Origin: Sphingomonas sp.
Lineage (GTDB): Bacteria; Pseudomonadota; Alphaproteobacteria; Sphingomonadales; Sphingomonadaceae
Length of the DNA stretch: 64,000 nt
Strand: one strand, 5' to 3'
Assembly: GCF_041659925.1 (NCBI RefSeq)
Contig: NZ_JBAZXI010000012.1
In this document: piece by piece, positions 1-64,000 of the stretch
Numbering within the stretch: the stretch's first letter is position 1
Layout: every line of letters starts with the position of its first letter
Notes under the pieces: model-generated
Told to the model about the DNA's origin: nothing
The model's database searches: none
The model's input: the letters and a program-made list of their open reading frames with translations, nothing else
Made by a program: the position numbers and the translations under genes

Positions 1-2695
1 TCTCCTCGACATTGCTCATGTTGCGGAGCCGCTTGACCAGCGGTTCGCTGGGGAAGGGATAGAGCTGCTCGATGCGGACGACCGCGGTGTTCTTGTCGCC
101 GGCGGCATCGCGCGCCTCGAACAGGTCGTAGGCGACCTTGCCGGTGCACAGCACGAGCCGCTTCACAGCCTTGTCGGCCGGAGCCGAAGGGTCGGACAGG
201 ATGCGCATGAAGTGGCTGTCGCCCTGGAAGTCGGCGGCGGTCGACACGGCGAGCTTGTGGCGCAGCAGCGACTTGGGCGTGAAGACGATCAGCGGTTTGC
301 GGAACGGCCGGTGCATCTGGCGGCGCAGCAGGTGGAAATAGTTGGCCGGCGTGGTGCAGTTGGCGACCTGCATATTGTCCTGCGCGCAAAGTTGCAGGAA
401 ACGCTCGACGCGTGCCGAGCTATGCTCCGGCCCCTGCCCTTCATAGCCATGCGGCAGCAGCATCACCAGGCCGTTGGCGCGCAACCACTTGGCCTCGCCC
501 GAGGCGATGAACTGGTCGATCATGATCTGCGCGCCGTTCATGAAGTCGCCGAACTGCGCCTCCCACAGCACCAGGGTCTTGGGGTCGGCGAGCGCATAGC
601 CATATTCGAAGCCGAGCACGCCATATTCGCTCAAGGGGCTGTCGAGCACCTCGAAGCTGCCATGTTCGAGCTGGGCGAGCGGCAGATATTTATGCTCGTC
701 GGTCTGGTCGACCCACACCGCGTGGCGCTGCGAGAAGGTGCCGCGCCCCGAATCCTGCCCGGACAGACGAACGCCGTAACCTTCGAGCAACAGCGAGCCG
801 AATGCCAGCGCCTCGCCGGTCGCCCAGTCGAAGCCGTTGCCCGATTTGAACATCTCGCGCTTGGCGTCGATCACGCGGCTGAGCGTCTTGTGGATCTTGA
901 TGCTGCCGGGGACCGTGGTCAGCGTGCGACCGATCGATTCGAAACGCTTGGCCTCGATGCCGGTCTCGATGTTGCGGCGCGCGGTCTCGGGGTCGGCGGG
1001 GGCGTGGAGCCCCGACCAGCGTCCGGCGAACCAGTCGGCCTTGTTGGGCTTGTACGCCGCGCCGGCCTCGAACTCGCCTTCGAGCAGGCTGGTGAACTGC
1101 GCGATCGCGCCATCGATCCACGCGCGATCGACCACGCCCTGCTCGATCAGCCGCGCGCCATAGATCTCGCTGACCGGCGGGTGCTGGCGGATGCGATCAT
1201 ACATCAGCGGCTGGGTGAAGCTCGGCTCGTCGCCCTCGTTGTGGCCGAAGCGACGATAGCACCACATGTCGATGACGATGTCGCGGTGGAAGTGCTGGCG
1301 GAACTCGATCGCCATCTTGCAGGCGAAGGTCACCGCCTCGGGATCGTCGCCATTGACGTGGAAGATCGGCGCCTGGACGCCCTTCGCCACATCCGACGGA
1401 TAAGGCGAGGAGCGCGCGAATTGCGGGCTTGTCGTAAAGCCGATCTGGTTGTTGATGACGAAGTGGATGCAGCCACCGGTATTGTAGCCGCGGATGCCCG
1501 AAAAGCCGAGGCATTCCCAGACGATGCCCTGGCCGGCAAAGGCGGCGTCGCCATGGATCAGCACCGGCAGCGCGGTCTTGTGCTCACTGAGGTCGCCGGC
1601 GATCGTCTGGATCGCGCGGACCTTGCCGAGCACGACCGGGTCTTCGGCCTCGAGGTGCGAGGGGTTGGCGACCAGCGACATATGGACCTTGATCCCGTCG
1701 AACTCGCGATCGGTCGAGGTGCCGAGATGGTATTTGACGTCGCCCGAACCCGACACGTCATCGGGATTGTCCGAGCCGCCGCCGAATTCGTGGAAGATCA
1801 CGCGGAACGGCTTGGCCATGACGTTGGACAGCACGTTGAGCCGGCCGCGATGCGCCATGCCATAGACGATCTCGCGTACGCCGAACTGGCCGCCATATTT
1901 GATCACGCTTTCGAGCGCCGGGATCATGCTTTCGCCACCGTCGAGCCCGAAGCGCTTGGTGCCGACATATTTGCGGCCGCAGAATTTCTCCCACTGCTCG
2001 GCTTCGATCACCTTGTTGAGGATCGCCTTCTTGCCCTCGGGGCTGAACTGGATCGCCTTGTCCTTGCCCTCCATGCGCTCCTGCAGGAAGCGGCGCTCCT
2101 CGACATCGGCGATGTGCATATATTCGAGGCCGACATTGCCGCAGTAATTGGCGCGCAGGATATCGACGAGTTCGCGCACCGTCGCCCATTGCAGCCCCAT
2201 CGTACCGCCGAGATAGACCGGGCGATCGAGATCGGCGTCGGAAAAGCCGTGATATTCGGTCCTCAGGTCGGCCGGCATCTCGTGGCTCGACAGGCCGAGC
2301 GGATCGAGATTGGCGGCGAGGTGACCACGCACCCGATAGGTGCGGATCAGCATCATCGCGCGGATCGAATCATTGGCGGCGCGGATGATGTCGTCCTGCG
2401 ACGCCGGCGCGGCGGCGGCCGGCGCCGGCCTGGGCGCGCCACCCCTGGCGGCCTTGGGCGCGGGCTCCATCTGCGTCGGGTCGAGCGCCGCGGTGAGATC
2501 GTCGGTGGGGGTCGCCGGCCAGTTCGCCTGCTCCCAGCTCGGCCCGCTCGGCACGCCTTCGAGACCCTCGAACCAGCTGCGCCAGCCGGGCTCGACGCTG
2601 TCGGGCGAGGCGCGGAAGCGGGCATAGAGCGTTTCGATGAAGGCGGGGCTTACCCCGCCGGCGATCTCGTCGAAATCCTGGCCTTCGTAACCCAT
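1..2695 (-). CDS. sucA: 2-oxoglutarate dehydrogenase E1 component (3' end runs off window start)
   Basis: Minus frame from ATG 2695 (MGYEGQDFDEIAGG) reads RGHLAANLDPLG, KRFGLDGGES, GMAHRGRLNVL, GDVKYHLG, HGDAAFAGQG, WEAQFGDF, LPHGYEGQGPEHSSAR with no stop to base 1. Absent from the ORF track, presumably because the stop lies outside the window. Confidence 0.97.
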   Translation of the reverse strand, partial: MGYEGQDFDEIAGGVSPAFIETLYARFRASPDSVEPGWRSWFEGLEGVPSGPSWEQANWPATPTDDLTAALDPTQMEPAPKAARGGAPRPAPAAAAPASQDDIIRAANDSIRAMMLIRTYRVRGHLAANLDPLGLSSHEMPADLRTEYHGFSDADLDRPVYLGGTMGLQWATVRELVDILRANYCGNVGLEYMHIADVEERRFLQERMEGKDKAIQFSPEGKKAILNKVIEAEQWEKFCGRKYVGTKRFGLDGGESMIPALESVIKYGGQFGVREIVYGMAHRGRLNVLSNVMAKPFRVIFHEFGGGSDNPDDVSGSGDVKYHLGTSTDREFDGIKVHMSLVANPSHLEAEDPVVLGKVRAIQTIAGDLSEHKTALPVLIHGDAAFAGQGIVWECLGFSGIRGYNTGGCIHFVINNQIGFTTSPQFARSSPYPSDVAKGVQAPIFHVNGDDPEAVTFACKMAIEFRQHFHRDIVIDMWCYRRFGHNEGDEPSFTQPLMYDRIRQHPPVSEIYGARLIEQGVVDRAWIDGAIAQFTSLLEGEFEAGAAYKPNKADWFAGRWSGLHAPADPETARRNIETGIEAKRFESIGRTLTTVPGSIKIHKTLSRVIDAKREMFKSGNGFDWATGEALAFGSLLLEGYGVRLSGQDSGRGTFSQRHAVWVDQTDEHKYLPLAQLEHGSFEVLDSPLSEYGVLGFEYGYALADPKTLVLWEAQFGDFMNGAQIMIDQFIASGEAKWLRANGLVMLLPHGYEGQGPEHSSARVERFLQLCAQDNMQVANCTTPANYFHLLRRQMHRPFRKPLIVFTPKSLLRHKLAVSTAADFQGDSHFMRILSDPSAPADKAVKRLVLCTGKVAYDLFEARDAAGDKNTAVVRIEQLYPFPSEPLVKRLRNMSNVEE

Positions 2696-2710
2696 CGTCT
2701 TCTTCCTTCA

Positions 2711-2838
2711 TTCCCTCTCCCACTGGGAGAGGGAGGGGCCCGCCCGCGCAGCGGGTGGGAGGGTGAGGACAGGTAAGGTCGCCGCCCTCACCCTTCCGGC
2801 GCTTCGCGCCTCCCTCCCTCTCCCGCGGGGAGAGGGAA
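2711..2838. repeat. Palindromic intergenic repeat doublet (TTCCCTCTCCC-nnn-GGGAGAGGGA hairpins, inverted arms)
   Basis: Hairpins at 2711-2734 and about 2815-2838 with inverted internal arms GGGAGGGTGAGG / CCCTCACCCTTCC. A degenerate relative lies at 40581-40633. Confidence 0.8.
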
Positions 2839-2841
2839 TGT

Positions 2842-3726
2842 TTACCCGTTCAACACCGCCAACAGCGTGGTGCCGAGCTCGCTGGGCGAGTCCGCGACCT
2901 TGATCCCGGCGGCTTCCATCGCCGCGATCTTGTCCTCGGCGCCGCCCTGGCCGCCCGAGACGATCGCCCCGGCATGGCCCATGCGACGACCCGGAGGCGC
3001 GGTGCGACCCGCGATGAAACCGGCCATCGGCTTCTTGCGACCGCGCTTCGCCTCGTCGCGCAGGAACTGCGCCGCTTCCTCTTCCGCGGAGCCGCCGATC
3101 TCGCCGATCATGATGATCGACTTGGTCGCGTCATCGGCCAGGAACAGCTCGAGCACGTCGATGAAGTTGGTGCCGTTGACCGGATCGCCGCCGATGCCGA
3201 CCGCGGTGGTCTGGCCGAGCCCGGCGTTGGAGGTCTGGAACACGGCTTCATAGGTAAGCGTGCCCGAACGGCTGACAACCCCGACCGAGCCCTGCTTGAA
3301 GATGCTGCCCGGCATGATGCCGATCTTGCACTGGCCGGGGGTGAGGACACCGGGGCAGTTCGGGCCGATCAGCCGCGACTTGGAGCCCGACAGCGCGCGC
3401 TTGACCTTGACCATGTCGAGCACCGGAATGCCTTCGGTGATCGTGACGATCAGCGGCACCTCGGCATCGATCGCCTCGAGGATCGAATCCGCGGCGAAGG
3501 GCGGCGGGACGTAGATCACCGACGCGGTGGCACCGGTCTTGGCGACGGCCTCGGACACGGTGTCGAACACCGGCAGGCCGATATGCGTCGTGCCACCCTT
3601 GCCGGGCGTGACGCCGCCGACCATCTGCGTGCCGTACGCCAGCGCCTGCTGGGTATGGAAAGTGCCGGTTTCGCCGGTCATCCCCTGGGTGATGACCTTG
3701 GTGTTCTTGTCGACGAGGATGCTCAT
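2842..3726 (-). CDS. sucD: Succinyl-CoA synthetase alpha subunit
   Basis: [53 protein letters not shown]. Confidence 0.98.
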
Positions 3727-3744
3727 CTATTCTCCGTCCTGCTC

Positions 3745-3776
3745 GTTCCCCGGCGAAGGCCGGGGCCCAGTTGGGA
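3745..3776 (+). repeat. REP-like inverted repeat, left copy
   Basis: GTTCCCCGGCGAAGGCCGGGGCCCAGTTGGGA, exact reverse complement of 4091-4122. Contains hairpin CCCCGGC-GAAG-GCCGGGG. Confidence 0.92.
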
Positions 3777-3788
3777 AAGCGGTCATGG

Positions 3789-4079
3789 TCACACGAGGCG
3801 ATATGAAAGGTCTTCCCATTCGGGATTGAGACCTTCGATCTCTCGCAGCTTCCAGGCTCGCTTCCACTCCTTCATCCGCAACTCGCGTTGCCGCGCATTC
3901 TCGATGCTGTCATGCGCCTCGAACCAGACGAGGGTGTGACAGCGATGTTTCTTCGTGAAGCCCTCGACCAGGTCGTTGCGATGCTCCCAGGCGCGTTTGG
4001 CGAGATCGCTCGTTACGCCCAGATAGATCGTTCCGTTTCTACCGCTCGCCATGATGTAGACGAAACCGGCCTTTTCCAC
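3789..4079 (-). CDS. Small GIY-YIG nuclease family protein
   Basis: FVYIMASGRNGTIYLGVTSDL, R-x-x-EH, EL-x-MKEWKRAWK-x-x-x-IE-x-x-NP-x-W-x-DL; 96 aa. Confidence 0.92.
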   Translation of the reverse strand: MEKAGFVYIMASGRNGTIYLGVTSDLAKRAWEHRNDLVEGFTKKHRCHTLVWFEAHDSIENARQRELRMKEWKRAWKLREIEGLNPEWEDLSYRLV

Positions 4080-4090
4080 GTCGAGGCTTC

Positions 4091-4122
4091 TCCCAACTGG
4101 GCCCCGGCCTTCGCCGGGGAAC
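4091..4122 (-). repeat. REP-like inverted repeat, right copy
   Basis: TCCCAACTGGGCCCCGGCCTTCGCCGGGGAAC, reverse complement of 3745-3776. Confidence 0.92.
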
Positions 4123-4133
4123 AGATAGTCAGA

Positions 4134-5165
<1,032 letters not shown>

Positions 5166-5215
5166 TTAGGCGGTTTGCCGTAGCGTCGCAAGACGTAAAG
5201 CCGGGCGCTTAATAT

Positions 5216-5542
5216 CTATCTTTGCAACTCATTCGCAAGTGCATTAAGCGTCGACGGATCGCTGGAATCGACATAGCGCCGCTCGCCACTGGCCGGATTG
5301 AACCAGACCGTGACGGGACGGCCCGTCTCGTCGTCGATGAAACGTTCGGGGGTTTCCTGCCAGCTGTCGCCCGCCGGGCGGCGCTGCGCGGCGCCGTAGC
5401 GCACACGCTCGAACGCGATGCCGAACAGCAGCACGCCGCTGGCGACGAGGCTGGGCCAGACGCCCGTATCGACCAGGGTGCCGGCCAATGCGCCGACAAA
5501 GGCGATCGCCGCGACGATGAGGACGATCGTGCGCAGGATCAT
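5216..5542 (-). CDS. Small membrane protein, unknown function
   Basis: MILRTIVLIVAAIAFVG with two hydrophobic segments then ETPERFIDDETGRPVTVWFNPASGERRYV. ATGA overlap with upstream YbjQ gene. Confidence 0.75.
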   Translation of the reverse strand: MILRTIVLIVAAIAFVGALAGTLVDTGVWPSLVASGVLLFGIAFERVRYGAAQRRPAGDSWQETPERFIDDETGRPVTVWFNPASGERRYVDSSDPSTLNALANELQR

Positions 5543-5865
5543 GCCGGCACCGGATCGAGAATGACCGCCGTGCCATAAGCGACGACCTCGTTCATCGACC
5601 GGGCGAGTTCGCCCGAATCGAAGCGCATCATGACCACGGCATTGGCCCCCATCAGCGCGGCATTGGCGACGAGCCGGTCGATCGCGTGGCGCCGGGCATC
5701 CTCGACGAGGCGCGAATATTCGGGAATCTCGCCGCCGACCAGCGAGCGCAGCCCGGCCGTGATGTTGCCGCCCAGCCCGCGACTGCGCACGACGACGCCG
5801 AACACCTGGCCGAGCACCGCCCTGACCTGGTGGCCGGGAACATTTTCGGTGGTGACGACGAGCAT
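5539..5865 (-). CDS. YbjQ / UPF0145 family protein
   Basis: MLVVTTENVPG, GLRSLVGGEI, A-x-x-x-GANAVV, EVVAYGTAV. Confidence 0.9.
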   Translation of the reverse strand: MLVVTTENVPGHQVRAVLGQVFGVVVRSRGLGGNITAGLRSLVGGEIPEYSRLVEDARRHAIDRLVANAALMGANAVVMMRFDSGELARSMNEVVAYGTAVILDPVPA

Positions 5866-5989
5866 GGGCAGTCTCCCCTGGTCCGGACGGCCTTAGCCCT
5901 TTTCCGGCGCGAAGGCACGCCATCTCGATACGCAGGCGGACACGCGCCGCGACCGTGGCGCCCCGCGCCGACCGGCAGCGCCGTCGCGT

Positions 5990-7102
5990 TCAGCCGCCGC
6001 CATGCCCCGCGTCGAGATAATCGGCCGAGCGCATCTCCTCCAGCCGGCTGACGGTGCGCTCGAACTCGAAGCGGCCATCGCCCTTTTCATAGAGCGCAGC
6101 GGGCTCGGCATCGGCGGCGGCGAGCAGCTTGACCTTCTGTTCGTAGAGCGCGTCGATCAGCGCGACGAAGCGCGCCGCCTCATTGCGGTTCTCCGGCCCC
6201 AGCCGGGGAATCCCGACCAGGATGACGGTGTGATAGCGCCGCGCGACGGCGAGATAGTCGGCCGCGCCGCGCGCTTCGCCGCACAGCTTCTTGAACGCGA
6301 AGACCGCGACGCCCTTGAGGCTCTTGGGCACGTGCAGCGTGCGCCCGCCCTGCACCGGAATATCCTCGGCCGGGACATGCGCGCGATCCTCGGGCGGATA
6401 GTCGGTCAGGCGGAAGAAGGCGGCGGACAGCTCCGCGGTCGCCGCGGCACCATTGGGCACGAGCCAGGTCTCCTGCTGGCCGAGCCGGTCGCGACGATAA
6501 TCGACCGGGCCGTTGAGCGGCAACACGTCGAGCCGATTCTGCAGCAGGCCGATGAACGGCAGGAAATGCTCGCGATTGAGCCCGTCCTTGTAAAGATCGA
6601 ACGGCGCGCGATTGGAGGTGGTGACGATGGTGACGCCGGCCTCGATCAACGCCGTGAACAGCCGCGACAGGATCATCGCGTCGGGCGAGTTGGTCACCAT
6701 CATCTCGTCGAAGGCGAGCAGCCGCGCCTCCTCGGCGAGCGCGGTGGCGACGGGGAGGATCGGGTCGCCGGTCTCCTTGCGCCGCTCGGCGGCGATGCGC
6801 TGATGCACCTCCAGCATGAATTCGGCGAAGTGGACGCGGCGCTTGCGGCGGATGTCGAGGCAGCTGAAGAACAGGTCCATCAGCATCGACTTGCCGCGCC
6901 CGACGCCGCCCCACAGATAGACGCCGCGCGGCGCCTCGGGCTTGCGGCCGAGCGCGCGCCACAGGGTACTGCCGCGTTTCGGTGTCGCTTCGAGCGCGGT
7001 GGCGAGCGCGGCGAGGCGGTGGGCGGCGGCGGCCTGTTCGGGGTCGGGGCGAAGTTCGCCGGCGGCGACGAGCGCGTCGTAACGCGCAATCAGTCCGGTC
7101 AT
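5990..7102 (-). CDS. zapE: AFG1/ZapE family ATPase
   Basis: GVYLWGGVGRGKSMLMDLF (Walker A), LLAFDEM, TSNRAP, RFVALIDALYE, FERTVSRL. Confidence 0.93.
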   Translation of the reverse strand: MTGLIARYDALVAAGELRPDPEQAAAAHRLAALATALEATPKRGSTLWRALGRKPEAPRGVYLWGGVGRGKSMLMDLFFSCLDIRRKRRVHFAEFMLEVHQRIAAERRKETGDPILPVATALAEEARLLAFDEMMVTNSPDAMILSRLFTALIEAGVTIVTTSNRAPFDLYKDGLNREHFLPFIGLLQNRLDVLPLNGPVDYRRDRLGQQETWLVPNGAAATAELSAAFFRLTDYPPEDRAHVPAEDIPVQGGRTLHVPKSLKGVAVFAFKKLCGEARGAADYLAVARRYHTVILVGIPRLGPENRNEAARFVALIDALYEQKVKLLAAADAEPAALYEKGDGRFEFERTVSRLEEMRSADYLDAGHGGG

Positions 7103-7569
7103 GCCGACTCCGGCGGCGGCGAGGATTTGCGCAGGGTGCCGGTGAAGCTGGCGATGGTCGGCTTGCCCTCCTGCACGATCAGCCCGCGCAGGAAGAGCAT
7201 CCGCGTCGTCTCGCGCAGCAGTTCGATCCGCGCCTCGAGCGGTTCGCCGATCGCAGCACCACCGATGAACTGCGCCGACAGATCGAGCGTGACCGCGCCG
7301 CCGGCGACCAGCACGCCGAGCCCGCGCGCACCGGCGAACAGCGCGACATCCATGAAGCCGAGCAGCGCGCCGCCATGCACGTCGTTGCGCATGTTGCTAT
7401 GCTCGTGGCGCGGCATCATGCGGACGCGCGCCTGCCCATTCTCGACCCTGACCAGCAGCGGCTCGAGAAAGGCGTTGAAACGCGTCGAGTCGCGGAACTG
7501 CCAGCGTTTCCAGCCGGGTGAATCCGGATCGTCCTCGTAAATGAAGAAGCGGTTCGCCGCGTCGTCCAA
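7099..7569 (-). CDS. PaaI family thioesterase (hotdog fold)
   Basis: HSNMRNDVHGGALLGFMDVAL, VTLDLSAQF. Overlaps zapE start by 4 nt. Confidence 0.85.
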   Translation of the reverse strand: MDDAANRFFIYEDDPDSPGWKRWQFRDSTRFNAFLEPLLVRVENGQARVRMMPRHEHSNMRNDVHGGALLGFMDVALFAGARGLGVLVAGGAVTLDLSAQFIGGAAIGEPLEARIELLRETTRMLFLRGLIVQEGKPTIASFTGTLRKSSPPPESA

Positions 7570-7582
7570 CGAACAAACTTCC

Positions 7583-8365
7583 TTACAGGACGCGCTCGAC
7601 CTCGAGCTTCTTGATCTCGGCGATCGCCTTGGCCGGGTTGAGGCCCTTGGGGCAGCTGTTCGCGCAATTCATGATCGTGTGGCAGCGATAGAGGCGGAAA
7701 GGATCTTCCAGCTCGTCGAGTCGCTCGCCGGTCATCTCGTCGCGGCTGTCGGCGAGCCAGCGATAGGCCTGCAACAGGATCGCCGGACCGAGGAACTTGT
7801 CGCTGTTCCACCAATAGCTCGGGCACGAGGTCGAGCAGCAGGCGCACAGGATGCACTCGTACAGGCCGTCGAGCTTCTCGCGGTCTTCCGGCGACTGCAG
7901 CCGCTCCTTGCCCGCGGGCGGCGGCGTGACGGTCTGCAGCCACGGCTTGATCGAGGCATATTGCGCGTAGAAATGGGTGAAGTCGGGGACGAGGTCCTTG
8001 ATCACCTCCATGTGCGGCAGCGGGGTGATCGTGACGTCGCCCTTGATGTCCTCGATCGCGGTGGTGCAGGCGAGGCCGTTCTTGCCGTCCATGTTCATCG
8101 AGCACGAGCCGCAAATGCCCTCGCGGCACGAGCGGCGGAAGGTCAGCGACGAATCCTGCTCGGACTTCATCTTGATCAGCGCGTCGAGCACCATCGGGCC
8201 GCAGGTGTCGAGATCGACCTCGAAGCGGTCGTAGCGCGGGTTCGCGCCGCTGTCGGGATCGTAGCGATAGACCTTGAAGGTCCGGACGTTCGTCGCGCCA
8301 TCCGCGGCCTTGTGCACCTGACCCTTGGTGGGAACGCTGTTCTTGGGAAGCGAGAATTCAGCCAT
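7583..8365 (-). CDS. sdhB: Succinate dehydrogenase iron-sulfur subunit
   Basis: [47 protein letters not shown]. Start placed at ATG 8365. Confidence 0.97.
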
Positions 8366-8466
8366 TGCGCGGAAAGTCCCTTGAGATGGATGGCGTGGGC
8401 GCGGTTTGCGGCTATGCCTTTCGCAGGCGCAGCGCAACCCCGTAGCGGCGCTCAATGGAGCGAAGC

Positions 8467-9615
8467 ATGAAGGCGAGCGCCTGTCGCAATGTCGACGACT
8501 TCCGCGAACTGGCGCGGCGGCGGCTGCCCTGGCCGGTATTCCACTATATCGACGGCGCCGCCGATGACGAGCTGACCAAGGCGCGCAACACGGCGGCATT
8601 CGACGACTGCGACCTCGTGCCGAGCGTGCTCGCCGGGGTCGAGACGATCGACATGTCGGTCACGGTGATGGGCAAGAAGGTGGCGATGCCGCTGTTTCTC
8701 TCGCCGACCGCGCTGCAACGGCTGTTCCACTGGCGCGGCGAGCGCGCGGTCGGCGCGGCGGCGATGAAATTCGACACCTGGTTCGGTATTTCGAGTCTCG
8801 CCACGGTCAGCATCGAGGAAATCGGCCGCACGGTGACCAGCCCCAAGCTGTTCCAGCTCTACGTCCACAAGGACAAGGGACTGAACCGCTCGATGATCGA
8901 GCGGTGCAAGGCGGCGAAGTTCGACGCCATCGCGCTGACCGTCGACACGATCGTCAGCGGCAATCGCGAGCGCTGCCGGCAGACCGGGTTCAGCTCGCCG
9001 CCCAAGCTCACGCCGCGCTCGGCGGTGAGCTTCGCGGCGCACCCCGGCTGGACGCTCGACTATCTGTTCCGCGAAAAATTCGCGCTGCCCAATCTCGACA
9101 CGCATGTCGATGCCGGCACCAAGATGTCGGTCTCGGTGGCGGAATATTTCAACACCATGCTCGACCAGTCGATGGACTGGAAGGCGGCCGAGGCGATTCG
9201 CGCCGAGTGGGGCGGCGCCTTCTGCCTCAAGGGCATCATGTCGGTCGAGGATGCGCGGCGCGCGGTCGATATCGGCGCGACGGCGATCATGGTGTCGAAC
9301 CATGGCGGGCGCCAGCTCGACGGCAGCCGTGCGCCGTTCGACCAGCTCGCCGAGATCGTCGACGCGGTCGGCGGCCGGATCGAGGTGATCTGCGATGGCG
9401 GCGTGCGGCGCGGCACGCATGTGCTGAAGGCGCTGTCGGTCGGCGCGACGGCCTGTTCGGGCGGGCGGATGTATCTCTATGCGCTGGCGGCGGCCGGGCA
9501 ACTCGGCGTCGAGACCGCGCTGGGCAATCTGCGCGCCGAAATCGAGCGCGGGATGAAGCTGATGGGGGTAACGTCGGTCGGGCAGCTGGGGCGGGATAAT
9601 CTGCGCTGGCGGTGA
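8467..9615 (+). CDS. FMN-dependent alpha-hydroxy acid dehydrogenase/oxidase (LldD-like)
   Basis: [38 protein letters not shown]. Confidence 0.9.
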
Positions 9616-9621
9616 CCTGCC

Positions 9622-9708
9622 TTACCGTTCGCCCTGAGCCTGTCGAAGGGCCGTTCTTCTGTGCGCGGAAGAAGGACGGTGCTTCGACAGGCTCAGCACG
9701 AACGGTAA
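9622..9708. repeat. Long imperfect inverted repeat (REP/MITE-like) between convergent genes; possible bidirectional terminator
   Basis: TTACCGTTCGCCCTGAGCCTGTCGAAG pairs with CTTCGACAGGCTCAGCACGAACGGTAA. Confidence 0.8.
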
Positions 9709-9711
9709 AGG

Positions 9712-11073
9712 TCAGCCCAGCCGCCGCGCGCCCCAGTCCAGCCCGCGGGTCAGGTACATCACCGCCGCCAGCGCCGCGAACAGCAGCAGCGATCCGATCA
9801 GCAGCGAATAGGCTTCGAGGCTGAGCAGCACGAACAGCGCGGCGTAGAGGCCGGCGAGCAGCCCGGCGATATAGCCGCCGCGTCGCCAGCTGCCGAGCAC
9901 CGCCGCCGAATAGGCCGCGAGCAGCCCGATGATCGCGCCCGCCGCGACGACATAGGCCGGCGAGAAGCCGATCACCTCGGCAAAGGCGAGCAGCATCACG
10001 AAGAACAGGATCAGCCCCGCGCCGACCAGCAGATATTCGATCGCCGAGACGCGCACCCCGCCGATCACGTCGAACATCAAAAAGGCGGTGAAGGTGAAGC
10101 CGATGAACAGGAAGCCGTATTTCACCGAGCGGTTGACCTGGTCGTAGAGGTCGACCGGCGTCACCAGCCCGACCGTCGCGCGCGACGCGGCGTCGCCGCC
10201 GAGCTCGGTCGCGCGGCTGTCGTCGTCGATCGAGGTCAGCGCCTTGCCGAGCGCGAGGTTGCCGCGCCGCCAGCTGGCGGTGAAACCCTGCGCCCCGACA
10301 TGGCGCTCGTCGGGCAGGAATTCGCCCTGGAAACTCGGCGAGGGCCACGGGCTGCTGACCGTCCAGTGGGTATCGCCGCCGCCCGGAATCAGCGTCAGCG
10401 AGCCATTGCCGCGCAACATATAGTCATAATGCGACACGAGCGGTCCGCGCGCCAGCGCGCCGGCATCGACAAAGGCGTGGAAGCCCTCGCCGCCGGTGTC
10501 GCGCGTGCCCTTGCCGGGCTTGAGCGGCAGCTTCTGCCCGGCAAAGGTCACCGCCGGCGGCGTGCCGAACAGGCCGTGCGCGTCGCCGATGCCGAAACGC
10601 AGTTCCGCCCGGTCGAGCTGGAGCGCGTCGCGCGGGATGCCGAGCCGGTCGAGATCGTCGGGCAATGCGAAGCGCGAGTCGCCGACATTGTGCGCCTCGT
10701 AGACCACCGCGTCATAGATCGAATAATGCCGATGATCGGGGTGCAGGTCGGAATGCATCGTCGCGGCCTGCGGCTGGAGCGTGAGCTGATGGTGGCTCGT
10801 GCTGGTCTTCTGCACCTGCTTGCCATCCTGCTCGACCGTCTCGGTGCTGGTGGTGGTGTAGGGAATGACCAGCACCGGCCCGGCGATCACCTGCGCGCCG
10901 CCCCAGCCCTGCACGATCGAGGCGCGCGCCTGGGTCGACTGGGTCGATCGGTCGTAGACCAGCAGGTAGATGGCGAACAGCGGCACGGCGAGCAGCGCCC
11001 CGATCAGGATCGCGAACAGCAGTTTTTGCCCCGGCGGGCGCTCGGGCCTGGCGTCTTCGCTCGTGTCGGTCAT
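9712..11073 (-). CDS. creD: Inner membrane protein CreD
   Basis: Q-x-x-AGPVLVIPY, YDAVVY, PSPSFQGEFLP, F-x-ASW, VDLYDQVNRSVKYGFLFI, LLSLEAYSLLIGS. Confidence 0.92.
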   Translation of the reverse strand: MTDTSEDARPERPPGQKLLFAILIGALLAVPLFAIYLLVYDRSTQSTQARASIVQGWGGAQVIAGPVLVIPYTTTSTETVEQDGKQVQKTSTSHHQLTLQPQAATMHSDLHPDHRHYSIYDAVVYEAHNVGDSRFALPDDLDRLGIPRDALQLDRAELRFGIGDAHGLFGTPPAVTFAGQKLPLKPGKGTRDTGGEGFHAFVDAGALARGPLVSHYDYMLRGNGSLTLIPGGGDTHWTVSSPWPSPSFQGEFLPDERHVGAQGFTASWRRGNLALGKALTSIDDDSRATELGGDAASRATVGLVTPVDLYDQVNRSVKYGFLFIGFTFTAFLMFDVIGGVRVSAIEYLLVGAGLILFFVMLLAFAEVIGFSPAYVVAAGAIIGLLAAYSAAVLGSWRRGGYIAGLLAGLYAALFVLLSLEAYSLLIGSLLLFAALAAVMYLTRGLDWGARRLG

Positions 11074-11160
11074 CGGTCACCTCCCATGGTTGAACGGGAG
11101 CGATGCTAGGCGTGCGAGGCGCGTCGGCGCCAAAGGTGGTACGGCGAATTGCCCGTGCAG

Positions 11161-20046: not shown

Positions 20047-22674
20047 TCAGAGATTCACGGCCAATTTGAGATACCATTCGCGCGGCCGGTCATAGCTGCC
20101 GTAGATGACCCCGACATCGAGATTGGCGCTACCGGTCGTGATGTAGCGATCATCGGTGAGGTTGGTGCCGCCGGCGGTCAACGACCATTTCTGGCCCCGC
20201 GGATTGAACGTGACGCTGGCGTTGACGATGTCCGTCTGGTTGCGACGAAGCGCATAGGTTCGCTGCGCGTCGTTCCAGATGCTGGTTGCGTGCGTCCAGT
20301 CGGCGATGAAGACCATCGACGCCCCGTCCGCCAGATGTGCCTCATAGCGCGGCGACACGTTGAACTTCCATTTCGGGATCTTGGGCAGTGCCGCGCCGAC
20401 CAGAATCCCCGCCTGAAGCGGGTTGGGCGAACTGACCGCCGCGACGCCCGCGCCGAGCCTGACGTAATGCGCATCGATATAGCCAAGCGAGGCGTTGATC
20501 GTCAGGCCATCGGCCGGCGCGGCAACCGCCTCGAACTCCAGCCCCTTGATTCGCGCGTCCCCCGCATTGCGCAAGGTGGGTGACGCACCGATCTGGACGT
20601 TCAGCTGGATATCCCTGTAGAGCGTCGTGAAGGCGGCGGCGTTCAGCTGAAGCCGGCGGTCGAACAGCTTCGACTTGATGCCGACCTCGAACGTTTCGGC
20701 CTTTTCCTCGCCAAAACTCTGTGCGTCGGGCAGCGGGTTTGTGAGCCGCGTCGTCCAGCCCCCCGTCTTGTACCCGCGCGACCAGCTGCCATAGGCCATG
20801 ATGTCTCGCGCCGGGTGCAACTGCACGCCGACCTTGGGAGAGAAATTATTGAACGCCTGCCTGTTCAGGCCGGGCGCATAGACGCGCAGCGGATTGCTGG
20901 GGTCGGGATAACCGATGCCCTGCTGACAGGTGATCGGCGCCAGTGGGAATGGACCGGCGGGCGTGATGTCGCCATTGGGCGCGACGCAATTGAACAGCTT
21001 GTAGTTGAAGCCGTTCAAATCCTGCTGCCCGCCTTCGAAATCCTTGCTCTCATGGGTGTAGCGGCCGCCAAGGGTAATCCCGATCAGCTCGATCGGTCGC
21101 AGATCGACCTGGCCGAAAAAGGCATAATTGGAGGTCTTGAACGTGTTCGGCCCGTCGACCTGCAACAGGCCCTCGTCGAAGGTGACGAAATCATGCAACG
21201 AGCCGGATTCATTGAAATAATAGCCACCGAATACGTAGTTGACCTTCTTGTCGAACAGTGACCCGAGCAGCTGCAACTCCTCGCTGAACTGGTGCTGCCG
21301 CTGATCGAAACTGAGCTGGGCGACATTGAGCGGGGACGAATCCCCGTCGAGCCCCGAGCGCCATGCCGTCTGGCGATAGCCCGTGATCGACTTGACGGTC
21401 GTGTGGGCGGCGATGTCCGCCTCGATCGTGCCGGCAAATCCCCAATTCTCCAGTTTCGAGAAGCTGTTGCCCGTGGCATAGCTCTTGTCCGGGTCAGCAA
21501 TCAGGAAGCGGTTGTCGAACGGCAGCCGGTCATTGGCGGCGTTGCCGTCGACATTGACGCTGCCGAAGCTCGGCAGGCGCAGCGTCGGCCGGAATTGCGT
21601 ACCGATGCCGCCGCACACGCCTTGGGCATTGCGCGACGCGATCTGCGCCGGAGTCGAAGCGATGCAGAAATTATAGAGCCCGGCAAAATTGAATCCCCCA
21701 CCGGTCAAATCAAGTGCGGTCCCCGGCAAGTCGTTCGCCGCCGGCCCCGCGAACACACCGGCGCCCGGCACGGCGGCCAGCAGCTTGTTGGCGATGCCGC
21801 TCGTATCCTCGTTGCTGTAATCGCCGGTCAGGGTCAGCCGGACGGATCCGCCATTGTCCCATTTCACCTTGCCGCGCAGGACATAGTTGTTGGAGCCGCC
21901 TTCGCGTTCCGAGCTGTCATATCCGGATGCGGCAAAGGCGGTAAATGGTGGCGCATTGTTCGCGCGTTGATCGGGAAATGGCACGCGCTGGAGATATCCC
22001 TGGCGGTTCTTGACGCCGAACGTGATCGAAGTGCGCAGATCGTTGGTGATCGGAAGATCGACGGTGCCGCGCACCTGGAGCAGGCGGTAACTACCCGTGG
22101 TGACGTCGCCGGTGAACTTGAAATGATCGCCCGGATCGCGCGTGATGATCGAGATCGCGCCGCCGATCGTATTGCGGCCGAAGAGTGTGCCCTGGGGGCC
22201 TTTGAGCACTTCGATCCGCGCCACGTCGAGCAGATCCTGGTTCGCACCCACCGTGCGCGCCAGATAGACGCCATCGACATAGATGCCGACGCCAGGATCG
22301 ATGTTGAACGCGAAATCGTCCGAACCGATACCCCGAATGAAGGCCGAAAGGACCGCCGACGAACCCGAAAAGGGCGTTCCCCCATCGAGGTTGACGTTGG
22401 GCGCCAGGTTGGACAGTTGCGCCACGCTGGTCACGGCGCGTTCCTGAAGCCCCGCGGACGTGAACGCACTGATCGCGATCGGCACATCCTGAACGTTCTC
22501 GGCGCGCTTTTGCGCCGTCACGACGATATCCTGGAGGCGGTCGGGTTCAGCGCCGGCTTGCGCTTCGGCCTGGCCCGGTTGCGCGGTCGCGGTAGCCTGA
22601 GCCATGGCCATCTCCGGCCACGAGGCAAGCGCGAGCGCCGAAAGACTGACCAGACCACGGATCGTCGTCTTCAC
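20047..22674 (-). CDS. TonB-dependent receptor
   Basis: Signal peptide, IVVTAQKRAENVQDVPIAISAF, EVLKGPQGTLFGRN, GYKTGG, C-terminal aromatic-ending strand. Confidence 0.95.
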   Translation of the reverse strand: MKTTIRGLVSLSALALASWPEMAMAQATATAQPGQAEAQAGAEPDRLQDIVVTAQKRAENVQDVPIAISAFTSAGLQERAVTSVAQLSNLAPNVNLDGGTPFSGSSAVLSAFIRGIGSDDFAFNIDPGVGIYVDGVYLARTVGANQDLLDVARIEVLKGPQGTLFGRNTIGGAISIITRDPGDHFKFTGDVTTGSYRLLQVRGTVDLPITNDLRTSITFGVKNRQGYLQRVPFPDQRANNAPPFTAFAASGYDSSEREGGSNNYVLRGKVKWDNGGSVRLTLTGDYSNEDTSGIANKLLAAVPGAGVFAGPAANDLPGTALDLTGGGFNFAGLYNFCIASTPAQIASRNAQGVCGGIGTQFRPTLRLPSFGSVNVDGNAANDRLPFDNRFLIADPDKSYATGNSFSKLENWGFAGTIEADIAAHTTVKSITGYRQTAWRSGLDGDSSPLNVAQLSFDQRQHQFSEELQLLGSLFDKKVNYVFGGYYFNESGSLHDFVTFDEGLLQVDGPNTFKTSNYAFFGQVDLRPIELIGITLGGRYTHESKDFEGGQQDLNGFNYKLFNCVAPNGDITPAGPFPLAPITCQQGIGYPDPSNPLRVYAPGLNRQAFNNFSPKVGVQLHPARDIMAYGSWSRGYKTGGWTTRLTNPLPDAQSFGEEKAETFEVGIKSKLFDRRLQLNAAAFTTLYRDIQLNVQIGASPTLRNAGDARIKGLEFEAVAAPADGLTINASLGYIDAHYVRLGAGVAAVSSPNPLQAGILVGAALPKIPKWKFNVSPRYEAHLADGASMVFIADWTHATSIWNDAQRTYALRRNQTDIVNASVTFNPRGQKWSLTAGGTNLTDDRYITTGSANLDVGVIYGSYDRPREWYLKLAVNL

Positions 22675-23256
22675 TTCTCATCCTCCCCTTTGGACCGCGC
22701 ACATTCTCGGACGTCGTCGGCACAGTATTCACGATCGGTCGACTTATCTGCCAATCCTGTCGCAAGTTCATGCGACGCTCTTCCGCCCACAAATGCCAAT
22801 AAGAAATCTCTGCGGCTCATAAGATATTCAGAAGTGTCGATATGCCGGTCACCGGAGAGACTCCAATCGAGTCAACACGGGGGTAATTTGATGGGGAGCA
22901 ATTTTTCTGAAAGCGGACTGACCGGCCACCGGCAGTGACCCGACGCGGGAATTTGGCAATTCCACGGCTACGCCATCATGGAATCCGCCTGTCGAATTTG
23001 CCAATCGACGCGTTCGACTAGGTCGCTACTTCGGTGTCGGGACTTCGATACCGGTTGCCCCAATATATCTGGTCGACCGCGTGGTGGATCCTCGATCTCA
23101 TCGCGCGGGGCGAGCCGCCGACCCGAGGGGGCGTGGCGCTTCGGCCAAGGTGTCGGGCGGCGCGCCGATTCACCGCGCTCCCGCCCGATTGACACGGGCC
23201 GCCGCCCCGCCGACACATGCCGCCATCCCCTGCCCTCACCGTTCCCGGAGTTCCCG

Positions 23257-26139
23257 ATGCGCCTGATCCGTGTTGCCCTGTTGCTCAGCGTCGCCGCGCT
23301 GCCCCTCGCCGCGACGGCGAAGCAGCCCGTCCGTCACGCCCCGCGCCCCGCCGCCACGGCGCCCGCAACGGCGGCGGCGGTCAAGCCGATCGCCTTTACC
23401 GAGCGCACGCTCGCCAACGGCCTGCGCGTCTATGCCATTCGCGACACCGGCACGGCCAACGTCTCGGTGCAGGTGTGGTACGATGTCGGGTCGAAGAACG
23501 ATCCGGTCGGCCGCTCGGGCTTCGCGCACATGTTCGAACATCTCATGTTCAAGGCGTCGCGCAACCTCGTGTCGGAGCAGATGGACCGGCTGACCGAGGA
23601 TGTCGGCGGCAACAACAACGCCTCGACCAATGACGATTATACCGAATATCACGAGGTCATCCCCGCCAACCATCTCCAGCGGCTGCTGTTCGCCGAGGCC
23701 GATCGCATGGCGAGCCTGGTGGTCGAACCCAAGAGCTTCGCGTCGGAACGCGACGTGGTGAAGGAGGAGCTGCGCCAGAACACCAACGCCCGGCCGTACG
23801 GCAAGCTGTTCTCGCTCTATTATCCGGCGATTTCCTACAGCAGGCATCCCTACGCGCGCGGCACGATCGGCAGCATCGACAATCTCGACAGCGCGCGGAT
23901 CGACGATGTCCGCGCCTTCCACGCGCTCTATTACCGCCCCGACAATGCCGTGCTGGTCGTCGCGGGCAATTTCGACCCCAAGCAGCTCGATGCCTGGGTC
24001 GACGAGTATTTCGCCCCGATCAAGCGCCCCGACTGGTCGATCCCGCGCGTCACGGTGACCGAGCCGGAACGCACCCACGCCATCAGCCGCACCGTCTATG
24101 AGCCCAACACGCCGCTCCCCGCGGTGCTGATCTCCTATCCGATCCCGCCCGATCGCGACCCCGACAGCCCCGCGCTCGCCGTGCTCAACACCATATTGTC
24201 GGGCGGCGAGAGTTCGCGGCTCTACCAGAGCCTCGTCTATCGCGATCAGCTCGCCCAGTCGGCCGAGAGCTTCGTCGACTCCAAGCAGGGCCCGGGCAAT
24301 CTCGCCGTGCTGTCGATCATGGCCTCGGGCAAGGATGTCGCGACCGGCGAGGCGGCGCTGCGCCGCGAGGTCGCCCGGCTGCGCGACGCGCCGGTAAGCG
24401 CGGCCGAGCTGGCCAAGGCGCGCAACCAGATCGTCACCACCGTGCTGCGCTCGCGCGAGACCGCCGAGGGCAAGGCGACGACGATTGCCGAATCGACGAT
24501 CATCGACGGCGACCCGCATGCCGCCGATCGCGACCTTGCCGCCATCGCGCGCGTCACCGCTGCCGATGTCCAGCGCGTCGCGCGCAAATATCTCCGCGAC
24601 GATCGTTCGGCGACGATCCGCTACCTGCCCGCCGAAATGGCCCCGGCCGGCACGAAGAACGAACCGATCACCGTTGCGTCGACCGTGGTGACCCAGCCGC
24701 TCGTCGCACCGCCGCATGTCGAGGTCTTCACCCCCGCCAGCGAGGCCGAGCGCGTCCAGCTGCCCGCGCCCGGCGCACCCGTCGTGCCCGCTATCCCGGC
24801 ACCGGTGACGATGAAGCTCGCCAACGGCCTGACCGTGCTGGTGGTCGAGCGCCATGAACTGCCGCTGCTCACCGCCGCGCTGGTCACCACCACCGGCGGC
24901 GCGGCCGACCCAGCCGACCGTGCCGGGCTGTTCAACCTCACCTCCGACCTGATGACCAAGGGCACGACGACGCGCTCGGCCACCCAGATCGCACAGCAGA
25001 TCGAGACGCTCGGCGGCAGCATCTCCAGCAACGCCGAGTGGGACGGCTCGACCGTGTCGATCGACGTCAAATCCGACCAGGCCGGCCCGGCGCTGGCGAT
25101 CCTCGCCGATGTCGCGGAGCACCCCGCCTTCGCCGCCGACGAGATCGAACGCGCCCGCGTCCAGGCGATCGACGGCGTCAACGTCACGATCAAGGATCCG
25201 TCGCGGCTCGCCGGGCTGGTGTCGGCGCGGACGGTGTTCGGCGACATGCCTTATGGCCACGCGCTGTCGGGCACCCCGAAATCGCTCAAGGCGATCACGC
25301 GCGGCGACATCGTCGGCGCCTATCGCACGGCATGGTCGCCGCGCAACGCCACGCTGGTGATGGTCGGCGACATTACGCCGGCCGCGGCCCGCACCCTGGC
25401 CGAGCGCAATCTCGGCGCCTGGGGCGGGCCCGTCGCGACGCGGGCGACCGAGGGGGAAACGCTTACCCAGGTCGGTGCGTCGACCAACGTCGCGCCCCGC
25501 GTCGTCGTCGTCGACATGCCGGGCGCGGGCCAGGCCGGCGTGGTCGTCGGCCGCATGGCCATCGCGCGCAGCGACCCGAGCTATTACCCGGCGTCGGTCG
25601 CCAACACGATCCTCGGCGGCGGCTTCTCGTCGCGGCTCAACCAGGAAATCCGCATCAAGCGCGGCCTCGCTTATGGTGCCGGCAGCACGCTGGCGGCGCA
25701 TCGCGACGGCGGCTCGATCTCGGCACGGACTTCGACCAAGAACCCCAGCGCGCCGGAGACGGTGGCGATCATCGTCGCCGAGATGAAGCGGATGGGTGCC
25801 GAGCCGGTCGCAGCGAGCGAGCTCGACACGCGCAAGGCGGTGCTGATCGGCGGCTTCGGCCGCGCCACCGAGACGACCGGCGGCATCGCCGGCACGCTCG
25901 CCGGCTATGTCGAACAGGGCGTACCGGTGTCCGAGCTGCAGCGCTACATCCCCTCGGTCAGCGCGGTCGATCCCGCCGCCGTGCAACACGCCGCGGCGGC
26001 GCTGATGGACCCGGCGCGCGCCAGCATCGTCGTGGTCGGCGACGCCAGGCTGTTCGTCGACGCGCTGCGCAAGGATTACCCGCAGCTCGAGGTCATCCCG
26101 GCCGACAAGCTCGACCTCGACAGCCCGGCGCTGAAGTAA
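23257..26139 (+). CDS. M16 family zinc peptidase (pitrilysin/PqqL-like), exported
   Basis: Signal peptide; GRSGFAHMFEHLMF (inverted HxxEH), ERDVVKEE, YRPDNA; duplicated second half. Confidence 0.93.
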   Translation: MRLIRVALLLSVAALPLAATAKQPVRHAPRPAATAPATAAAVKPIAFTERTLANGLRVYAIRDTGTANVSVQVWYDVGSKNDPVGRSGFAHMFEHLMFKASRNLVSEQMDRLTEDVGGNNNASTNDDYTEYHEVIPANHLQRLLFAEADRMASLVVEPKSFASERDVVKEELRQNTNARPYGKLFSLYYPAISYSRHPYARGTIGSIDNLDSARIDDVRAFHALYYRPDNAVLVVAGNFDPKQLDAWVDEYFAPIKRPDWSIPRVTVTEPERTHAISRTVYEPNTPLPAVLISYPIPPDRDPDSPALAVLNTILSGGESSRLYQSLVYRDQLAQSAESFVDSKQGPGNLAVLSIMASGKDVATGEAALRREVARLRDAPVSAAELAKARNQIVTTVLRSRETAEGKATTIAESTIIDGDPHAADRDLAAIARVTAADVQRVARKYLRDDRSATIRYLPAEMAPAGTKNEPITVASTVVTQPLVAPPHVEVFTPASEAERVQLPAPGAPVVPAIPAPVTMKLANGLTVLVVERHELPLLTAALVTTTGGAADPADRAGLFNLTSDLMTKGTTTRSATQIAQQIETLGGSISSNAEWDGSTVSIDVKSDQAGPALAILADVAEHPAFAADEIERARVQAIDGVNVTIKDPSRLAGLVSARTVFGDMPYGHALSGTPKSLKAITRGDIVGAYRTAWSPRNATLVMVGDITPAAARTLAERNLGAWGGPVATRATEGETLTQVGASTNVAPRVVVVDMPGAGQAGVVVGRMAIARSDPSYYPASVANTILGGGFSSRLNQEIRIKRGLAYGAGSTLAAHRDGGSISARTSTKNPSAPETVAIIVAEMKRMGAEPVAASELDTRKAVLIGGFGRATETTGGIAGTLAGYVEQGVPVSELQRYIPSVSAVDPAAVQHAAAALMDPARASIVVVGDARLFVDALRKDYPQLEVIPADKLDLDSPALK

Positions 26140-26145
26140 GCGTCG

Positions 26146-26175
26146 CCGGCCTCGCCCGGCTCAGGGCGAGGCCGG
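26146..26175. terminator. 12-bp hairpin between convergent M16 and S8-PLD genes
   Basis: CCGGCCTCGCCC-ggctca-GGGCGAGGCCGG. No U-tract, so function is inferred from position only. Confidence 0.45.
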
Positions 26176-29100
26176 GTCGACCAGGTCGAGCAGCAACGGC
26201 GCGACGATGCCGATCGCGCGGTTGATGATCGGGTGGTGCGGCGGATGGACCGGGTCGAAGCGCGCCACGCCGAGCGCGGGATTGGGCACCATCGGCGAGG
26301 AGAAGCCGGGCCATAGCGATATGTCGGTGCCGTCGGTCGGTGCCGGCACGCCGAGATGCTCGCTCCACAGCCGCATGCGGAACTGCTGGGCGAAGGTCAG
26401 CCCGCTCGCCGAGGTCTCCGCGCTCTCGCCGCGCGCGGCGAGCGCGATCAGCGGCGGGCTGGCATTGGCGTCGTCGAAGATGAAGGCATCGACCTCGCTG
26501 TCATGCTGGTAGCCGCGCCGGTTGCAGTTGGCCGATCCGATCACCGCCAGCTCGTCGTCGAACACCCAGCACTTCGAGTGGACATAGCTCTCCCGCCCGA
26601 AGCTGTTCGGCGCACTGCCGCGCGGCTTGTTGAGCTGGAAGACGTTGAGCTTGGCCGCGACATCGGGGCTCTTGCCGGCGATCACCGCGTCGATGAACTG
26701 CTGGCGATAGAATTGCGGGAAGATCAGCCCGCCGCTGATCTCGTTGCCGGGGATCAGGATCGTGACGTGATTCAACCGATCGATCACCCTGTTAAGAGCA
26801 CGGGCCGTGGCAAGGTCGATCAGATACTGGTCTTCGATATAAATGAAGCGCTGGGCGTTGGCGATCGCGGTGATCAGCAGCCGGCCGATGTCGCGTTGTT
26901 TGGGCGGGCGCGTGCTGCCGGCGACCGGCGTCCAGGTCCGCGCGACGATCACCGAGGCGCTGCCGCCGAACGGCGCGTCGGCGAGTGACGGGTTGGGGAT
27001 CGCCGGCGCGGGAACGCCGGTGATCGGGTCGCCGCGCAACGCGCCCTTGGCGGCGTCGATCGCGCGGCCGTCAGGGTGGTCGAGCCAGCGCTCGACAAAG
27101 GTGCGCAGCAGCTCGCGCGTCGCCGGTCCGACGATGCGGCAATGCGTGTCGTGCTGCGGATCGCTCGGCCCGACCGCGCCGTGCGTGCCGGTGCCGCAGC
27201 TGGTGATGTCGGGCATCACGCGGTTGGGGTTGAGGTCGAGCCCGCCGCAATAGCCGACCAGCCGCTCCCCATCGAACACCAGCAGCACCTTCTGGTGGTG
27301 CGCCGCCTTGATGCCCTGCAGCTTGCGCGCGATCTCGTCGCGGATCCGCCGCCACTCGGCATCGACCGCGGGGTCGAGTCGCGCCAGCGCGAGGACGCCC
27401 GACGCCATCTGCATCGCCGCCTCGACCTGCGCCCGGCTGATCGGCACCGCCCCGCCGTTGCGGCCGTCGACGATGCCGCCGCCATTGGACAGCGCGTTGA
27501 TCCGCCCGATATTCTCGCGGATCACGCCCGGCTTGCTGAGATTGTCCCATACCATCGCGCGGACCTGCACGCCGCGCGATACGGCGGCGCTGAGCAGCGC
27601 GTTGAGGCTGGTGGTGCAGTCACCGTGGCGCAGCGGGAAATTGTCGTACATGTCCCAGCCGAGCAGGTAGATGAAGGCCCGGTCGCCCTGCGCGGCGCGG
27701 ATGTCGTCGACCATCGCGTCATAGGTCGCGGCGCCGTCGACCAGCGCCTTGACCGCGTTCTGCGTCGTGGTCGGCGCATTGGCCGAGCCGCGCAGGATCG
27801 ACAGCCAGCGGTCGGGCCGCAGCACGACGGTCGAGATCGGGATGATCGGCGGGACGATCGGGGGAATGATCGGCGGGAAGTCCGGCGGCGCATCGTCGCG
27901 CGCGAGGAGATCGAGCATCGCCCAGGTCTTCGGGCCGATCACGCCGTCCCACTCGCTCGGCTGGCCGGGAAAGGCGATGTGCTGGAACGACAGGGTCGCG
28001 GCGGCGGTGTTGGGGCCGAAGATCGCGTCGACGGTGAGCGGGCAGCGGTCGATCGGGCTCTGCATCGCCCCCACGCGCCGGGCGTGGACGCGGTTGAGCT
28101 TGGCCTGCGCCTCGGCGACCGCCGGGCCGGACGAGCCGCGCCGGATCATCGGGTGCGCGCCCGGCGGCGGCGGCACCGACTCGTCGGCAGCCTCGCCGGC
28201 ATGGCGCAGGATAACGCTGTCGTGGAGCATCAGCCCGTCGGGCCCGGTGACGCGCCGCGCGAAGCCCATCGGACCGCCGCCGGGTTCGATCACGCGGACA
28301 TAGCGGCCGGGCAGCGGCCCCTCGGTGACGACGCCGAGCCGGCGCATCGCCCCAGCGCCGAGCAAGGCGGGGTCGAGGATGACGGCGACCCGCGGTGCGC
28401 GCGTCGGGCCGTGGCGCAACAGCACGTCGCCGGGGCGCAGGTCGCCGGCGAGGCGTTGCCCCTGCCAGGCGACGACGCCGATCGACCGGTCATCGGGATC
28501 GAGCGCGCGGCGCAGCATCGTCAGCGGCGGTTCGCCGGCGAGCGCGGTCGGAAAGTCGGCGGGCGCGACACCGTCGCTCAGCAGCCGCGTGGCGGCATCG
28601 ACAAGATCCTGGGTCATGGATTCTCCTTCGCGGGGTGGCGCGGGTGGACGGGGCGGGGTTGCGACCGGCGGGGGAAGCGCGCGCGCGCGCGCCACCGCTT
28701 CGGCGATGGCGAGCTGGCCATAGCCCCAGCGCGGATCGTCGGAGCCGGGCGCGGCGAGCGTCGCGAACAGCGCGCGGCGCAACGCCGTGACGCGCTGCGA
28801 CCCGGCGGCCTGCATCATCAACGCGAGCGTGCCGGCGACGTGCGGCGCGGCCATGCTGGTGCCGCTCATCCGCATATAGCCGGGCGTCGCGGTGGGATCG
28901 CTGCGCGACCTGACCGAGAGCACGCGCACGCCGGGCGCGGCGAGCAGCGGCTTGCGGCGGCCGTCGCGGGTCGGCCCGACGCTGGAGAAGCTGCCCAGCG
29001 GGTGCGCCGGATCGTGCGCGTCATAGGCGCCGACCGCAATGGTGCGCAGCGCATTGCAGATGCTGCCGGTGGTCGATCGCCGATCGGCGAGGTCGTGGCG

Positions 29101-30366
29101 GAACTGCGCCTGGCACTTGGGACAGGCGGCATTGCGCTCGATCCAGGCGTGCCAGCGGCCATCGACCACGTCGACGCCCTCGATCTCGATTTCCCACACC
29201 CCCGCCACCGCTTCGCGGCGCAGGAACAGGTTGATCAGATTGTCGCCGCTATTGGGGTCGGCGATGCGATGATAGAGATGACCGACCTCGCGCCCATCGG
29301 CGAGCCGCACCGGCGCATCATGGCCGAGCGCCGCGACCGCCGACGCGCCGTCGGGGCCGCGCATCCGGGCGGCGAACTCGTCGGCACCGTTATACCAGAT
29401 CTCGACCGATACCGGGATCGCGTCGCGCCGCGTCATGCGGAAGGGGAGCTGCGCGGTGCGCGTCTCGCTGATCCGGCCGGACATATGGACGTCGCGCGAA
29501 TAATAGTTGCCCGTGCTCTGCACCACGGCGGTGCCCGGGCGATTGATCAGCAGCCAGTCGATCGCGCGCTCGACCAGCAACCTCCCGGTATGCGAGCCGC
29601 CATGGCGGCCGAGGCTGAGGTTGAAGACCAGCGGCCGGTCGGCGGCGGTGCGCACGGCGAAGTCGATCGCCTCGAGCAGCTCGATCGAGTTGCCGAGGTC
29701 GCCGCCGCCGCTGCCGAGATGGATGAAGATCAACCCCGCCTCGGGCGCGATGCCCTGCGGCCCGCCGGCGCGGCCATTGCCGGCGGCGATGCCGAGGACA
29801 TGCGTGCCGTGCGCATTGGCGGCCGGCGTATAGCCGAGCGCGGCGAACGGATCGGGCTGGCCAAGCGCGCGGTCGATCGCGGCGGGTGTGTGGATGCGGC
29901 CATAGCCGTAGCGATTGGCCGGCACCGCCGCGCCGCGCTGGTCCCACAGGCCGAGCAGGCGGGTCGAACCATCGGCGTTGCGGAAATCGGGATGGGCATA
30001 GTCGAGCGACCAGTCGATCACGCACACCGCCGTGCCACGCCCGGTTTCGGGGAGGTCGGGCGGCCGGCGGACATCGTCGGGCGCGATATCGGGCGGGTCA
30101 TCGGCCTCGCCGACGCCGTGGCCGTCATGATGGATCGCCTCAAGCTCGCGGGCATAGTCGCGCGGCGCCTTGATGCTGGCGATCGCCGGATCGGCATGGA
30201 GCGCGCGGAGCGCGCTGCGCTCGGTGCGCGCCGTGGCGACGACACCGAATTCGGCGACCAGCCGCAACGCGGCGGGCGCGCGGGCGCCGTGGTGGAGCCG
30301 GACGACGACGGCCACATCGTCGTCCGGCTCACCCTCGGCGATCAGTTCCTGGAGTGCGGGATCCAT
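26161..30366 (-). CDS. Fusion: S8 subtilase (Csp-like) + unknown domain + peptidoglycan-binding domain + phospholipase D
   Basis: Triad VIDWSLD (D118), HGTHV (H186), GTSMAAP (S504). PG-binding IRRGSSGPAV..DAIFGPNT..DGVIGPKTW. PLD HHQKVLLVFD and YVHSKCWVFDD..IGSAN. Confidence 0.88.
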   Translation of the reverse strand: MDPALQELIAEGEPDDDVAVVVRLHHGARAPAALRLVAEFGVVATARTERSALRALHADPAIASIKAPRDYARELEAIHHDGHGVGEADDPPDIAPDDVRRPPDLPETGRGTAVCVIDWSLDYAHPDFRNADGSTRLLGLWDQRGAAVPANRYGYGRIHTPAAIDRALGQPDPFAALGYTPAANAHGTHVLGIAAGNGRAGGPQGIAPEAGLIFIHLGSGGGDLGNSIELLEAIDFAVRTAADRPLVFNLSLGRHGGSHTGRLLVERAIDWLLINRPGTAVVQSTGNYYSRDVHMSGRISETRTAQLPFRMTRRDAIPVSVEIWYNGADEFAARMRGPDGASAVAALGHDAPVRLADGREVGHLYHRIADPNSGDNLINLFLRREAVAGVWEIEIEGVDVVDGRWHAWIERNAACPKCQAQFRHDLADRRSTTGSICNALRTIAVGAYDAHDPAHPLGSFSSVGPTRDGRRKPLLAAPGVRVLSVRSRSDPTATPGYMRMSGTSMAAPHVAGTLALMMQAAGSQRVTALRRALFATLAAPGSDDPRWGYGQLAIAEAVARARALPPPVATPPRPPAPPREGESMTQDLVDAATRLLSDGVAPADFPTALAGEPPLTMLRRALDPDDRSIGVVAWQGQRLAGDLRPGDVLLRHGPTRAPRVAVILDPALLGAGAMRRLGVVTEGPLPGRYVRVIEPGGGPMGFARRVTGPDGLMLHDSVILRHAGEAADESVPPPPGAHPMIRRGSSGPAVAEAQAKLNRVHARRVGAMQSPIDRCPLTVDAIFGPNTAAATLSFQHIAFPGQPSEWDGVIGPKTWAMLDLLARDDAPPDFPPIIPPIVPPIIPISTVVLRPDRWLSILRGSANAPTTTQNAVKALVDGAATYDAMVDDIRAAQGDRAFIYLLGWDMYDNFPLRHGDCTTSLNALLSAAVSRGVQVRAMVWDNLSKPGVIRENIGRINALSNGGGIVDGRNGGAVPISRAQVEAAMQMASGVLALARLDPAVDAEWRRIRDEIARKLQGIKAAHHQKVLLVFDGERLVGYCGGLDLNPNRVMPDITSCGTGTHGAVGPSDPQHDTHCRIVGPATRELLRTFVERWLDHPDGRAIDAAKGALRGDPITGVPAPAIPNPSLADAPFGGSASVIVARTWTPVAGSTRPPKQRDIGRLLITAIANAQRFIYIEDQYLIDLATARALNRVIDRLNHVTILIPGNEISGGLIFPQFYRQQFIDAVIAGKSPDVAAKLNVFQLNKPRGSAPNSFGRESYVHSKCWVFDDELAVIGSANCNRRGYQHDSEVDAFIFDDANASPPLIALAARGESAETSASGLTFAQQFRMRLWSEHLGVPAPTDGTDISLWPGFSSPMVPNPALGVARFDPVHPPHHPIINRAIGIVAPLLLDLVDPASP

Positions 30367-30404
30367 CGCATTTCACCTTTCTCCAGGGGTACGCCGCACC
30401 AGCG

Positions 30405-30833
30405 TCAGCTGGCGCTTTTCTTCGCCGGGGCGCTGGCCGCGGTCTGCGCATCGATGCTCGCGGCAAGTGCCGCGATCGCCGCCAGCAGCTTGGCGTTCTG
30501 CGCGTCCATCTGCTTGCCGAACTGGGCGAAGCCTTCGGCCAGCCCAGCCTTCAGGTCTTCCGCCGTGATGCCCGATGCCGTCGGCGTCGGCTGGGGCGTC
30601 GGCCCTGGCGTGGGCGGCGGTGGCGAGGCGCCCTCGCCGCCGGCCGTGCCGACCTCGCTCGCCCGCTGCCGGCGGCGTGCGCTCCTGATCGAGCTTTGCG
30701 CGAGCACGACGCCGACCGGCGACATGCCACCGACACCCATCAGCAAGCCGGCCCGGGTCGCCGCCGCGCCCGTCACTTTCTCCTTGCGCGCGATCAGCGT
30801 GCCGACCGCGAAGGCGGTTGTACTGAAGCTCAT
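30405..30833 (-). CDS. Hypothetical protein (hydrophobic N-terminus, Pro linker, C-terminal helix)
   Basis: CAGGAG RBS; 142 aa; co-oriented within tight cluster. Confidence 0.75.
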   Translation of the reverse strand: MSFSTTAFAVGTLIARKEKVTGAAATRAGLLMGVGGMSPVGVVLAQSSIRSARRRQRASEVGTAGGEGASPPPPTPGPTPQPTPTASGITAEDLKAGLAEGFAQFGKQMDAQNAKLLAAIAALAASIDAQTAASAPAKKSAS

Positions 30834-30858
30834 CTTTCGTCTCCTGGCTTGCGACGGC

Positions 30859-31458
30859 TCACTTGGTGAGTGCCATCAGCATGACGAGCGGACCGATCCC
30901 GCCATCGCCGCCGAACATGCCGCCGCCGGAGCCGGACGAGCCGCCGAAGCCACCGCTGAGCAACAGGATCGGCAGCAGCTTCGACATCTGGTCGCCATTG
31001 TCGATCACGACATTCGGCGTCCCGGCGACGGTGGCGGTGTCGGTCGTGCTGAGCAGCGGCAGGATCATCGCCATCTGGCGCGATTCATCGAGCCCCTTCT
31101 TGAGCGCGTCGGTCGCCTTGATGCGCTCGGCGACCTCATGCTTGAGGCTGGCGCGCAGCTTGTGCGTCTCGCTCTCGAGAGCGCGGGTGCGTCCGTCGAC
31201 CGTGGTGATCGCCTTGCTGTTGGTGGCGATCCGCGCGTCGAGCCGGTGCGCCGTGGCGTTCAGTTCGGCCTTGGTGGCATAACCGCCCGCGACCGGGTGC
31301 GGCACGGGGTTGCCGCGCTTCGCGGTCGGCACGCGCGGCCGGAACATCGGCCGGCCGCGGCGGCGCACCGCCTCGTCGGATTCGAACGCCTCGTCATAGG
31401 CCTCATCGCTCTCGACATCCTCGAGCAGTTCGCCGAAATCTTCGAAGGAATTGTACAT
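30859..31458 (-). CDS. Hypothetical coiled-coil protein with acidic N-terminus and Gly/hydrophobic C-terminus
   Basis: AAAGGA RBS; EDVESDEAYDEAFESDE, YATKAEL heptads, LLPILLLSGGFGG..GPLVMLMALTK. Confidence 0.82.
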   Translation of the reverse strand: MYNSFEDFGELLEDVESDEAYDEAFESDEAVRRRGRPMFRPRVPTAKRGNPVPHPVAGGYATKAELNATAHRLDARIATNSKAITTVDGRTRALESETHKLRASLKHEVAERIKATDALKKGLDESRQMAMILPLLSTTDTATVAGTPNVVIDNGDQMSKLLPILLLSGGFGGSSGSGGGMFGGDGGIGPLVMLMALTK

Positions 31459-31476
31459 GTTGCTGTCCTTTCGCCG

Positions 31477-31923
31477 TCAGTGAGTGGTGGTCTGCTCGGG
31501 CACGGTAGGTCGCGGGCGCGGCGGGCCGAGCAGCCGCGCGCGCAATTCGAGATCGGGTCGCACCATCCCGGGCCGGCCGCGTCCGCGGCAGCTCGGGCAA
31601 TAATCATCCTCGCCCCAGCACAGGCCGCAGGCGCCAAGCGCGGCGGCGAGATCGGCGAGGCGCTCGCTGGCGCCACGATGCGCCTCGAACAGGCGGCGGG
31701 CCTGGCGCTTCATCGCCTCGATCCGGCTTTCCGCCTCGGCGAGCCGCTCGGCCAGCGCGAGCACCTCGTCGCCGAGATCGTCGGCAACGGGCTCGGGCAC
31801 GATGGCGCGCGCCTGCATCATCTGGGCGAGCATCGCGAGTTGCGGGTTGCTGCGCTGGAGGTCGGCGATCATCTGCTGGGCGAGCGCGGCCGGATCGGCC
31901 GCCGCGAGGGCCGGATCAACCAT
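31477..31923 (-). CDS. Hypothetical coiled-coil protein with CxxC..CxxC motif
   Basis: ATG 31923 with GAGGA RBS, 8-nt overlap with upstream stop; GACGLCWGED-x-x-CPSCRGRG-x-PG. Confidence 0.8.
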   Translation of the reverse strand: MVDPALAAADPAALAQQMIADLQRSNPQLAMLAQMMQARAIVPEPVADDLGDEVLALAERLAEAESRIEAMKRQARRLFEAHRGASERLADLAAALGACGLCWGEDDYCPSCRGRGRPGMVRPDLELRARLLGPPRPRPTVPEQTTTH

Positions 31924-32902
31924 AGACCGGTTCCTCTTCGTACCATTCGGCCTCGCCGAGCGACCAGGTCTCGTCATTCTCCCAGTCCTCGACCGCATAA
32001 TCCTCGCCGGCGACGACGAGCGGCGGGGCGGGCTGCGGCGCCGGTTCGGCCGGCGCGACATTGACCGTCACCGGGCGCGACTGGGCATTGGGCCCCCAGA
32101 TCGAGGGCGACAGCGCGAGCAGCGTGAGCAGCGTGTCGGTGCGCCCCTCGGCATCCTCGACATCGACGCCGAGCGCCTCGCCGGCCTCGGCGATGAAGCC
32201 GGGCATGGCCTCGGCGGATTCGTCATATTCGGCCGCCTCATGCGCCGAGCGGTTGGCGAGCGTGCCGAGCGCACTGAGCAGCATATGAACCGGGATCTGC
32301 TGGCCGCCGACCGGGATCGACTGGCGGCCGAAGCTGCCCATCGCGGCCGAGGACAGCGCCTGCAGCGTCTCGGGCCTGGCAAGCATGCCGATCAGCCCAT
32401 TGGCGCCACCGCCCCCACCGCCGGTGAGCATCGCCAGCGGACTGCCGCCGCGACCGCCCGCCGCGCCGCCACCGATCGCACCGAGCGCGCCGAGCGCGCC
32501 GCCGGCGCCACCGCCACGGACGGTCGAGACGAGATTGCTGACGGTACCGATGCCACCGCCGATCGCCCGCGCGGTTGGGTTGCGGGAGTGCGACAGGACG
32601 CTGCCGGCACCGCCGGCGACCGCGCCGGCAAGCGCGCCCCAGGGCCCGAGCGCCGAGCCGGCCATCGCACCCGACACGATGCCGGGGGCGGCCTGCTGCG
32701 CGAAATGGCCGACCGCGCCCGCCGCATGTTTCAGGCCGCGGCCGATATCGTCGAACAGGCCTTCGACATCCTCGGCGCTGGCGCCCTCGCCATAGATCTG
32801 GCGGACAAGGGCATCGAGCTGTTGCGCGTCCGCCTCGGCATAAGCGGGCGAGAGGCTGGCGCGAAGCAGGGGGTAGTCCTCATGCATGACGGGGTTCCTC
32901 AT
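31916..32902 (-). CDS. Glycine-rich hypothetical protein with amphipathic helix, glycine zipper and acidic C-tail
   Basis: EGLFDDIGRGLKHAAGAVG, GAMAGSALGPWGALAGAVAGG, tail EDWENDETWSLGEAEWYEEE. ATGA overlap with upstream gene. Confidence 0.82.
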   Translation of the reverse strand: MRNPVMHEDYPLLRASLSPAYAEADAQQLDALVRQIYGEGASAEDVEGLFDDIGRGLKHAAGAVGHFAQQAAPGIVSGAMAGSALGPWGALAGAVAGGAGSVLSHSRNPTARAIGGGIGTVSNLVSTVRGGGAGGALGALGAIGGGAAGGRGGSPLAMLTGGGGGGANGLIGMLARPETLQALSSAAMGSFGRQSIPVGGQQIPVHMLLSALGTLANRSAHEAAEYDESAEAMPGFIAEAGEALGVDVEDAEGRTDTLLTLLALSPSIWGPNAQSRPVTVNVAPAEPAPQPAPPLVVAGEDYAVEDWENDETWSLGEAEWYEEEPVYG

Positions 32903-33165
32903 TCGGGCTGATCGGGGTCAGGCTGATCTGGGTCGGGCTGATCGGGCGGCGCGGCGACGTGACGGTCGACCAGGGCGGCAAGGCTTTCGAGGCTGTCGAA
33001 CGCGCCGAGCATCCGCCCGCCAAGCGCGGCGACGGTGCCGCGCAGGACCGGCGCGCCGCCGGCGACCGGCTCGAGCCAGGCACGCACGACCAACGTGGCG
33101 GCGCGGCCACCGATGGTGAATTGCGAAGCGGCTGGGCCCTGATCGTCATGGTCGGCTCCGTTCAT
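32899..33165 (-). CDS. Small hypothetical protein (88 aa)
   Basis: LVVRAWLEP..LRGTV..FDSLESLAALV; C-terminal PDQPD repeats; coupled to next gene. Confidence 0.7.
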   Translation of the reverse strand: MNGADHDDQGPAASQFTIGGRAATLVVRAWLEPVAGGAPVLRGTVAALGGRMLGAFDSLESLAALVDRHVAAPPDQPDPDQPDPDQPE

Positions 33166-33221
33166 CTCGCTCGTCCGAGGGGACCTGAAATCCCGAGTCG
33201 GAGGCGTTGTGAACGAGGCCG

Positions 33222-33260
33222 GTCACGCCGCGATCACGGCGCCGTCACCGGATCATCACG
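33222..33260 (-). promoter_or_regulatory. Four GTGA-core direct repeats at exact 11-bp period; candidate SARP binding site
   Basis: Plus-strand TCAC at 33223, 33234, 33245, 33256, directly upstream of the five-small-gene operon. The fourth copy overlaps the BTAD stop codon. Confidence 0.65.
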
Positions 33261-34197
33261 GTTGCGCGAGCGCGCTGTCGATCAGGCCGATCGCGGTACG
33301 CATCTGGTCGCGCGTCGCGACAAGCACCTCGCGGAGGTCGCCATTCCCCGGCGTCGGCGCGGCCGATGCCATGGCCATCGGTCGTGCCGGCGCCGTCACC
33401 GCGACGCGGCCGCCCGGCGCGCAAAGACCGCGGTAAAGCGCGCTGGTTTCATCCATCGGCTCGACGCCGAGTTCGGCCGCAAGCACGGCGGCGCAGTGGC
33501 GATATTGCCGCAACGCGAGCGCGCGATTGCCGGTGCGGGCATAGCCGGTCATCAGCAGGCGGTGGGCATCCTCGCGCAGCGGCTCGGCGGCGGTCAGCGC
33601 GCGGGCGGTGGTGACGACGGCGCGCCAGTCGTCGGCGCGGGCATGGATGTTGGCGAGCGCATAGAGCGCGTCGAGCCGCAGACAGCGCAGCCGCTCGCGC
33701 TCGATCAACGCCCATTCGGCATCGACCATCGGCATGAAGTCGCCGCCATAACCGAGCAGCGCGCGGTGCAGCCGACGCCGCGCGGCGGGGTCGAGCGACA
33801 CCGTGCCCGACATGGCGGCGAGTGGTGCGGCGCGGCGTTCGAAAGCGAGCATGTCGACCCACAAGCCGTCGTCGAGCCGCAGCCGGACGCGCTCGCCGCT
33901 GGCCTCGACCGGGCAGGCGAGATCGCCGAACGCGCCCTTGATGCGATAGAGCGCGCTGGCCAGCGAATGTCGCGCGGCATCGCTCTCATGGTCGGGCCAC
34001 AGCGCCATGGCGAGCGCGTCGCGCTGTGCCGCGCGGCGCGGCGCGGCGAGCAGATAGCCGAACACCGGCCAGCAATTGGGCGGCACGGCGATGGTCGCGC
34101 CGCCGATCCGCGCGGCGGCGACAACACCCAATACCATAAGCCTCCAACGCGCCACGCAATCCCCCGGTTCGGTTTGGATTGCGACCCACCGGACCAA
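33256..34197 (-). CDS. SARP/AfsR-family transcriptional activator (wHTH + BTAD, no ATPase)
   Basis: RDALAMALWPD..ARHSLASALYRI; LWVDMLAFE; W-x-x-x-ERERLR; EPLREDAHRLLM..ALRQY..L-x-x-ELGVEP. TTG start uncertain. Confidence 0.9.
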   Translation of the reverse strand: MVRWVAIQTEPGDCVARWRLMVLGVVAAARIGGATIAVPPNCWPVFGYLLAAPRRAAQRDALAMALWPDHESDAARHSLASALYRIKGAFGDLACPVEASGERVRLRLDDGLWVDMLAFERRAAPLAAMSGTVSLDPAARRRLHRALLGYGGDFMPMVDAEWALIERERLRCLRLDALYALANIHARADDWRAVVTTARALTAAEPLREDAHRLLMTGYARTGNRALALRQYRHCAAVLAAELGVEPMDETSALYRGLCAPGGRVAVTAPARPMAMASAAPTPGNGDLREVLVATRDQMRTAIGLIDSALAQP

Positions 34198-34737
34198 CGA
34201 ACGCCTCGTGACGACCGCGCCGTAGCCGCGCGACTCGCGTCACGTGGCAAAACCATGCTGTTCCTTGTCCTGGCGGACGACAATAATAAAACGGCGTATT
34301 TCATGAACTCCGCAGCATTTCGTCGCACGCTTCTTCCCGTTCATCGCCATGTGTGCGTACATCGTACAAATGCGACATCGAATAGCACCGATGTGATGTG
34401 CATTTCATACGATGACCCACCCATTTTGACTTGCGCTGTTCTGGCGCATTTATGGCACGTTACGTGCCGAATCGTCACGGCAACGATAAGCCCCGTAGCG
34501 GCGATCGCAGCGAGGCTTATCCTTTCGGTCAACCTGGTGCGCATCAACGTTGTCGGAATCATCGCGCACCCGATCCACCGCTTGCCGCCGGCGAACTGGC
34601 GGATGACGAGCGGTATCCCGGGGTCGTCGCTTTTATCTTGCTGCTGCTCGTCGCCACGGTCCCCCGCGCGAAGCGCCTTCATGAGAGCTTTACCCATGAC
34701 GGGTATCGCGACCGGCTACCGTCGGAAAGGAACCGGA

Positions 34738-35388
34738 ATGAGCAGACGTGAAGCCTTCGCAACAGGTTGCGCCGCTCGGCGGCTCCGCCGTGCCACCCGG
34801 TTGCTCGCGCTCGGCGCGGTGCTTTCCAGCTATTGCTCGGTCGCGAACGCGCAGTCGTGGCAGTGCCGCGCGCGGGCGGGAACCTTCGACGACCGCGATA
34901 TCGCCGTGCCCAGGGCCGCGACGCAGCTCAGCGGCGCGATGATGATCCGCAAGGCGAATGCGCCTGGCAAATGGTATCCCGTGGCAAAGGTCGGGTTCAC
35001 CGACCTCAGCCTCGCCGCTTCGGGGTGCCATTGCAACGGCATCGTCGCCGCCTGGCATCCGGCAACGCCCGATTCCTTCCTGGTCTCGCTGTCGGTCGAC
35101 GGGAAGGAGACCCCGCTCGGGCTCGTACCCTATGACAAGCCGGTGACGTTCAAGCTGAGCTTCACCTGGGACGGCGCGCTGAAGCTGGAGGTGGGCAACC
35201 GCGTGGTGACCGGCATGTCGTCGACACCGATCCGCGACAACCTGCACCTGAGCTGTTCGACGGCCGATGTCGATTTCAACATCGTCGTCGCGCCTCCGCC
35301 GGACCGCGCGCCGGAACGCTGCCCGTTCGCCGCGCGCGAGCAATGGACCGCGGCGGATGTCGATCGCTATTGCCGGGTCCGCCAATAA
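34738..35388 (+). CDS. Exported hypothetical protein (beta-rich, 6+ Cys)
   Basis: Signal-like RLLALGAVLSSYCSVANA|Q; coherent non-shadow composition. Confidence 0.6.
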   Translation: MSRREAFATGCAARRLRRATRLLALGAVLSSYCSVANAQSWQCRARAGTFDDRDIAVPRAATQLSGAMMIRKANAPGKWYPVAKVGFTDLSLAASGCHCNGIVAAWHPATPDSFLVSLSVDGKETPLGLVPYDKPVTFKLSFTWDGALKLEVGNRVVTGMSSTPIRDNLHLSCSTADVDFNIVVAPPPDRAPERCPFAAREQWTAADVDRYCRVRQ

Positions 35389-35521
35389 GCGGGGCAGGTC
35401 GGCGGTTCGCGGCTCGCTTGCCGCTTAGCCGTATTTTCTCCTGCAACCCGCTCGATCGCTTTGCGGTGCGACGATCGCGGTTGATGCCGGCGATCGGCGC
35501 GACGTGGTGGGATGCTGCCGG

Positions 35522-35722
35522 TCAGCTTTCAGTCACGCCCGTCGCCCGCAATCGTCGAATCGAGCGCCAAATGATACCGACGAGCAGCAGAAGGTAAGCG
35601 ACCGGCAGAGCCCATGTCGGGTTGTATAGATCCATCCACTTACGGACGAGAACTGCCGCGAGCGCGAGCCACGACAACACGTTAAAGACGTCGACAGCGG
35701 TCTCTGCTGAAATCCTCGTCAT
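35522..35722 (-). CDS. Possible small membrane protein
   Basis: 66 aa with two transmembrane-like segments. Confidence 0.45.
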   Translation of the reverse strand: MTRISAETAVDVFNVLSWLALAAVLVRKWMDLYNPTWALPVAYLLLLVGIIWRSIRRLRATGVTES

Positions 35723-35894
35723 GCCGTCTGGCTACCCGGTTTTCACGTTCACGGAAAGGTCCGCAATTGGGGCAACTGCCGCCCGGCTACTTTTGCTGCC
35801 GATATCTGCCGGTCGGCTTTCCGGCGGATCGTGTCGATCGAGGGAACGGGAACGGCCCGACGTGGTGGGAAGCGGTCATCCACATTATCCGAAC

Positions 35895-36437
35895 CTACAG
35901 GCCCTGCGTCAGCCTAGGATCGTCGTGAGCGACCCACATCGCAGCTTCTTCCGCCCAAAGTGAGCCTGATTGGAGAGCTATTGGATCGACCGACTGGAGG
36001 AATCGAAACCAGCTATCGCGCAATCGCAGCGGCACTAGACCATCGAGAAAAGCGTCTGGCCCAAGCTCATGGCAAGTTTCACTGATCAAATGGCGGTATT
36101 GGAGAAGCGCTTCCGCAAGCGATGCTAAGTCTCGATTGACATAATGGATAGCGAGGCTGCTGTCATGATTGAGGTAGTGAATGTCGCCATTGGAGCTGAG
36201 GACGATAGGATCGCCTGAGCCGTTGGTGCCGATTTGCATGCCCGTGTCTGTAGCAAAATAGCTCGCGTATTTAGGCCCGAATGAAAGGCACGGGGCAGCA
36301 CCGCTTGGAAGGCCCGCCTCGAACAAAAAGTGCTTATCGGCAAATCTAAGCGGGAATTGATTGAGCAAGCCGAGGGGAAATGCGGCAAGAAAGTCAGGGT
36401 CGTCACCCCATTTCTCGGCAAACTCATCGGGTGTCAT
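35895..36437 (-). CDS. SUKH-4-like immunity protein
   Basis: FLFEAGLP..SF, IGTNGSGDPIVL..G-x-I-x-YLNHD..YVNRDLASLAEAL. GGAG RBS before ATG 36437; visibly AT-richer. Confidence 0.65.
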   Translation of the reverse strand: MTPDEFAEKWGDDPDFLAAFPLGLLNQFPLRFADKHFLFEAGLPSGAAPCLSFGPKYASYFATDTGMQIGTNGSGDPIVLSSNGDIHYLNHDSSLAIHYVNRDLASLAEALLQYRHLISETCHELGPDAFLDGLVPLRLRDSWFRFLQSVDPIALQSGSLWAEEAAMWVAHDDPRLTQGL

Positions 36438-36638
36438 ATAGATCGCTCCCCTCCGACAGCCGACGCGATACAGCCTAAAATCGCTTTTCCCAAATGTCTG
36501 CAACTGGGGCGACGGCTGCCCGGCCGCTTCTCTCCCCATTTCCAACCGGTCGCCTTTCGGGCGGCTAGGTCGCCTTGACGGCGAGGCGTAGCGGAAACGG
36601 TCAGCCGGTGCGCGGTTCGCCCGTTGCCCCGGCTGCGA

Positions 36639-37580
36639 TCATCCGTGCATGAAGCGCCGTAACGCCGCCCGGCTCGCCGTGGCCGCGGCCTCGCCGACGC
36701 GGGTGCCGGGCATCATGTCATAGCCGTGGAAGCCGCCGGGGAAGACGTGCAGTTCGGTCGGCACGCCGGCGCGGATCAGGCGGCGGGCGTAGTCGAGATC
36801 TTCCTCGACGAAGAGATCGAGCGCGCCGGTCGAGATGAAGGTCGGCGGCAACCCGGCGAGATCTTCGGCGCGCGCGGGGGCGGCATAGGGCGAGACGCCT
36901 TCCCGGCCGGGCGGGTGGCCGAGCAGCGACGACCAGCCGAAATGGTTGCTGCCGGCGGTCCAGATGAACTCACCGGTATAAGGATGCGGATCGGTGGCGA
37001 CGCAGGTGCGGTCGTCGAGCATCGGATAGATCAGGTGCTGGAAGGCGAGCGCATATTCGCCGCGATCGCGCGCGAGCAACGCCAGCGCGGCGGCGAGGCC
37101 ACCACCGGCGCTCTCGCCCATCACGCCGATCCGCGCGGGGTCGATGCCCAGCGCTTCGGCATTGGCGACGAGCCAGGCGAGGCCGGCATAGCAATCCTCC
37201 ACCGGGCCGGGGTGCGGTGTCTCGGGCGCGAGGCGGTAGTCGACCGAGACCAGCGCGCAGCCCAGCGCCTTGACCAGCGGGCGGTGCCGCGCCTCCCCCA
37301 TCGCGGCCCCGCCCGCGACATAGCCGCCGCCATGGATATGATAGATGCACGGCAACGGCCGCGCCGCATCGTCGGGCAGATAGATGTGCAGCCCGATATC
37401 GGGCGCGCCGGCCGGGCCGGGGACCGATTTCCGTTCGAGCGTGCTGCCCGAGGCGTCGAACGGCATCACCGGTATCTCGCGGTTGCGCATCGCATCGAGC
37501 GTCTCGGCGGAAATCGTCATGGTCGGCCAGAGATCGAGCATCGGCGCGACTTCGGGGTCGACGAGGTGGCGGGTGTTCAA
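36639..37580 (-). CDS. Alpha/beta hydrolase (HSL/Aes-like esterase)
   Basis: HIHGGGY, VDYRLAPE, GESAGG, D..H(GY). TTG start with GGAGG RBS. Confidence 0.92.
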   Translation of the reverse strand: MNTRHLVDPEVAPMLDLWPTMTISAETLDAMRNREIPVMPFDASGSTLERKSVPGPAGAPDIGLHIYLPDDAARPLPCIYHIHGGGYVAGGAAMGEARHRPLVKALGCALVSVDYRLAPETPHPGPVEDCYAGLAWLVANAEALGIDPARIGVMGESAGGGLAAALALLARDRGEYALAFQHLIYPMLDDRTCVATDPHPYTGEFIWTAGSNHFGWSSLLGHPPGREGVSPYAAPARAEDLAGLPPTFISTGALDLFVEEDLDYARRLIRAGVPTELHVFPGGFHGYDMMPGTRVGEAAATASRAALRRFMHG

Positions 37581-37792
37581 GGCGTCCTCCGGCGTGCGAT
37601 CGGCGGGGCGCGACGCCCCATGGCGCCATAGTGAAGGCGTTTGGGCCGGTGCACCAGACCCCGGCCCGCGCCGATCCGCCATCCGCGTCGGCCATCGCGC
37701 GCTTTATCGTTGGTGGCCGCTCGGGCATGGCTCAAGGTGAGGGCAGGTTCGTTTATGCCAATCGCCTTCAATCCCTTTACGGAGCACGCCCC

Positions 37793-38737
37793 ATGCGCAT
37801 GATCGATCGCGACGAAGTCCGCCGGCGGCTCAGTTACGAGCGCTGCATCCCGATCGTGCGCGAGGCGATGATCGCCTTTTCTTGCGGCGAGACGCGGCAG
37901 TTGCTGCGCTCGATCATCCCGCTGAGCGAGGGGCGCATGTTCGGGATCATGCCCGGCGCGCTGGCGCCCGACGGGCCGTTCGGGGCCAAGTTGATCAGCG
38001 TGTTCGCGGACAATTTCGCGCGCGGGCGGCAGTCGCACCAGGGCGTGGTGGTGCTGTTCGACCCCGAGAGCGGCGAACCGGTATGCGTCGCGCATGCCGG
38101 CGAGATCACCGCGATCCGCACCGCGGCGGCGAGCGCGGTGGCGACCGATGCGCTGGCGCGACCCGAATCCTGCCGGATGGCGGTCCTCGGCTATGGCGAG
38201 CAGGCCGCGACGCATATCCGCGCGATCGCGCGGGTGCGCCCGCTGGAGCTGGTGCGCATCTGGGGACGCTCGCCCGAGCGCGCGGCGGCGTTCGTCGCGA
38301 ACATGGAGGACGAGTTCGATTTCGCCATCGCGGCGAGCGACGAGGTGTGCGACGCGGTGGCGGACGCCGACATCGTCTGCACGGTGAGCGCCGCGCATGA
38401 CCCGATCCTCGCCGGCGCGTGGGTGCGGCCGGGGACGCACCTCAACCTGGTCGGCTCGAGCCATGCCGGAACGGCCGAGGTCGACAACGCGCTGGTGGTG
38501 CGATCACGCTTCTTCGTCGACAGCCGCGAGGGCGTGCTGGCGCAGGGCGGCGAGTTCCGCCGCGCGCGCGACGCCGGGCTGATCGGCGACGATCACATCG
38601 TCGCGGAGATCGGCGCGGTGCTGGCGGGGCGAGCGGCCGGGCGGCAGGCGGCCGACGAGATCACCGTCTACAAGTCGCTCGGCCATGTCGTGCAGGACCT
38701 GGCGAGCGTGTGGTCACTATATCGCGACGGGGAATGA
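37793..38737 (+). CDS. Ornithine cyclodeaminase / mu-crystallin family protein
   Basis: GAKLISV, ITAIRTAAASAVAT, VLGYGEQA, HLNLVGS, TVYKSLG. Confidence 0.92.
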   Translation: MRMIDRDEVRRRLSYERCIPIVREAMIAFSCGETRQLLRSIIPLSEGRMFGIMPGALAPDGPFGAKLISVFADNFARGRQSHQGVVVLFDPESGEPVCVAHAGEITAIRTAAASAVATDALARPESCRMAVLGYGEQAATHIRAIARVRPLELVRIWGRSPERAAAFVANMEDEFDFAIAASDEVCDAVADADIVCTVSAAHDPILAGAWVRPGTHLNLVGSSHAGTAEVDNALVVRSRFFVDSREGVLAQGGEFRRARDAGLIGDDHIVAEIGAVLAGRAAGRQAADEITVYKSLGHVVQDLASVWSLYRDGE

Positions 38738-38879
38738 GCCGGCGCGAGATGACCGGCGCGGCGGTGCCTCACGCCGCACGACAACGCGCGCGCGTGCCGC
38801 CACCGAAGGGAAATTACGGATAGCCGTGGAGAGGTGCCGTCAACCCGGACGGATCATCGATGAATCCGGGAGAACGGCA

Positions 38880-39323
38880 ATGATGTTCAAGGTTCTGGTG
38901 ATCGACGACTCGCTCACCGTGCGCGCAATTATCGAGCAGATACTGGAAAGCGAGCCGGACCTGAACGTGATCGCCTCGGCAAGCGACATCCCGTCCGCGC
39001 GCGCCATGATCGCGCAGCACTTCCCGAATGTCATCACGCTCGATCTCGCCATGCCGGGCATCGACGGCATGGCGTTTCTCGACGAACTGGCCGGCGGCCC
39101 GCATGCGCCCGTGCTGGTGGTATCGTCACACACCAAGCCCGGCTCCGACGCCGAGAGCGATGCGCTGGCGCTCGGCGCGGCGGGATGTTTCGACAAGGCC
39201 AAGCTGGTCGGCGCGGGCCGCAAGTTCGCAAGCTCCCTGCGCAAGGCCGCCCGGCGAACGTTGCCCGTGCCCAAGCCGCGGGTGCCGTGCGACCTCGCCA
39301 CGGAGCCGCCCCCCAGCGCGTAG
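38880..39323 (+). CDS. Stand-alone response regulator receiver (CheB N-terminus-like)
   Basis: KVLVIDDS, VITLDLAMPGIDG, VLVVSS, GCFDK; no output domain. Confidence 0.85.
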   Translation: MMFKVLVIDDSLTVRAIIEQILESEPDLNVIASASDIPSARAMIAQHFPNVITLDLAMPGIDGMAFLDELAGGPHAPVLVVSSHTKPGSDAESDALALGAAGCFDKAKLVGAGRKFASSLRKAARRTLPVPKPRVPCDLATEPPPSA

Positions 39324-39500
39324 CGCCGACGCCATTTCGACGGCAAGCCGCGCCAGTGCCGCGACCGACCGCCGCAATAATTACATTAACCATCAAGTGT
39401 TTCGCGGCGAGACACGGCAAAGTTCGCTGCGGAATTGCTAACGAATTCGGGCTATGGCGCGAAGCGCCGGAGGGTTCCGGCGGTGGAGCGCCGCGCGCCG

Positions 39501-40577
39501 ATGAATTTGGTCACGATCAGGGAATGGTTTCGCGTGCGGCGACTTAGCAGGGTCGGCGCGCTCGCCATCGCGTTCGTGATCTGTGCCGGGGTGTCGGCGC
39601 ATGCCGCGCTGCGCGCGATCGCGGCGCAGCCCGATGCCGGCGCAGAGGCGCCGCCGGCGCCGGTCGGCTATGAGGCGGAGGAGCATTTCCCCGGGGCGGC
39701 GGCGCTCTATGCCGACGACCCCGAGCCGGCACCGAGCGTGGCGCAGCCCGAGGTGACCGCGATCGCCGGGGCGACCGGCAGCACCGCGCTGCCCGATATC
39801 CCGCTGCCGCCCGGCGCCGAGGACTATGTCGCCGATGCGAGCATCCACCCGGCCCAGCCCTTTTCGATGAAGAATGCCAGCGCTGTCGACAAGGTCCGCG
39901 CGCTGCAATGCCTGACCGCGGCGGTCTATTACGAGGCGGCGACCGAGCCCGATGCCGGGCAGCAGGCGGTGGCGCAGGTCGTGCTCAACCGTGTCCGCCA
40001 CCCGGCCTTTCCGGCGACGGTGTGCGGCGTGGTCTATCAGGGCTCGGAACATAGCGGCTGCCAGTTCAGCTTCGCCTGCGACGGCGCCGCGACGCGCGCG
40101 CCGAACCGCGATTACTGGATCCGCGCGGCGAAGGTCGCGGCGGCGGCGCTGGGCGGGCGCGTGTTCGCGCCGGTCGGCCTCGCGACGCATTACCACACCT
40201 ATGCCGTGACGCCGCGCTGGAACCGCAGCCTGGTGATGACCGCGGCGATCGGCGCGCATTTCTTCCACCGCTGGCAGGGCTGGTGGGGCACACCGGCGGC
40301 GTTCAACCAGCGCTATGCTGGCGGCGAGCCCCTGCCCGCCCCGCATCCGCGCCCCGAAGCGCCCGCGCCGGTGCTGGCGGCAATCCCCGCCCCGCCGGTA
40401 ACCGCGCCAGCGGCGATCCAGCCGGGCTATGCGCAGAGCGGCAAGCCACTGCCGAGCGCGCCGGCGGTGACCGCGACGCACACCGCGACGGCCACGTCGG
40501 TCGTGCCGCCGGGCTATCAGAGCGACGACTCGCAGATCCTCGACAAATGGAAGGATTCGGGGAAGCCGCTGCGTTAA
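39501..40577 (+). CDS. Cell wall hydrolase (SleB / Hydrolase_2)
   Basis: CLTAAVYYEA, AVAQVVLNRV, VCGVVYQG, CQFSFACDG, ATHYH, IGAHFF. Confidence 0.93.
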   Translation: MNLVTIREWFRVRRLSRVGALAIAFVICAGVSAHAALRAIAAQPDAGAEAPPAPVGYEAEEHFPGAAALYADDPEPAPSVAQPEVTAIAGATGSTALPDIPLPPGAEDYVADASIHPAQPFSMKNASAVDKVRALQCLTAAVYYEAATEPDAGQQAVAQVVLNRVRHPAFPATVCGVVYQGSEHSGCQFSFACDGAATRAPNRDYWIRAAKVAAAALGGRVFAPVGLATHYHTYAVTPRWNRSLVMTAAIGAHFFHRWQGWWGTPAAFNQRYAGGEPLPAPHPRPEAPAPVLAAIPAPPVTAPAAIQPGYAQSGKPLPSAPAVTATHTATATSVVPPGYQSDDSQILDKWKDSGKPLR

Positions 40578-40580
40578 CTG

Positions 40581-40633
40581 CCCTCACCCTTCCGCCGCCG
40601 CGCGGCCCCATCCCCCGCCCAAAGGGAGAGGGA
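40581..40633. repeat. Degenerate half-copy of the 2711-2838 repeat
   Basis: CCCTCACCCTTCCG..CCC-aaa-GGGAGAGGGA. Confidence 0.6.
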
Positions 40634-40640
40634 AAGATGG

Positions 40641-42545
40641 CTACTTCCCGAGATATTTGTCGAACCATGCCACCGTGCGTTTGCGCACGTCGGCGCTGTT
40701 TGCCGCGCCGCGGATGCCATGGCCTTCGTCGGGGTAGATCACCAGGCTGGTCTCGACGCCCATTTCCTTCAGCGCGTGCCAGTACTCGATCGACTGGGTC
40801 GGCGGCACCTCGATGTCGCGCTCGCCGACATAGATGAAGGTCGGCGTCTTCGCGCTCTTGATATGGTAGATCGCCGAGACGTCCTCATAGGCCTTGGGGT
40901 CGTCGTACATCGTCTTGCCGAAGAACGGCAGCATCCACTGGTCGATGCCGTTGGTGCCGTAATAGCTGATCCAGTTGGACAGCCCCGCCCCGGCAACGAT
41001 CGCCTTGAAGCGGTTGGTCTGGGTGTTGGCCCACATCGCCATGAAGCCGCCATAGCTGCCACCGATCAGGCCGAGCCGCGCATCGTCGATCGGCGCTTGC
41101 CTTTCGGCCGCGTCGATGCCGCTGAGGATGTCGCGCAGGTCGCCGCCGCCGAAATCGCGCTTGTTGGCGGCGGTGAACGCCTCGCCCTGGCCGTAGCTGC
41201 CGCGCGGATTGGGCAGGAAGACATAATAGCCGGCGGCGAGCAGATCGGCCATCGCGCCGCGCTGGACGAAATTGGGCACATTGGCCGCCGAGGGGCCGCC
41301 ATGGACCACCGTGACCATCGGATGCTTCACCGCCGGATCGGCGCCGGTCGGGGCGAGCAGCCAGCCCTGCACGTCGAAGCCGTCATTCTTCCAGTCGATG
41401 CTGCGGGCCGTGACGAGCGCGGGGGCGGCGTCGTTGTCATGCGTGATCTGCACCGGCTTGCCGACCGGCCCGGCGAAGATCGCGGGGGCATGGGTGAAGT
41501 CCTGCACGACCATCGCGACCGTGCGGCCATCGGCGCTGAAGGCGGCGCGGCCGTCGCCCGCCGAGAAGCTGGCGGGGCGGCTCCAGCCAACCGCCGGGCC
41601 GCCCTTGCCGTCGGTCAGCAGGCCCGCGCTGTCGCCGCGCAGCACCGTCGCCCGAAGCGTTCCGCCGGCACGTGCCAGCGACGTCAGCGTGTAGTGCGCG
41701 TCCTTCGTCACATCGACCGGCTCGCCGCCGGCGAAGGGCACGGTCCACAAATCGCCGCCGACCGAGCCGAAATCGCTCATCAGCCCGCCGATATAGGCCA
41801 CGGTCTTGCCGTCGGGCGAGACGCGCGGGAAGTTGAGCTGGGTCGTCGGCCGGGCGATGTTGCGCACGTCGCCGGTCGTGGCGTCGATCGCGTCGAGCGT
41901 CGCGACCCACCAGTTGTTGTCGCCATTGCCGAGCGCGGTGGTTGCGACGAAGCCGGTGCCGTCGGGCGTCCAGTCATATTCATAGACATAGCGATCGGCC
42001 GGTGAGAGCGGCTTGACCGCCGCCGCCGCGACCGGCGCGCCCGAGGCGCTGAACACGGCGAGGCGCTGTTCGTCGCTATGCTCGCCGATCTCGCCGACCT
42101 GGCGCACGCCGGCCTGGGTCGCGCCGGCTTCCTTGGCAGCGCCGATCGTCACGAGCAGCGCGATGCGCGTGCCGTCGGGCGACCAGCGCGGCGTCTGCGC
42201 GATGCCGGCAATGGTCGCGACCGGGCGCTGCGTCTTGCCGCCATCGACCATCAGCGTGACGGTGCCGGCGGCACGATCGCGCGCGAGGAAGGCGAGATCG
42301 CCCGAGGGGCCAAAGCTCAGCCCGGCATAGCCGCATTTGGCGCATGGATCGATCGTGCGCACGACCTTGCCGGTCCTGACCGAGCGCAGCGTGACCACGC
42401 CGTGATCGGCCGCATCGTCCTCGATCGTCGCCAGCACATCGCCCTTCGGGGCGAGCGCCAACGCGCCATATTGATGGATCGGCGCGGCCAGCGCGGGGCT
42501 GGTGGCGGTGGCGGCGAGCAGAAGGGCGACAAAACGCTGGCGCAT
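40641..42545 (-). CDS. S9 family peptidase with beta-propeller, exported
   Basis: Signal peptide; repeated WSPDG/WTPDG/VSPDG; VHGGP, GGSYGG, GERD, EGHG. Confidence 0.92.
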   Translation of the reverse strand: MRQRFVALLLAATATSPALAAPIHQYGALALAPKGDVLATIEDDAADHGVVTLRSVRTGKVVRTIDPCAKCGYAGLSFGPSGDLAFLARDRAAGTVTLMVDGGKTQRPVATIAGIAQTPRWSPDGTRIALLVTIGAAKEAGATQAGVRQVGEIGEHSDEQRLAVFSASGAPVAAAAVKPLSPADRYVYEYDWTPDGTGFVATTALGNGDNNWWVATLDAIDATTGDVRNIARPTTQLNFPRVSPDGKTVAYIGGLMSDFGSVGGDLWTVPFAGGEPVDVTKDAHYTLTSLARAGGTLRATVLRGDSAGLLTDGKGGPAVGWSRPASFSAGDGRAAFSADGRTVAMVVQDFTHAPAIFAGPVGKPVQITHDNDAAPALVTARSIDWKNDGFDVQGWLLAPTGADPAVKHPMVTVVHGGPSAANVPNFVQRGAMADLLAAGYYVFLPNPRGSYGQGEAFTAANKRDFGGGDLRDILSGIDAAERQAPIDDARLGLIGGSYGGFMAMWANTQTNRFKAIVAGAGLSNWISYYGTNGIDQWMLPFFGKTMYDDPKAYEDVSAIYHIKSAKTPTFIYVGERDIEVPPTQSIEYWHALKEMGVETSLVIYPDEGHGIRGAANSADVRKRTVAWFDKYLGK

Positions 42546-42712
42546 GGACGGTCTCCGGGAAAAGCGATGCGCGGGAATAGCATGGCGGCGGCGGTCGGCA
42601 AGCGACGCTGCGCCCCCCGCGACGCGGATAGTGTCGCCTCGGTCCTATCGACCCGCTTCGATCAGGTGTATCATGCTGCGATCGGGTTCAATGTTGACAG
42701 GGGAGCACGGCC

Positions 42713-43909
42713 ATGGCGACGCAGATTCCAGGTGGCGGTTCGACGGGGATGATCGAGCGGATCAAGCGGCTGATTCTCAGCCCCGCCGCCGAGTGGGCGG
42801 CGATCGATGCCGAGCCGATGACCGTCAAGGGCATCTTCATGACCTGGGTCGTGCCGCTCGCGGCGATCGGGCCAATCGCCGGGCTGATCGGCAGGCAACT
42901 GTTCGGCTATAGTTTTCTCGGCGTGACGTACCGGCCATCGATCCTCGGTTCGATCGAGGTGGCGCTGATCCGCTATGTCTCGTCGCTGATCGGCATCTTC
43001 GTGCTGGCGCTGGTGATCGATGCGCTCGCGCCCAATTTCGGTGCGACCAAAAACCCGATCTCGGCGATGAAGGTTGCCGCCTTTTCGGCGGTCGCCGCGC
43101 TGATCGTCGGGATAGTCCAGATCCTCCCGGCATTGTCCATTCTCGGGCTGGCCGGCTTTTACACGCTTTATCTGTTGTGGGTCGGTCTGCCGTTGCTGAT
43201 GAAGGCACCGGCGGACAAGGCGGTCAGCTATTATGCCGTCACGCTGGTGGTGTGCGTGGTGGTTGGCATCGTGGTCGCCGCCGTCACCAGCACCTTGACC
43301 GGTGCGATGATGCGGCCGCTGATGTCGGGCGGTGCCGGGACGATGATGAGCGGCAGCACGATGTCGCTCCCGGGGGTCGGCTCGGTCGATCTCGACAAGG
43401 TGAACGCCGCGAGCCAGCGGGTGAAGGCGGCGAGCGAGCAGATACAGGCCGATGCGGCGAGCGGGCACAGCTCGGCGGTGCCGGCCGACGCGTTGCAGGC
43501 GATGCTGCCGGCGGCGATCGCCGGCTTCACGCGCGGCGACGTCGAGACGCAGAGCGGCGGTGCGGCGGGCATCAACGGCAGCAAGGCCGAAGCGCGCTAC
43601 ACGATGGGCGACCAGAGCTTCAGCCTGTCGGTCGCCGATGTCGGCGCGCTCGGCTCGATCGCCACGCTGGGCGGGGCGATGAACCTGCAATCGAGCAAGA
43701 CCACCGCGACCGGCTATGAGAAGACCGCGATGGTCAACGGATCGATGGTCAGCGAGAAGTGGGACAATGCCGACCATCACGGCAGCTATTCGACGATGGT
43801 GGCGAGCCGCTTCGCGGTCGACGCCTCGGGCGATGCGCCGAGCATCGACGTGCTGAAGCAGGCGGTCGCGGCGATCGATACCGGCAAGCTGGCGGGGTTG
43901 GCGAAGTAG
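42713..43909 (+). CDS. Yip1 family membrane protein with soluble C-terminal domain
   Basis: LILSP-x-x-EW-x-x-I, five hydrophobic helices, LYLLWVGLPLLMK. Confidence 0.85.
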   Translation: MATQIPGGGSTGMIERIKRLILSPAAEWAAIDAEPMTVKGIFMTWVVPLAAIGPIAGLIGRQLFGYSFLGVTYRPSILGSIEVALIRYVSSLIGIFVLALVIDALAPNFGATKNPISAMKVAAFSAVAALIVGIVQILPALSILGLAGFYTLYLLWVGLPLLMKAPADKAVSYYAVTLVVCVVVGIVVAAVTSTLTGAMMRPLMSGGAGTMMSGSTMSLPGVGSVDLDKVNAASQRVKAASEQIQADAASGHSSAVPADALQAMLPAAIAGFTRGDVETQSGGAAGINGSKAEARYTMGDQSFSLSVADVGALGSIATLGGAMNLQSSKTTATGYEKTAMVNGSMVSEKWDNADHHGSYSTMVASRFAVDASGDAPSIDVLKQAVAAIDTGKLAGLAK

Positions 43910-43910
43910 C

Positions 43911-44840
43911 TCAACCCGGCACCGCCTCCGCCTCGAAATAGCGCCGCGCCTCGTCGCGAAAGGCGACCGTCAGGCGCGAGGGACGCGACAGCGCCGAGGT
44001 GACGAAGGCATATTCATGGATGATCGGCGGCGCGAACGGCCGCGCGACCAGCGGCGCGCGGATATAGCTGCGCGCGAGCAGCGCGTTGACGATGGCGATG
44101 CCGACCCCGCACGCCGCGAGCGCGCAGGCCGAACCGTGCGTGTGGGTCTCGATCGCGACATTGGGGCGCAGGCGAAACTGCGCAAAGGCCTGGTCGACCT
44201 GGGCGCGCCATTGCCGGCCCGAGCCGAGCAGCACCAGCCGCTCATGATGCAGGTCGGCCGGTGACAGGGTCGCGCGGGCGGCAAGCGGGTGATCGGCCAG
44301 CAGCACGCAGACCGAACCGCTGGTCACAAGCGTTTCCGCATCGAGATCGCGCTCGTCGATCGGCAATTTCATGAAACCGCAATCCGCGACGCGCGTCGCG
44401 ACCATCGCCTTGGTCGTATCGACGCTGCGTGAATCGAGGTTGAAGCGGACCCCCGGATTGCGCGCCAGGAAGCCGGCGACCATCTCGGGCAACAGGCCTT
44501 CGGTGAAGCTCGGCGGGGCGACGACGCGCAGCTCGCCGGTCGCCGAGACGGCGATGTCGCGCACCAGGCTGTTGACGCGCTCGAGCCCGGCCAACGCCAG
44601 CTCGACCTCTTCGGCGAGCAGCAGCGCGTCCTTGGTCGGCACCAGCCGCCCGCGATCACGGTAGAACAGCTCGAAACCGACCGACGTTTCGAGCTGGGCG
44701 ATGATCCGGCTGACCGCCGGCTGGGTCATGCCGAGATTGCGCCCCGCCGCGGTGGCGGAACCGGTGCGGATGATTTCGGCGAAGCTGCGCAGCGCGCGCA
44801 GCCCGATGGCGTCCGCCGCGATCCGGCCGACGCGGTTCAT
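43911..44840 (-). CDS. LysR family transcriptional regulator
   Basis: TAAGRNLGMTQPAVSRIIAQLE..GFELF-x-R..L-x-PT. Confidence 0.93.
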   Translation of the reverse strand: MNRVGRIAADAIGLRALRSFAEIIRTGSATAAGRNLGMTQPAVSRIIAQLETSVGFELFYRDRGRLVPTKDALLLAEEVELALAGLERVNSLVRDIAVSATGELRVVAPPSFTEGLLPEMVAGFLARNPGVRFNLDSRSVDTTKAMVATRVADCGFMKLPIDERDLDAETLVTSGSVCVLLADHPLAARATLSPADLHHERLVLLGSGRQWRAQVDQAFAQFRLRPNVAIETHTHGSACALAACGVGIAIVNALLARSYIRAPLVARPFAPPIIHEYAFVTSALSRPSRLTVAFRDEARRYFEAEAVPG

Positions 44841-44849
44841 CGCGCCGGC

Positions 44850-46667
44850 TCAGCGCTGCGCGGGGATGACGGGCAGGACGACGTGCGAGGCATGGACGCG
44901 GTCGACATGCACGCTGTTGCGCGCGACCTGCGGCGCCGCGCCGGGCACGCGCCAGTCGACATTGGGATTGACGTCGAAATGCGGGAAGTTGCTGCTCGAC
45001 ACCTCGATGCGAATGCGGTGGCCACGCCGGAACAGATTGCTGGTCGGGAAGGTCGGGATGACGAGGTCATGGATCGCGCCGGGCTCCATCGGTTCCGGCC
45101 GCTCGAACGAATGGCGGTACCGGCTGCGCAGGATGCCATGGGCGAGGTTCAGCGCATAGCCCCGCGGATAATCGGCGCTTGGCGGGTAGAGATCGACCAG
45201 CTTGATCGTGAAGTCGGTGTCGACCGCCGAGGAGCTGACGCGCAGGTGCGCGATCACCGTGCCGGTCACTTCGAGGTCGGCGTCGAGCGGCGCGCTGTCG
45301 AACACCAACACGTCGGCGCGTGCCGCGCTGGCGTGCTGGTCATAGCCGCCCGCCTCCATCAGCGGCGCGCCCGAGGTCAGCGCCCCGCCCAGTGTCGGAA
45401 CGGGATCGGCCGGATCGAAGTCGTAGCTCAGCGGCGCGGCATCGTCGGTCGGCGGCGTGGCGCCAAGGCCATCGGTGGTCAGATAGAGCGTCAGCGCCTC
45501 GGTGCCCGGCAACGGCCAGGCCTGTTCGTTGCGCCAGCGCCCGCCATGGTCGATCCGGCCGCTGGGCAGGCGTCGACCGCTGCCGCCGCCCATCACGAAG
45601 AGATGGATCGGCGCGGCGAGGTGCTCGGGGGCATCGATGCCACGCAGATGGCGGTCGAACCAGTCGCGCCGCAACGTGATGTAATCGGGCGCGAGATTGC
45701 CGTCGAGCGGCGCCGCCGGCCCGAAATCGACATCGCCCGAAAAGGATGCGGATCGCTGGCCGTGCGTCCACGGGCCGAGCACGAGCTTGACCGGCCCGCG
45801 CTTGATCGCGCTGAGGCCGAGGAAATTGTCGATCGCGGTCTGCGAATAGGGGTCGTACCAGCTCGACATGTGCACCATCGGCACATCGGCATAGCGATCG
45901 TACCAGCCGCGCGCATAAAGGCCGAGGCGTTGCCAATAAGGCGAGAAATCCTCGGCGTCCCATTGTTCGAGGACATAATTCTCATATTCCTGCGCGGCAC
46001 TGACGGGCGAGTTGCCGGCCGTCCAGCGCCGGCCGATCCACGCACGGATATCCTCTGCTTCGAGCGCGGCCTTGCGCGCCGGGTCGGCGGCGGTTTCCGG
46101 CGCGAGCAGCGCATGCTTGCGCGCCCAGGTCAGCTGCTTGAGCTCGAACGCCCCGCCCTGCCGCACGCCGCCATGATAGGCGCTGGAGAAGCCGCCGGAA
46201 TCGAGGAACATCGCGCCCAGCCCCGGCGGATCGAGACAGGCCAGCGCGCTCTGCACATGCGCGCCATAGGACAGGCCGAGCGTGCCGACACGGCCATCGC
46301 ACCACGGCTGGTCGCGCAGCCAGGCGATGGTGTCGACGCCGTCCTCGCCCTCGTTGAGATATTTGACGAACACCCCTTCGGATTCGTAGCGGCCGCGACA
46401 ATCCTGCAGGACATAGGCATAGCCGGCATCGGCGAATATCCGCGCGATCTCGGGCTTCGAGCGCGGCGTCGGGTCGGCCAGCGAGAAGTCGCCATGGTTG
46501 GTGCCGCGCCGATCATAGGGGGTGCGCTCGACCAGCACGGGGAAGCGCTGCCCGGCCTGTGCACCCGCCGGCAGATAGATGTCGGTCGCCAGCCGCACGC
46601 CGTCGCGCATCGCCACCATGACGACCGACAAGGGCGGCAACGGCGTTTGCCCGGCGCTCGACATCAA
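44850..46667 (-). CDS. CocE/NonD family hydrolase
   Basis: MRDGVRLATDIYLP, ERTPY, QDCRGRY-x-SEG, GLSYGA, GPWTH, IEVSSSNFP. Confidence 0.93.
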   Translation of the reverse strand: MMSSAGQTPLPPLSVVMVAMRDGVRLATDIYLPAGAQAGQRFPVLVERTPYDRRGTNHGDFSLADPTPRSKPEIARIFADAGYAYVLQDCRGRYESEGVFVKYLNEGEDGVDTIAWLRDQPWCDGRVGTLGLSYGAHVQSALACLDPPGLGAMFLDSGGFSSAYHGGVRQGGAFELKQLTWARKHALLAPETAADPARKAALEAEDIRAWIGRRWTAGNSPVSAAQEYENYVLEQWDAEDFSPYWQRLGLYARGWYDRYADVPMVHMSSWYDPYSQTAIDNFLGLSAIKRGPVKLVLGPWTHGQRSASFSGDVDFGPAAPLDGNLAPDYITLRRDWFDRHLRGIDAPEHLAAPIHLFVMGGGSGRRLPSGRIDHGGRWRNEQAWPLPGTEALTLYLTTDGLGATPPTDDAAPLSYDFDPADPVPTLGGALTSGAPLMEAGGYDQHASAARADVLVFDSAPLDADLEVTGTVIAHLRVSSSAVDTDFTIKLVDLYPPSADYPRGYALNLAHGILRSRYRHSFERPEPMEPGAIHDLVIPTFPTSNLFRRGHRIRIEVSSSNFPHFDVNPNVDWRVPGAAPQVARNSVHVDRVHASHVVLPVIPAQR

Positions 46668-48058
46668 TAGCCGATCGCGACCGCGAGCATCATCGCCGCG
46701 ACCGACAGGCAGGTGAAGATCGCGAAGATGCGCCAGGCGAAGCGGAACCAGGCGCCATAGGAAACCCCGGCCGCGGCGAGATAGGCGAGCAGCATGCCCG
46801 AGGTCGGCGCGAGCATGTTGACCAGGCCGTTGCCAAGCAGGAAGGCGAGCACGGTGGTCTGCCCCGACACGCCGGCCGAAGCGGCGATCGGCCCGAGGAT
46901 CGGCAGGCTGAGCGCGGCCTTGGCCGAGGTCGAGGGGATCAGCAGCGTCAGCAGCATCTCGACCCCCATGACGATCGGCGCGACGAACACCGGTGCGAGG
47001 CCGTGGACCTGGACCGAGACCGCCTCGATGATCGTATCGAGGATCTGCCCCTCGCGCAGGATGACCTCGACCGCCCGGCCCATGCCGACCAGCAACGCCG
47101 CGAGCATCATCGTCTTCATGCCGGTGACGAACAGCTCGACCGCGGCGACCGGCTTCATCCGCGCCGCCGCCGCCATCCCCGCCGCCGCGACGATGAACAA
47201 AGCGGAGAATTCGCCATCGTCCCAGCCGAGCGCGATCGAGCCATAGACGAGCGCCGCGATCGTCACGCCGGCGATCGTCAGGATGCCGAGGTGGCGATGC
47301 GAGAGATGTTCGAAGACGACCGGAGCCGGTTCGTGCGTGATGCGACCGGCGCGCAGCACCACGAGCATCGCGATGGCGAGGAACGAGACCCAGATGGCGA
47401 GCCGGAACAGCAGCCCGGAAAAGGGCGCGACGCCGACGATCGGCTGGGCGATGAGCAAGGCGACCGGGCTGGTGACCGAGGCGAGATAGCCGATTTTCGC
47501 CGCGAGCGTGACGATCGCGAAGCCGAACATGCGGCTGCGCCCCAGGCGATCGGCGAGCGCGATCATCACCGGAATGAGCAGCAGATATTCCGAGATCATC
47601 CCCAGAAAGGTACTGCCGGCGGAAAAGCCGAGCATCAGCACGGGCACGAGGATGCGGATATCGCCGCGACTGATGCCGATCAGCCGCTGGATGCCGGCGT
47701 CGAGCGCGCCGCTCGCGCGCAGGATGCCGAACATGCCGCCGAGCATCAGGATCATGAAGATCAGCGGCGCGGAACGCTTCAGCCCTTCCGGGATCGCGGT
47801 GGCGAGCGCGACCGGACTCACGGGCTGGGCGATGCCCTTGACCGGCGCGTGCGGCAGCAGCGCGCCAGGCCCGATCGACTTGGGCAATTGCCGATAGGTG
47901 CCGGCGACGACGGGCGCATTGTCCTTGTCGGAGGTCCGGCGATGGCTGCCCGAGGGGATGATCCAGGTCAGCGCGATCGCCAGCAGCATCGCCGCCAGCA
48001 TCATCATCACCGGATCGAGCCCGCCATGGCGTTTGGGGGACGCGTCAATGCCAGCCAT
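46664..48058 (-). CDS. YfcC / DcuC-like membrane transporter
   Basis: LTWIIPSG, multiple transmembrane helices, IPSTSAKA, GNG..PTSG. Confidence 0.8.
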   Translation of the reverse strand: MAGIDASPKRHGGLDPVMMMLAAMLLAIALTWIIPSGSHRRTSDKDNAPVVAGTYRQLPKSIGPGALLPHAPVKGIAQPVSPVALATAIPEGLKRSAPLIFMILMLGGMFGILRASGALDAGIQRLIGISRGDIRILVPVLMLGFSAGSTFLGMISEYLLLIPVMIALADRLGRSRMFGFAIVTLAAKIGYLASVTSPVALLIAQPIVGVAPFSGLLFRLAIWVSFLAIAMLVVLRAGRITHEPAPVVFEHLSHRHLGILTIAGVTIAALVYGSIALGWDDGEFSALFIVAAAGMAAAARMKPVAAVELFVTGMKTMMLAALLVGMGRAVEVILREGQILDTIIEAVSVQVHGLAPVFVAPIVMGVEMLLTLLIPSTSAKAALSLPILGPIAASAGVSGQTTVLAFLLGNGLVNMLAPTSGMLLAYLAAAGVSYGAWFRFAWRIFAIFTCLSVAAMMLAVAIGY

Positions 48059-48078
48059 CAGCCCCCGTCCCTTCTTCC

Positions 48079-48110
48079 TTTAGCCCCTCCCCTGAAGGGG
48101 AGGGGCTAAA
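48079..48110. repeat. Perfect 14-bp hairpin between TonB receptor and transporter genes
   Basis: TTTAGCCCCTCCCC-tgaa-GGGGAGGGGCTAAA. Confidence 0.7.
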
Positions 48111-48120
48111 TAGTGCAGCC

Positions 48121-51030
48121 CTACATCTTCACCGAAAAGCGCGCGTACAAATAGCGACCACGCGCGTCATAGGTGTAGATGTCGTAGTTGATCGGCGCAT
48201 TGGCGTAGGACGCCGGCGGCTGGACATCGAACACATTGTTCATGCCGATGGTGAATCGCGCGCGGTCATGGTCGATCGCGAAGCCGATCTCGGCATCGGT
48301 GTAGACGATCGCGTTGGTATGGGCGTCCTTGACCGTATTGGCGACGTCGGTGGTCGGGCCGATATAGCGCGCGCGCAGCACCGTATCGAACGGGTCGAGC
48401 GACCAGCTGAGCGAGGCCTGGCCCTTCCAGCGCGGATAGGTCGCGCGTGGCGTATCGCCCTTGCCGGCGCGATCATCGACGATCTCGGCGCCCCCGGCCG
48501 GGTTAGGCGAAACGGTGCGGAACGAGCCGAGATAGCTGGCGTCGATCACCGCGCCGAACTTGCCGATGCCGGTGCGGAAGTCATAGCGCAGCGTGGCGTC
48601 GACGCCATCGGTGCGGATCGAGGCGAGGTTCTGCGCACCCTGCAGCAGCTGGGTGATCGCGCCGGTGCCGCTGTCGCGCGTCACCAGATCGCAGAACACC
48701 CCGCCGCGCGCCGCGCACAATTGCAGGATCTGTGTCGCGGTTTGCGACGCGATCGCGTTGTGGATGACGATCTTGTAGTAGTCGACCGTCAGCGACAGCC
48801 CGGGGACCTGCACCGGCGAAATGGCCACGCCGGCGCTGATGCTGTCGGAGGTTTCCGGCTTGAGCAGGCGGTTGCCGCTGATGACGCCGGGGATCAGGCC
48901 GTTGAGATTGTAATTGGCCTGGTTGTAGCCGGCCGGCACCCCGGCGCAGCCGGTGAGCGTGCTGTTCGCCGCCGCGCCGCCATTGCACGGGTCGGTGCCC
49001 TGGAAGCTGGTCTGGCGCGATCCCTGGTACAGTTCGAGGATCGATGGCGCGCGGAAGCCCTGCGCATAGGTGCCGCGGAACAGCAGCCCCTCGAACGGGC
49101 GATAGCCGGCGCCGGCCTTGAAGGTCAGCTTGCCGCCGACCGTCGAGTAGCGCGAATAGCGCGCGGCGAGATCGAGATCGAGGCTCTTGGCGAAGGCCTG
49201 GTCCTTGAAGATCGGGACCGAGAATTCGCCATAGACTTCATGCAGGTCATAGCTGCCGCTGGTCGGCGTGCGCGTCTGCACTGTCGTCTTGTTATAGGCC
49301 GCGCTGAGATAATTCGAGGCGGCGTTGGCGACGGGATCGGGATTGTCGACGCCCTTGTTGCGGCGATATTCGTAGCCGACGGCAAGCTGGAGCGGGCCGG
49401 CCGGCAGGTCGAACAGCGTGCCGGTGGCGTTGGCGGTGGCGTTGTAGAGCTCGGTATAGTTCGATTCCCGCGCGGTGAAGCGGATGTACGATGCCTGTGC
49501 CTCGGTCATCGTGCCGAACAGGTTGATCGGCACGCAGCCGGCGCTCGCCGCACAGGCGGCGGGCGAGCCGAGGCCGAGGAACAGATTGTCGTAGTTCACC
49601 CCGTTGAGCGCGACGGTGTCGATCTTGTTCTTCGAATAGGCGCCATAGACGTCCCAGTGCCAGTCATGGCCGAGCAGCGCAAAGCTGCCGTCGAGCCCGG
49701 CCGCGACGCGGTAGGTCTGCACCGTCTGGATATTATCGCGATTGCCGAGGTCGGTCAGCACCTTGCGGATGCGCCATGCCGAGGTCGCCGCAAATCCCAC
49801 CGCATTGGCGCCGGGGACGCCATTGGCGGTGCCGAACGGGTTGAACGCCTGATTGTTGGGGATCGCGAAGCCGCGCACCGTGCCGGAGGTGCTGCCGACA
49901 TCGAGCAGCACCGGCGAAAAGAGCTGGTCCGAGGTGCGGCGGTTGTACAGCCCCTCGACATGGAAGTTGATGTCGTCGGTCAGTTCGTAACCGAAGCGGC
50001 CATAGATGCCGTAGCGCTCCGACGGGCCGGTGCTGTAGATGCCCTGCGCCTGGGTGTTATAGGCATCGCCGGGCAAGGCGGCGGTGTGGAAACTGTTGTC
50101 GGCCAGCGCGCCGGCACCGATCGTGCCGCCGTTGAACGCCACCGGATTGGCCGAGCTGGCAAAGCCCGAGGCGGTGCCGAAATAGCCATTGTTCGACAGG
50201 CCGGGCAGGATGAAAAGGCCGGCCGGGCTGGTGCCGACCGCCGTCTGCGGCACCAGCGTGGCGGTGGTCAGCGCGCGATCCCCGGTGAAGATCGGCTGTG
50301 ATTTGAAATAGCTGCCCGACAGCACGATCGACGCGCGGCCGAAATGGCGGCCGACATTGAGCGTCGCGCTATATTCCTGGCCATCGCCCTTGTCGGTCGT
50401 GCCGACCTTCACACTGCCGCGGATGCCGTTGAACGGCTGCAGCGTCTTGATGTTGACCACGCCGGCAATGGCATCGGCGCCATAGATTGCCGAGGCGCCG
50501 TCCTTGAGGATCTCGATGCCGTCGATCATGCCGGCCGGGATGGTGTTGAGATCGACGAAATCGCGGAAGCCGCGCTGCCCGACCGCATCGACCCAGCGAT
50601 GGCCGTCGACCAGCACGAGCACGCGGTTGCCGCTGCCCTCAGCACCACCCAGGTAGCGCAGGTTGATCGAGCTGGCGCCGTAGCTGGTGCCCTGCGTGCC
50701 GTTCGAATTGAGACTGACGCCGGCGGAGGGCAAGCGCTGCAGCACATCGCCGACCGAGGTCGAGCCCGATTTGGCGAGATCGTCGGCGGTGATGGTCAGC
50801 AGCGGCCCGACATTGTCGGCATCCTTGCGACGGATGCGCGAGCCGGTGACGGTGACCTCGGCGACGGTGTCGGCCTGGTCGGCGCTCGCGGCTTCGGGCG
50901 CGGCGACCGCCGGGCTGGCCTGCTGCGCAAAGGCCGGTGCGGCGATCGACGATGCCAGAGCGAGCGCCAGCACGCTCCCGCCCTTGAGTGCTGCCCGATG
51001 ACGACGGTGCTCGATGCGACGCTGCTGCAT
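48121..51030 (-). CDS. TonB-dependent receptor
   Basis: [41 protein letters not shown]-x-LYARF. Start placed at ATG 51030. Confidence 0.95.
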
Positions 51031-51191
51031 GTCGTGTTCCCCCAATTTGAACCGCTGCGCCATGCCCTAGGGATCGATTCGTCGCGGCGAAACATGATGG
51101 CTGCAATTCATCCGACCATATCGATTTTGGTATGATGTTCTCAGCAAGACGGCGGATAGCGTATGCCTCCGATACGAGGTGAGATATTCCC

Positions 51192-52301
51192 ATGGTCGAG
51201 ACGTTCCACCGACGGGCGATTGTCGCGGCCGGCATGACCCTTCCCGCATGGCGATTGATGGCCGCGGCGCGCCCGCGCGACCTGCGTGTGGCGCTGCTCG
51301 GCCAGGCGTTGATCCAGCAGGATCTGCGCCGCGTCGCATGGCCGGGCCGCGCGGCGATCGCCGCCTTGCTCGGGCGCGCCGATATCGCCTTCACCGATCT
51401 CGAAACGGCGATCGCCGGCGACGGGCTGACACCGACGCGGCAGAGCGAGGTGCTGCACATGGCCCCGCCCGCGGTGATCGATTGCCTTGCCGAACTCGGC
51501 GTGACGCTGGTCGCGACGTCGAACAACCATGCCTGGGATCTCGGCACGCCGGGCATCACGGCCGCACTTGCCGCGCTCGACGCGCGCCACATCGCCCATG
51601 CCGGCAGCGGGCGCGATCTCGCGGCGGCCAGCGCGGCGGCTACGCGTGCCAGCCCTGCCGGCAGCGTCGCGCTGGTCGCCGCGGCGGCGGGCGCGATCCG
51701 CGAGGGCGCCGCCGCTACCGCCACGCGACCGGGCGTCAACGAATTGCGGCGCGGCGCCGATGGCGCGTTGCTGGCCGAAGACGTTGCGCGCGTGCTCGCA
51801 TCGATCGGCACGGCGCGCCGCCGTGGCGACACGGTGATCGCCTATCTCCACAACCATTATTGGGAAACCGACCCGGCCGATACGCCGGGCTGGCAACGCG
51901 ATTATGCCCGGCAATGCATCGATGCCGGCGCCGCGGTGTTCGTCGCGCACGGCCCGCCATTGTTGCAGGGGATCGAACGCTACAAGGGCGCGCCGCTGTT
52001 CCACGGGCTGGGCAGCATGATCTTCCAGACGCGCAAGGGCGCGGCAGCCTACGGCACCGAAACGTGGCAATCGCTGGCGGTCGATGCGCGCTTTCGCGCC
52101 GGGCGCTTCGTCGGTGCGCGGCTCGTCCCGCTTCAGCTCGACGGCACGCGCGACGCGCCCGATGCCGAGTTCACGCGCGGCACCCCGGCCATCGCGCACG
52201 GACCACAGGCCCCGGCCATTCTGGCGCGCGTCACCACGCTGAGCGCAGGGCTTGGCTATGCGCTGTCCGTCACCGGCGACGAAGCGCGGATCGCCCCCTA
52301 A
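51192..52301 (+). CDS. CapA-like metallophosphoesterase-fold protein with Tat signal
   Basis: FHRRAIV twin-Arg; DLETAI, SNNHAWDLG, AHGPPLLQGIE, GLGSMIF. Confidence 0.82.
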   Translation: MVETFHRRAIVAAGMTLPAWRLMAAARPRDLRVALLGQALIQQDLRRVAWPGRAAIAALLGRADIAFTDLETAIAGDGLTPTRQSEVLHMAPPAVIDCLAELGVTLVATSNNHAWDLGTPGITAALAALDARHIAHAGSGRDLAAASAAATRASPAGSVALVAAAAGAIREGAAATATRPGVNELRRGADGALLAEDVARVLASIGTARRRGDTVIAYLHNHYWETDPADTPGWQRDYARQCIDAGAAVFVAHGPPLLQGIERYKGAPLFHGLGSMIFQTRKGAAAYGTETWQSLAVDARFRAGRFVGARLVPLQLDGTRDAPDAEFTRGTPAIAHGPQAPAILARVTTLSAGLGYALSVTGDEARIAP

Positions 52302-52690
52302 GGCACCGTCACCGTCATCTGTGCCGGCTGGTTGACGGTGATCACCCCGGCCCAGGCGCACATCAGCTTGCAGTTGGTGTCGAGCGCCGGGAGGTTGGCG
52401 ATCGTCACGGTCGGCGTGCCGGGGACCCATGGCGCCGGGATCACCGGCATGCATGGCATCGGCGTCAGCACGCCGAACGCCGCGGCGGTCGCCGAGGCGA
52501 CGGTCGGGTTGGCGATGCTGCTGCACATGCCGAACGGCGTGATGTTCACGATCGGCTTGTTGTCCATGATGGTGCCCGACGGGAAATTGCACGCCGTCAC
52601 CCGGTTGACCGGCAGCACGTTGAACGGCGCCGGTGCGGCGCCGAAGCTGCATTGCAGGATGGCGGTGGCGGTTACATCGGGGGTCGACAT
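52298..52690 (-). CDS. DUF4280 PAAR-like spike-tip protein (eCIS)
   Basis: LQCSFG, NITPFGMC, TPMPC-x-P..W-x-PG, C-x-LMCAW-x-G-x-I. Confidence 0.9.
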   Translation of the reverse strand: MSTPDVTATAILQCSFGAAPAPFNVLPVNRVTACNFPSGTIMDNKPIVNITPFGMCSSIANPTVASATAAAFGVLTPMPCMPVIPAPWVPGTPTVTIANLPALDTNCKLMCAWAGVITVNQPAQMTVTVP

Positions 52691-52712
52691 GGGTTGATCC
52701 TCATTTCCCTGC

Positions 52713-52741
52713 CGTCACCCCGGAACAAGTCCGGGGTGACG
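52713..52741. repeat. CGTC-type REP palindrome
   Basis: CGTCACCCCGGA-acaag-TCCGGGGTGACG, perfect 12-bp stem. Confidence 0.8.
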
Positions 52742-52772
52742 AATTGTGTTGCGAGGCGCAGCAACCGCACCC

Positions 52773-54152
52773 TCACCGACTGACATATTGCCCATCCTTC
52801 TGGCGTTCGCGGCGGATGCCGTCGATCAGGTCGGCGGCGTGGATCACCGGCGGGGTGCGCGCGACCGCCATCAGCGCGGCATAGCGCAGCACGTTGATGA
52901 TCGCGCCGCCGGCCAGCTCATGGTCGCGCGCGATGCGGGTGAAGTCGATGTCGGCGGCGATCTCCACCCCGCGCGCCGCGCCGAAGGTGTCGCGCCACAG
53001 CCGCTCGCGCTGTTCGACATCGGGCATCGGGAACAGCACCGCCGACTGGAAGCGCCGCGCGAACGCCTCGTCGAAATGGCTCTGCTGGTTGGTGGCGAGG
53101 ATCACCACGCCGGGAAAATCCTCGAGCCGCTGGAGCAGATAGGCGATCTGCTGGTTGGCATGGCGGTCATTGGCCGAGCTGGCATCGGTGCGCTTGCCGA
53201 ACAGCGCATCGGCCTCGTCGAAGAACAGGATCCAGTTCTGGTGCTCGGCATGGTCGAACAGCGAGGCGAGGTTCTTCTCGGTCTCGCCAATCCATTTCGA
53301 CACCACGCGCGACAAATCGACGCGGTAGACCGGCACATCGACGCGCTTGCCGATCAGCGCGGCGGTCAGCGTCTTGCCGGTGCCCGGCCCGCCATAGAAG
53401 AGGCAGCGATAGCCGGGCTTGAGCCGGCGGCTGAGGCCCCAGTCATCCATCAGCGTTTCGCGATGCTGTTGCCACGAGACGATCATCTCGATCTGCTCGC
53501 GGACGCGCGTGTCGAGCACCAGATCGTCCCAGTCGAGCGGCGTGGTGATCGGCGTGGCGGGGAAATCGGCCGAGGCGCGGGCGACGAACTCGGCGCCCTT
53601 GAGCAGCAGGTGCATCCCCGGCGCGGAAACGCGCAGCGCGCCGGCCAGCGGCGGCTCGTCGGGGTGGCGCAAATCGATGACCAGCACGCCGCGCCGGACT
53701 AGCGGCGCATCGGGCGCGAACAGATCGTCGAAGGCGAGCCGCGCGATGCGATCCTCGCCGGCGAGCAGGAACAAGGCCGTCTCGGCGGTCGGCAGGAAGC
53801 CGGCATGCGATTGCCCGGTCAGCCCGCCAAATTCGGTGAAGCGCCGCCCGGTCGCCTGGTTGGTGAGCAGAAACGGGTCGAGCGCGGCGGGCGCGAGATA
53901 GGGCGCCAGCGCCAGAGCCAGGACGAGCCGCTCGGCCGGGCCGAGGTCTAGCGCGCGGACCAGTTCGGCATAGGGGCCGCTCGCCTTCGCCAGCGACGGC
54001 GGGCCGGGCGGCTCGGGAACGGCGTCCCCCTCCCCGCCTTGCCCGCCATAGGCGGCGAAGCGCGCGCCCATCACCGCCTCCAGCCAGGCGAGTTCGCCCG
54101 CGACGACGTCGCCATTGGCGGCGCGCCCGCGCGTTGGCGGCGCGGCGTTCAC
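52773..54152 (-). CDS. AAA+ ATPase (Afp15/Pvc15-like, eCIS)
   Basis: GGPGTGKT, VVSKWIGETEKNL, LFFDEADALFGKR, YLLQRLE, DEAFARRF. GTGA overlap with tape-measure stop; start assumed. Confidence 0.9.
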   Translation of the reverse strand: MNAAPPTRGRAANGDVVAGELAWLEAVMGARFAAYGGQGGEGDAVPEPPGPPSLAKASGPYAELVRALDLGPAERLVLALALAPYLAPAALDPFLLTNQATGRRFTEFGGLTGQSHAGFLPTAETALFLLAGEDRIARLAFDDLFAPDAPLVRRGVLVIDLRHPDEPPLAGALRVSAPGMHLLLKGAEFVARASADFPATPITTPLDWDDLVLDTRVREQIEMIVSWQQHRETLMDDWGLSRRLKPGYRCLFYGGPGTGKTLTAALIGKRVDVPVYRVDLSRVVSKWIGETEKNLASLFDHAEHQNWILFFDEADALFGKRTDASSANDRHANQQIAYLLQRLEDFPGVVILATNQQSHFDEAFARRFQSAVLFPMPDVEQRERLWRDTFGAARGVEIAADIDFTRIARDHELAGGAIINVLRYAALMAVARTPPVIHAADLIDGIRRERQKDGQYVSR

Positions 54153-57100
54153 CACGTCACCTGCAACGGCTCGGGCATCCAGCGATGGAAGATCGTCGCG
54201 AAGCTCCACGGCACGCGGTCGACCAGCACGTCGACGCCCTTGCGCTGGACCTGCAGCCGCCAGCTGTCATCCTCGTGGCGCAGCCGGCCGTCGCGTTGCA
54301 GGAAGGTCTCGCGCAGCCCGGCATGCGAGGTGCCGGCGATGATCGGCCAGTTGGCGATCACCGCTGTCATCAGCCCGTCGCACATTTCCAGATCGGCCGG
54401 CTCGGCGACAAACGACGGCAGCACCGGCTGCGCGCTGGGCAGACCGCAGAGCAGCTTGTTGAGCACCAGCTCATGCTCGGGCGCGTCGAGCCGCGCATCG
54501 ACCATATATTGCAGCAGGTGGACCGCGCGCGTCATCGCCTCGACATCGGCGATGCGCATCTTGCCCGCGTCATCGCTGGTCAGCACGCCAAGCCGCTCGA
54601 ACAGCGCCGGCAGATAGGGCGAGAACAGCACGAGGCCGGCATTGGCGATGAAGATCGGCTCGCCCGTCTCGGGTGGCGGCTCCTCGGTGGCGGGGTCGGC
54701 GGGCGGGGGCGGTGTGGTCATGGCGCGCCGCGAGGATGGCGGATCGCGCAGCGCCACCGCAAGCGCCGAATCGCCCGCCGCCTGCGCCAGTCGCGCGGCC
54801 TCGGCGCGCAGCGGCGAGGCCGCGCGCGCATCGCCGCCGGTGGATTCGCCGACGAGACGCGCCACGCCACGTCGCACGTCATGCTCCGGCGCGGCGGCGA
54901 GATCGAGCAGCAGCGCCCACAGCCGCGCCTGGTCGAGCCGCGGCGCGCCGAAGGTCGCGGTACGGCGCTGGGCGGCGGCGAGCATCATCGCGGCGTCGAT
55001 CCAGCCGCGCGCGGCGCGCGGCGCGAGCAGCTGGATGAGCCGGCCGAGCGCCTCGGGCGGCAACAGCGCGGCCCAGCGCGCGCGCGCCGTGGCACTGCCG
55101 CGCCGGTCGCGAAGATGCGCGACGAGCCGCACCTCGCCACGATCCAGCGCTTGCGCCAGCCAGCGCGCGAACAGCGCCGCGTCGCTGCCGCTTGCGCCGG
55201 CGCCGTCGAGCCACGCGATCAGCCGGTCGAGGTCGACGGTGCCGACGGCGCGCCCCTGCCCGGCTGGCGCCGGCGGCGGTGCCGATGGCGGCGGTGGCGC
55301 CACGGGCAGCGGCGCGCCCAGCGCCGCGACATCCAGTTCGGCACCGTCGAGCGCGGCGGCGGCGGCGCGCACCAGCAGGTCGCGCCGCGCCGCCGCGCCG
55401 CGCCCCGCGAACAGCCTGGCCAGCGGGCCGCCGCCGCGCGTCGCCCAGGGCACGAGCCGCTCGAACAGCCGCAGCCGCGCCGCCTCGTCGAGCGGCTCGA
55501 CCGCACGACGCAGCCGTTCGATCACCGCGTCGCGCGTCGCGCCGGCGAACAGCCACGCCAGCTCCGCGTCGCCGCGCGTCGCCAGCGCGGCGAGCAGATC
55601 GCGCGGCGCACCGCGATCGCCCGACCACCAGGCCGCGCGACCATGATCGAGCCAGTGCGCGAGCCGCGCGAGATCGTCGAACCGCTCGCCGGGCTGGCGC
55701 CAGGCGGTGACGAAATCGACCGTCTCGCCGCGCAACAGACCAGCGATCAGCGTCGCCGCATCGGCTCGCGGCATGCCCGGCGGCAGGTCGGGCACGAGGC
55801 AGGCGAGAATCTCTTCGGGCAACAGCCATTGCTGTAACCGCGCGACCAACGCCGGAATTTCGGCCGGCGTGGCACGCGCGACGCGGCGCAGCAGCGCGGC
55901 GAACCACGGTGCATCGGCGACGGCAATGTCGGGCAATTGCTCGCCCAGTTCCGACGGCCGTCCGGTGCGCAGGAACAGCTCGACGCGCTGGCGCAGATCG
56001 GCGTCGCCGCGCGTCGGTGGTGCGGGCAAGGCATCGAGCAGCGCGGCGGGTGGCGGCACACCGTCGAGCCGATCCGCGCCGTGGCGGACGCGCGCGGCGA
56101 TCTCGTCGCGCGGCGCCGCCGCGGCCTGGGCGATCCCGTCGAGCAGATGGCGGGCGAGCGCGTGCGGATCGAAGCGCGTGCCGGCGGTGCGCGCCAGCCA
56201 CGCCGCCGCCAGCGTCCAGACGAGCCGCTCGAAGCCCGCCGCGTCGCGCGTCACCAGCGGCGTCACGGCGTGGAGTCGCGCCAGCGCGGCGAGCTGCGCG
56301 GCGACCGCCTCGGCATGCACCGGATCGAGCGCGGCGAGCAGCCGCTGGCGATCGTGCGGGGCGAGTTCGGCGGCGAGCCGGTCGAGCGCACCGGGTTCGG
56401 CCGCGGCGCGGCGCAGTGCTGCCGCCGCGTCATCGGCGGGCCCGGCGGCGGCTAATTCGGGCGCGAGGACAGCGGCGAGCGCCTCGCTGCCCGCGACCGG
56501 GCCGGCGCGCAGCACCGCCGCGACGCGCGCGCGCATCGCCGACTCGCTGGTGCCGGCGACCCCGGCCAGAGCGCGCAACAGCCGCGTCAGCCAGGCGCGC
56601 CGCTGGAAGCGTCCGGTCGCGGCGAGCAGGTCGGCCAGCGCCAGGCGACGCAGCAATCGCGCGAACTCCGGCGCGGTGCGGGCGAGCAGCGGCGCCGCGT
56701 CATCCAGCAGCGCGAGCACGTTGAGCTCGGCGGCGATGCTCGCGGCGCTCGACGGCTTGAGCGCCGCGAGCAGCCGCGCGAACAGGTCGGCATCGATCTG
56801 CCGCCACAACGCCGGTCGGTCGCCGTCGCGCAACAGGGCGAGCAGCGGCGCGACATCGCCGGCGCGGGCCGCGGCGAGCGCGCGCGCCTCTTCCGCCCGC
56901 ATCGGCACGGCGGCATCGGCCGGGGTGATTTCGTCGAGCAGTTCCTCGAGCACGCCGGGGAGTGACGGGCGCACGCCGGTGCGCGCGCCGGCGCGTGCCG
57001 CGGCTTCCGCCAGCAACCGTACCAGCGCGACATAGGCGATGCCGGCGCGGCTCGCCTCATGCTGCAACAGATGCGCGACGAAGCGCCGCCGGTTGAACTG

Positions 57101-58333
57101 GGTGCCGGGATCATGCAGCAGATAGGTCAGTGTCAGCCAGCGCAGCACCGGCCGGGGATCGGCGGCGAACAGCGGCTTCGGCGCGGCCCGCTCGCTCGCC
57201 TCGATCTCGTCGAGCAGGGCAATGATGACGTCGGCCGCGTCGGGATCGAGCCGGCGGACGAGCCCGGCGAACAGCCGGTCGTCGAGCAGCCGCACCAGCG
57301 CCTGGAGCGCCGGCCGGTCGTCGGCGAGGCGGCGGACCAGCGCAACCAGCGCGCCATAATCGCCATCGCGTGCCGCCTTCAGCGCGGCGGCCGTATCGAT
57401 ATCGGCGGCGGCGGATTCTCGCGGCGGCGGCGACACCTCGCCAATCTCGTCGAGCAGCTCGGCAAGGACCAGCGGGAGGGTCGAGCGCAGCCCGACGCGG
57501 ACCCGCGTCATGGCGAGCGCATCGCCGAGCAGGCGAAGCAAGGCGGCATAGTCGATGTCGAGCCGTGCCGCCTCGCGCGCCAGCAGGTGCGCGAGGAAGC
57601 GGCGGCGATTGAACTGCGTGCCCGCGTCGCGCAGCAGGAATTCGAGCGTCGCGACCCACAATAGCCGTTCGAGCGCGGGTTCGGCGAGCCGCGCGAGCGG
57701 CGGCGGCACCGGGCGGGCACGGTGCGCGAGGATGACGTCGGCGATCAGCGCGAGGATCACCGCCGCGTCGGCCGGCGCCAGCGTGGCGAGAAGTCGATGC
57801 AGACCGCCAATCCCGATCTGTACCACCAGCCGTTCGAGCACTTGGCCGCTGCGGGCATGGCGGCGGAGCAATGCGACCAGCGCGTCGGGCTGTTCGGCGA
57901 GCAGCGTCGCGAACATCGCCGCCGGGTCGAAACGCTCGGCGCGCGGCGCCCAGGGCGCGGTGCCGGTGACGAGCCACGCGGCAAAGCGCTCGCGCAGCAC
58001 CGCGGCGGGATCGATCAGCCGCGCCTCGTCGGACGGGGCGACGCGCGCGCGGTGCAACGCCTCGCCCAGCGCCTCGCCGAGCGCACGCTCCAGCGCGGCG
58101 AGCGCATCGCTTTCGAGATGGTCGGGCCGCACCTCGCCAAGGTCGAGATCGATCCGTCCGAGCCGCAACCACGCGTCGCGCGGCGCGAGCGCGTCGCACA
58201 CCCGTTCGAGCACCGGCGGTAGCAGCCGCCACGCCAGCGTTTCGAGCCGCGGCCGCAGCGCGAGCGCCGCATCGGTATCGGGCAACGCGGCGCGCAGCTC
58301 GATGCGGCCGATGCGGTGCGTCGCGCCCGGCAT
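54149..58333 (-). CDS. Contractile injection system tape measure protein (Afp14-like)
   Basis: C-terminal IANAGLVL..PYL..LF, LVLNKLLCG, LRETFLQRDG-x-L, DVL-x-D-x-x-PWS..WM..L-x-V-x-W. N-terminal HRIGRIEL; long Ala/Leu/Arg helical body. Confidence 0.88.
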   Translation of the reverse strand: MPGATHRIGRIELRAALPDTDAALALRPRLETLAWRLLPPVLERVCDALAPRDAWLRLGRIDLDLGEVRPDHLESDALAALERALGEALGEALHRARVAPSDEARLIDPAAVLRERFAAWLVTGTAPWAPRAERFDPAAMFATLLAEQPDALVALLRRHARSGQVLERLVVQIGIGGLHRLLATLAPADAAVILALIADVILAHRARPVPPPLARLAEPALERLLWVATLEFLLRDAGTQFNRRRFLAHLLAREAARLDIDYAALLRLLGDALAMTRVRVGLRSTLPLVLAELLDEIGEVSPPPRESAAADIDTAAALKAARDGDYGALVALVRRLADDRPALQALVRLLDDRLFAGLVRRLDPDAADVIIALLDEIEASERAAPKPLFAADPRPVLRWLTLTYLLHDPGTQFNRRRFVAHLLQHEASRAGIAYVALVRLLAEAAARAGARTGVRPSLPGVLEELLDEITPADAAVPMRAEEARALAAARAGDVAPLLALLRDGDRPALWRQIDADLFARLLAALKPSSAASIAAELNVLALLDDAAPLLARTAPEFARLLRRLALADLLAATGRFQRRAWLTRLLRALAGVAGTSESAMRARVAAVLRAGPVAGSEALAAVLAPELAAAGPADDAAAALRRAAAEPGALDRLAAELAPHDRQRLLAALDPVHAEAVAAQLAALARLHAVTPLVTRDAAGFERLVWTLAAAWLARTAGTRFDPHALARHLLDGIAQAAAAPRDEIAARVRHGADRLDGVPPPAALLDALPAPPTRGDADLRQRVELFLRTGRPSELGEQLPDIAVADAPWFAALLRRVARATPAEIPALVARLQQWLLPEEILACLVPDLPPGMPRADAATLIAGLLRGETVDFVTAWRQPGERFDDLARLAHWLDHGRAAWWSGDRGAPRDLLAALATRGDAELAWLFAGATRDAVIERLRRAVEPLDEAARLRLFERLVPWATRGGGPLARLFAGRGAAARRDLLVRAAAAALDGAELDVAALGAPLPVAPPPPSAPPPAPAGQGRAVGTVDLDRLIAWLDGAGASGSDAALFARWLAQALDRGEVRLVAHLRDRRGSATARARWAALLPPEALGRLIQLLAPRAARGWIDAAMMLAAAQRRTATFGAPRLDQARLWALLLDLAAAPEHDVRRGVARLVGESTGGDARAASPLRAEAARLAQAAGDSALAVALRDPPSSRRAMTTPPPPADPATEEPPPETGEPIFIANAGLVLFSPYLPALFERLGVLTSDDAGKMRIADVEAMTRAVHLLQYMVDARLDAPEHELVLNKLLCGLPSAQPVLPSFVAEPADLEMCDGLMTAVIANWPIIAGTSHAGLRETFLQRDGRLRHEDDSWRLQVQRKGVDVLVDRVPWSFATIFHRWMPEPLQVTW

Positions 58334-58382
58334 CACATGCCGCCCCGATCGGCCACGCGTGATCCATGGGCCCGGCAAACGC

Positions 58383-64000: not shown

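Follow-up and report, generated by a model that had tools for sequence, protein, structure and literature searches.

Can a subtilisin-like protease, a peptidoglycan-binding domain and a phospholipase D (PLD) belong to one bacterial polypeptide, and what would such a protein do? This question is raised by a 1401-aa open reading frame (ORF) in the window, a stretch of 64,000 nucleotides of Sphingomonas sp. DNA (assembly GCF_041659925.1, contig NZ_JBAZXI010000012.1), which an earlier note had read as a stand-alone, self-cleaving pro-toxin polyprotein. The host is a soil-type Sphingomonas. The features of the locus are listed in Table 1.

Table 1. Features of the fusion gene and its upstream neighbours (positions in the window)
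Feature	Position	Strand	Description or basis
BTAD/SARP-family transcription activator gene	33256..34197	-	Family assignment
Four direct hexamers (C/G)GTGA(T/C) upstream of gene a	33222..33260	-	Exact 11 bp spacing; read directly
Gene a, 88 aa	32899..33165	-	Precedes b only in 14 proteobacterial loci
Gene b, 328 aa	31916..32902	-	Helical N-domain, Gly-zipper-rich middle, confident C-domain, acidic/aromatic tail
Gene c, 148 aa from M47 of ORF	31477..31923	-	Coiled coil and invariant zinc-ribbon-like LGAC..C.G.D..CP.C.GRGRPG
Gene d, 199 aa	30859..31458	-	Acidic/aromatic head, Arg patch, coiled coil, Leu/Met-rich and Gly-rich tail
Gene e, 142 aa	30405..30833	-	Weakly hydrophobic conserved N-terminus, Pro/Thr linker, C-terminal helix
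Whole ORF, S8 protease-mid-PG-binding-PLD fusion (P0001)	26161..30366	-	One intact frame, 1401 aa
N-terminal region, residues 1-96	30079..30366	-	Family-wide start MDPAL.EL..G..DEV..IVRL; no signal peptide
Subtilase catalytic domain with Csp-type insert, residues 97-565	28672..30078	-	Pfam, NCBIfam and PDB matches
Catalytic codon D118	30013-30015	-	
Catalytic codon H186	29809-29811	-	
Catalytic codon N287	29506-29508	-	Oxyanion Asn
Catalytic codon S504	28855-28857	-	
Pro-rich linker, protease/cargo junction	28615..28671	-	Ends in in-frame AAGGAG (28623-28628) and ATG (M584, 28615-28617)
'mid' domain, residues 585-735	28162..28614	-	Three helices and a small beta domain
PG_binding_1-type peptidoglycan-binding domain, residues 740-822	27901..28149	-	PHROG and fold matches
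PLD domain, residues 851-1401	26164..27816	-	PLDc_2 and PLDc above Pfam cut-offs
HKD1, H1024-Q-K-x5-D1032	27271-27297	-	Motif reading
HKD2, H1263-S-K-x4-D1270	26557-26580	-	Canonical

Integrity of the fusion gene

The ORF is present in a single copy in its own genome, and its frame is open throughout, with a GC3 of 0.90 that is uniform across the protease/cargo junction. An overlapping plus-strand ORF (27076..32064) was rejected as a high-GC shadow. The earlier note had named an assembly fusion near 28620 as the case that would refute its reading. Such an artefact, in which assembly or annotation wrongly merged neighbouring protease and PLD genes, might be suspected from the separate PLD gene of a close relative, Sphingomonas sp. 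RT2P30 (L001), and from the Shine-Dalgarno sequence and ATG at the fusion point, but it is extremely improbable considering the open frame and even GC3 through the junction, the same fusion in independent assemblies (P0004 with 88% identity, P0005/L002 with 80%, L011, and L003-L005 with 36-37%), and the fact that most members of the family have S8 fused to 'mid'. Since independent assemblies from several phyla show this architecture as well, the 1401-aa protein is, as far as sequence can tell, a real fusion.

The protease half

The protease half matches Pfam Peptidase_S8 (PF00082) with an E-value of 3.5e-34 (118.9 bits vs. a cut-off of 21.8), and the D/H/N/S catalytic residues are invariant in all 56 family members compared. 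The D118/H186/S504 triad pointed out earlier is present and is completed by the oxyanion residue N287, and the enzyme is predicted to be fully equipped for catalysis; the supposedly unusual DWSLD motif turned out to differ only slightly from the family norm IDWGxD, with S in 8 of 56 members. The best NCBIfam and PDB matches of this half are the Csp germination proteases. Its alignment to the Csp proteases 9pr8, 9t7m and 4i0w is unbroken over residues 97-519, and the 318 residues between H186 and S504 correspond in this alignment to the large Csp/CspB-type jellyroll insert, which bears out the Csp-type insertion that had been proposed. When the curated NCBIfam cut-offs for CspBA/CspC orthology were applied, the scores fell far below them (138.5 bits vs. 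1250 and 94.1 vs. 675), and the protease is classified as a relative of CspBA/CspC rather than an ortholog. Neither a signal peptide nor a hydrophobic leader was found in any S8 protein of the module described below, all of which start alike, and residues 1-96 are presumed to form a Csp-like prodomain by analogy with CspB (PMC3567191).

The cargo half

The Pro-rich linkers noticed previously do join the domains, and a protease-plus-cargo logic is therefore reasonable. An in-frame Shine-Dalgarno sequence and ATG are present at the junction in 31 of 47 fused ORFs, where approximately 4 would be expected, and an identical pair precedes the stand-alone PLD gene of L001. Free cargo need not stem from self-cleavage, since the cargo is a separate gene in L001 and has its own in-frame Shine-Dalgarno sequence and ATG in the fusion.

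The 'mid' domain is the N-terminal mark common to all cargo proteins of the module, and is found either behind S8 or at the start of the next gene or genes. A fold search with a model of its beta part gave no significant match in the PDB. For the adjacent peptidoglycan-binding part, the Pfam PG_binding_1 match (residues 746-818) is sub-threshold (17.7 vs. 23 bits), although PG_binding_1 scores reach an E-value of 3.5e-33 in other family members. The assignment made in the earlier note is nevertheless upheld by PHROG endolysin models (E 7e-8) and by an AlphaFold (AF2) model with a pLDDT of 82, whose best PDB matches are the peptidoglycan-binding domains of SleC, SleB and endolysins (probability 1.00), the SleC zymogen 9h68 being the top match.

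The closest solved structure of the C-terminal half is Pseudomonas aeruginosa PldA (Tle5a; PDB 7v53, E 1.9e-13), and the enzyme is assigned to the eukaryote-like PLDs of the PldA/Tle5 kind. A two-motif PLD had been recognized before, and the second motif is indeed canonical; the 'displaced' Asp of the first is not meaningful, because HHQK is invariant in the PLD family while the Asp, here one residue further on, is unconserved (D/N/T/R/K/G). Similarly, the proposed link to Tle5/PldA holds for the kind of PLD but fails for the context of an interbacterial effector, since no type VI secretion system (T6SS) sheath gene and no immunity-like gene after the PLD could be detected. A search for TssC/VipB gave no match in the genome (99.98% complete), no T6SS genes are present in the flanks, and the PLD stop codon lies only 21 nt from a convergent M16 peptidase gene. 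Across 19 loci, there was no recurrent co-directional small gene after the PLD cargo.

A conserved module across bacteria

The fusion gene closes the operon a-b-c-d-e-S8, which is preceded by a SARP regulator, and the hexamers upstream of gene a, spaced 11 bp apart, look like a SARP operator. The 55 related loci with enough flank, which come from more than 10 phyla and, being mutually related, do not represent independent counts, all show the order b-c-d-(e)-S8, and so do the distant loci L003-L005. Sequence comparison places the 1401-aa protein as the protease-cargo subunit of a widespread, undescribed module, b-c-d-e-S8-cargo. Instead of a stand-alone polyprotein, it is the terminal gene product of a multi-gene module, and the polyprotein idea is further weakened by the separate cargo gene of L001. 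Activators vary by lineage, including SARP (17 loci), sigma-54 activators (9 loci), MerR and GerE. Carriers are scarce and scattered (among 200 other genomes of the same family, 1 has the module); hosts include filamentous cyanobacteria, actinomycetes and myxobacteria, and some copies are plasmid-borne.

The part after S8 is interchangeable, comprising PLD, lipases, M23, amidases, lysozymes or OmpA, either as a fusion or as the product of the following gene or genes. Fused cargos include PG_binding_1 (23), OmpA (14), PG_binding_3 (9), PLD (6) and M23 (6), as well as lipases, lysozymes, VanY and amidases, and separate cargos include PLD, Amidase_2/3, M15_4 and others. This repertoire is almost wholly envelope-directed, PAD, tyrosinase, trypsin and hemopexin being less typical. 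In L004, a HEAT-repeat gene follows a PAD cargo, an example of isolated possible exceptions to the lack of immunity genes. Tandem extra 'mid-X' cassettes downstream of the constant part form polymorphic arrays, and the fusion gene itself corresponds to the 5′ portion of the S8 gene of L001 joined to the PLD cassette downstream in L001, with the junction at a repeated module boundary.

The b-e proteins, whose genes are labelled 'hypothetical' in RefSeq, showed no match among Pfam, NCBIfam, PHROG or PADLOC families, and no holin, endolysin or spanin family was found in them; a model of b had no fold relative in the PDB or among viral structures. The b family comprises 424 clusters (50% identity, E <= 1e-30) among 1.84 billion representatives, and relatives of e bear PASTA domains at the corresponding place. 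A 19-residue hydrophobic span (KD >= 1.5) is absent from 46 of 59 b and 51 of 60 d proteins, and e has a classical span in only approximately 60% of cases. A membrane pore is therefore conjecture.

A possible mechanism

The reading we favour, tentatively and at slightly less than an even chance, is that of an envelope-lytic effector gated by the protease and assisted in its release by b-e, by analogy with Csp/SleC and with type 10 secretion system (T10SS) lysis cassettes. The module would be induced via a dedicated activator, here SARP, and b-e would then breach or gate the cytoplasmic membrane with no ATPase, the proposed parts being a Gly-zipper protein (b), a Zn-ribbon coiled-coil protein (c), a protein with a hydrophobic Leu/Met-rich tail (d) and an anchor with an outward PASTA/helical part (e). 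The signal-less protease and cargo would thereby reach the cell wall, where the peptidoglycan-binding domain would dock both onto murein, the subtilase would cut the linker or pro-region, and the freed PLD would hydrolyse membrane phospholipids. The precedent for the proteolytic step is the cleavage of pro-SleC by CspB (PMC3567191). The target is marginally more probably the producer's own envelope, as in T10SS-like regulated lysis or release, than only that of a neighbour, and the released enzymes may also strike neighbours.

With the CspB/CspBA-SleC system of Clostridia (PMC3567191), the locus shares a leaderless subtilase with the Csp-specific His-Ser insert and an N-terminal extension, and a substrate side in which an envelope-hydrolase zymogen carries PG_binding_1, the SleC zymogen 9h68 topping the cargo fold matches. 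In contrast to that system, the Sphingomonas host is not a spore former, its protease is far under the CspBA/CspC family cut-offs (138 vs. 1250 bits) and is linked covalently to the substrate it presumably cuts, a PLD takes the place of the lytic transglycosylase, and the four orphan proteins b-e always accompany the protease. Type 10 secretion and phage lysis cassettes (holin, peptidoglycan hydrolase and spanin; PMC10847048) likewise combine signal-less wall-binding hydrolases with small membrane-associated proteins, a dedicated regulator, endolysin-like peptidoglycan-binding modules and no ATPase, whereas the module requires a large protease, has PLD in place of a muramidase at this locus, and contains in b-e no detectable holin, endolysin or spanin family and in b no viral fold relative. 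The absence of both a T6SS and an immunity-like gene after the PLD cargo counts for the favoured reading. Counting against lysis are the lack of a peptidoglycan hydrolase at this locus, which has only PLD, the lack of holin, endolysin or spanin matches in b-e and of a PDB or viral fold relative for the model of b, and the more weapon-like character of the PAD, tyrosinase, trypsin and hemopexin cargos and the cassette arrays.

Alternative functions

Such arrays lend some credit to a secreted interbacterial or anti-eukaryotic polymorphic toxin, in which b-e would be a new export route, S8, mid and the peptidoglycan-binding domain a constant trafficking and maturation part, and PLD a swappable warhead acting on the envelopes of neighbours while the producer survives. 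Polymorphic toxin systems (Rhs, CdiA and similar), reportedly treated by Zhang et al. 2012, resemble the module in their constant N-terminal part with highly variable C-terminal enzymatic domains, downstream cassette arrays sharing N-terminal homology (here 'mid-X') and apparent recombinational cassette replacement, as at the junction within the fusion gene. The rare, patchy spread (1 of 200 other family genomes), the closeness of the PLD to the T6SS effector PldA and the PAD cargo followed by a HEAT-repeat gene also fit. However, in none of the loci examined does a conserved immunity gene adjoin the PLD cargo. The module also lacks an ATPase or any other energy source as well as a known trafficking or pre-toxin domain, it carries envelope hydrolases where those systems have nucleases or deaminases, and phage endolysins are equally modular yet are not weapons. 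The nearest solved relative of the PLD, the T6SS effector PldA/Tle5a of P. aeruginosa (7v53; PMC9550806), is likewise a eukaryote-type PLD with two H-x-K motifs, but the Sphingomonas genome has neither a T6SS sheath gene nor an immunity gene adjacent to the PLD, the Asp of the first HKD is unconserved in the Sphingomonas PLD family, and a protease and a peptidoglycan-binding part stand before this PLD. On balance, we regard the weapon reading as unlikely, though still a serious one.

Considerably less plausible is an abortive-infection or anti-phage suicide module, in which a cytoplasmic subtilase would sense infection and turn envelope-destroying effectors on its own cell. The S8 part does match the PADLOC 'subtilase' model (E 6e-23) and, weakly, IetS, there are weak DrmC (PLD) matches, and both the sporadic distribution and the absence of an immunity gene would be expected; nevertheless, and in contrast to the IetAS/subtilase defence candidates, the module has no partner ATPase, b-e are foreign to PADLOC, and the PG-binding, OmpA and PASTA domains function outside the cytoplasm. 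Moreover, the dedicated activators (SARP, sigma-54, MerR) suggest that the module is expressed on induction instead of constitutively, and the flanks lack a defence-island context except for one Mrr gene 8 kb away.

Equally improbable is developmental or housekeeping remodelling of the envelope, that is, a Csp/SleC-like proteolytic switch for dormancy exit, filament breakage or cell separation with no toxin or lysis device. Although the protease is nearest to germination proteases and the peptidoglycan-binding part to SleC and SleB, many cargos are only peptidoglycan binders (OmpA in 14 of 42), and module hosts include filamentous cyanobacteria, actinomycetes and myxobacteria, the module is dispensable, having been found in just 1 of 200 further genomes of the family, plasmid-borne copies exist, and PLD, lipases and PAD are not remodelling enzymes.

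Significance

Returning to protease-gated release, a more speculative generalization, which we consider possible but would not yet lean on, is that b, c, d and e together with the Csp-like subtilase constitute an unrecognised, ATPase-free release/lysis apparatus, in which 'mid' would address the cargo and the protease would carry out maturation and release, representing a new class in more than 10 phyla with the clostridial Csp/SleC system as a specialised offshoot of its logic. The analysis adds four conserved orphan protein families (b-e), the swappable cargos (PLD, lipases, M23, amidases and lysozymes) provide a catalogue of envelope-active enzymes, and the internal start conserved at the protease/cargo junction offers a testable example of two products from one gene. 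Should the module act in the proposed way, it would account for the exit of a large class of signal-less enzymes that degrade wall and membrane in bacteria lacking the usual routes, and would represent a non-sporulating counterpart of the proteolytic switch from Csp to SleC.

Domain Architecture of the Subtilase Gene

The S8 gene is a single open frame of 1401 codons, the product of which comprises a subtilase, a small domain designated 'mid', a PG-binding domain and a PLD. Its GC content at codon positions 1/2/3 (0.72/0.52/0.90) is typical for real genes of a genome with 68% GC, and an ORF on the opposite strand, though longer, was dismissed as a shadow frame with an Arg/Ala/Gly-rich nonsense translation. 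In Pfam searches, Peptidase_S8 (E 3.5e-34), PLDc_2 and PLDc scored above the cut-offs and PG_binding_1 below. An assembly fusion of protease and PLD, for which the earlier note had pointed to the region near 28620, was rejected on the same fused architecture in independent assemblies (at 88%, 80%, 57%, about 50% and 36-37% identity), including a Gaiellaceae MAG and one 1.5-Mb contig; it is extremely improbable that the protein is an artefact. The window genome carries the S8 gene in one copy, and a search for paralogues found none.

The catalytic residues D118, H186 and S504 lie where they had been placed and N287 is the oxyanion Asn, all four positions (D/H/N/S) being kept in 56 of 56 S8 proteins of the family. 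The designation Csp-type is supported by the tools used: CspBA and CspC lead the NCBIfam matches, though at scores far short of what these models require of an ortholog, and among solved structures the clostridial Csp germination proteases come first (E 3e-38 to 3e-22), with an alignment that is unbroken over residues 97-519 and takes in the long His-Ser insertion previously likened to that of Csp. The DWSLD motif, formerly regarded as unusual, is a minor variant of IDWGxD, which is the norm throughout the family. All family S8 proteins (560 to 2310 aa) start with MDPAL.EL..G..DEV..IVRL, and no hydrophobic leader or signal peptide was found in any of those examined. Judged by its sequence, the window protease is a Csp-type enzyme that looks active.

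Its weak Pfam score notwithstanding, the PG-binding domain is real: PHROG endolysin models match it (E 7e-8), and when residues 584-830 were modelled by AlphaFold (pLDDT 82), the best PDB matches were PG-binding domains from the SleC zymogen, from SleB and from phage endolysins. The 'mid' domain is predicted to consist of three helices and a small beta domain; when the model was compared with the PDB by Foldseek, only the PG-binding part was recognised and the beta part of 'mid' had no significant match.

The closest solved structure to the C-terminal 550 residues is PldA of P. aeruginosa (PDB 7v53, E 1.9e-13; PMC9550806), followed by plant PLD alpha and human PLD1/2, which agrees with the PldA likeness proposed before. 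The displaced Asp of the first HKD motif does not have the significance once attached to it, as the Asp position after the first HxK is variable across this particular PLD family, in which HHQK and the entire second HKD motif are invariant. The window PLD appears intact. A T6SS effector was considered and rejected, since the window genome has no TssC and no immunity gene lies beside the PLD.

Fused and Separate Cargo

The window gene corresponds at the DNA level to two stretches of the Sphingomonas sp. RT2P30 locus: nt 1-2483 match the 5' part of the S8 gene there (84% identical), and nt 1729-4206 match a PLD gene that stands by itself farther downstream, plus 21 nt of the spacer before it (87% identical). 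The spacer signal AAGGAG-N6-ATG is retained in frame in the window gene as ...R-E-G-E-S-M584, and also precedes 'mid' inside the RT2P30 S8 gene. An in-frame GGAG/GAGG followed by ATG/GTG near the S8 end, counted within -5 to +45 codons, occurs in 31 of 47 fused ORFs; the density in the rest of these ORFs would predict about 4. This junction signal could be a scar of repeated gene fusions or could allow separate translation of the cargo. In either case, the single polypeptide represents just one of two interchangeable states, and free cargo alone would not prove self-cleavage.

Across the family, 'mid' comes after the S8 domain and a linker within one ORF, or stands at the start of the following gene if S8 is short, and one or two extra 'mid-X' genes often come next. 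The domains after 'mid' were scanned by Pfam in 42 fused proteins and 22 separate cargo genes. The fused proteins contained PG_binding_1 (23), OmpA (14), PG_binding_3 (9), PLD (6), M23 (6), PETase-like (4), phage tail lysozyme (3), LCAT (3), VanY (2) and PhoD (2) domains, and single cases of Amidase_2, SLT, DUF2272, trypsin and tyrosinase. Among the separate genes, PLD (6), Amidase_2 (5), OmpA (5), Amidase_3 (4) and M15_4 (2) were detected, as well as one PAD and one hemopexin. The second cargo gene of the Gaiellaceae locus L004 combines 'mid', PG_binding_1 and peptidyl-arginine deiminase (PAD); it is followed by a 211-aa HEAT-repeat gene, for whose product a role in immunity or as an inhibitor is conceivable.

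Partner Genes and Distribution of the Module

Five genes (a to e) precede the S8 gene on the same strand with overlaps or gaps of at most 38 nt. No match to b-e was found in Pfam, NCBIfam, PHROGs or PADLOC. Protein b has Gly-zipper runs, c is predicted to be a soluble coiled coil with a zinc ribbon, and d carries C-terminal repeated LLPLL-type hydrophobic stretches; classical transmembrane spans are mostly absent from b and d. In about 60% of cases the N-terminus of protein e is TM-like, and in some lineages e bears PASTA domains that would face outward. The model of b, confident for residues 10-60 and 165-265, had no PDB match by Foldseek and no viral fold match in BFVD. A phage origin of the module was rejected on the missing PHROG matches of b-e and the missing BFVD match of b. 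No module-type match occurred in 50,697 phage records, where the sole matches were generic Csp-like subtilases of faecal phage contigs.

The order b-c-d-e-S8 is repeated in the loci of five homologues, including actinobacterial MAGs with a MerR or GerE regulator. The invariant protein c motif (LGAC..C.G.D..CP.C.GRGRPG) was searched for in 185,579 species genomes and yielded 55 loci from Alpha-, Beta- and Gammaproteobacteria, Cyanobacteria, Chloroflexota, Acidobacteriota, Actinomycetota, Myxococcota, Gemmatimonadota and Eremiobacterota. Profile searches were then applied to six-frame ORFs of 62 sequences (these 55, six previously retrieved loci and the window); because each ORF is called from its first start codon, some N-termini are overlong. 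They detected b in 59, c in 62, d in 60, e (which diverges fast) in 43 and a Csp-like S8 in 61, although the loci are phylogenetically related and such counts overstate independence. The genes lie on one strand and in fixed order in every case, with misses at contig ends. The b family comprises 424 clusters (50% identity; E <= 1e-30) among 1.84 billion representatives. The module is partly plasmid-borne, and an annotated Streptomyces plasmid labels b-e 'hypothetical protein'. Given the spread of the loci over phyla and the presence of the protease-'mid' part in only 1 of 200 other genomes of the window's own family, the module is widespread across phyla and rare within any one lineage.

Regulators before the module are SARP in 17 loci, sigma-54 activators in nine, and MerR and GerE elsewhere. 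The sigma-54-type enhancer-binding activator replaces SARP upstream of b in Pseudomonas and Acidobacteriota loci (L025, L028, L032, L036, L043, L044, L057, L059 and L062). We could not find this conserved set in domain libraries, nor a description of its architecture in the searchable full-text literature, the coverage of which leaves out most subscription journals.

Genomic Neighbourhood

Features of the window and of two homologous loci
Feature	Position	Strand	Remark
tRNA-??? (ARAGORN)	9279-9361	-	two-base anticodon; probably false positive or degenerate tRNA
Mrr-type restriction endonuclease	18256-19134	+	Mrr_N + Mrr_cat
S8 gene	26161-30366	-	
Shadow frame	27076-32064	+	
Gene e	30405-30833	-	
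Gene d	30859-31458	-	
Gene c	31477-31923	-	
Gene b	31916-32902	-	
Gene a	32899-33165	-	
(C/G)GTGA(T/C) hexamers	33222-33260		four, exact 11-bp spacing
BTAD/SARP regulator	33256-34197	-	before gene a
SUKH-4-like ORF	35895-36545	-	216 aa
Hydrolase_2 protein	39435-40577	+	380 aa, E 2e-26
eCIS part	52298-58444 and 60492-63981	-	DUF4280 (PAAR-like), AAA ATPase, 1431-aa CIS tape-measure protein
PAD cargo gene	L004:14116-17159	+	Gaiellaceae MAG
eCIS_core-like gene	L002:16254-18494	+	Sphingomonas MAG

The hexamers, which are SARP-type repeats, separate the regulator gene from gene a. Only 21 nt lie between the PLD stop and a convergent M16 peptidase gene, and no peptidoglycan hydrolase was found at the module locus. 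A gene for a SleB/CwlJ-type cell-wall hydrolase (Hydrolase_2) lies 5 kb from the module, which is probably a coincidence because such genes are common in Alphaproteobacteria. The SUKH-4 immunity-protein match (E 2e-4) is weak and under the Pfam cut-off; this ORF lies 1.7 kb past the SARP gene in a stretch of reduced GC (0.63 at 34-36 kb) and may represent an orphan immunity gene.

The eCIS part lies 22 kb from the S8 module and is followed by a 691-aa ORF without assignment and three glycosyltransferase genes. The module as a cargo or lysis cassette of this eCIS (52-58 kb) was rejected, as a CIS tape-measure gene is present in only 6 of 47 module-bearing genomes; this share possibly exceeds background, but the module clearly does not require an eCIS. 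In the Sphingomonas MAG locus L002, a gene that weakly matches eCIS_core (DUF4157) and faintly Ntox15 lies 5 kb from the S8 module.

Possible Function

At the level of predicted proteins, the loci document a set made up of a Csp-type protease, wall-binding domains, PLD, four conserved partners and dedicated activators. Lysis-coupled release is the reading that we tentatively favour, at slightly less than an even chance. The b-e partners would open or gate the cytoplasmic membrane, protease and cargo would then reach the wall, the protease would trim the linker or 'mid' region as CspB cuts pro-SleC (PMC3567191), and the PLD would attack phospholipids. In lacking an immunity gene and an ATPase, in a genome without T6SS, and in its endolysin-like binding modules and tight regulation, the module resembles a T10SS (type 10 secretion) or lysis cassette. 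A toxin secreted against other bacteria by a new export route is rather unlikely: the arrays of polymorphic cargo and cargo types like PAD are weapon-like, whereas the missing immunity gene beside the PLD cargo and the missing T6SS speak against it. A known defence system was rejected for want of PADLOC matches to b-e; abortive infection is improbable, and a role in remodelling or development has an equally slim chance.

The self-cleaving pro-toxin proposed in the earlier note is partly borne out, as to its protease, wall-binding and PldA-like PLD parts, but these belong to a conserved multi-gene module. The window protein is a novel combination of known parts (Csp-type subtilase, PG-binding domain and PldA-like PLD), and its PLD, as follows from the survey of domains after 'mid', is one among many interchangeable, mostly envelope-directed cargos.

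Follow-up and report, generated by a model that had tools for sequence, protein, structure and literature searches.

An acidic protein with an invariant glycine-zipper hairpin in an uncharacterised proteobacterial protease module

Enzymes that attack the cell envelope but carry no signal peptide raise a simple question: how do they reach their substrate? The question is posed by a 64,000-nt stretch of DNA (the window) from Sphingomonas sp. (assembly GCF_041659925.1, contig NZ_JBAZXI010000012.1). Here one operon encodes a phospholipase D fused to an S8 protease and, upstream of it, an acidic protein full of GxxxG repeats, the product of gene C (Table 1). A first, sequence-only reading took gene C for an antimicrobial-peptide-like or bacteriocin-like core hidden behind an acidic pro-segment, a membrane-inserting subunit to be unmasked by proteolysis. 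We find that gene C is not a precursor of the frog-peptide or classical bacteriocin kind. It encodes the most conserved small subunit of an uncharacterised module, in which an S8 protease is constant and envelope-degrading enzymes are usual; the subunit's invariant hairpin probably acts on membranes.

Table 1. Gene C, its segments and its operon neighbours, with positions in the window
Feature	Coordinates	Strand	Description
Gene A, SARP/BTAD transcriptional activator	33256..34197	-	BTAD E=2.5e-26
Four GTGA boxes between A and B	33222..33260	-	~11-bp spacing; read from sequence
Gene B, operon's first gene	32899..33165	-	88 aa; 4-nt ATGA overlap with C
Gene C	31916..32902	-	328-aa acidic glycine-zipper protein; alternative start Met6 at 32887 (323 aa)
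C, N-terminal helical domain, residues 7-47	32762..32884	-	YPLLR..., Y37-G38, E44, E47 invariant or near-invariant; pLDDT 93-96
C, conserved amphipathic helix ('GLFD' segment), residues 48-72	32687..32761	-	Moment 0.52-0.68, charge 0; within AF2 helix H43-83
C, glycine-zipper helical hairpin, residues 73-104	32591..32686	-	P73, G78xxxG82xxxG86-P87-x-G89xxxG93xxxG97
C, third small-residue helix, residues 105-130	32513..32590	-	Conservation limited to closer clade
C, Gly-rich variable-length linker, residues 131-166	32405..32512	-	48% Gly; pLDDT 40-45; predicted disordered; length differs among homologs
C, C-terminal helical domain, residues 167-266	32105..32404	-	LxRPE, GR, D247, R254; pLDDT 77-86
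C, Pro-rich segment then acidic Trp/Tyr-rich tail, residues 267-328	31919..32104	-	Charge -12, 3 Trp
Gene D	31477..31923	-	148-aa helical protein; invariant CxxCWG...CxxCxGxG zinc knuckle
Gene E	30859..31458	-	Acidic head, basic patch, coiled coil, Gly/Met-rich hydrophobic C-terminal hairpin
Gene F	30405..30833	-	Small, poorly conserved; mildly hydrophobic N-terminus, Ala-rich helix
Gene G	26161..30366	-	S8 protease (D118/H186/S504), PG-binding domain, two-HKD phospholipase D; no signal peptide

Gene C is a real gene because it has more than 144 homologs and evolves under uniform purifying selection, with dN/dS of 0.10-0.20 across all segments. With a cut-off of E≤1e-3 and clustering at 50% identity, the family numbers at least 821 clusters. 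Met6, which has GAGGA 8 nt upstream and is the start used by distant homologs, may be the true start; Met1 overlaps the upstream stop codon in an ATGA and is retained in close relatives. The product is a protein of about 35 kDa with a net charge of -23 and a maximum KD19 of 1.22. In its C-terminal domain L174, R176, P177, E178, G192, E222 and R254 are invariant. The tail is poorly conserved in sequence, yet its acidic and aromatic character persists in distant homologs.

Database searches place this protein in no known family. It has no match in Pfam, NCBIfam, PHROGs or PADLOC; in Pfam and NCBIfam the protein has no match at E≤0.1, and its core alone has none at E≤10. Profile searches of the PDB with alignments A1 and A3 return nothing significant. 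The AF2 model (overall pLDDT 68, domains 77-96) finds no Foldseek match at E≤0.001 in the PDB or BFVD, the best E values being 2.3 and 0.27. None of ten longer family members carries a fused Pfam domain, tblastn against 50,697 phage records yields no homolog, and literature searches found no description of the module.

Does the glycine pattern reflect anything beyond composition? GxxxG occurs 17 times in the protein against 9.0 expected (5000 shuffles, P=0.004), and GxxxGxxxG seven times against 1.4 (P=0.003). Conservation is the stronger support for the motif. In the close set of 77 homologs, from which all column counts come, G78, G82, G86, P87, G89, G93 and G97 never vary. Among distant members (25-45% identical) P73, G82, G86, P87, G89, G93 and G97 are still invariant, and G78 is kept in at least 90%. 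The hairpin is also the most conserved segment of gene C, at 0.75 in A2 and 0.63 in A3, and AF2 models it as helix-turn-helix. It thus carries the conserved, in-register (G/A/S)xxxGxxxG on a helix that marks the glycine-zipper motif class, reportedly described by Kim et al. in 2005.

Weak Pfam matches are scattered among the homologs, to Gly-zipper_YMGG in 8 of the 77 and to Gly-zipper_OmpA in 3 (best E about 1e-3); the window's own protein matches no Pfam Gly-zipper model. Members of that clan (PF13441, PF13436) share with gene C the two short Gly/Ala-rich helices and the tight turn between them, but most of those known are small lipoproteins of the outer membrane and carry signal peptides. 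The gene C hairpin has no positive-inside flanks. Since GxxxG faces serve packing in soluble helical bundles too, a membrane role for gene C is unproven.

How much of the sequence-only reading survives? The motifs it singled out are there: SAEDVE is residues 42-47, GLFDDIGRGLKHAAGAVGHFAQQ residues 48-70 and GAMAGSALGPWGALAGAVAGG residues 78-98. In no other stretch of the protein is the helical hydrophobic moment as high as in the second of these, which is a helix in the AF2 model, and the GxxxG repeats are, as just described, enriched and built on invariant glycines. The classification drawn from these motifs is another matter. A GLFD start was said to be the signature of aurein- or citropin-type lytic peptides, which are amphibian, 13-16 aa long, cationic and amphipathic, with a conserved GLFD start. 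Across the 77 homologs these four positions hold G in 48, L in 37 (F in 40), F in 61 and D in 40, and in distant members the same position reads E-x-[FLIWS]-[FWLM]-x-x-[LIV]. Judged from these alignments, GLFD is lineage-specific. The helix itself has a net charge of 0 and a mean hydrophobicity of 0.04-0.21, and it is embedded in a 328-aa protein.

The supposed acidic pro-segment looks no more like one. Residues 10-50 are conserved and modelled with the highest confidence (pLDDT 93-96), and because SAEDVE starts the same long helix, it is not a loop between a pro-part and a core. As for class II bacteriocins, no family model matches gene C or any of the 77 homologs, and the protein is 323-328 aa long. 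A mass of about 35 kDa, a charge of -23 and uniform purifying selection with no diversification also speak against a bacteriocin, as does the lack of a leader, C39/ABC transporter, T1SS or immunity gene in the window or the examined neighbourhoods. The notion of a membrane-inserting subunit fares better once it is parted from the antimicrobial-peptide and bacteriocin class, for the glycine zipper is strongly selected and the S8 partner constant. A membrane-active, possibly protease-controlled role is reasonable, given a real hairpin of the glycine-zipper class, to which membrane-permeabilising proteins also belong, and a constant S8 protease with its catalytic residues.

What company does gene C keep? 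Our search for related loci was based on a 16-sequence alignment; nine neighbourhoods were gene-called with Pfam, and linkage was counted over 20 distinct neighbourhoods that extend far enough downstream. Genes C and D and the S8 protease gene occur together in 20 of the 20, and each of these also has, between D and the protease gene, an E homolog or an ORF of the size of E. The order runs activator, small ORF, C, Zn-knuckle D, coiled-coil E, usually a variable F, and S8 protease. The F position holds an ORF of 113-296 aa in most other loci; none is evident in L025. Wherever the upstream flank was examined, a regulator gene of the BTAD, sigma54 or GerE type precedes the module, and gene B is conserved only in loci with a BTAD-type regulator. 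The GTGA boxes in the window are, from their sequence, a probable SARP operator.

Gene D is bound closely to gene C. Its start overlaps the gene C stop by 8 nt, an arrangement for translational coupling, and one metagenomic homolog fuses the two proteins. Because the confident model of D (pLDDT 86) has no PDB relative, the label 'DnaJ-like' has nothing to support it beyond the CxxCxGxG motif. The coiled coil of E resembles the repeats of the phage tail-needle protein gp26 (E=1.1e-4). The S8 domain of gene G comes nearest to processing subtilases of the Csp type (E=1.7e-40 with the CspBA model), and relatives of G have variable C-terminal modules. The payload domains of the loci include PG_binding_1, OmpA, GH25 lysozyme, papain-like DUF2272, PLD, LCAT-like lipase and tyrosinase, and in eight loci envelope enzymes (PLD, lipase, lysozyme, tyrosinase) lack signal peptides.

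Among the products of the window's module and of six further loci, none bears a Sec signal or a TM segment of strong hydrophobicity, and their maximum KD19 is mostly 0.9-1.5. The gene C proteins among the loci have net charges of -14 to -31 and a best 19-residue hydropathy of 1.2-1.3, under the usual TM threshold. The examined loci have no conserved immunity-like gene beside gene C, and the module has no conserved energy source or component of the outer membrane. It occurs in Alpha-, Beta- and Gammaproteobacteria and in metagenomes. The distribution is rare and patchy, with the module in 1 of 200 genomes of the family and 1 of 400 of the phylum; the one plasmid match falls at an unannotated place on a Cupriavidus replicon of 1.19 Mb. 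Conflict genes lie nearby in two loci: Mrr and SUKH-4 in the window, and TIR with MoxR in L001.

How might these parts work together? We favour, with a probability of about 0.4, the reading that gene C permeabilises membranes as the core of a lysis or release module under tight control. Its very acidic product would at first stay soluble in the cytoplasm, where the two helical domains, and probably the Zn-knuckle protein D as well, shield the weakly hydrophobic hairpin. The activator would switch the operon on. Priming by the S8 protease, through a cut in a disordered linker, is possible. The hairpins would then insert into the producer's own cytoplasmic membrane, where their GxxxG faces would pack them into an oligomeric channel or lesion, perhaps joined by the Gly-rich hairpins of E and F. 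By this route the signal-less peptidoglycan-binding enzymes, here a phospholipase D, could reach the envelope and bring about controlled lysis or release. Points in favour are the invariant glycines and prolines, the enrichment of GxxxG, the weak Gly-zipper matches of some homologs, the constant linkage and dedicated activator, the coupling of C to D, the signal-less payload, the lack of a conserved immunity-like gene, the uniform purifying selection on C, and the permeabilisation of membranes by the glycine zippers of Tde1 and CdzC/D, discussed below.

Holin-endolysin cassettes and holin-dependent protein release offer a familiar parallel. Such cassettes too place signal-less muralytic enzymes beside small membrane-active proteins under tight control of expression, and holins too form a two-helix hairpin with a small-residue face; TMD2 of pinholin S21 carries a glycine zipper. 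Gene C is likewise encoded with such enzymes: PG_binding_1 and PLD here, and GH25, DUF2272, lipase and PLD in relatives. Against this reading stands the protein itself, acidic, of about 35 kDa and of sub-TM hydropathy, which is unlike known holins. The hairpin's lack of positive-inside flanks, the missing Pfam Gly-zipper match of the window's own protein and the lack of a conserved energy source or outer-membrane component also count against it. Holins are 60-150 aa long and truly hydrophobic, with a basic C-terminus, whereas gene C, at 328 aa with a maximum KD19 of 1.22 and a charge of -23, is not small and has no strongly hydrophobic TMD. Nor do lysis cassettes contain any counterpart of the S8 protease, the Zn-knuckle protein or the coiled-coil protein.

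If gene C does permeabilise membranes, the module would account for the access of many signal-less lysozymes, lipases, phospholipases and tyrosinases to the envelope in bacteria with no obvious dedicated secretion system for them. A new family, of the size given above and with neither a Pfam model nor a structural relative, would join the few glycine-zipper proteins that are membrane-active. With its strict pairing to a Csp-like processing subtilase and its swappable payload, the module is a candidate, open to direct testing, for a new system of lysis, release or antagonism. Should the membrane role fail, C and four partners that are just as devoid of annotation would still make up a conserved system worth naming.

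A bolder picture seems to us doubtful. C-D-E-(F)-S8 might be a self-contained, ATPase-free machine for breaching membranes, in which C supplies the glycine zipper, D acts as a Zn-knuckle chaperone and E is a trimeric coiled coil whose Gly-rich tip is like a fusion peptide; priming of these subunits would fall to the subtilase, as furin-type proteases prime viral fusion proteins, and interchangeable envelope enzymes would be carried across the cell's own membrane or a neighbour's. If true, this would be a new class of proteobacterial protein release or delivery system.

Might the target be another cell? As a delivered translocator or toxin, gene C would leave the producer with the enzymes, and its hairpin would insert into the target-cell membrane, permeabilising it or aiding enzyme passage, in the manner of the Tde1 N-terminus, colicin and pyocin pore domains, or phage ejection and tape-measure proteins. 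A weakly hydrophobic hairpin within a soluble helical protein does typify proteins that switch from a soluble to a membrane state (PMC10240207). The gp26-like coiled coil of E fits such a role, the payload of PLD, lipase and lysozyme resembles antibacterial envelope effectors, and the module is patchily distributed and adjoins conflict genes. We nevertheless consider delivery unlikely: no immunity gene is conserved beside C, and the module lacks an ATPase, a receptor-binding domain and any secretion apparatus. Selection on C is not diversifying, the search of phage records gave no homolog, and its hairpin matches P22 gp7 only at a non-significant E=2.4.

Two characterised systems sharpen the comparison. 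Tde1, a T6SS effector of Agrobacterium, has an N-terminal glycine zipper that permeabilises the inner membrane for enzyme passage, and it is bound by Tap1 (PMC10240207). Gene C resembles it in bearing consecutive GxxxG motifs on a helical hairpin in a soluble protein, with the coupled D in place of Tap1 and with enzymes alongside. However, we found no sequence or fold match between the two; gene C has no T6SS, PAAR or VgrG context, is separate from the enzyme instead of forming its N-terminus, and has two extra conserved domains. CdzC and CdzD of Caulobacter are glycine-zipper bacteriocins that permeabilise membranes, the motif being central to killing; they are 84-86 aa long with a leader, leave by type I export (CdzAB) and are paired with a small TM immunity protein, CdzI (PMC5380434). 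Proteobacterial, horizontally scattered and built on a glycine zipper, they are the nearest real case of the bacteriocin idea. Gene C, in contrast, is four times larger and acidic, and its module has no leader, no T1SS and no TM or polytopic immunity gene.

Gene C could instead be a soluble scaffold or adaptor with no membrane activity, its GxxxG faces packing it tightly against D, E, F and the protease in an assembly such as an enzyme-carrying fibre or particle. Its low hydropathy and strong acidity suit this role. Its partners D, E and F consist largely of coiled coil or helix, and E has a coiled coil like that of trimeric viral fibres. The C+D fusion points to a stable complex, and the acidic, aromatic tails that end C and begin E resemble docking peptides. 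Yet a proline-flanked hairpin made of Gly and Ala only, and invariant in very distant members, is more typical of membrane hairpins, and a scaffold leaves unexplained how the signal-less envelope enzymes would reach their substrate. On balance we think it improbable.

Still less promising is the idea that the S8 domain frees an aurein- or bacteriocin-like lytic core from the acidic N-terminus, or that gene C is a protease-activated suicide pore former, an analogue of gasdermin and its protease. As with bacterial gasdermins, a candidate pore former is encoded with a protease that could relieve its autoinhibition. The strict companion of C is an S8 protease with an intact catalytic triad, closest to the Csp-type processing subtilases; linkers predicted to be disordered (residues 131-166 and 267-300) may be open to cleavage. 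Subtilases are known as processing peptidases in toxin systems (PMC3482391, PMC9424270). But GLFD is not conserved and its helix is uncharged, while the proposed pro-segment is the best-folded and most confidently modelled part, continuous with the 'core' helix. The examined loci have neither a double-glycine leader nor a C39/ABC exporter nor an immunity gene, and the Foldseek searches of the PDB and BFVD gave no gasdermin-like fold; PADLOC has no match. The protease, moreover, is fused or linked to envelope-degrading enzymes, with no sensor domains, and may equally cut its own multi-domain polypeptide.

An analogy with the T7SS (mycosin, WxG, YxxxD/E) is rejected: the S8 domain scores 62.9 against a mycosin cut-off of 278.75, the GPWG of gene C is not WxG and its aromatic residue varies, and there is no EccC-type ATPase. 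We also reject, as a general rule, a link between the module and a phage-tail-like injection cluster, since that cluster is unlinked in two other hosts and was not found in one. A sheath-like gene lies about 43 kb from the module here and about 28 kb from it in S. psychrotolerans.

Gene C encodes a very acidic protein (net charge -23), and the three motifs that an earlier sequence-only reading had singled out are all found in it: SAEDVE at residues 42-47, the stretch beginning GLFDD at 48-70 and GAMAGSALGPWGALAGAVAGG at 78-98. Its start codon shares the sequence ATGA with the stop of an 88-aa ORF upstream, and its last 8 nt, stop codon included, are also the first 8 of the next gene. A second ATG lies five codons downstream of the first, with GAGGA 8 nt before it; distant homologs start at this second ATG and close relatives keep both. 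Two plus-strand ORFs over C, 31802-32911 and 27076-32064, are without support and typical of antisense frames in high-GC DNA. The latter, an open frame of 1662 aa that runs opposite four operon genes, is most likely an artefact of high GC content.

Features of gene C and of the two genes that follow it (nucleotide positions in the window; residues numbered in C)
Feature	Position	Strand	Description
Gene C	31916-32902	-	ORF of 328 residues
N-terminal domain of C	residues 7-47		helical
Amphipathic helix of C	residues 48-72		
Hairpin of C	residues 73-104		glycine zipper
Third helix of C	residues 105-130		small-residue
Linker of C	residues 131-166		48% Gly
Second domain of C	residues 167-266		helical
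Tail of C	residues 267-328		Pro-rich, then acidic and Trp-rich
Gene D	31477-31923	-	invariant AxGAC-x2-CWG-x4-C-x2-CxGxG zinc knuckle behind a long helix
Gene E	30859-31458	-	199 aa; acidic aromatic head, basic patch, coiled coil, C-terminal Gly/Met-rich hydrophobic hairpin

Is the glycine zipper more than a product of composition? C contains 17 GxxxG motifs, compared with 9.0 in composition-preserving shuffles (P=0.004), and 7 GxxxGxxxG motifs, compared with 1.4 (P=0.003). Conservation makes the stronger case against chance. Across 77 homologs with identities as low as about 45%, the invariant residues are Y37, G38, E47, P73, G78, A79, G82, G86, P87, G89, G93 and G97, followed by G115, G131, G132, L170, L174, R176, P177, E178, G192, E222, R254 and L259. 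At 25-45% identity to the window protein P73, G82, G86, P87, G89, G93, G97 and P177 are still invariant, so that the surviving columns are essentially the hairpin, which is the most conserved segment of C in both alignments. The dN/dS of C against three relatives is 0.10-0.20 overall and alike across segments.

The family is large and anonymous. A word-indexed search with C returned at least 144 homologs, all named 'hypothetical', mostly from Sphingomonas and also from Bradyrhizobium, Lysobacter, Luteimonas, Aquincola/Pseudaquabacterium, Reyranella and Tropicimonas. At least 821 clusters at E<=1e-3, 494 of them at 1e-10, came from an exhaustive profile search over 1.84 billion cluster representatives. 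Most full-length matches listed are 250-450 aa long, the aligned ones share the layout of C, and none of ten longer members carries an additional Pfam domain. C matches no Pfam, NCBIfam, PHROGs or PADLOC model, and nothing was found in the PDB by sequence or in the PDB and BFVD by Foldseek. Eight of the 77 homologs weakly match Gly-zipper_YMGG and three Gly-zipper_OmpA (best E value about 1e-3), the sole echo at family level. The source genome has one copy of the gene. Sampling shows it to be rare, with 1 carrier among 200 genomes of the same family, 1 among 400 of the phylum and none among the other genomes of the genus that were sampled. This is the patchy distribution typical of a horizontally moving accessory module.

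Does C harbor an antimicrobial peptide behind an acidic pro-segment, as had been proposed? The amphipathic helix claimed at the GLFD stretch is borne out, residues 48-72 being the peak of amphipathicity in C (moment 0.52-0.68). The likeness to aurein and citropin fails, since this segment is uncharged and, by the same computation, less hydrophobic than aurein 1.2 and citropin 1.1. Nor is a GLFD start a defining motif, its letters being limited to this lineage; the columns among the 77 homologs read G48/S18, F40/L37, F61/W13 and D40/S11/G10, and distant members have EDFLSSL, ESIWGSL or ENFMKTL, among other forms. Conserved in 48-72 are a hydrophobic stripe with 3-4 spacing and the small residues G54, G56 and G65, the pattern of a helix packing against something. 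The supposed pro-segment is predicted to be a folded, conserved domain, and SAEDVE to open a helix instead of forming a linker, because the AlphaFold2 model of C (77 sequences) has its highest pLDDT, 93-96, at residues 10-50 and a single unbroken helix at 43-83. Assignment to the bacteriocins also falls: neither C nor any of the 77 homologs matches a bacteriocin model, and no neighborhood examined contained a leader, C39/ABC exporter, type I secretion gene or immunity gene.

In every neighborhood with enough flank the gene order is activator, small ORF, C, D (145-200 aa), E (190-220 aa), usually F (a variable, poorly conserved protein of 113-296 aa) and a large S8 protease. The activator is of the BTAD/SARP type in the window and its close clade and of the sigma54 or GerE/LuxR type in distant clades. 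The gap that separates the activator gene from the first ORF contains four GTGA boxes spaced about 11 bp apart, and the minus strand has no terminator-like site from 34.2 to 26.1 kb. In Cupriavidus oxalaticus X32 (1.19-Mb replicon NZ_CP038636.1) a C-D-S8 set lies on one strand; about 2.6 kb off, on the opposite strand, the N-terminal portion of C has a further, partial match.

The D motif CxxCWG...CxxCxGxG is of the DnaJ cysteine-rich type; the confident AlphaFold2 model of D (pLDDT 86) found no relative in the PDB by Foldseek. On a single metagenomic contig (ERZ25039591 contig_97969; L025:4956-6368) C and D share one 470-aa frame, P0302, whose two parts hhalign assigns to C at 99.9% and to D at 99.7% probability. 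This may be a natural fusion, or else an artefact of a frameshift or of assembly; as a Rosetta-stone signal from one contig it hints that C and D work as a complex. The coiled coil of E resembles trimeric viral fibers in profile comparisons, matching the P22-type tail-needle gp26 repeat (4lin_A; E value 1.1e-4) through the motif R-I-x-x-N-x-x-A-I-x-x-[LV]-x-x-R, and reovirus sigma-1 (E value 5e-3). This suggests a trimeric, fiber-like stalk bearing the Gly/Met-rich hydrophobic tip.

The triad of the S8 domain is present as D118, H186 and S504, and the nearest relatives of this domain are Csp-type processing subtilases. The modules that follow it differ by locus and are either fused or encoded by separate genes: PG_binding_1 and a two-HKD PLD in the window; elsewhere an LCAT-like lipase, tyrosinase with DUF7868, an OmpA-like domain, DUF2272 (reportedly of the papain-like class) or a GH25 lysozyme. 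No Sec-type signal peptide or strongly hydrophobic segment was found in the module proteins of six loci and the window. Several Sphingomonas loci, in which a PG-binding/PLD gene stands apart from the S8/PG-binding gene, have in between a conserved ORF of some 137 aa that matches no Pfam model (L003:17087-17500, L011:17086-17499; similar in L008, L009 and L014). It is not in the window, where S8, PG-binding domain and PLD form one protein; it could be an adaptor or inhibitor of the PLD.

What, then, does C do? To be explained are an invariant Gly/Ala hairpin between prolines within an otherwise soluble, acidic two-domain protein; its constant company of zinc-knuckle D, fiber-like E, which itself has a Gly-rich hydrophobic tip, and a subtilase of the processing type; payloads that act on peptidoglycan or lipid and have no export signal; a dedicated activator; and the lack of both an immunity gene and diversifying selection on C. 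Because it covers most of these facts, we favor the reading that C may be the membrane-permeabilizing core of a module that serves lysis or release under tight control, at a probability of about 0.4. C would be produced soluble, held so by its own domains and D, and then driven into the cytoplasmic membrane, where its GxxxG faces would pack into an oligomeric lesion through which the enzymes pass. The protease might prime C, E or F, or might do no more than free the enzyme modules of the polypeptide to which it belongs. How a hairpin would become a pore is argued by analogy with the Agrobacterium T6SS effector Tde1, the Caulobacter bacteriocins CdzC/D and the glycine-zipper literature that the papers on these cite. 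Against this reading, C is large, acidic and weakly hydrophobic (maximum KD19 1.22), unlike any holin. Action on the membrane of a target cell after release is unlikely, and we would also bet against a soluble scaffold. A lytic core unmasked by the protease, as the sequence-only reading had it, or a gasdermin-like suicide pore, is improbable.

At the level of motif C belongs with glycine-zipper membrane-active proteins; it falls outside the aurein-type peptides, class II and Cdz-type bacteriocins, Pfam Gly-zipper families, holins and gasdermins. We rate it as a candidate glycine-zipper permeabilizer accompanying signal-less lytic enzymes. Our searches of the literature turned up no account of the module, and the proposal that the whole is a protease-primed system of a new kind for breaching membranes is doubtful, though live.

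In the source genome, phage-sheath-like genes are found some 43 kb away from the operon (G000:C12:119596-119853, about 13 kb past the window end), and in S. psychrotolerans the distance is about 28 kb (G590:C1:463898-466187); in three other hosts they are unlinked or were not found. The proximity is probably a matter of shared island synteny, not of function. In the window the operon region is flanked by a weak match to the SUKH-4 immunity proteins (35895-36545, minus strand; E=2e-4, under the Pfam cut-off) and by an Mrr-type restriction endonuclease (18256-19134, plus strand), consistent with an island of conflict genes. Pseudaquabacterium terrae has, directly upstream of the module (L001:149-6407), what looks like a separate conflict or defense system, made up of a TIR_2 protein, a MoxR-type AAA ATPase and a DUF7379 protein of 1325 aa.

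Follow-up and report, generated by a model that had tools for sequence, protein, structure and literature searches.

A four-box sGTGAy array as the probable operator of a small SARP regulator, upstream of an S8 peptidase-phospholipase operon in Sphingomonas

In the window (the whole 64-kb stretch of Sphingomonas DNA that was analysed), a gene encoding a small SARP regulator, an array of four phased direct repeats and an operon of co-oriented genes follow one another on the minus strand (Table 1). The first operon gene encodes an 88-aa protein, the homologues of which are all hypothetical proteins without names, and its stop codon shares the sequence ATGA with the start codon of the gene that follows. 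It is followed by genes for proteins of 328, 148, 199 and 142 aa and by a terminal gene (26161-30366) encoding a 1401-aa protein in which S8 peptidase, PG-binding and PLD domains are fused. Neither PADLOC nor NCBIfam assigned a family to the five small operon proteins. The window also contains the distal part of an eCIS, including its tape measure and AAA ATPase genes, while the sheath, tube and first genes of this system are located at C12:117-123 kb, beyond the window; the SARP gene lies 19 kb from the eCIS locus.

Table 1. Positions of the features discussed in the text (window coordinates unless a locus handle is given).
Feature	Position	Strand	Remark
Small SARP gene	33256..34155	minus	winged-helix ODB, BTAD and extra C-terminal helix
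Putative operator	33221..33260	minus	four direct repeats, consensus sGTGAy, exact 11-bp period
GTGA cores	33259-33256, 33248-33245, 33237-33234, 33226-33223	minus	
-10-like hexamer CACAAC	33206..33211	minus	assigned by conservation
Invariant CGACTCG	33194..33200	minus	alignment of sphingomonad loci
First operon gene	32899..33165	minus	88-aa product, no known family
Remaining co-oriented operon genes	26161..32902	minus	
eCIS AAA ATPase	52773..54209		inside window
eCIS tape measure	54149..58444		inside window
Terminator-like hairpin	L009:4868-4900 (= L002:2398-2430)		
eCIS-side GTGA(C) arrays	L033:5303, L053:5111, L055:5110, L058:3579, L077:3838(-), L079:4890, L029:4950 (= L003)		

The likely start of the SARP gene is GTG 34155, an equivalent GTG opening the orthologue in L006; it yields a protein of 299 aa, and the longest ORF (313 aa) begins at TTG 34197. 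Pfam BTAD was detected at residues 115-256 of the protein (E 2.5e-26), and Pfam Trans_reg_C gave no score at E<=0.01. By phmmer, residues 18-252 could be aligned with the SARP domain of AfsR (8hvr, E 1.4e-9), EmbR being aligned as well, and the NCBIfam AfsR model spans residues 4-246 with a score under the cut-off of that model. The AlphaFold2 model of the regulator, built with 17 homologues as input (mean pLDDT 87.6), shows a winged helix (beta/alpha/beta) and, C-terminal to it, a helical domain, and the top six Foldseek matches of this model were the AfsR SARP domain and EmbR (E 1e-9 to 2e-8), with target-normalised TM scores of 0.75 for 8k60_J and 0.73 for 8hvr_I, both of the AfsR SARP domain. 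The DNA-contacting residues of AfsR, namely W74, T88, R92 and R94 (PMC10936776), align to W67, S81, R85 and K87 of the 313-aa ORF, and among the 17 homologues the contact W and R are invariant and the position of T88 is occupied by S or T in all. Considering both the match to the AfsR fold and the conservation of contact residues, the upstream protein is a small SARP with an intact DNA-reading head. An extra C-terminal helix, predicted at residues 274-297 of the 299-aa protein (33259-33340) after a disordered linker, is kept in the 13-member SARP clade described below and absent from the aligned actinobacterial small SARPs; it may serve as an oligomerisation or sensing element.

A preliminary description of this DNA had reported four direct repeats at an 11-bp period on the minus strand, ending 56 bp before the ATG at 33165, and both statements hold: the letters read exactly as given there, and the final heptamer stops at 33221, from which the ATG lies 56 nt on. 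At the other end, the array reaches into the regulator gene, whose stop codon (TGA, 33258..33256) sits within the first GTGA core. Phased GTGA, even in three copies, appeared in none of 100 dinucleotide-preserving shuffles of the 64-kb window. In the 4.78-Mb genome (66% G+C), the array is the sole exact occurrence of three or four GTGA at period 11, and a match to at least 15 of the 16 core letters was likewise obtained at this one site only when the 4.78 Mb were scanned. The four inter-core spacers share a mutual identity of only 33%, and thus the array is built on conserved cores and differs from a plain 11-bp tandem repeat. On the minus strand at 33252-33281, in the 3' end of the SARP gene, there is also a weak sigma70-like pair, TCGACA-18-GATGAT (9 of 12 matches), which overlaps the first GTGA box.

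Homologues of the SARP are scarce in the genus (2 of 36 genomes, 33-35% identity), and related loci were collected from a scan of GTDB species genomes, which gave a regulator-based sample of 80 loci. All of the eight nearest ones (L004-L011, 33-93% identity), among them the beta-proteobacterium Pseudaquabacterium terrae and a Caldilineales MAG (Chloroflexota), possess four GTGA at an exact 11-bp period, and relative to the last base of the stop codon the array starts anywhere from 3 nt ahead to 99 nt past it. In every locus the GTGA boxes are on the sense strand of the gene that follows, and the cores are invariant at 33-56% protein identity while the spacers are unrelated between lineages. 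In a maximum-likelihood tree of 84 SARP domains, the regulator falls into a 13-member clade (SH-aLRT 96) that spans Sphingomonas, one beta-proteobacterium and one Chloroflexota MAG, and every one of the 13 members is array-positive (three or four boxes). No exact GTGA arrays were found in the large STAND-type SARPs of the same set. Elsewhere in the ~0.6 Mb of locus DNA, other exact three-copy arrays were detected only in the small-SARP loci L051, L065, L075, L079 and L070 and, distant from the gene end, in L050, L073 and L077, the last of which faces a divergent eCIS operon. In the Caldilineales locus (L010), a second perfect tandem array, consisting of three copies of GTGAATCAGTA, is located at 3378-3410, ~100 nt past the four-box array, and the contig ends shortly after it.

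The same arrangement was recovered from the side of the target. In all four target-based loci (L084, L086, L088 and L089), a BTAD gene lies ~100-125 nt upstream of the homologue of the 88-aa gene, and the gap between the two contains four GTGA at 11 bp in L084, L088 and L089 and three in L086. The genes that follow are ordered as in the window, i.e., a small protein, proteins of ~340, 146, 208 and 160 aa, and the S8 peptidase fusion, and the operon gene order is common to L004-L006, L011, L084, L088 and L089. Beyond the cassette the flanks differ by locus, with a TonB receptor, BioY and others, from which it follows that the regulator gene, its array and the operon move together as a unit. The C-terminus of the terminal S8 fusion varies, with PG-binding and PLD domains in the window and an LCAT/PGAP1-type lipase in L084, L088 and L089; such a C-terminal domain swap resembles the pattern of a polymorphic effector.

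By anchoring 14 lineages on the last GTGA and counting the bases offset by offset over the following 34 nt, we found a Y at offset 12 and an A at offset 13, each in 13 of the 14 lineages, and comparable conservation was found at no other nearby offset in this set. The hexamer so defined begins exactly 11 nt past the last GTGA, which corresponds to 8 nt past the heptamer GTGACCG (GTGAYSS), and its forms among the lineages include CACAAC (window), CAAGAT, CAGAGT, CATAAC, TAAAAA (L010), TACAAT (L112), TAGCGT and TATCTC. Promoters dependent on SARPs have been described as carrying direct repeats spaced by 11 (or 22) bp, with 8 bp between the 3' repeat and the -10 element, which at afsS reads CACTGT (PMC10936776). 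CACAAC in the window is a weak -10 element. No sigma70-like -35/-10 pair was found downstream of the array, and the stretch at -35..-30 reads ATCGCG, which is not a -35 element. With repeats at 11 bp, an 8-bp gap to the -10 and a poor or absent -35, the layout is the textbook one of a SARP-dependent promoter, as far as sequence can tell.

The array region may also be separated from the regulator gene. In L009, the stretch that separates the SARP stop codon from the array contains a GC-rich 12-bp hairpin with UUUUUU after it (centroid energy -22 kcal/mol); it was confirmed by folding, and a consensus terminator scan gave no report of it. Since this terminator-like hairpin stands between the SARP gene and the array, the array region of L009 must hold a promoter of its own. 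In the Sphingomonas genome, no terminator was found between the SARP gene and the operon, and thus read-through from the SARP gene could contribute to operon expression there.

The specificity of the pattern was examined in the reverse direction by scanning metagenome contigs with the strict pattern, which was matched in at least 80 loci. Among the matches listed, a SARP gene was found by tblastn and profile HMM near L112 only, and 79 loci had no SARP nearby. Among the same matches, 94 of the 100 arrays turned out to be plain tandem repeats of 11 bp in which the spacers are repeated too, and of the six arrays with diverged spacers only that of L112 is followed by a YA hexamer (TACAAT) at the right offset; this array overlaps the end of the SARP gene, as in the window. 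The bare GTGA/11-bp pattern is not diagnostic of a SARP, because most of the metagenome matches are plain tandem repeats without a SARP gene, and the preponderance of such repeats also means that the low SARP count is not counter-evidence. A SARP operator is recognised instead by the combination of conserved cores, free spacers, three to four copies and a -10-like hexamer at +11.

An additional element was observed close to the predicted start site. The heptamer CGACTCG, invariant among sphingomonad loci, is placed at ~+1..+7 if transcription starts near 33199 (+/- 2), a position predicted from conservation, and it lies 6-7 nt past the -10-like hexamer in the window, L004-L007, L084, L086, L088 and L089. 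In L008 and L009 it is found between the last repeat and the -10-like hexamer (centre ~-18), and the beta-proteobacterial and Chloroflexota loci are without it. On the bottom strand it reads CGAGTCG, which contains GANTC and fits YGAKTCG, the consensus of the methylated GANTC boxes read by GcrA in Caulobacter (PMC9976885). Published GcrA boxes lie either in the promoter spacer (-20, -30) or just past the start in a +5..+30 class (PMC9976885), and the box in the window, at its predicted position, is at the edge of the latter. The Sphingomonas genome encodes GcrA (142 bits) and one N6/N4 methyltransferase (PF01555), and GANTC is under-represented in it (7945 observed vs ~14945 expected). Judging from the identity of the motif, the promoter may be co-controlled by methylation and GcrA; we know of no description of a GcrA box combined with a SARP array. 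A conserved 5'-UTR hairpin in the CGACTCG region was also considered and rejected (RNAalifold -0.54 kcal/mol, no covariation).

We consider that the array is most probably the cognate operator of the small SARP and, together with the hexamer downstream, forms an activator-dependent promoter for the operon from the 88-aa gene to the S8-PLD gene (probability about 0.8). This reading is supported by the uniqueness of the array in the genome and by comparisons among genomes, in which the array is conserved with the SARP and fixed in its offset to the -10-like hexamer. In accordance with the same comparisons and with the promoter geometry, the SARP operator signature proposed in the preliminary description finds support, as does the placement of the repeats just upstream of a -10 element, for which a candidate hexamer lies 8 bp past the 3' heptamer in 13 of 14 lineages; that the repeats should be kept upstream of homologous operons, a check suggested there, is borne out by the array found throughout the SARP clade (13/13). 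Mechanistically, each sGTGAy box would be bound by one SARP protomer, and the protomers would sit next to one another along a single face of the helix. If CACAAC is set at -12..-7, the two proximal boxes would fall at ~-38..-35 and ~-27..-24, and the two protomers bound there might stand in for the missing -35 element and bring in the sigma70 holoenzyme, in the manner of AfsR at afsS, while the two distal boxes may provide cooperative binding or contacts to the alpha-CTD.

Several other explanations have to be weighed against an activating operator. The SARP might bind the array and nevertheless act negatively or in cis, as a block to read-through, a repressor or an autoregulator, with the promoter of the SARP gene driving the operon. 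Such a role would suit the overlap of the first box with the SARP stop codon, which is seen in the window and in L004-L007, and the lack of a terminator between the SARP gene and the operon. However, characterised SARPs are activators with exactly such a layout (PMC10936776), and the array is detached from the stop codon in L008, L009, L010, L011, L084, L088 and L089, lying past the terminator-like hairpin in L009; in 13 of 14 lineages it also stands at a constant 11 nt from the conserved -10-like hexamer. We therefore regard a negative or cis-acting role as improbable.

The array could also be read by a protein other than the SARP, the gene of which would then be a mere neighbour. Phased direct repeats are also read by OmpR/PhoB-type winged-helix proteins, and a receiver-domain protein that might represent a response regulator of this type is encoded at 38685..39323. 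Yet Pfam detects no DNA-binding domain in this protein, its gene is absent from the displayed flanks of related loci, and in three phyla the array accompanies the SARP gene amid otherwise different neighbours, all of which makes a different reader quite improbable. It is also conceivable that the array is a chance or decaying 11-bp tandem repeat devoid of function, considering how common plain sGTGAy tandem repeats are in metagenomes (94 of the 100 listed arrays, spacer identity >0.5). In contrast to such repeats, the array has cores that are invariant while the spacers have fully diverged among lineages at 33-56% protein identity, its copy number is fixed at three to four and so is its offset to the -10-like hexamer, and it was yielded by no shuffle and occurs just once in the genome. 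A functionless repeat is strongly disfavoured and has hardly any probability left.

The proposed operator closely resembles the AfsR-afsS system of Streptomyces coelicolor with its afs box (PDB 8HVR, 8K60). The window SARP shares with AfsR the ODB plus BTAD fold and the residues that contact bases and backbone, and direct repeats one helical turn apart are found at afsS and at small-SARP promoters of the ActII-ORF4 and DnrI type, as here. At afsS as in the window, 8 bp separate the 3' repeat from a weak -10 (CACTGT vs CACAAC), and in both the repeats overlap a missing or poor -35. At afsS, R92 of AfsR contacts T-38 and T-27 (PMC10936776); in the window, the two proximal GTGA boxes have their T at -37 and -26 when the hexamer is set at -12..-7. 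There are also differences: the host is the alphaproteobacterium Sphingomonas and not an actinomycete, in which SARPs have mainly been characterised (PMC10599522); there are four repeats, not two, with the core sGTGAy; the window SARP has an extra conserved C-terminal helix; the target is an operon ending in an S8 peptidase-phospholipase fusion and not an antibiotic cluster; and the predicted start site carries an invariant box with a GANTC site. What is new here is the host lineage, the four-copy sGTGAy core, the uncharacterised target operon and the GANTC box. Because the mechanism itself is textbook, the result extends known biology and overturns nothing. It shows that the architecture of Streptomyces SARP promoters has been kept, to the base in spacing, in a regulator clade that has spread through Proteobacteria and Chloroflexota, and it provides a defined cis element open to mutation, together with a named regulator, for an operon with six otherwise uncharacterised products, which induction of the SARP should switch on for functional study.

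BTAD is listed as a domain of eCIS 'shell' regulators, for which no cis element was defined (Geller et al. 2021, PMC8213781), and the window SARP is likewise encoded by a small BTAD gene in an eCIS-bearing genome. The proximal eCIS genes are on the minus strand (C12:117000-123000), the first of them starting at C12:122943, and their products comprise a 388-aa protein, a 597-aa sheath and two tube proteins. An AT-rich region of ~0.6 kb precedes the first eCIS gene; the eCIS promoter region (C12:122345-123571) contains no phased GTGA, and the suggestion that the same motif might be present at the eCIS promoter does not hold in the Sphingomonas genome. A search for the phased motif elsewhere, which had also been proposed, was equally negative: in relaxed genome-wide scans (four boxes with >=14/16 letters or three boxes with >=11/12; control periods 8, 10, 13 and 14), the counts at period 11 were no higher than those at the control periods, the operator site aside, and no second convincing site was found in the 4.78 Mb. 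Weak regulon candidates at C11:85919, C9:63887, C21:18394, C16:8716 and C5:137483 were rejected for wrong geometry or context. Furthermore, CIS_TMP was found in the genomes G061, G062 and G065 and is absent from G063 (a complete chromosome) and G064, both of which carry the SARP-array cassette without a CIS tape-measure gene. Because the eCIS promoter and the rest of the genome lack further sites and the cassette occurs in CIS_TMP-negative genomes, the SARP does not seem to be the eCIS switch here, in which respect it differs from the BTAD shell regulators; it looks like a cluster-situated regulator for which the genome offers no strong target besides the operon.

Related small SARPs elsewhere, however, adjoin GTGA(C) arrays of 11-bp period that immediately precede Pvc16_N, sheath and tube genes (Table 1), and these arrays occur in Actinomycetota and in Alpha- and Gammaproteobacteria. 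In the literature searched for a link between SARPs and contractile injection systems, only the remark on BTAD as a shell domain was found (PMC8213781). The GTGA(C) arrays are a candidate operator of the BTAD shell regulators of Geller et al. that flank eCIS loci. A broader proposal, according to which the promoter in the window receives dual input, from the cassette-borne SARP through its four boxes and from the methylation and cell-cycle system (CcrM/GcrA) of the host through CGACTCG, and the GTGA/11-bp array is the general cis element of eCIS BTAD regulators in Actinomycetota and in Alpha- and Gammaproteobacteria, is rather doubtful; if true, it would provide one portable on-switch for eCIS operons and the protease-lipase operon. 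Finally, in three loci from actinobacterial MAGs, three GTGAC boxes at an 11-bp period (L051:4749, L065:4722 and L075:4757), with TATCTC 11 nt past the last box, lie between a small SARP gene and a gene for an AcrB/RND transporter of 1030-1050 aa, suggesting a SARP-type promoter ahead of an efflux pump gene.
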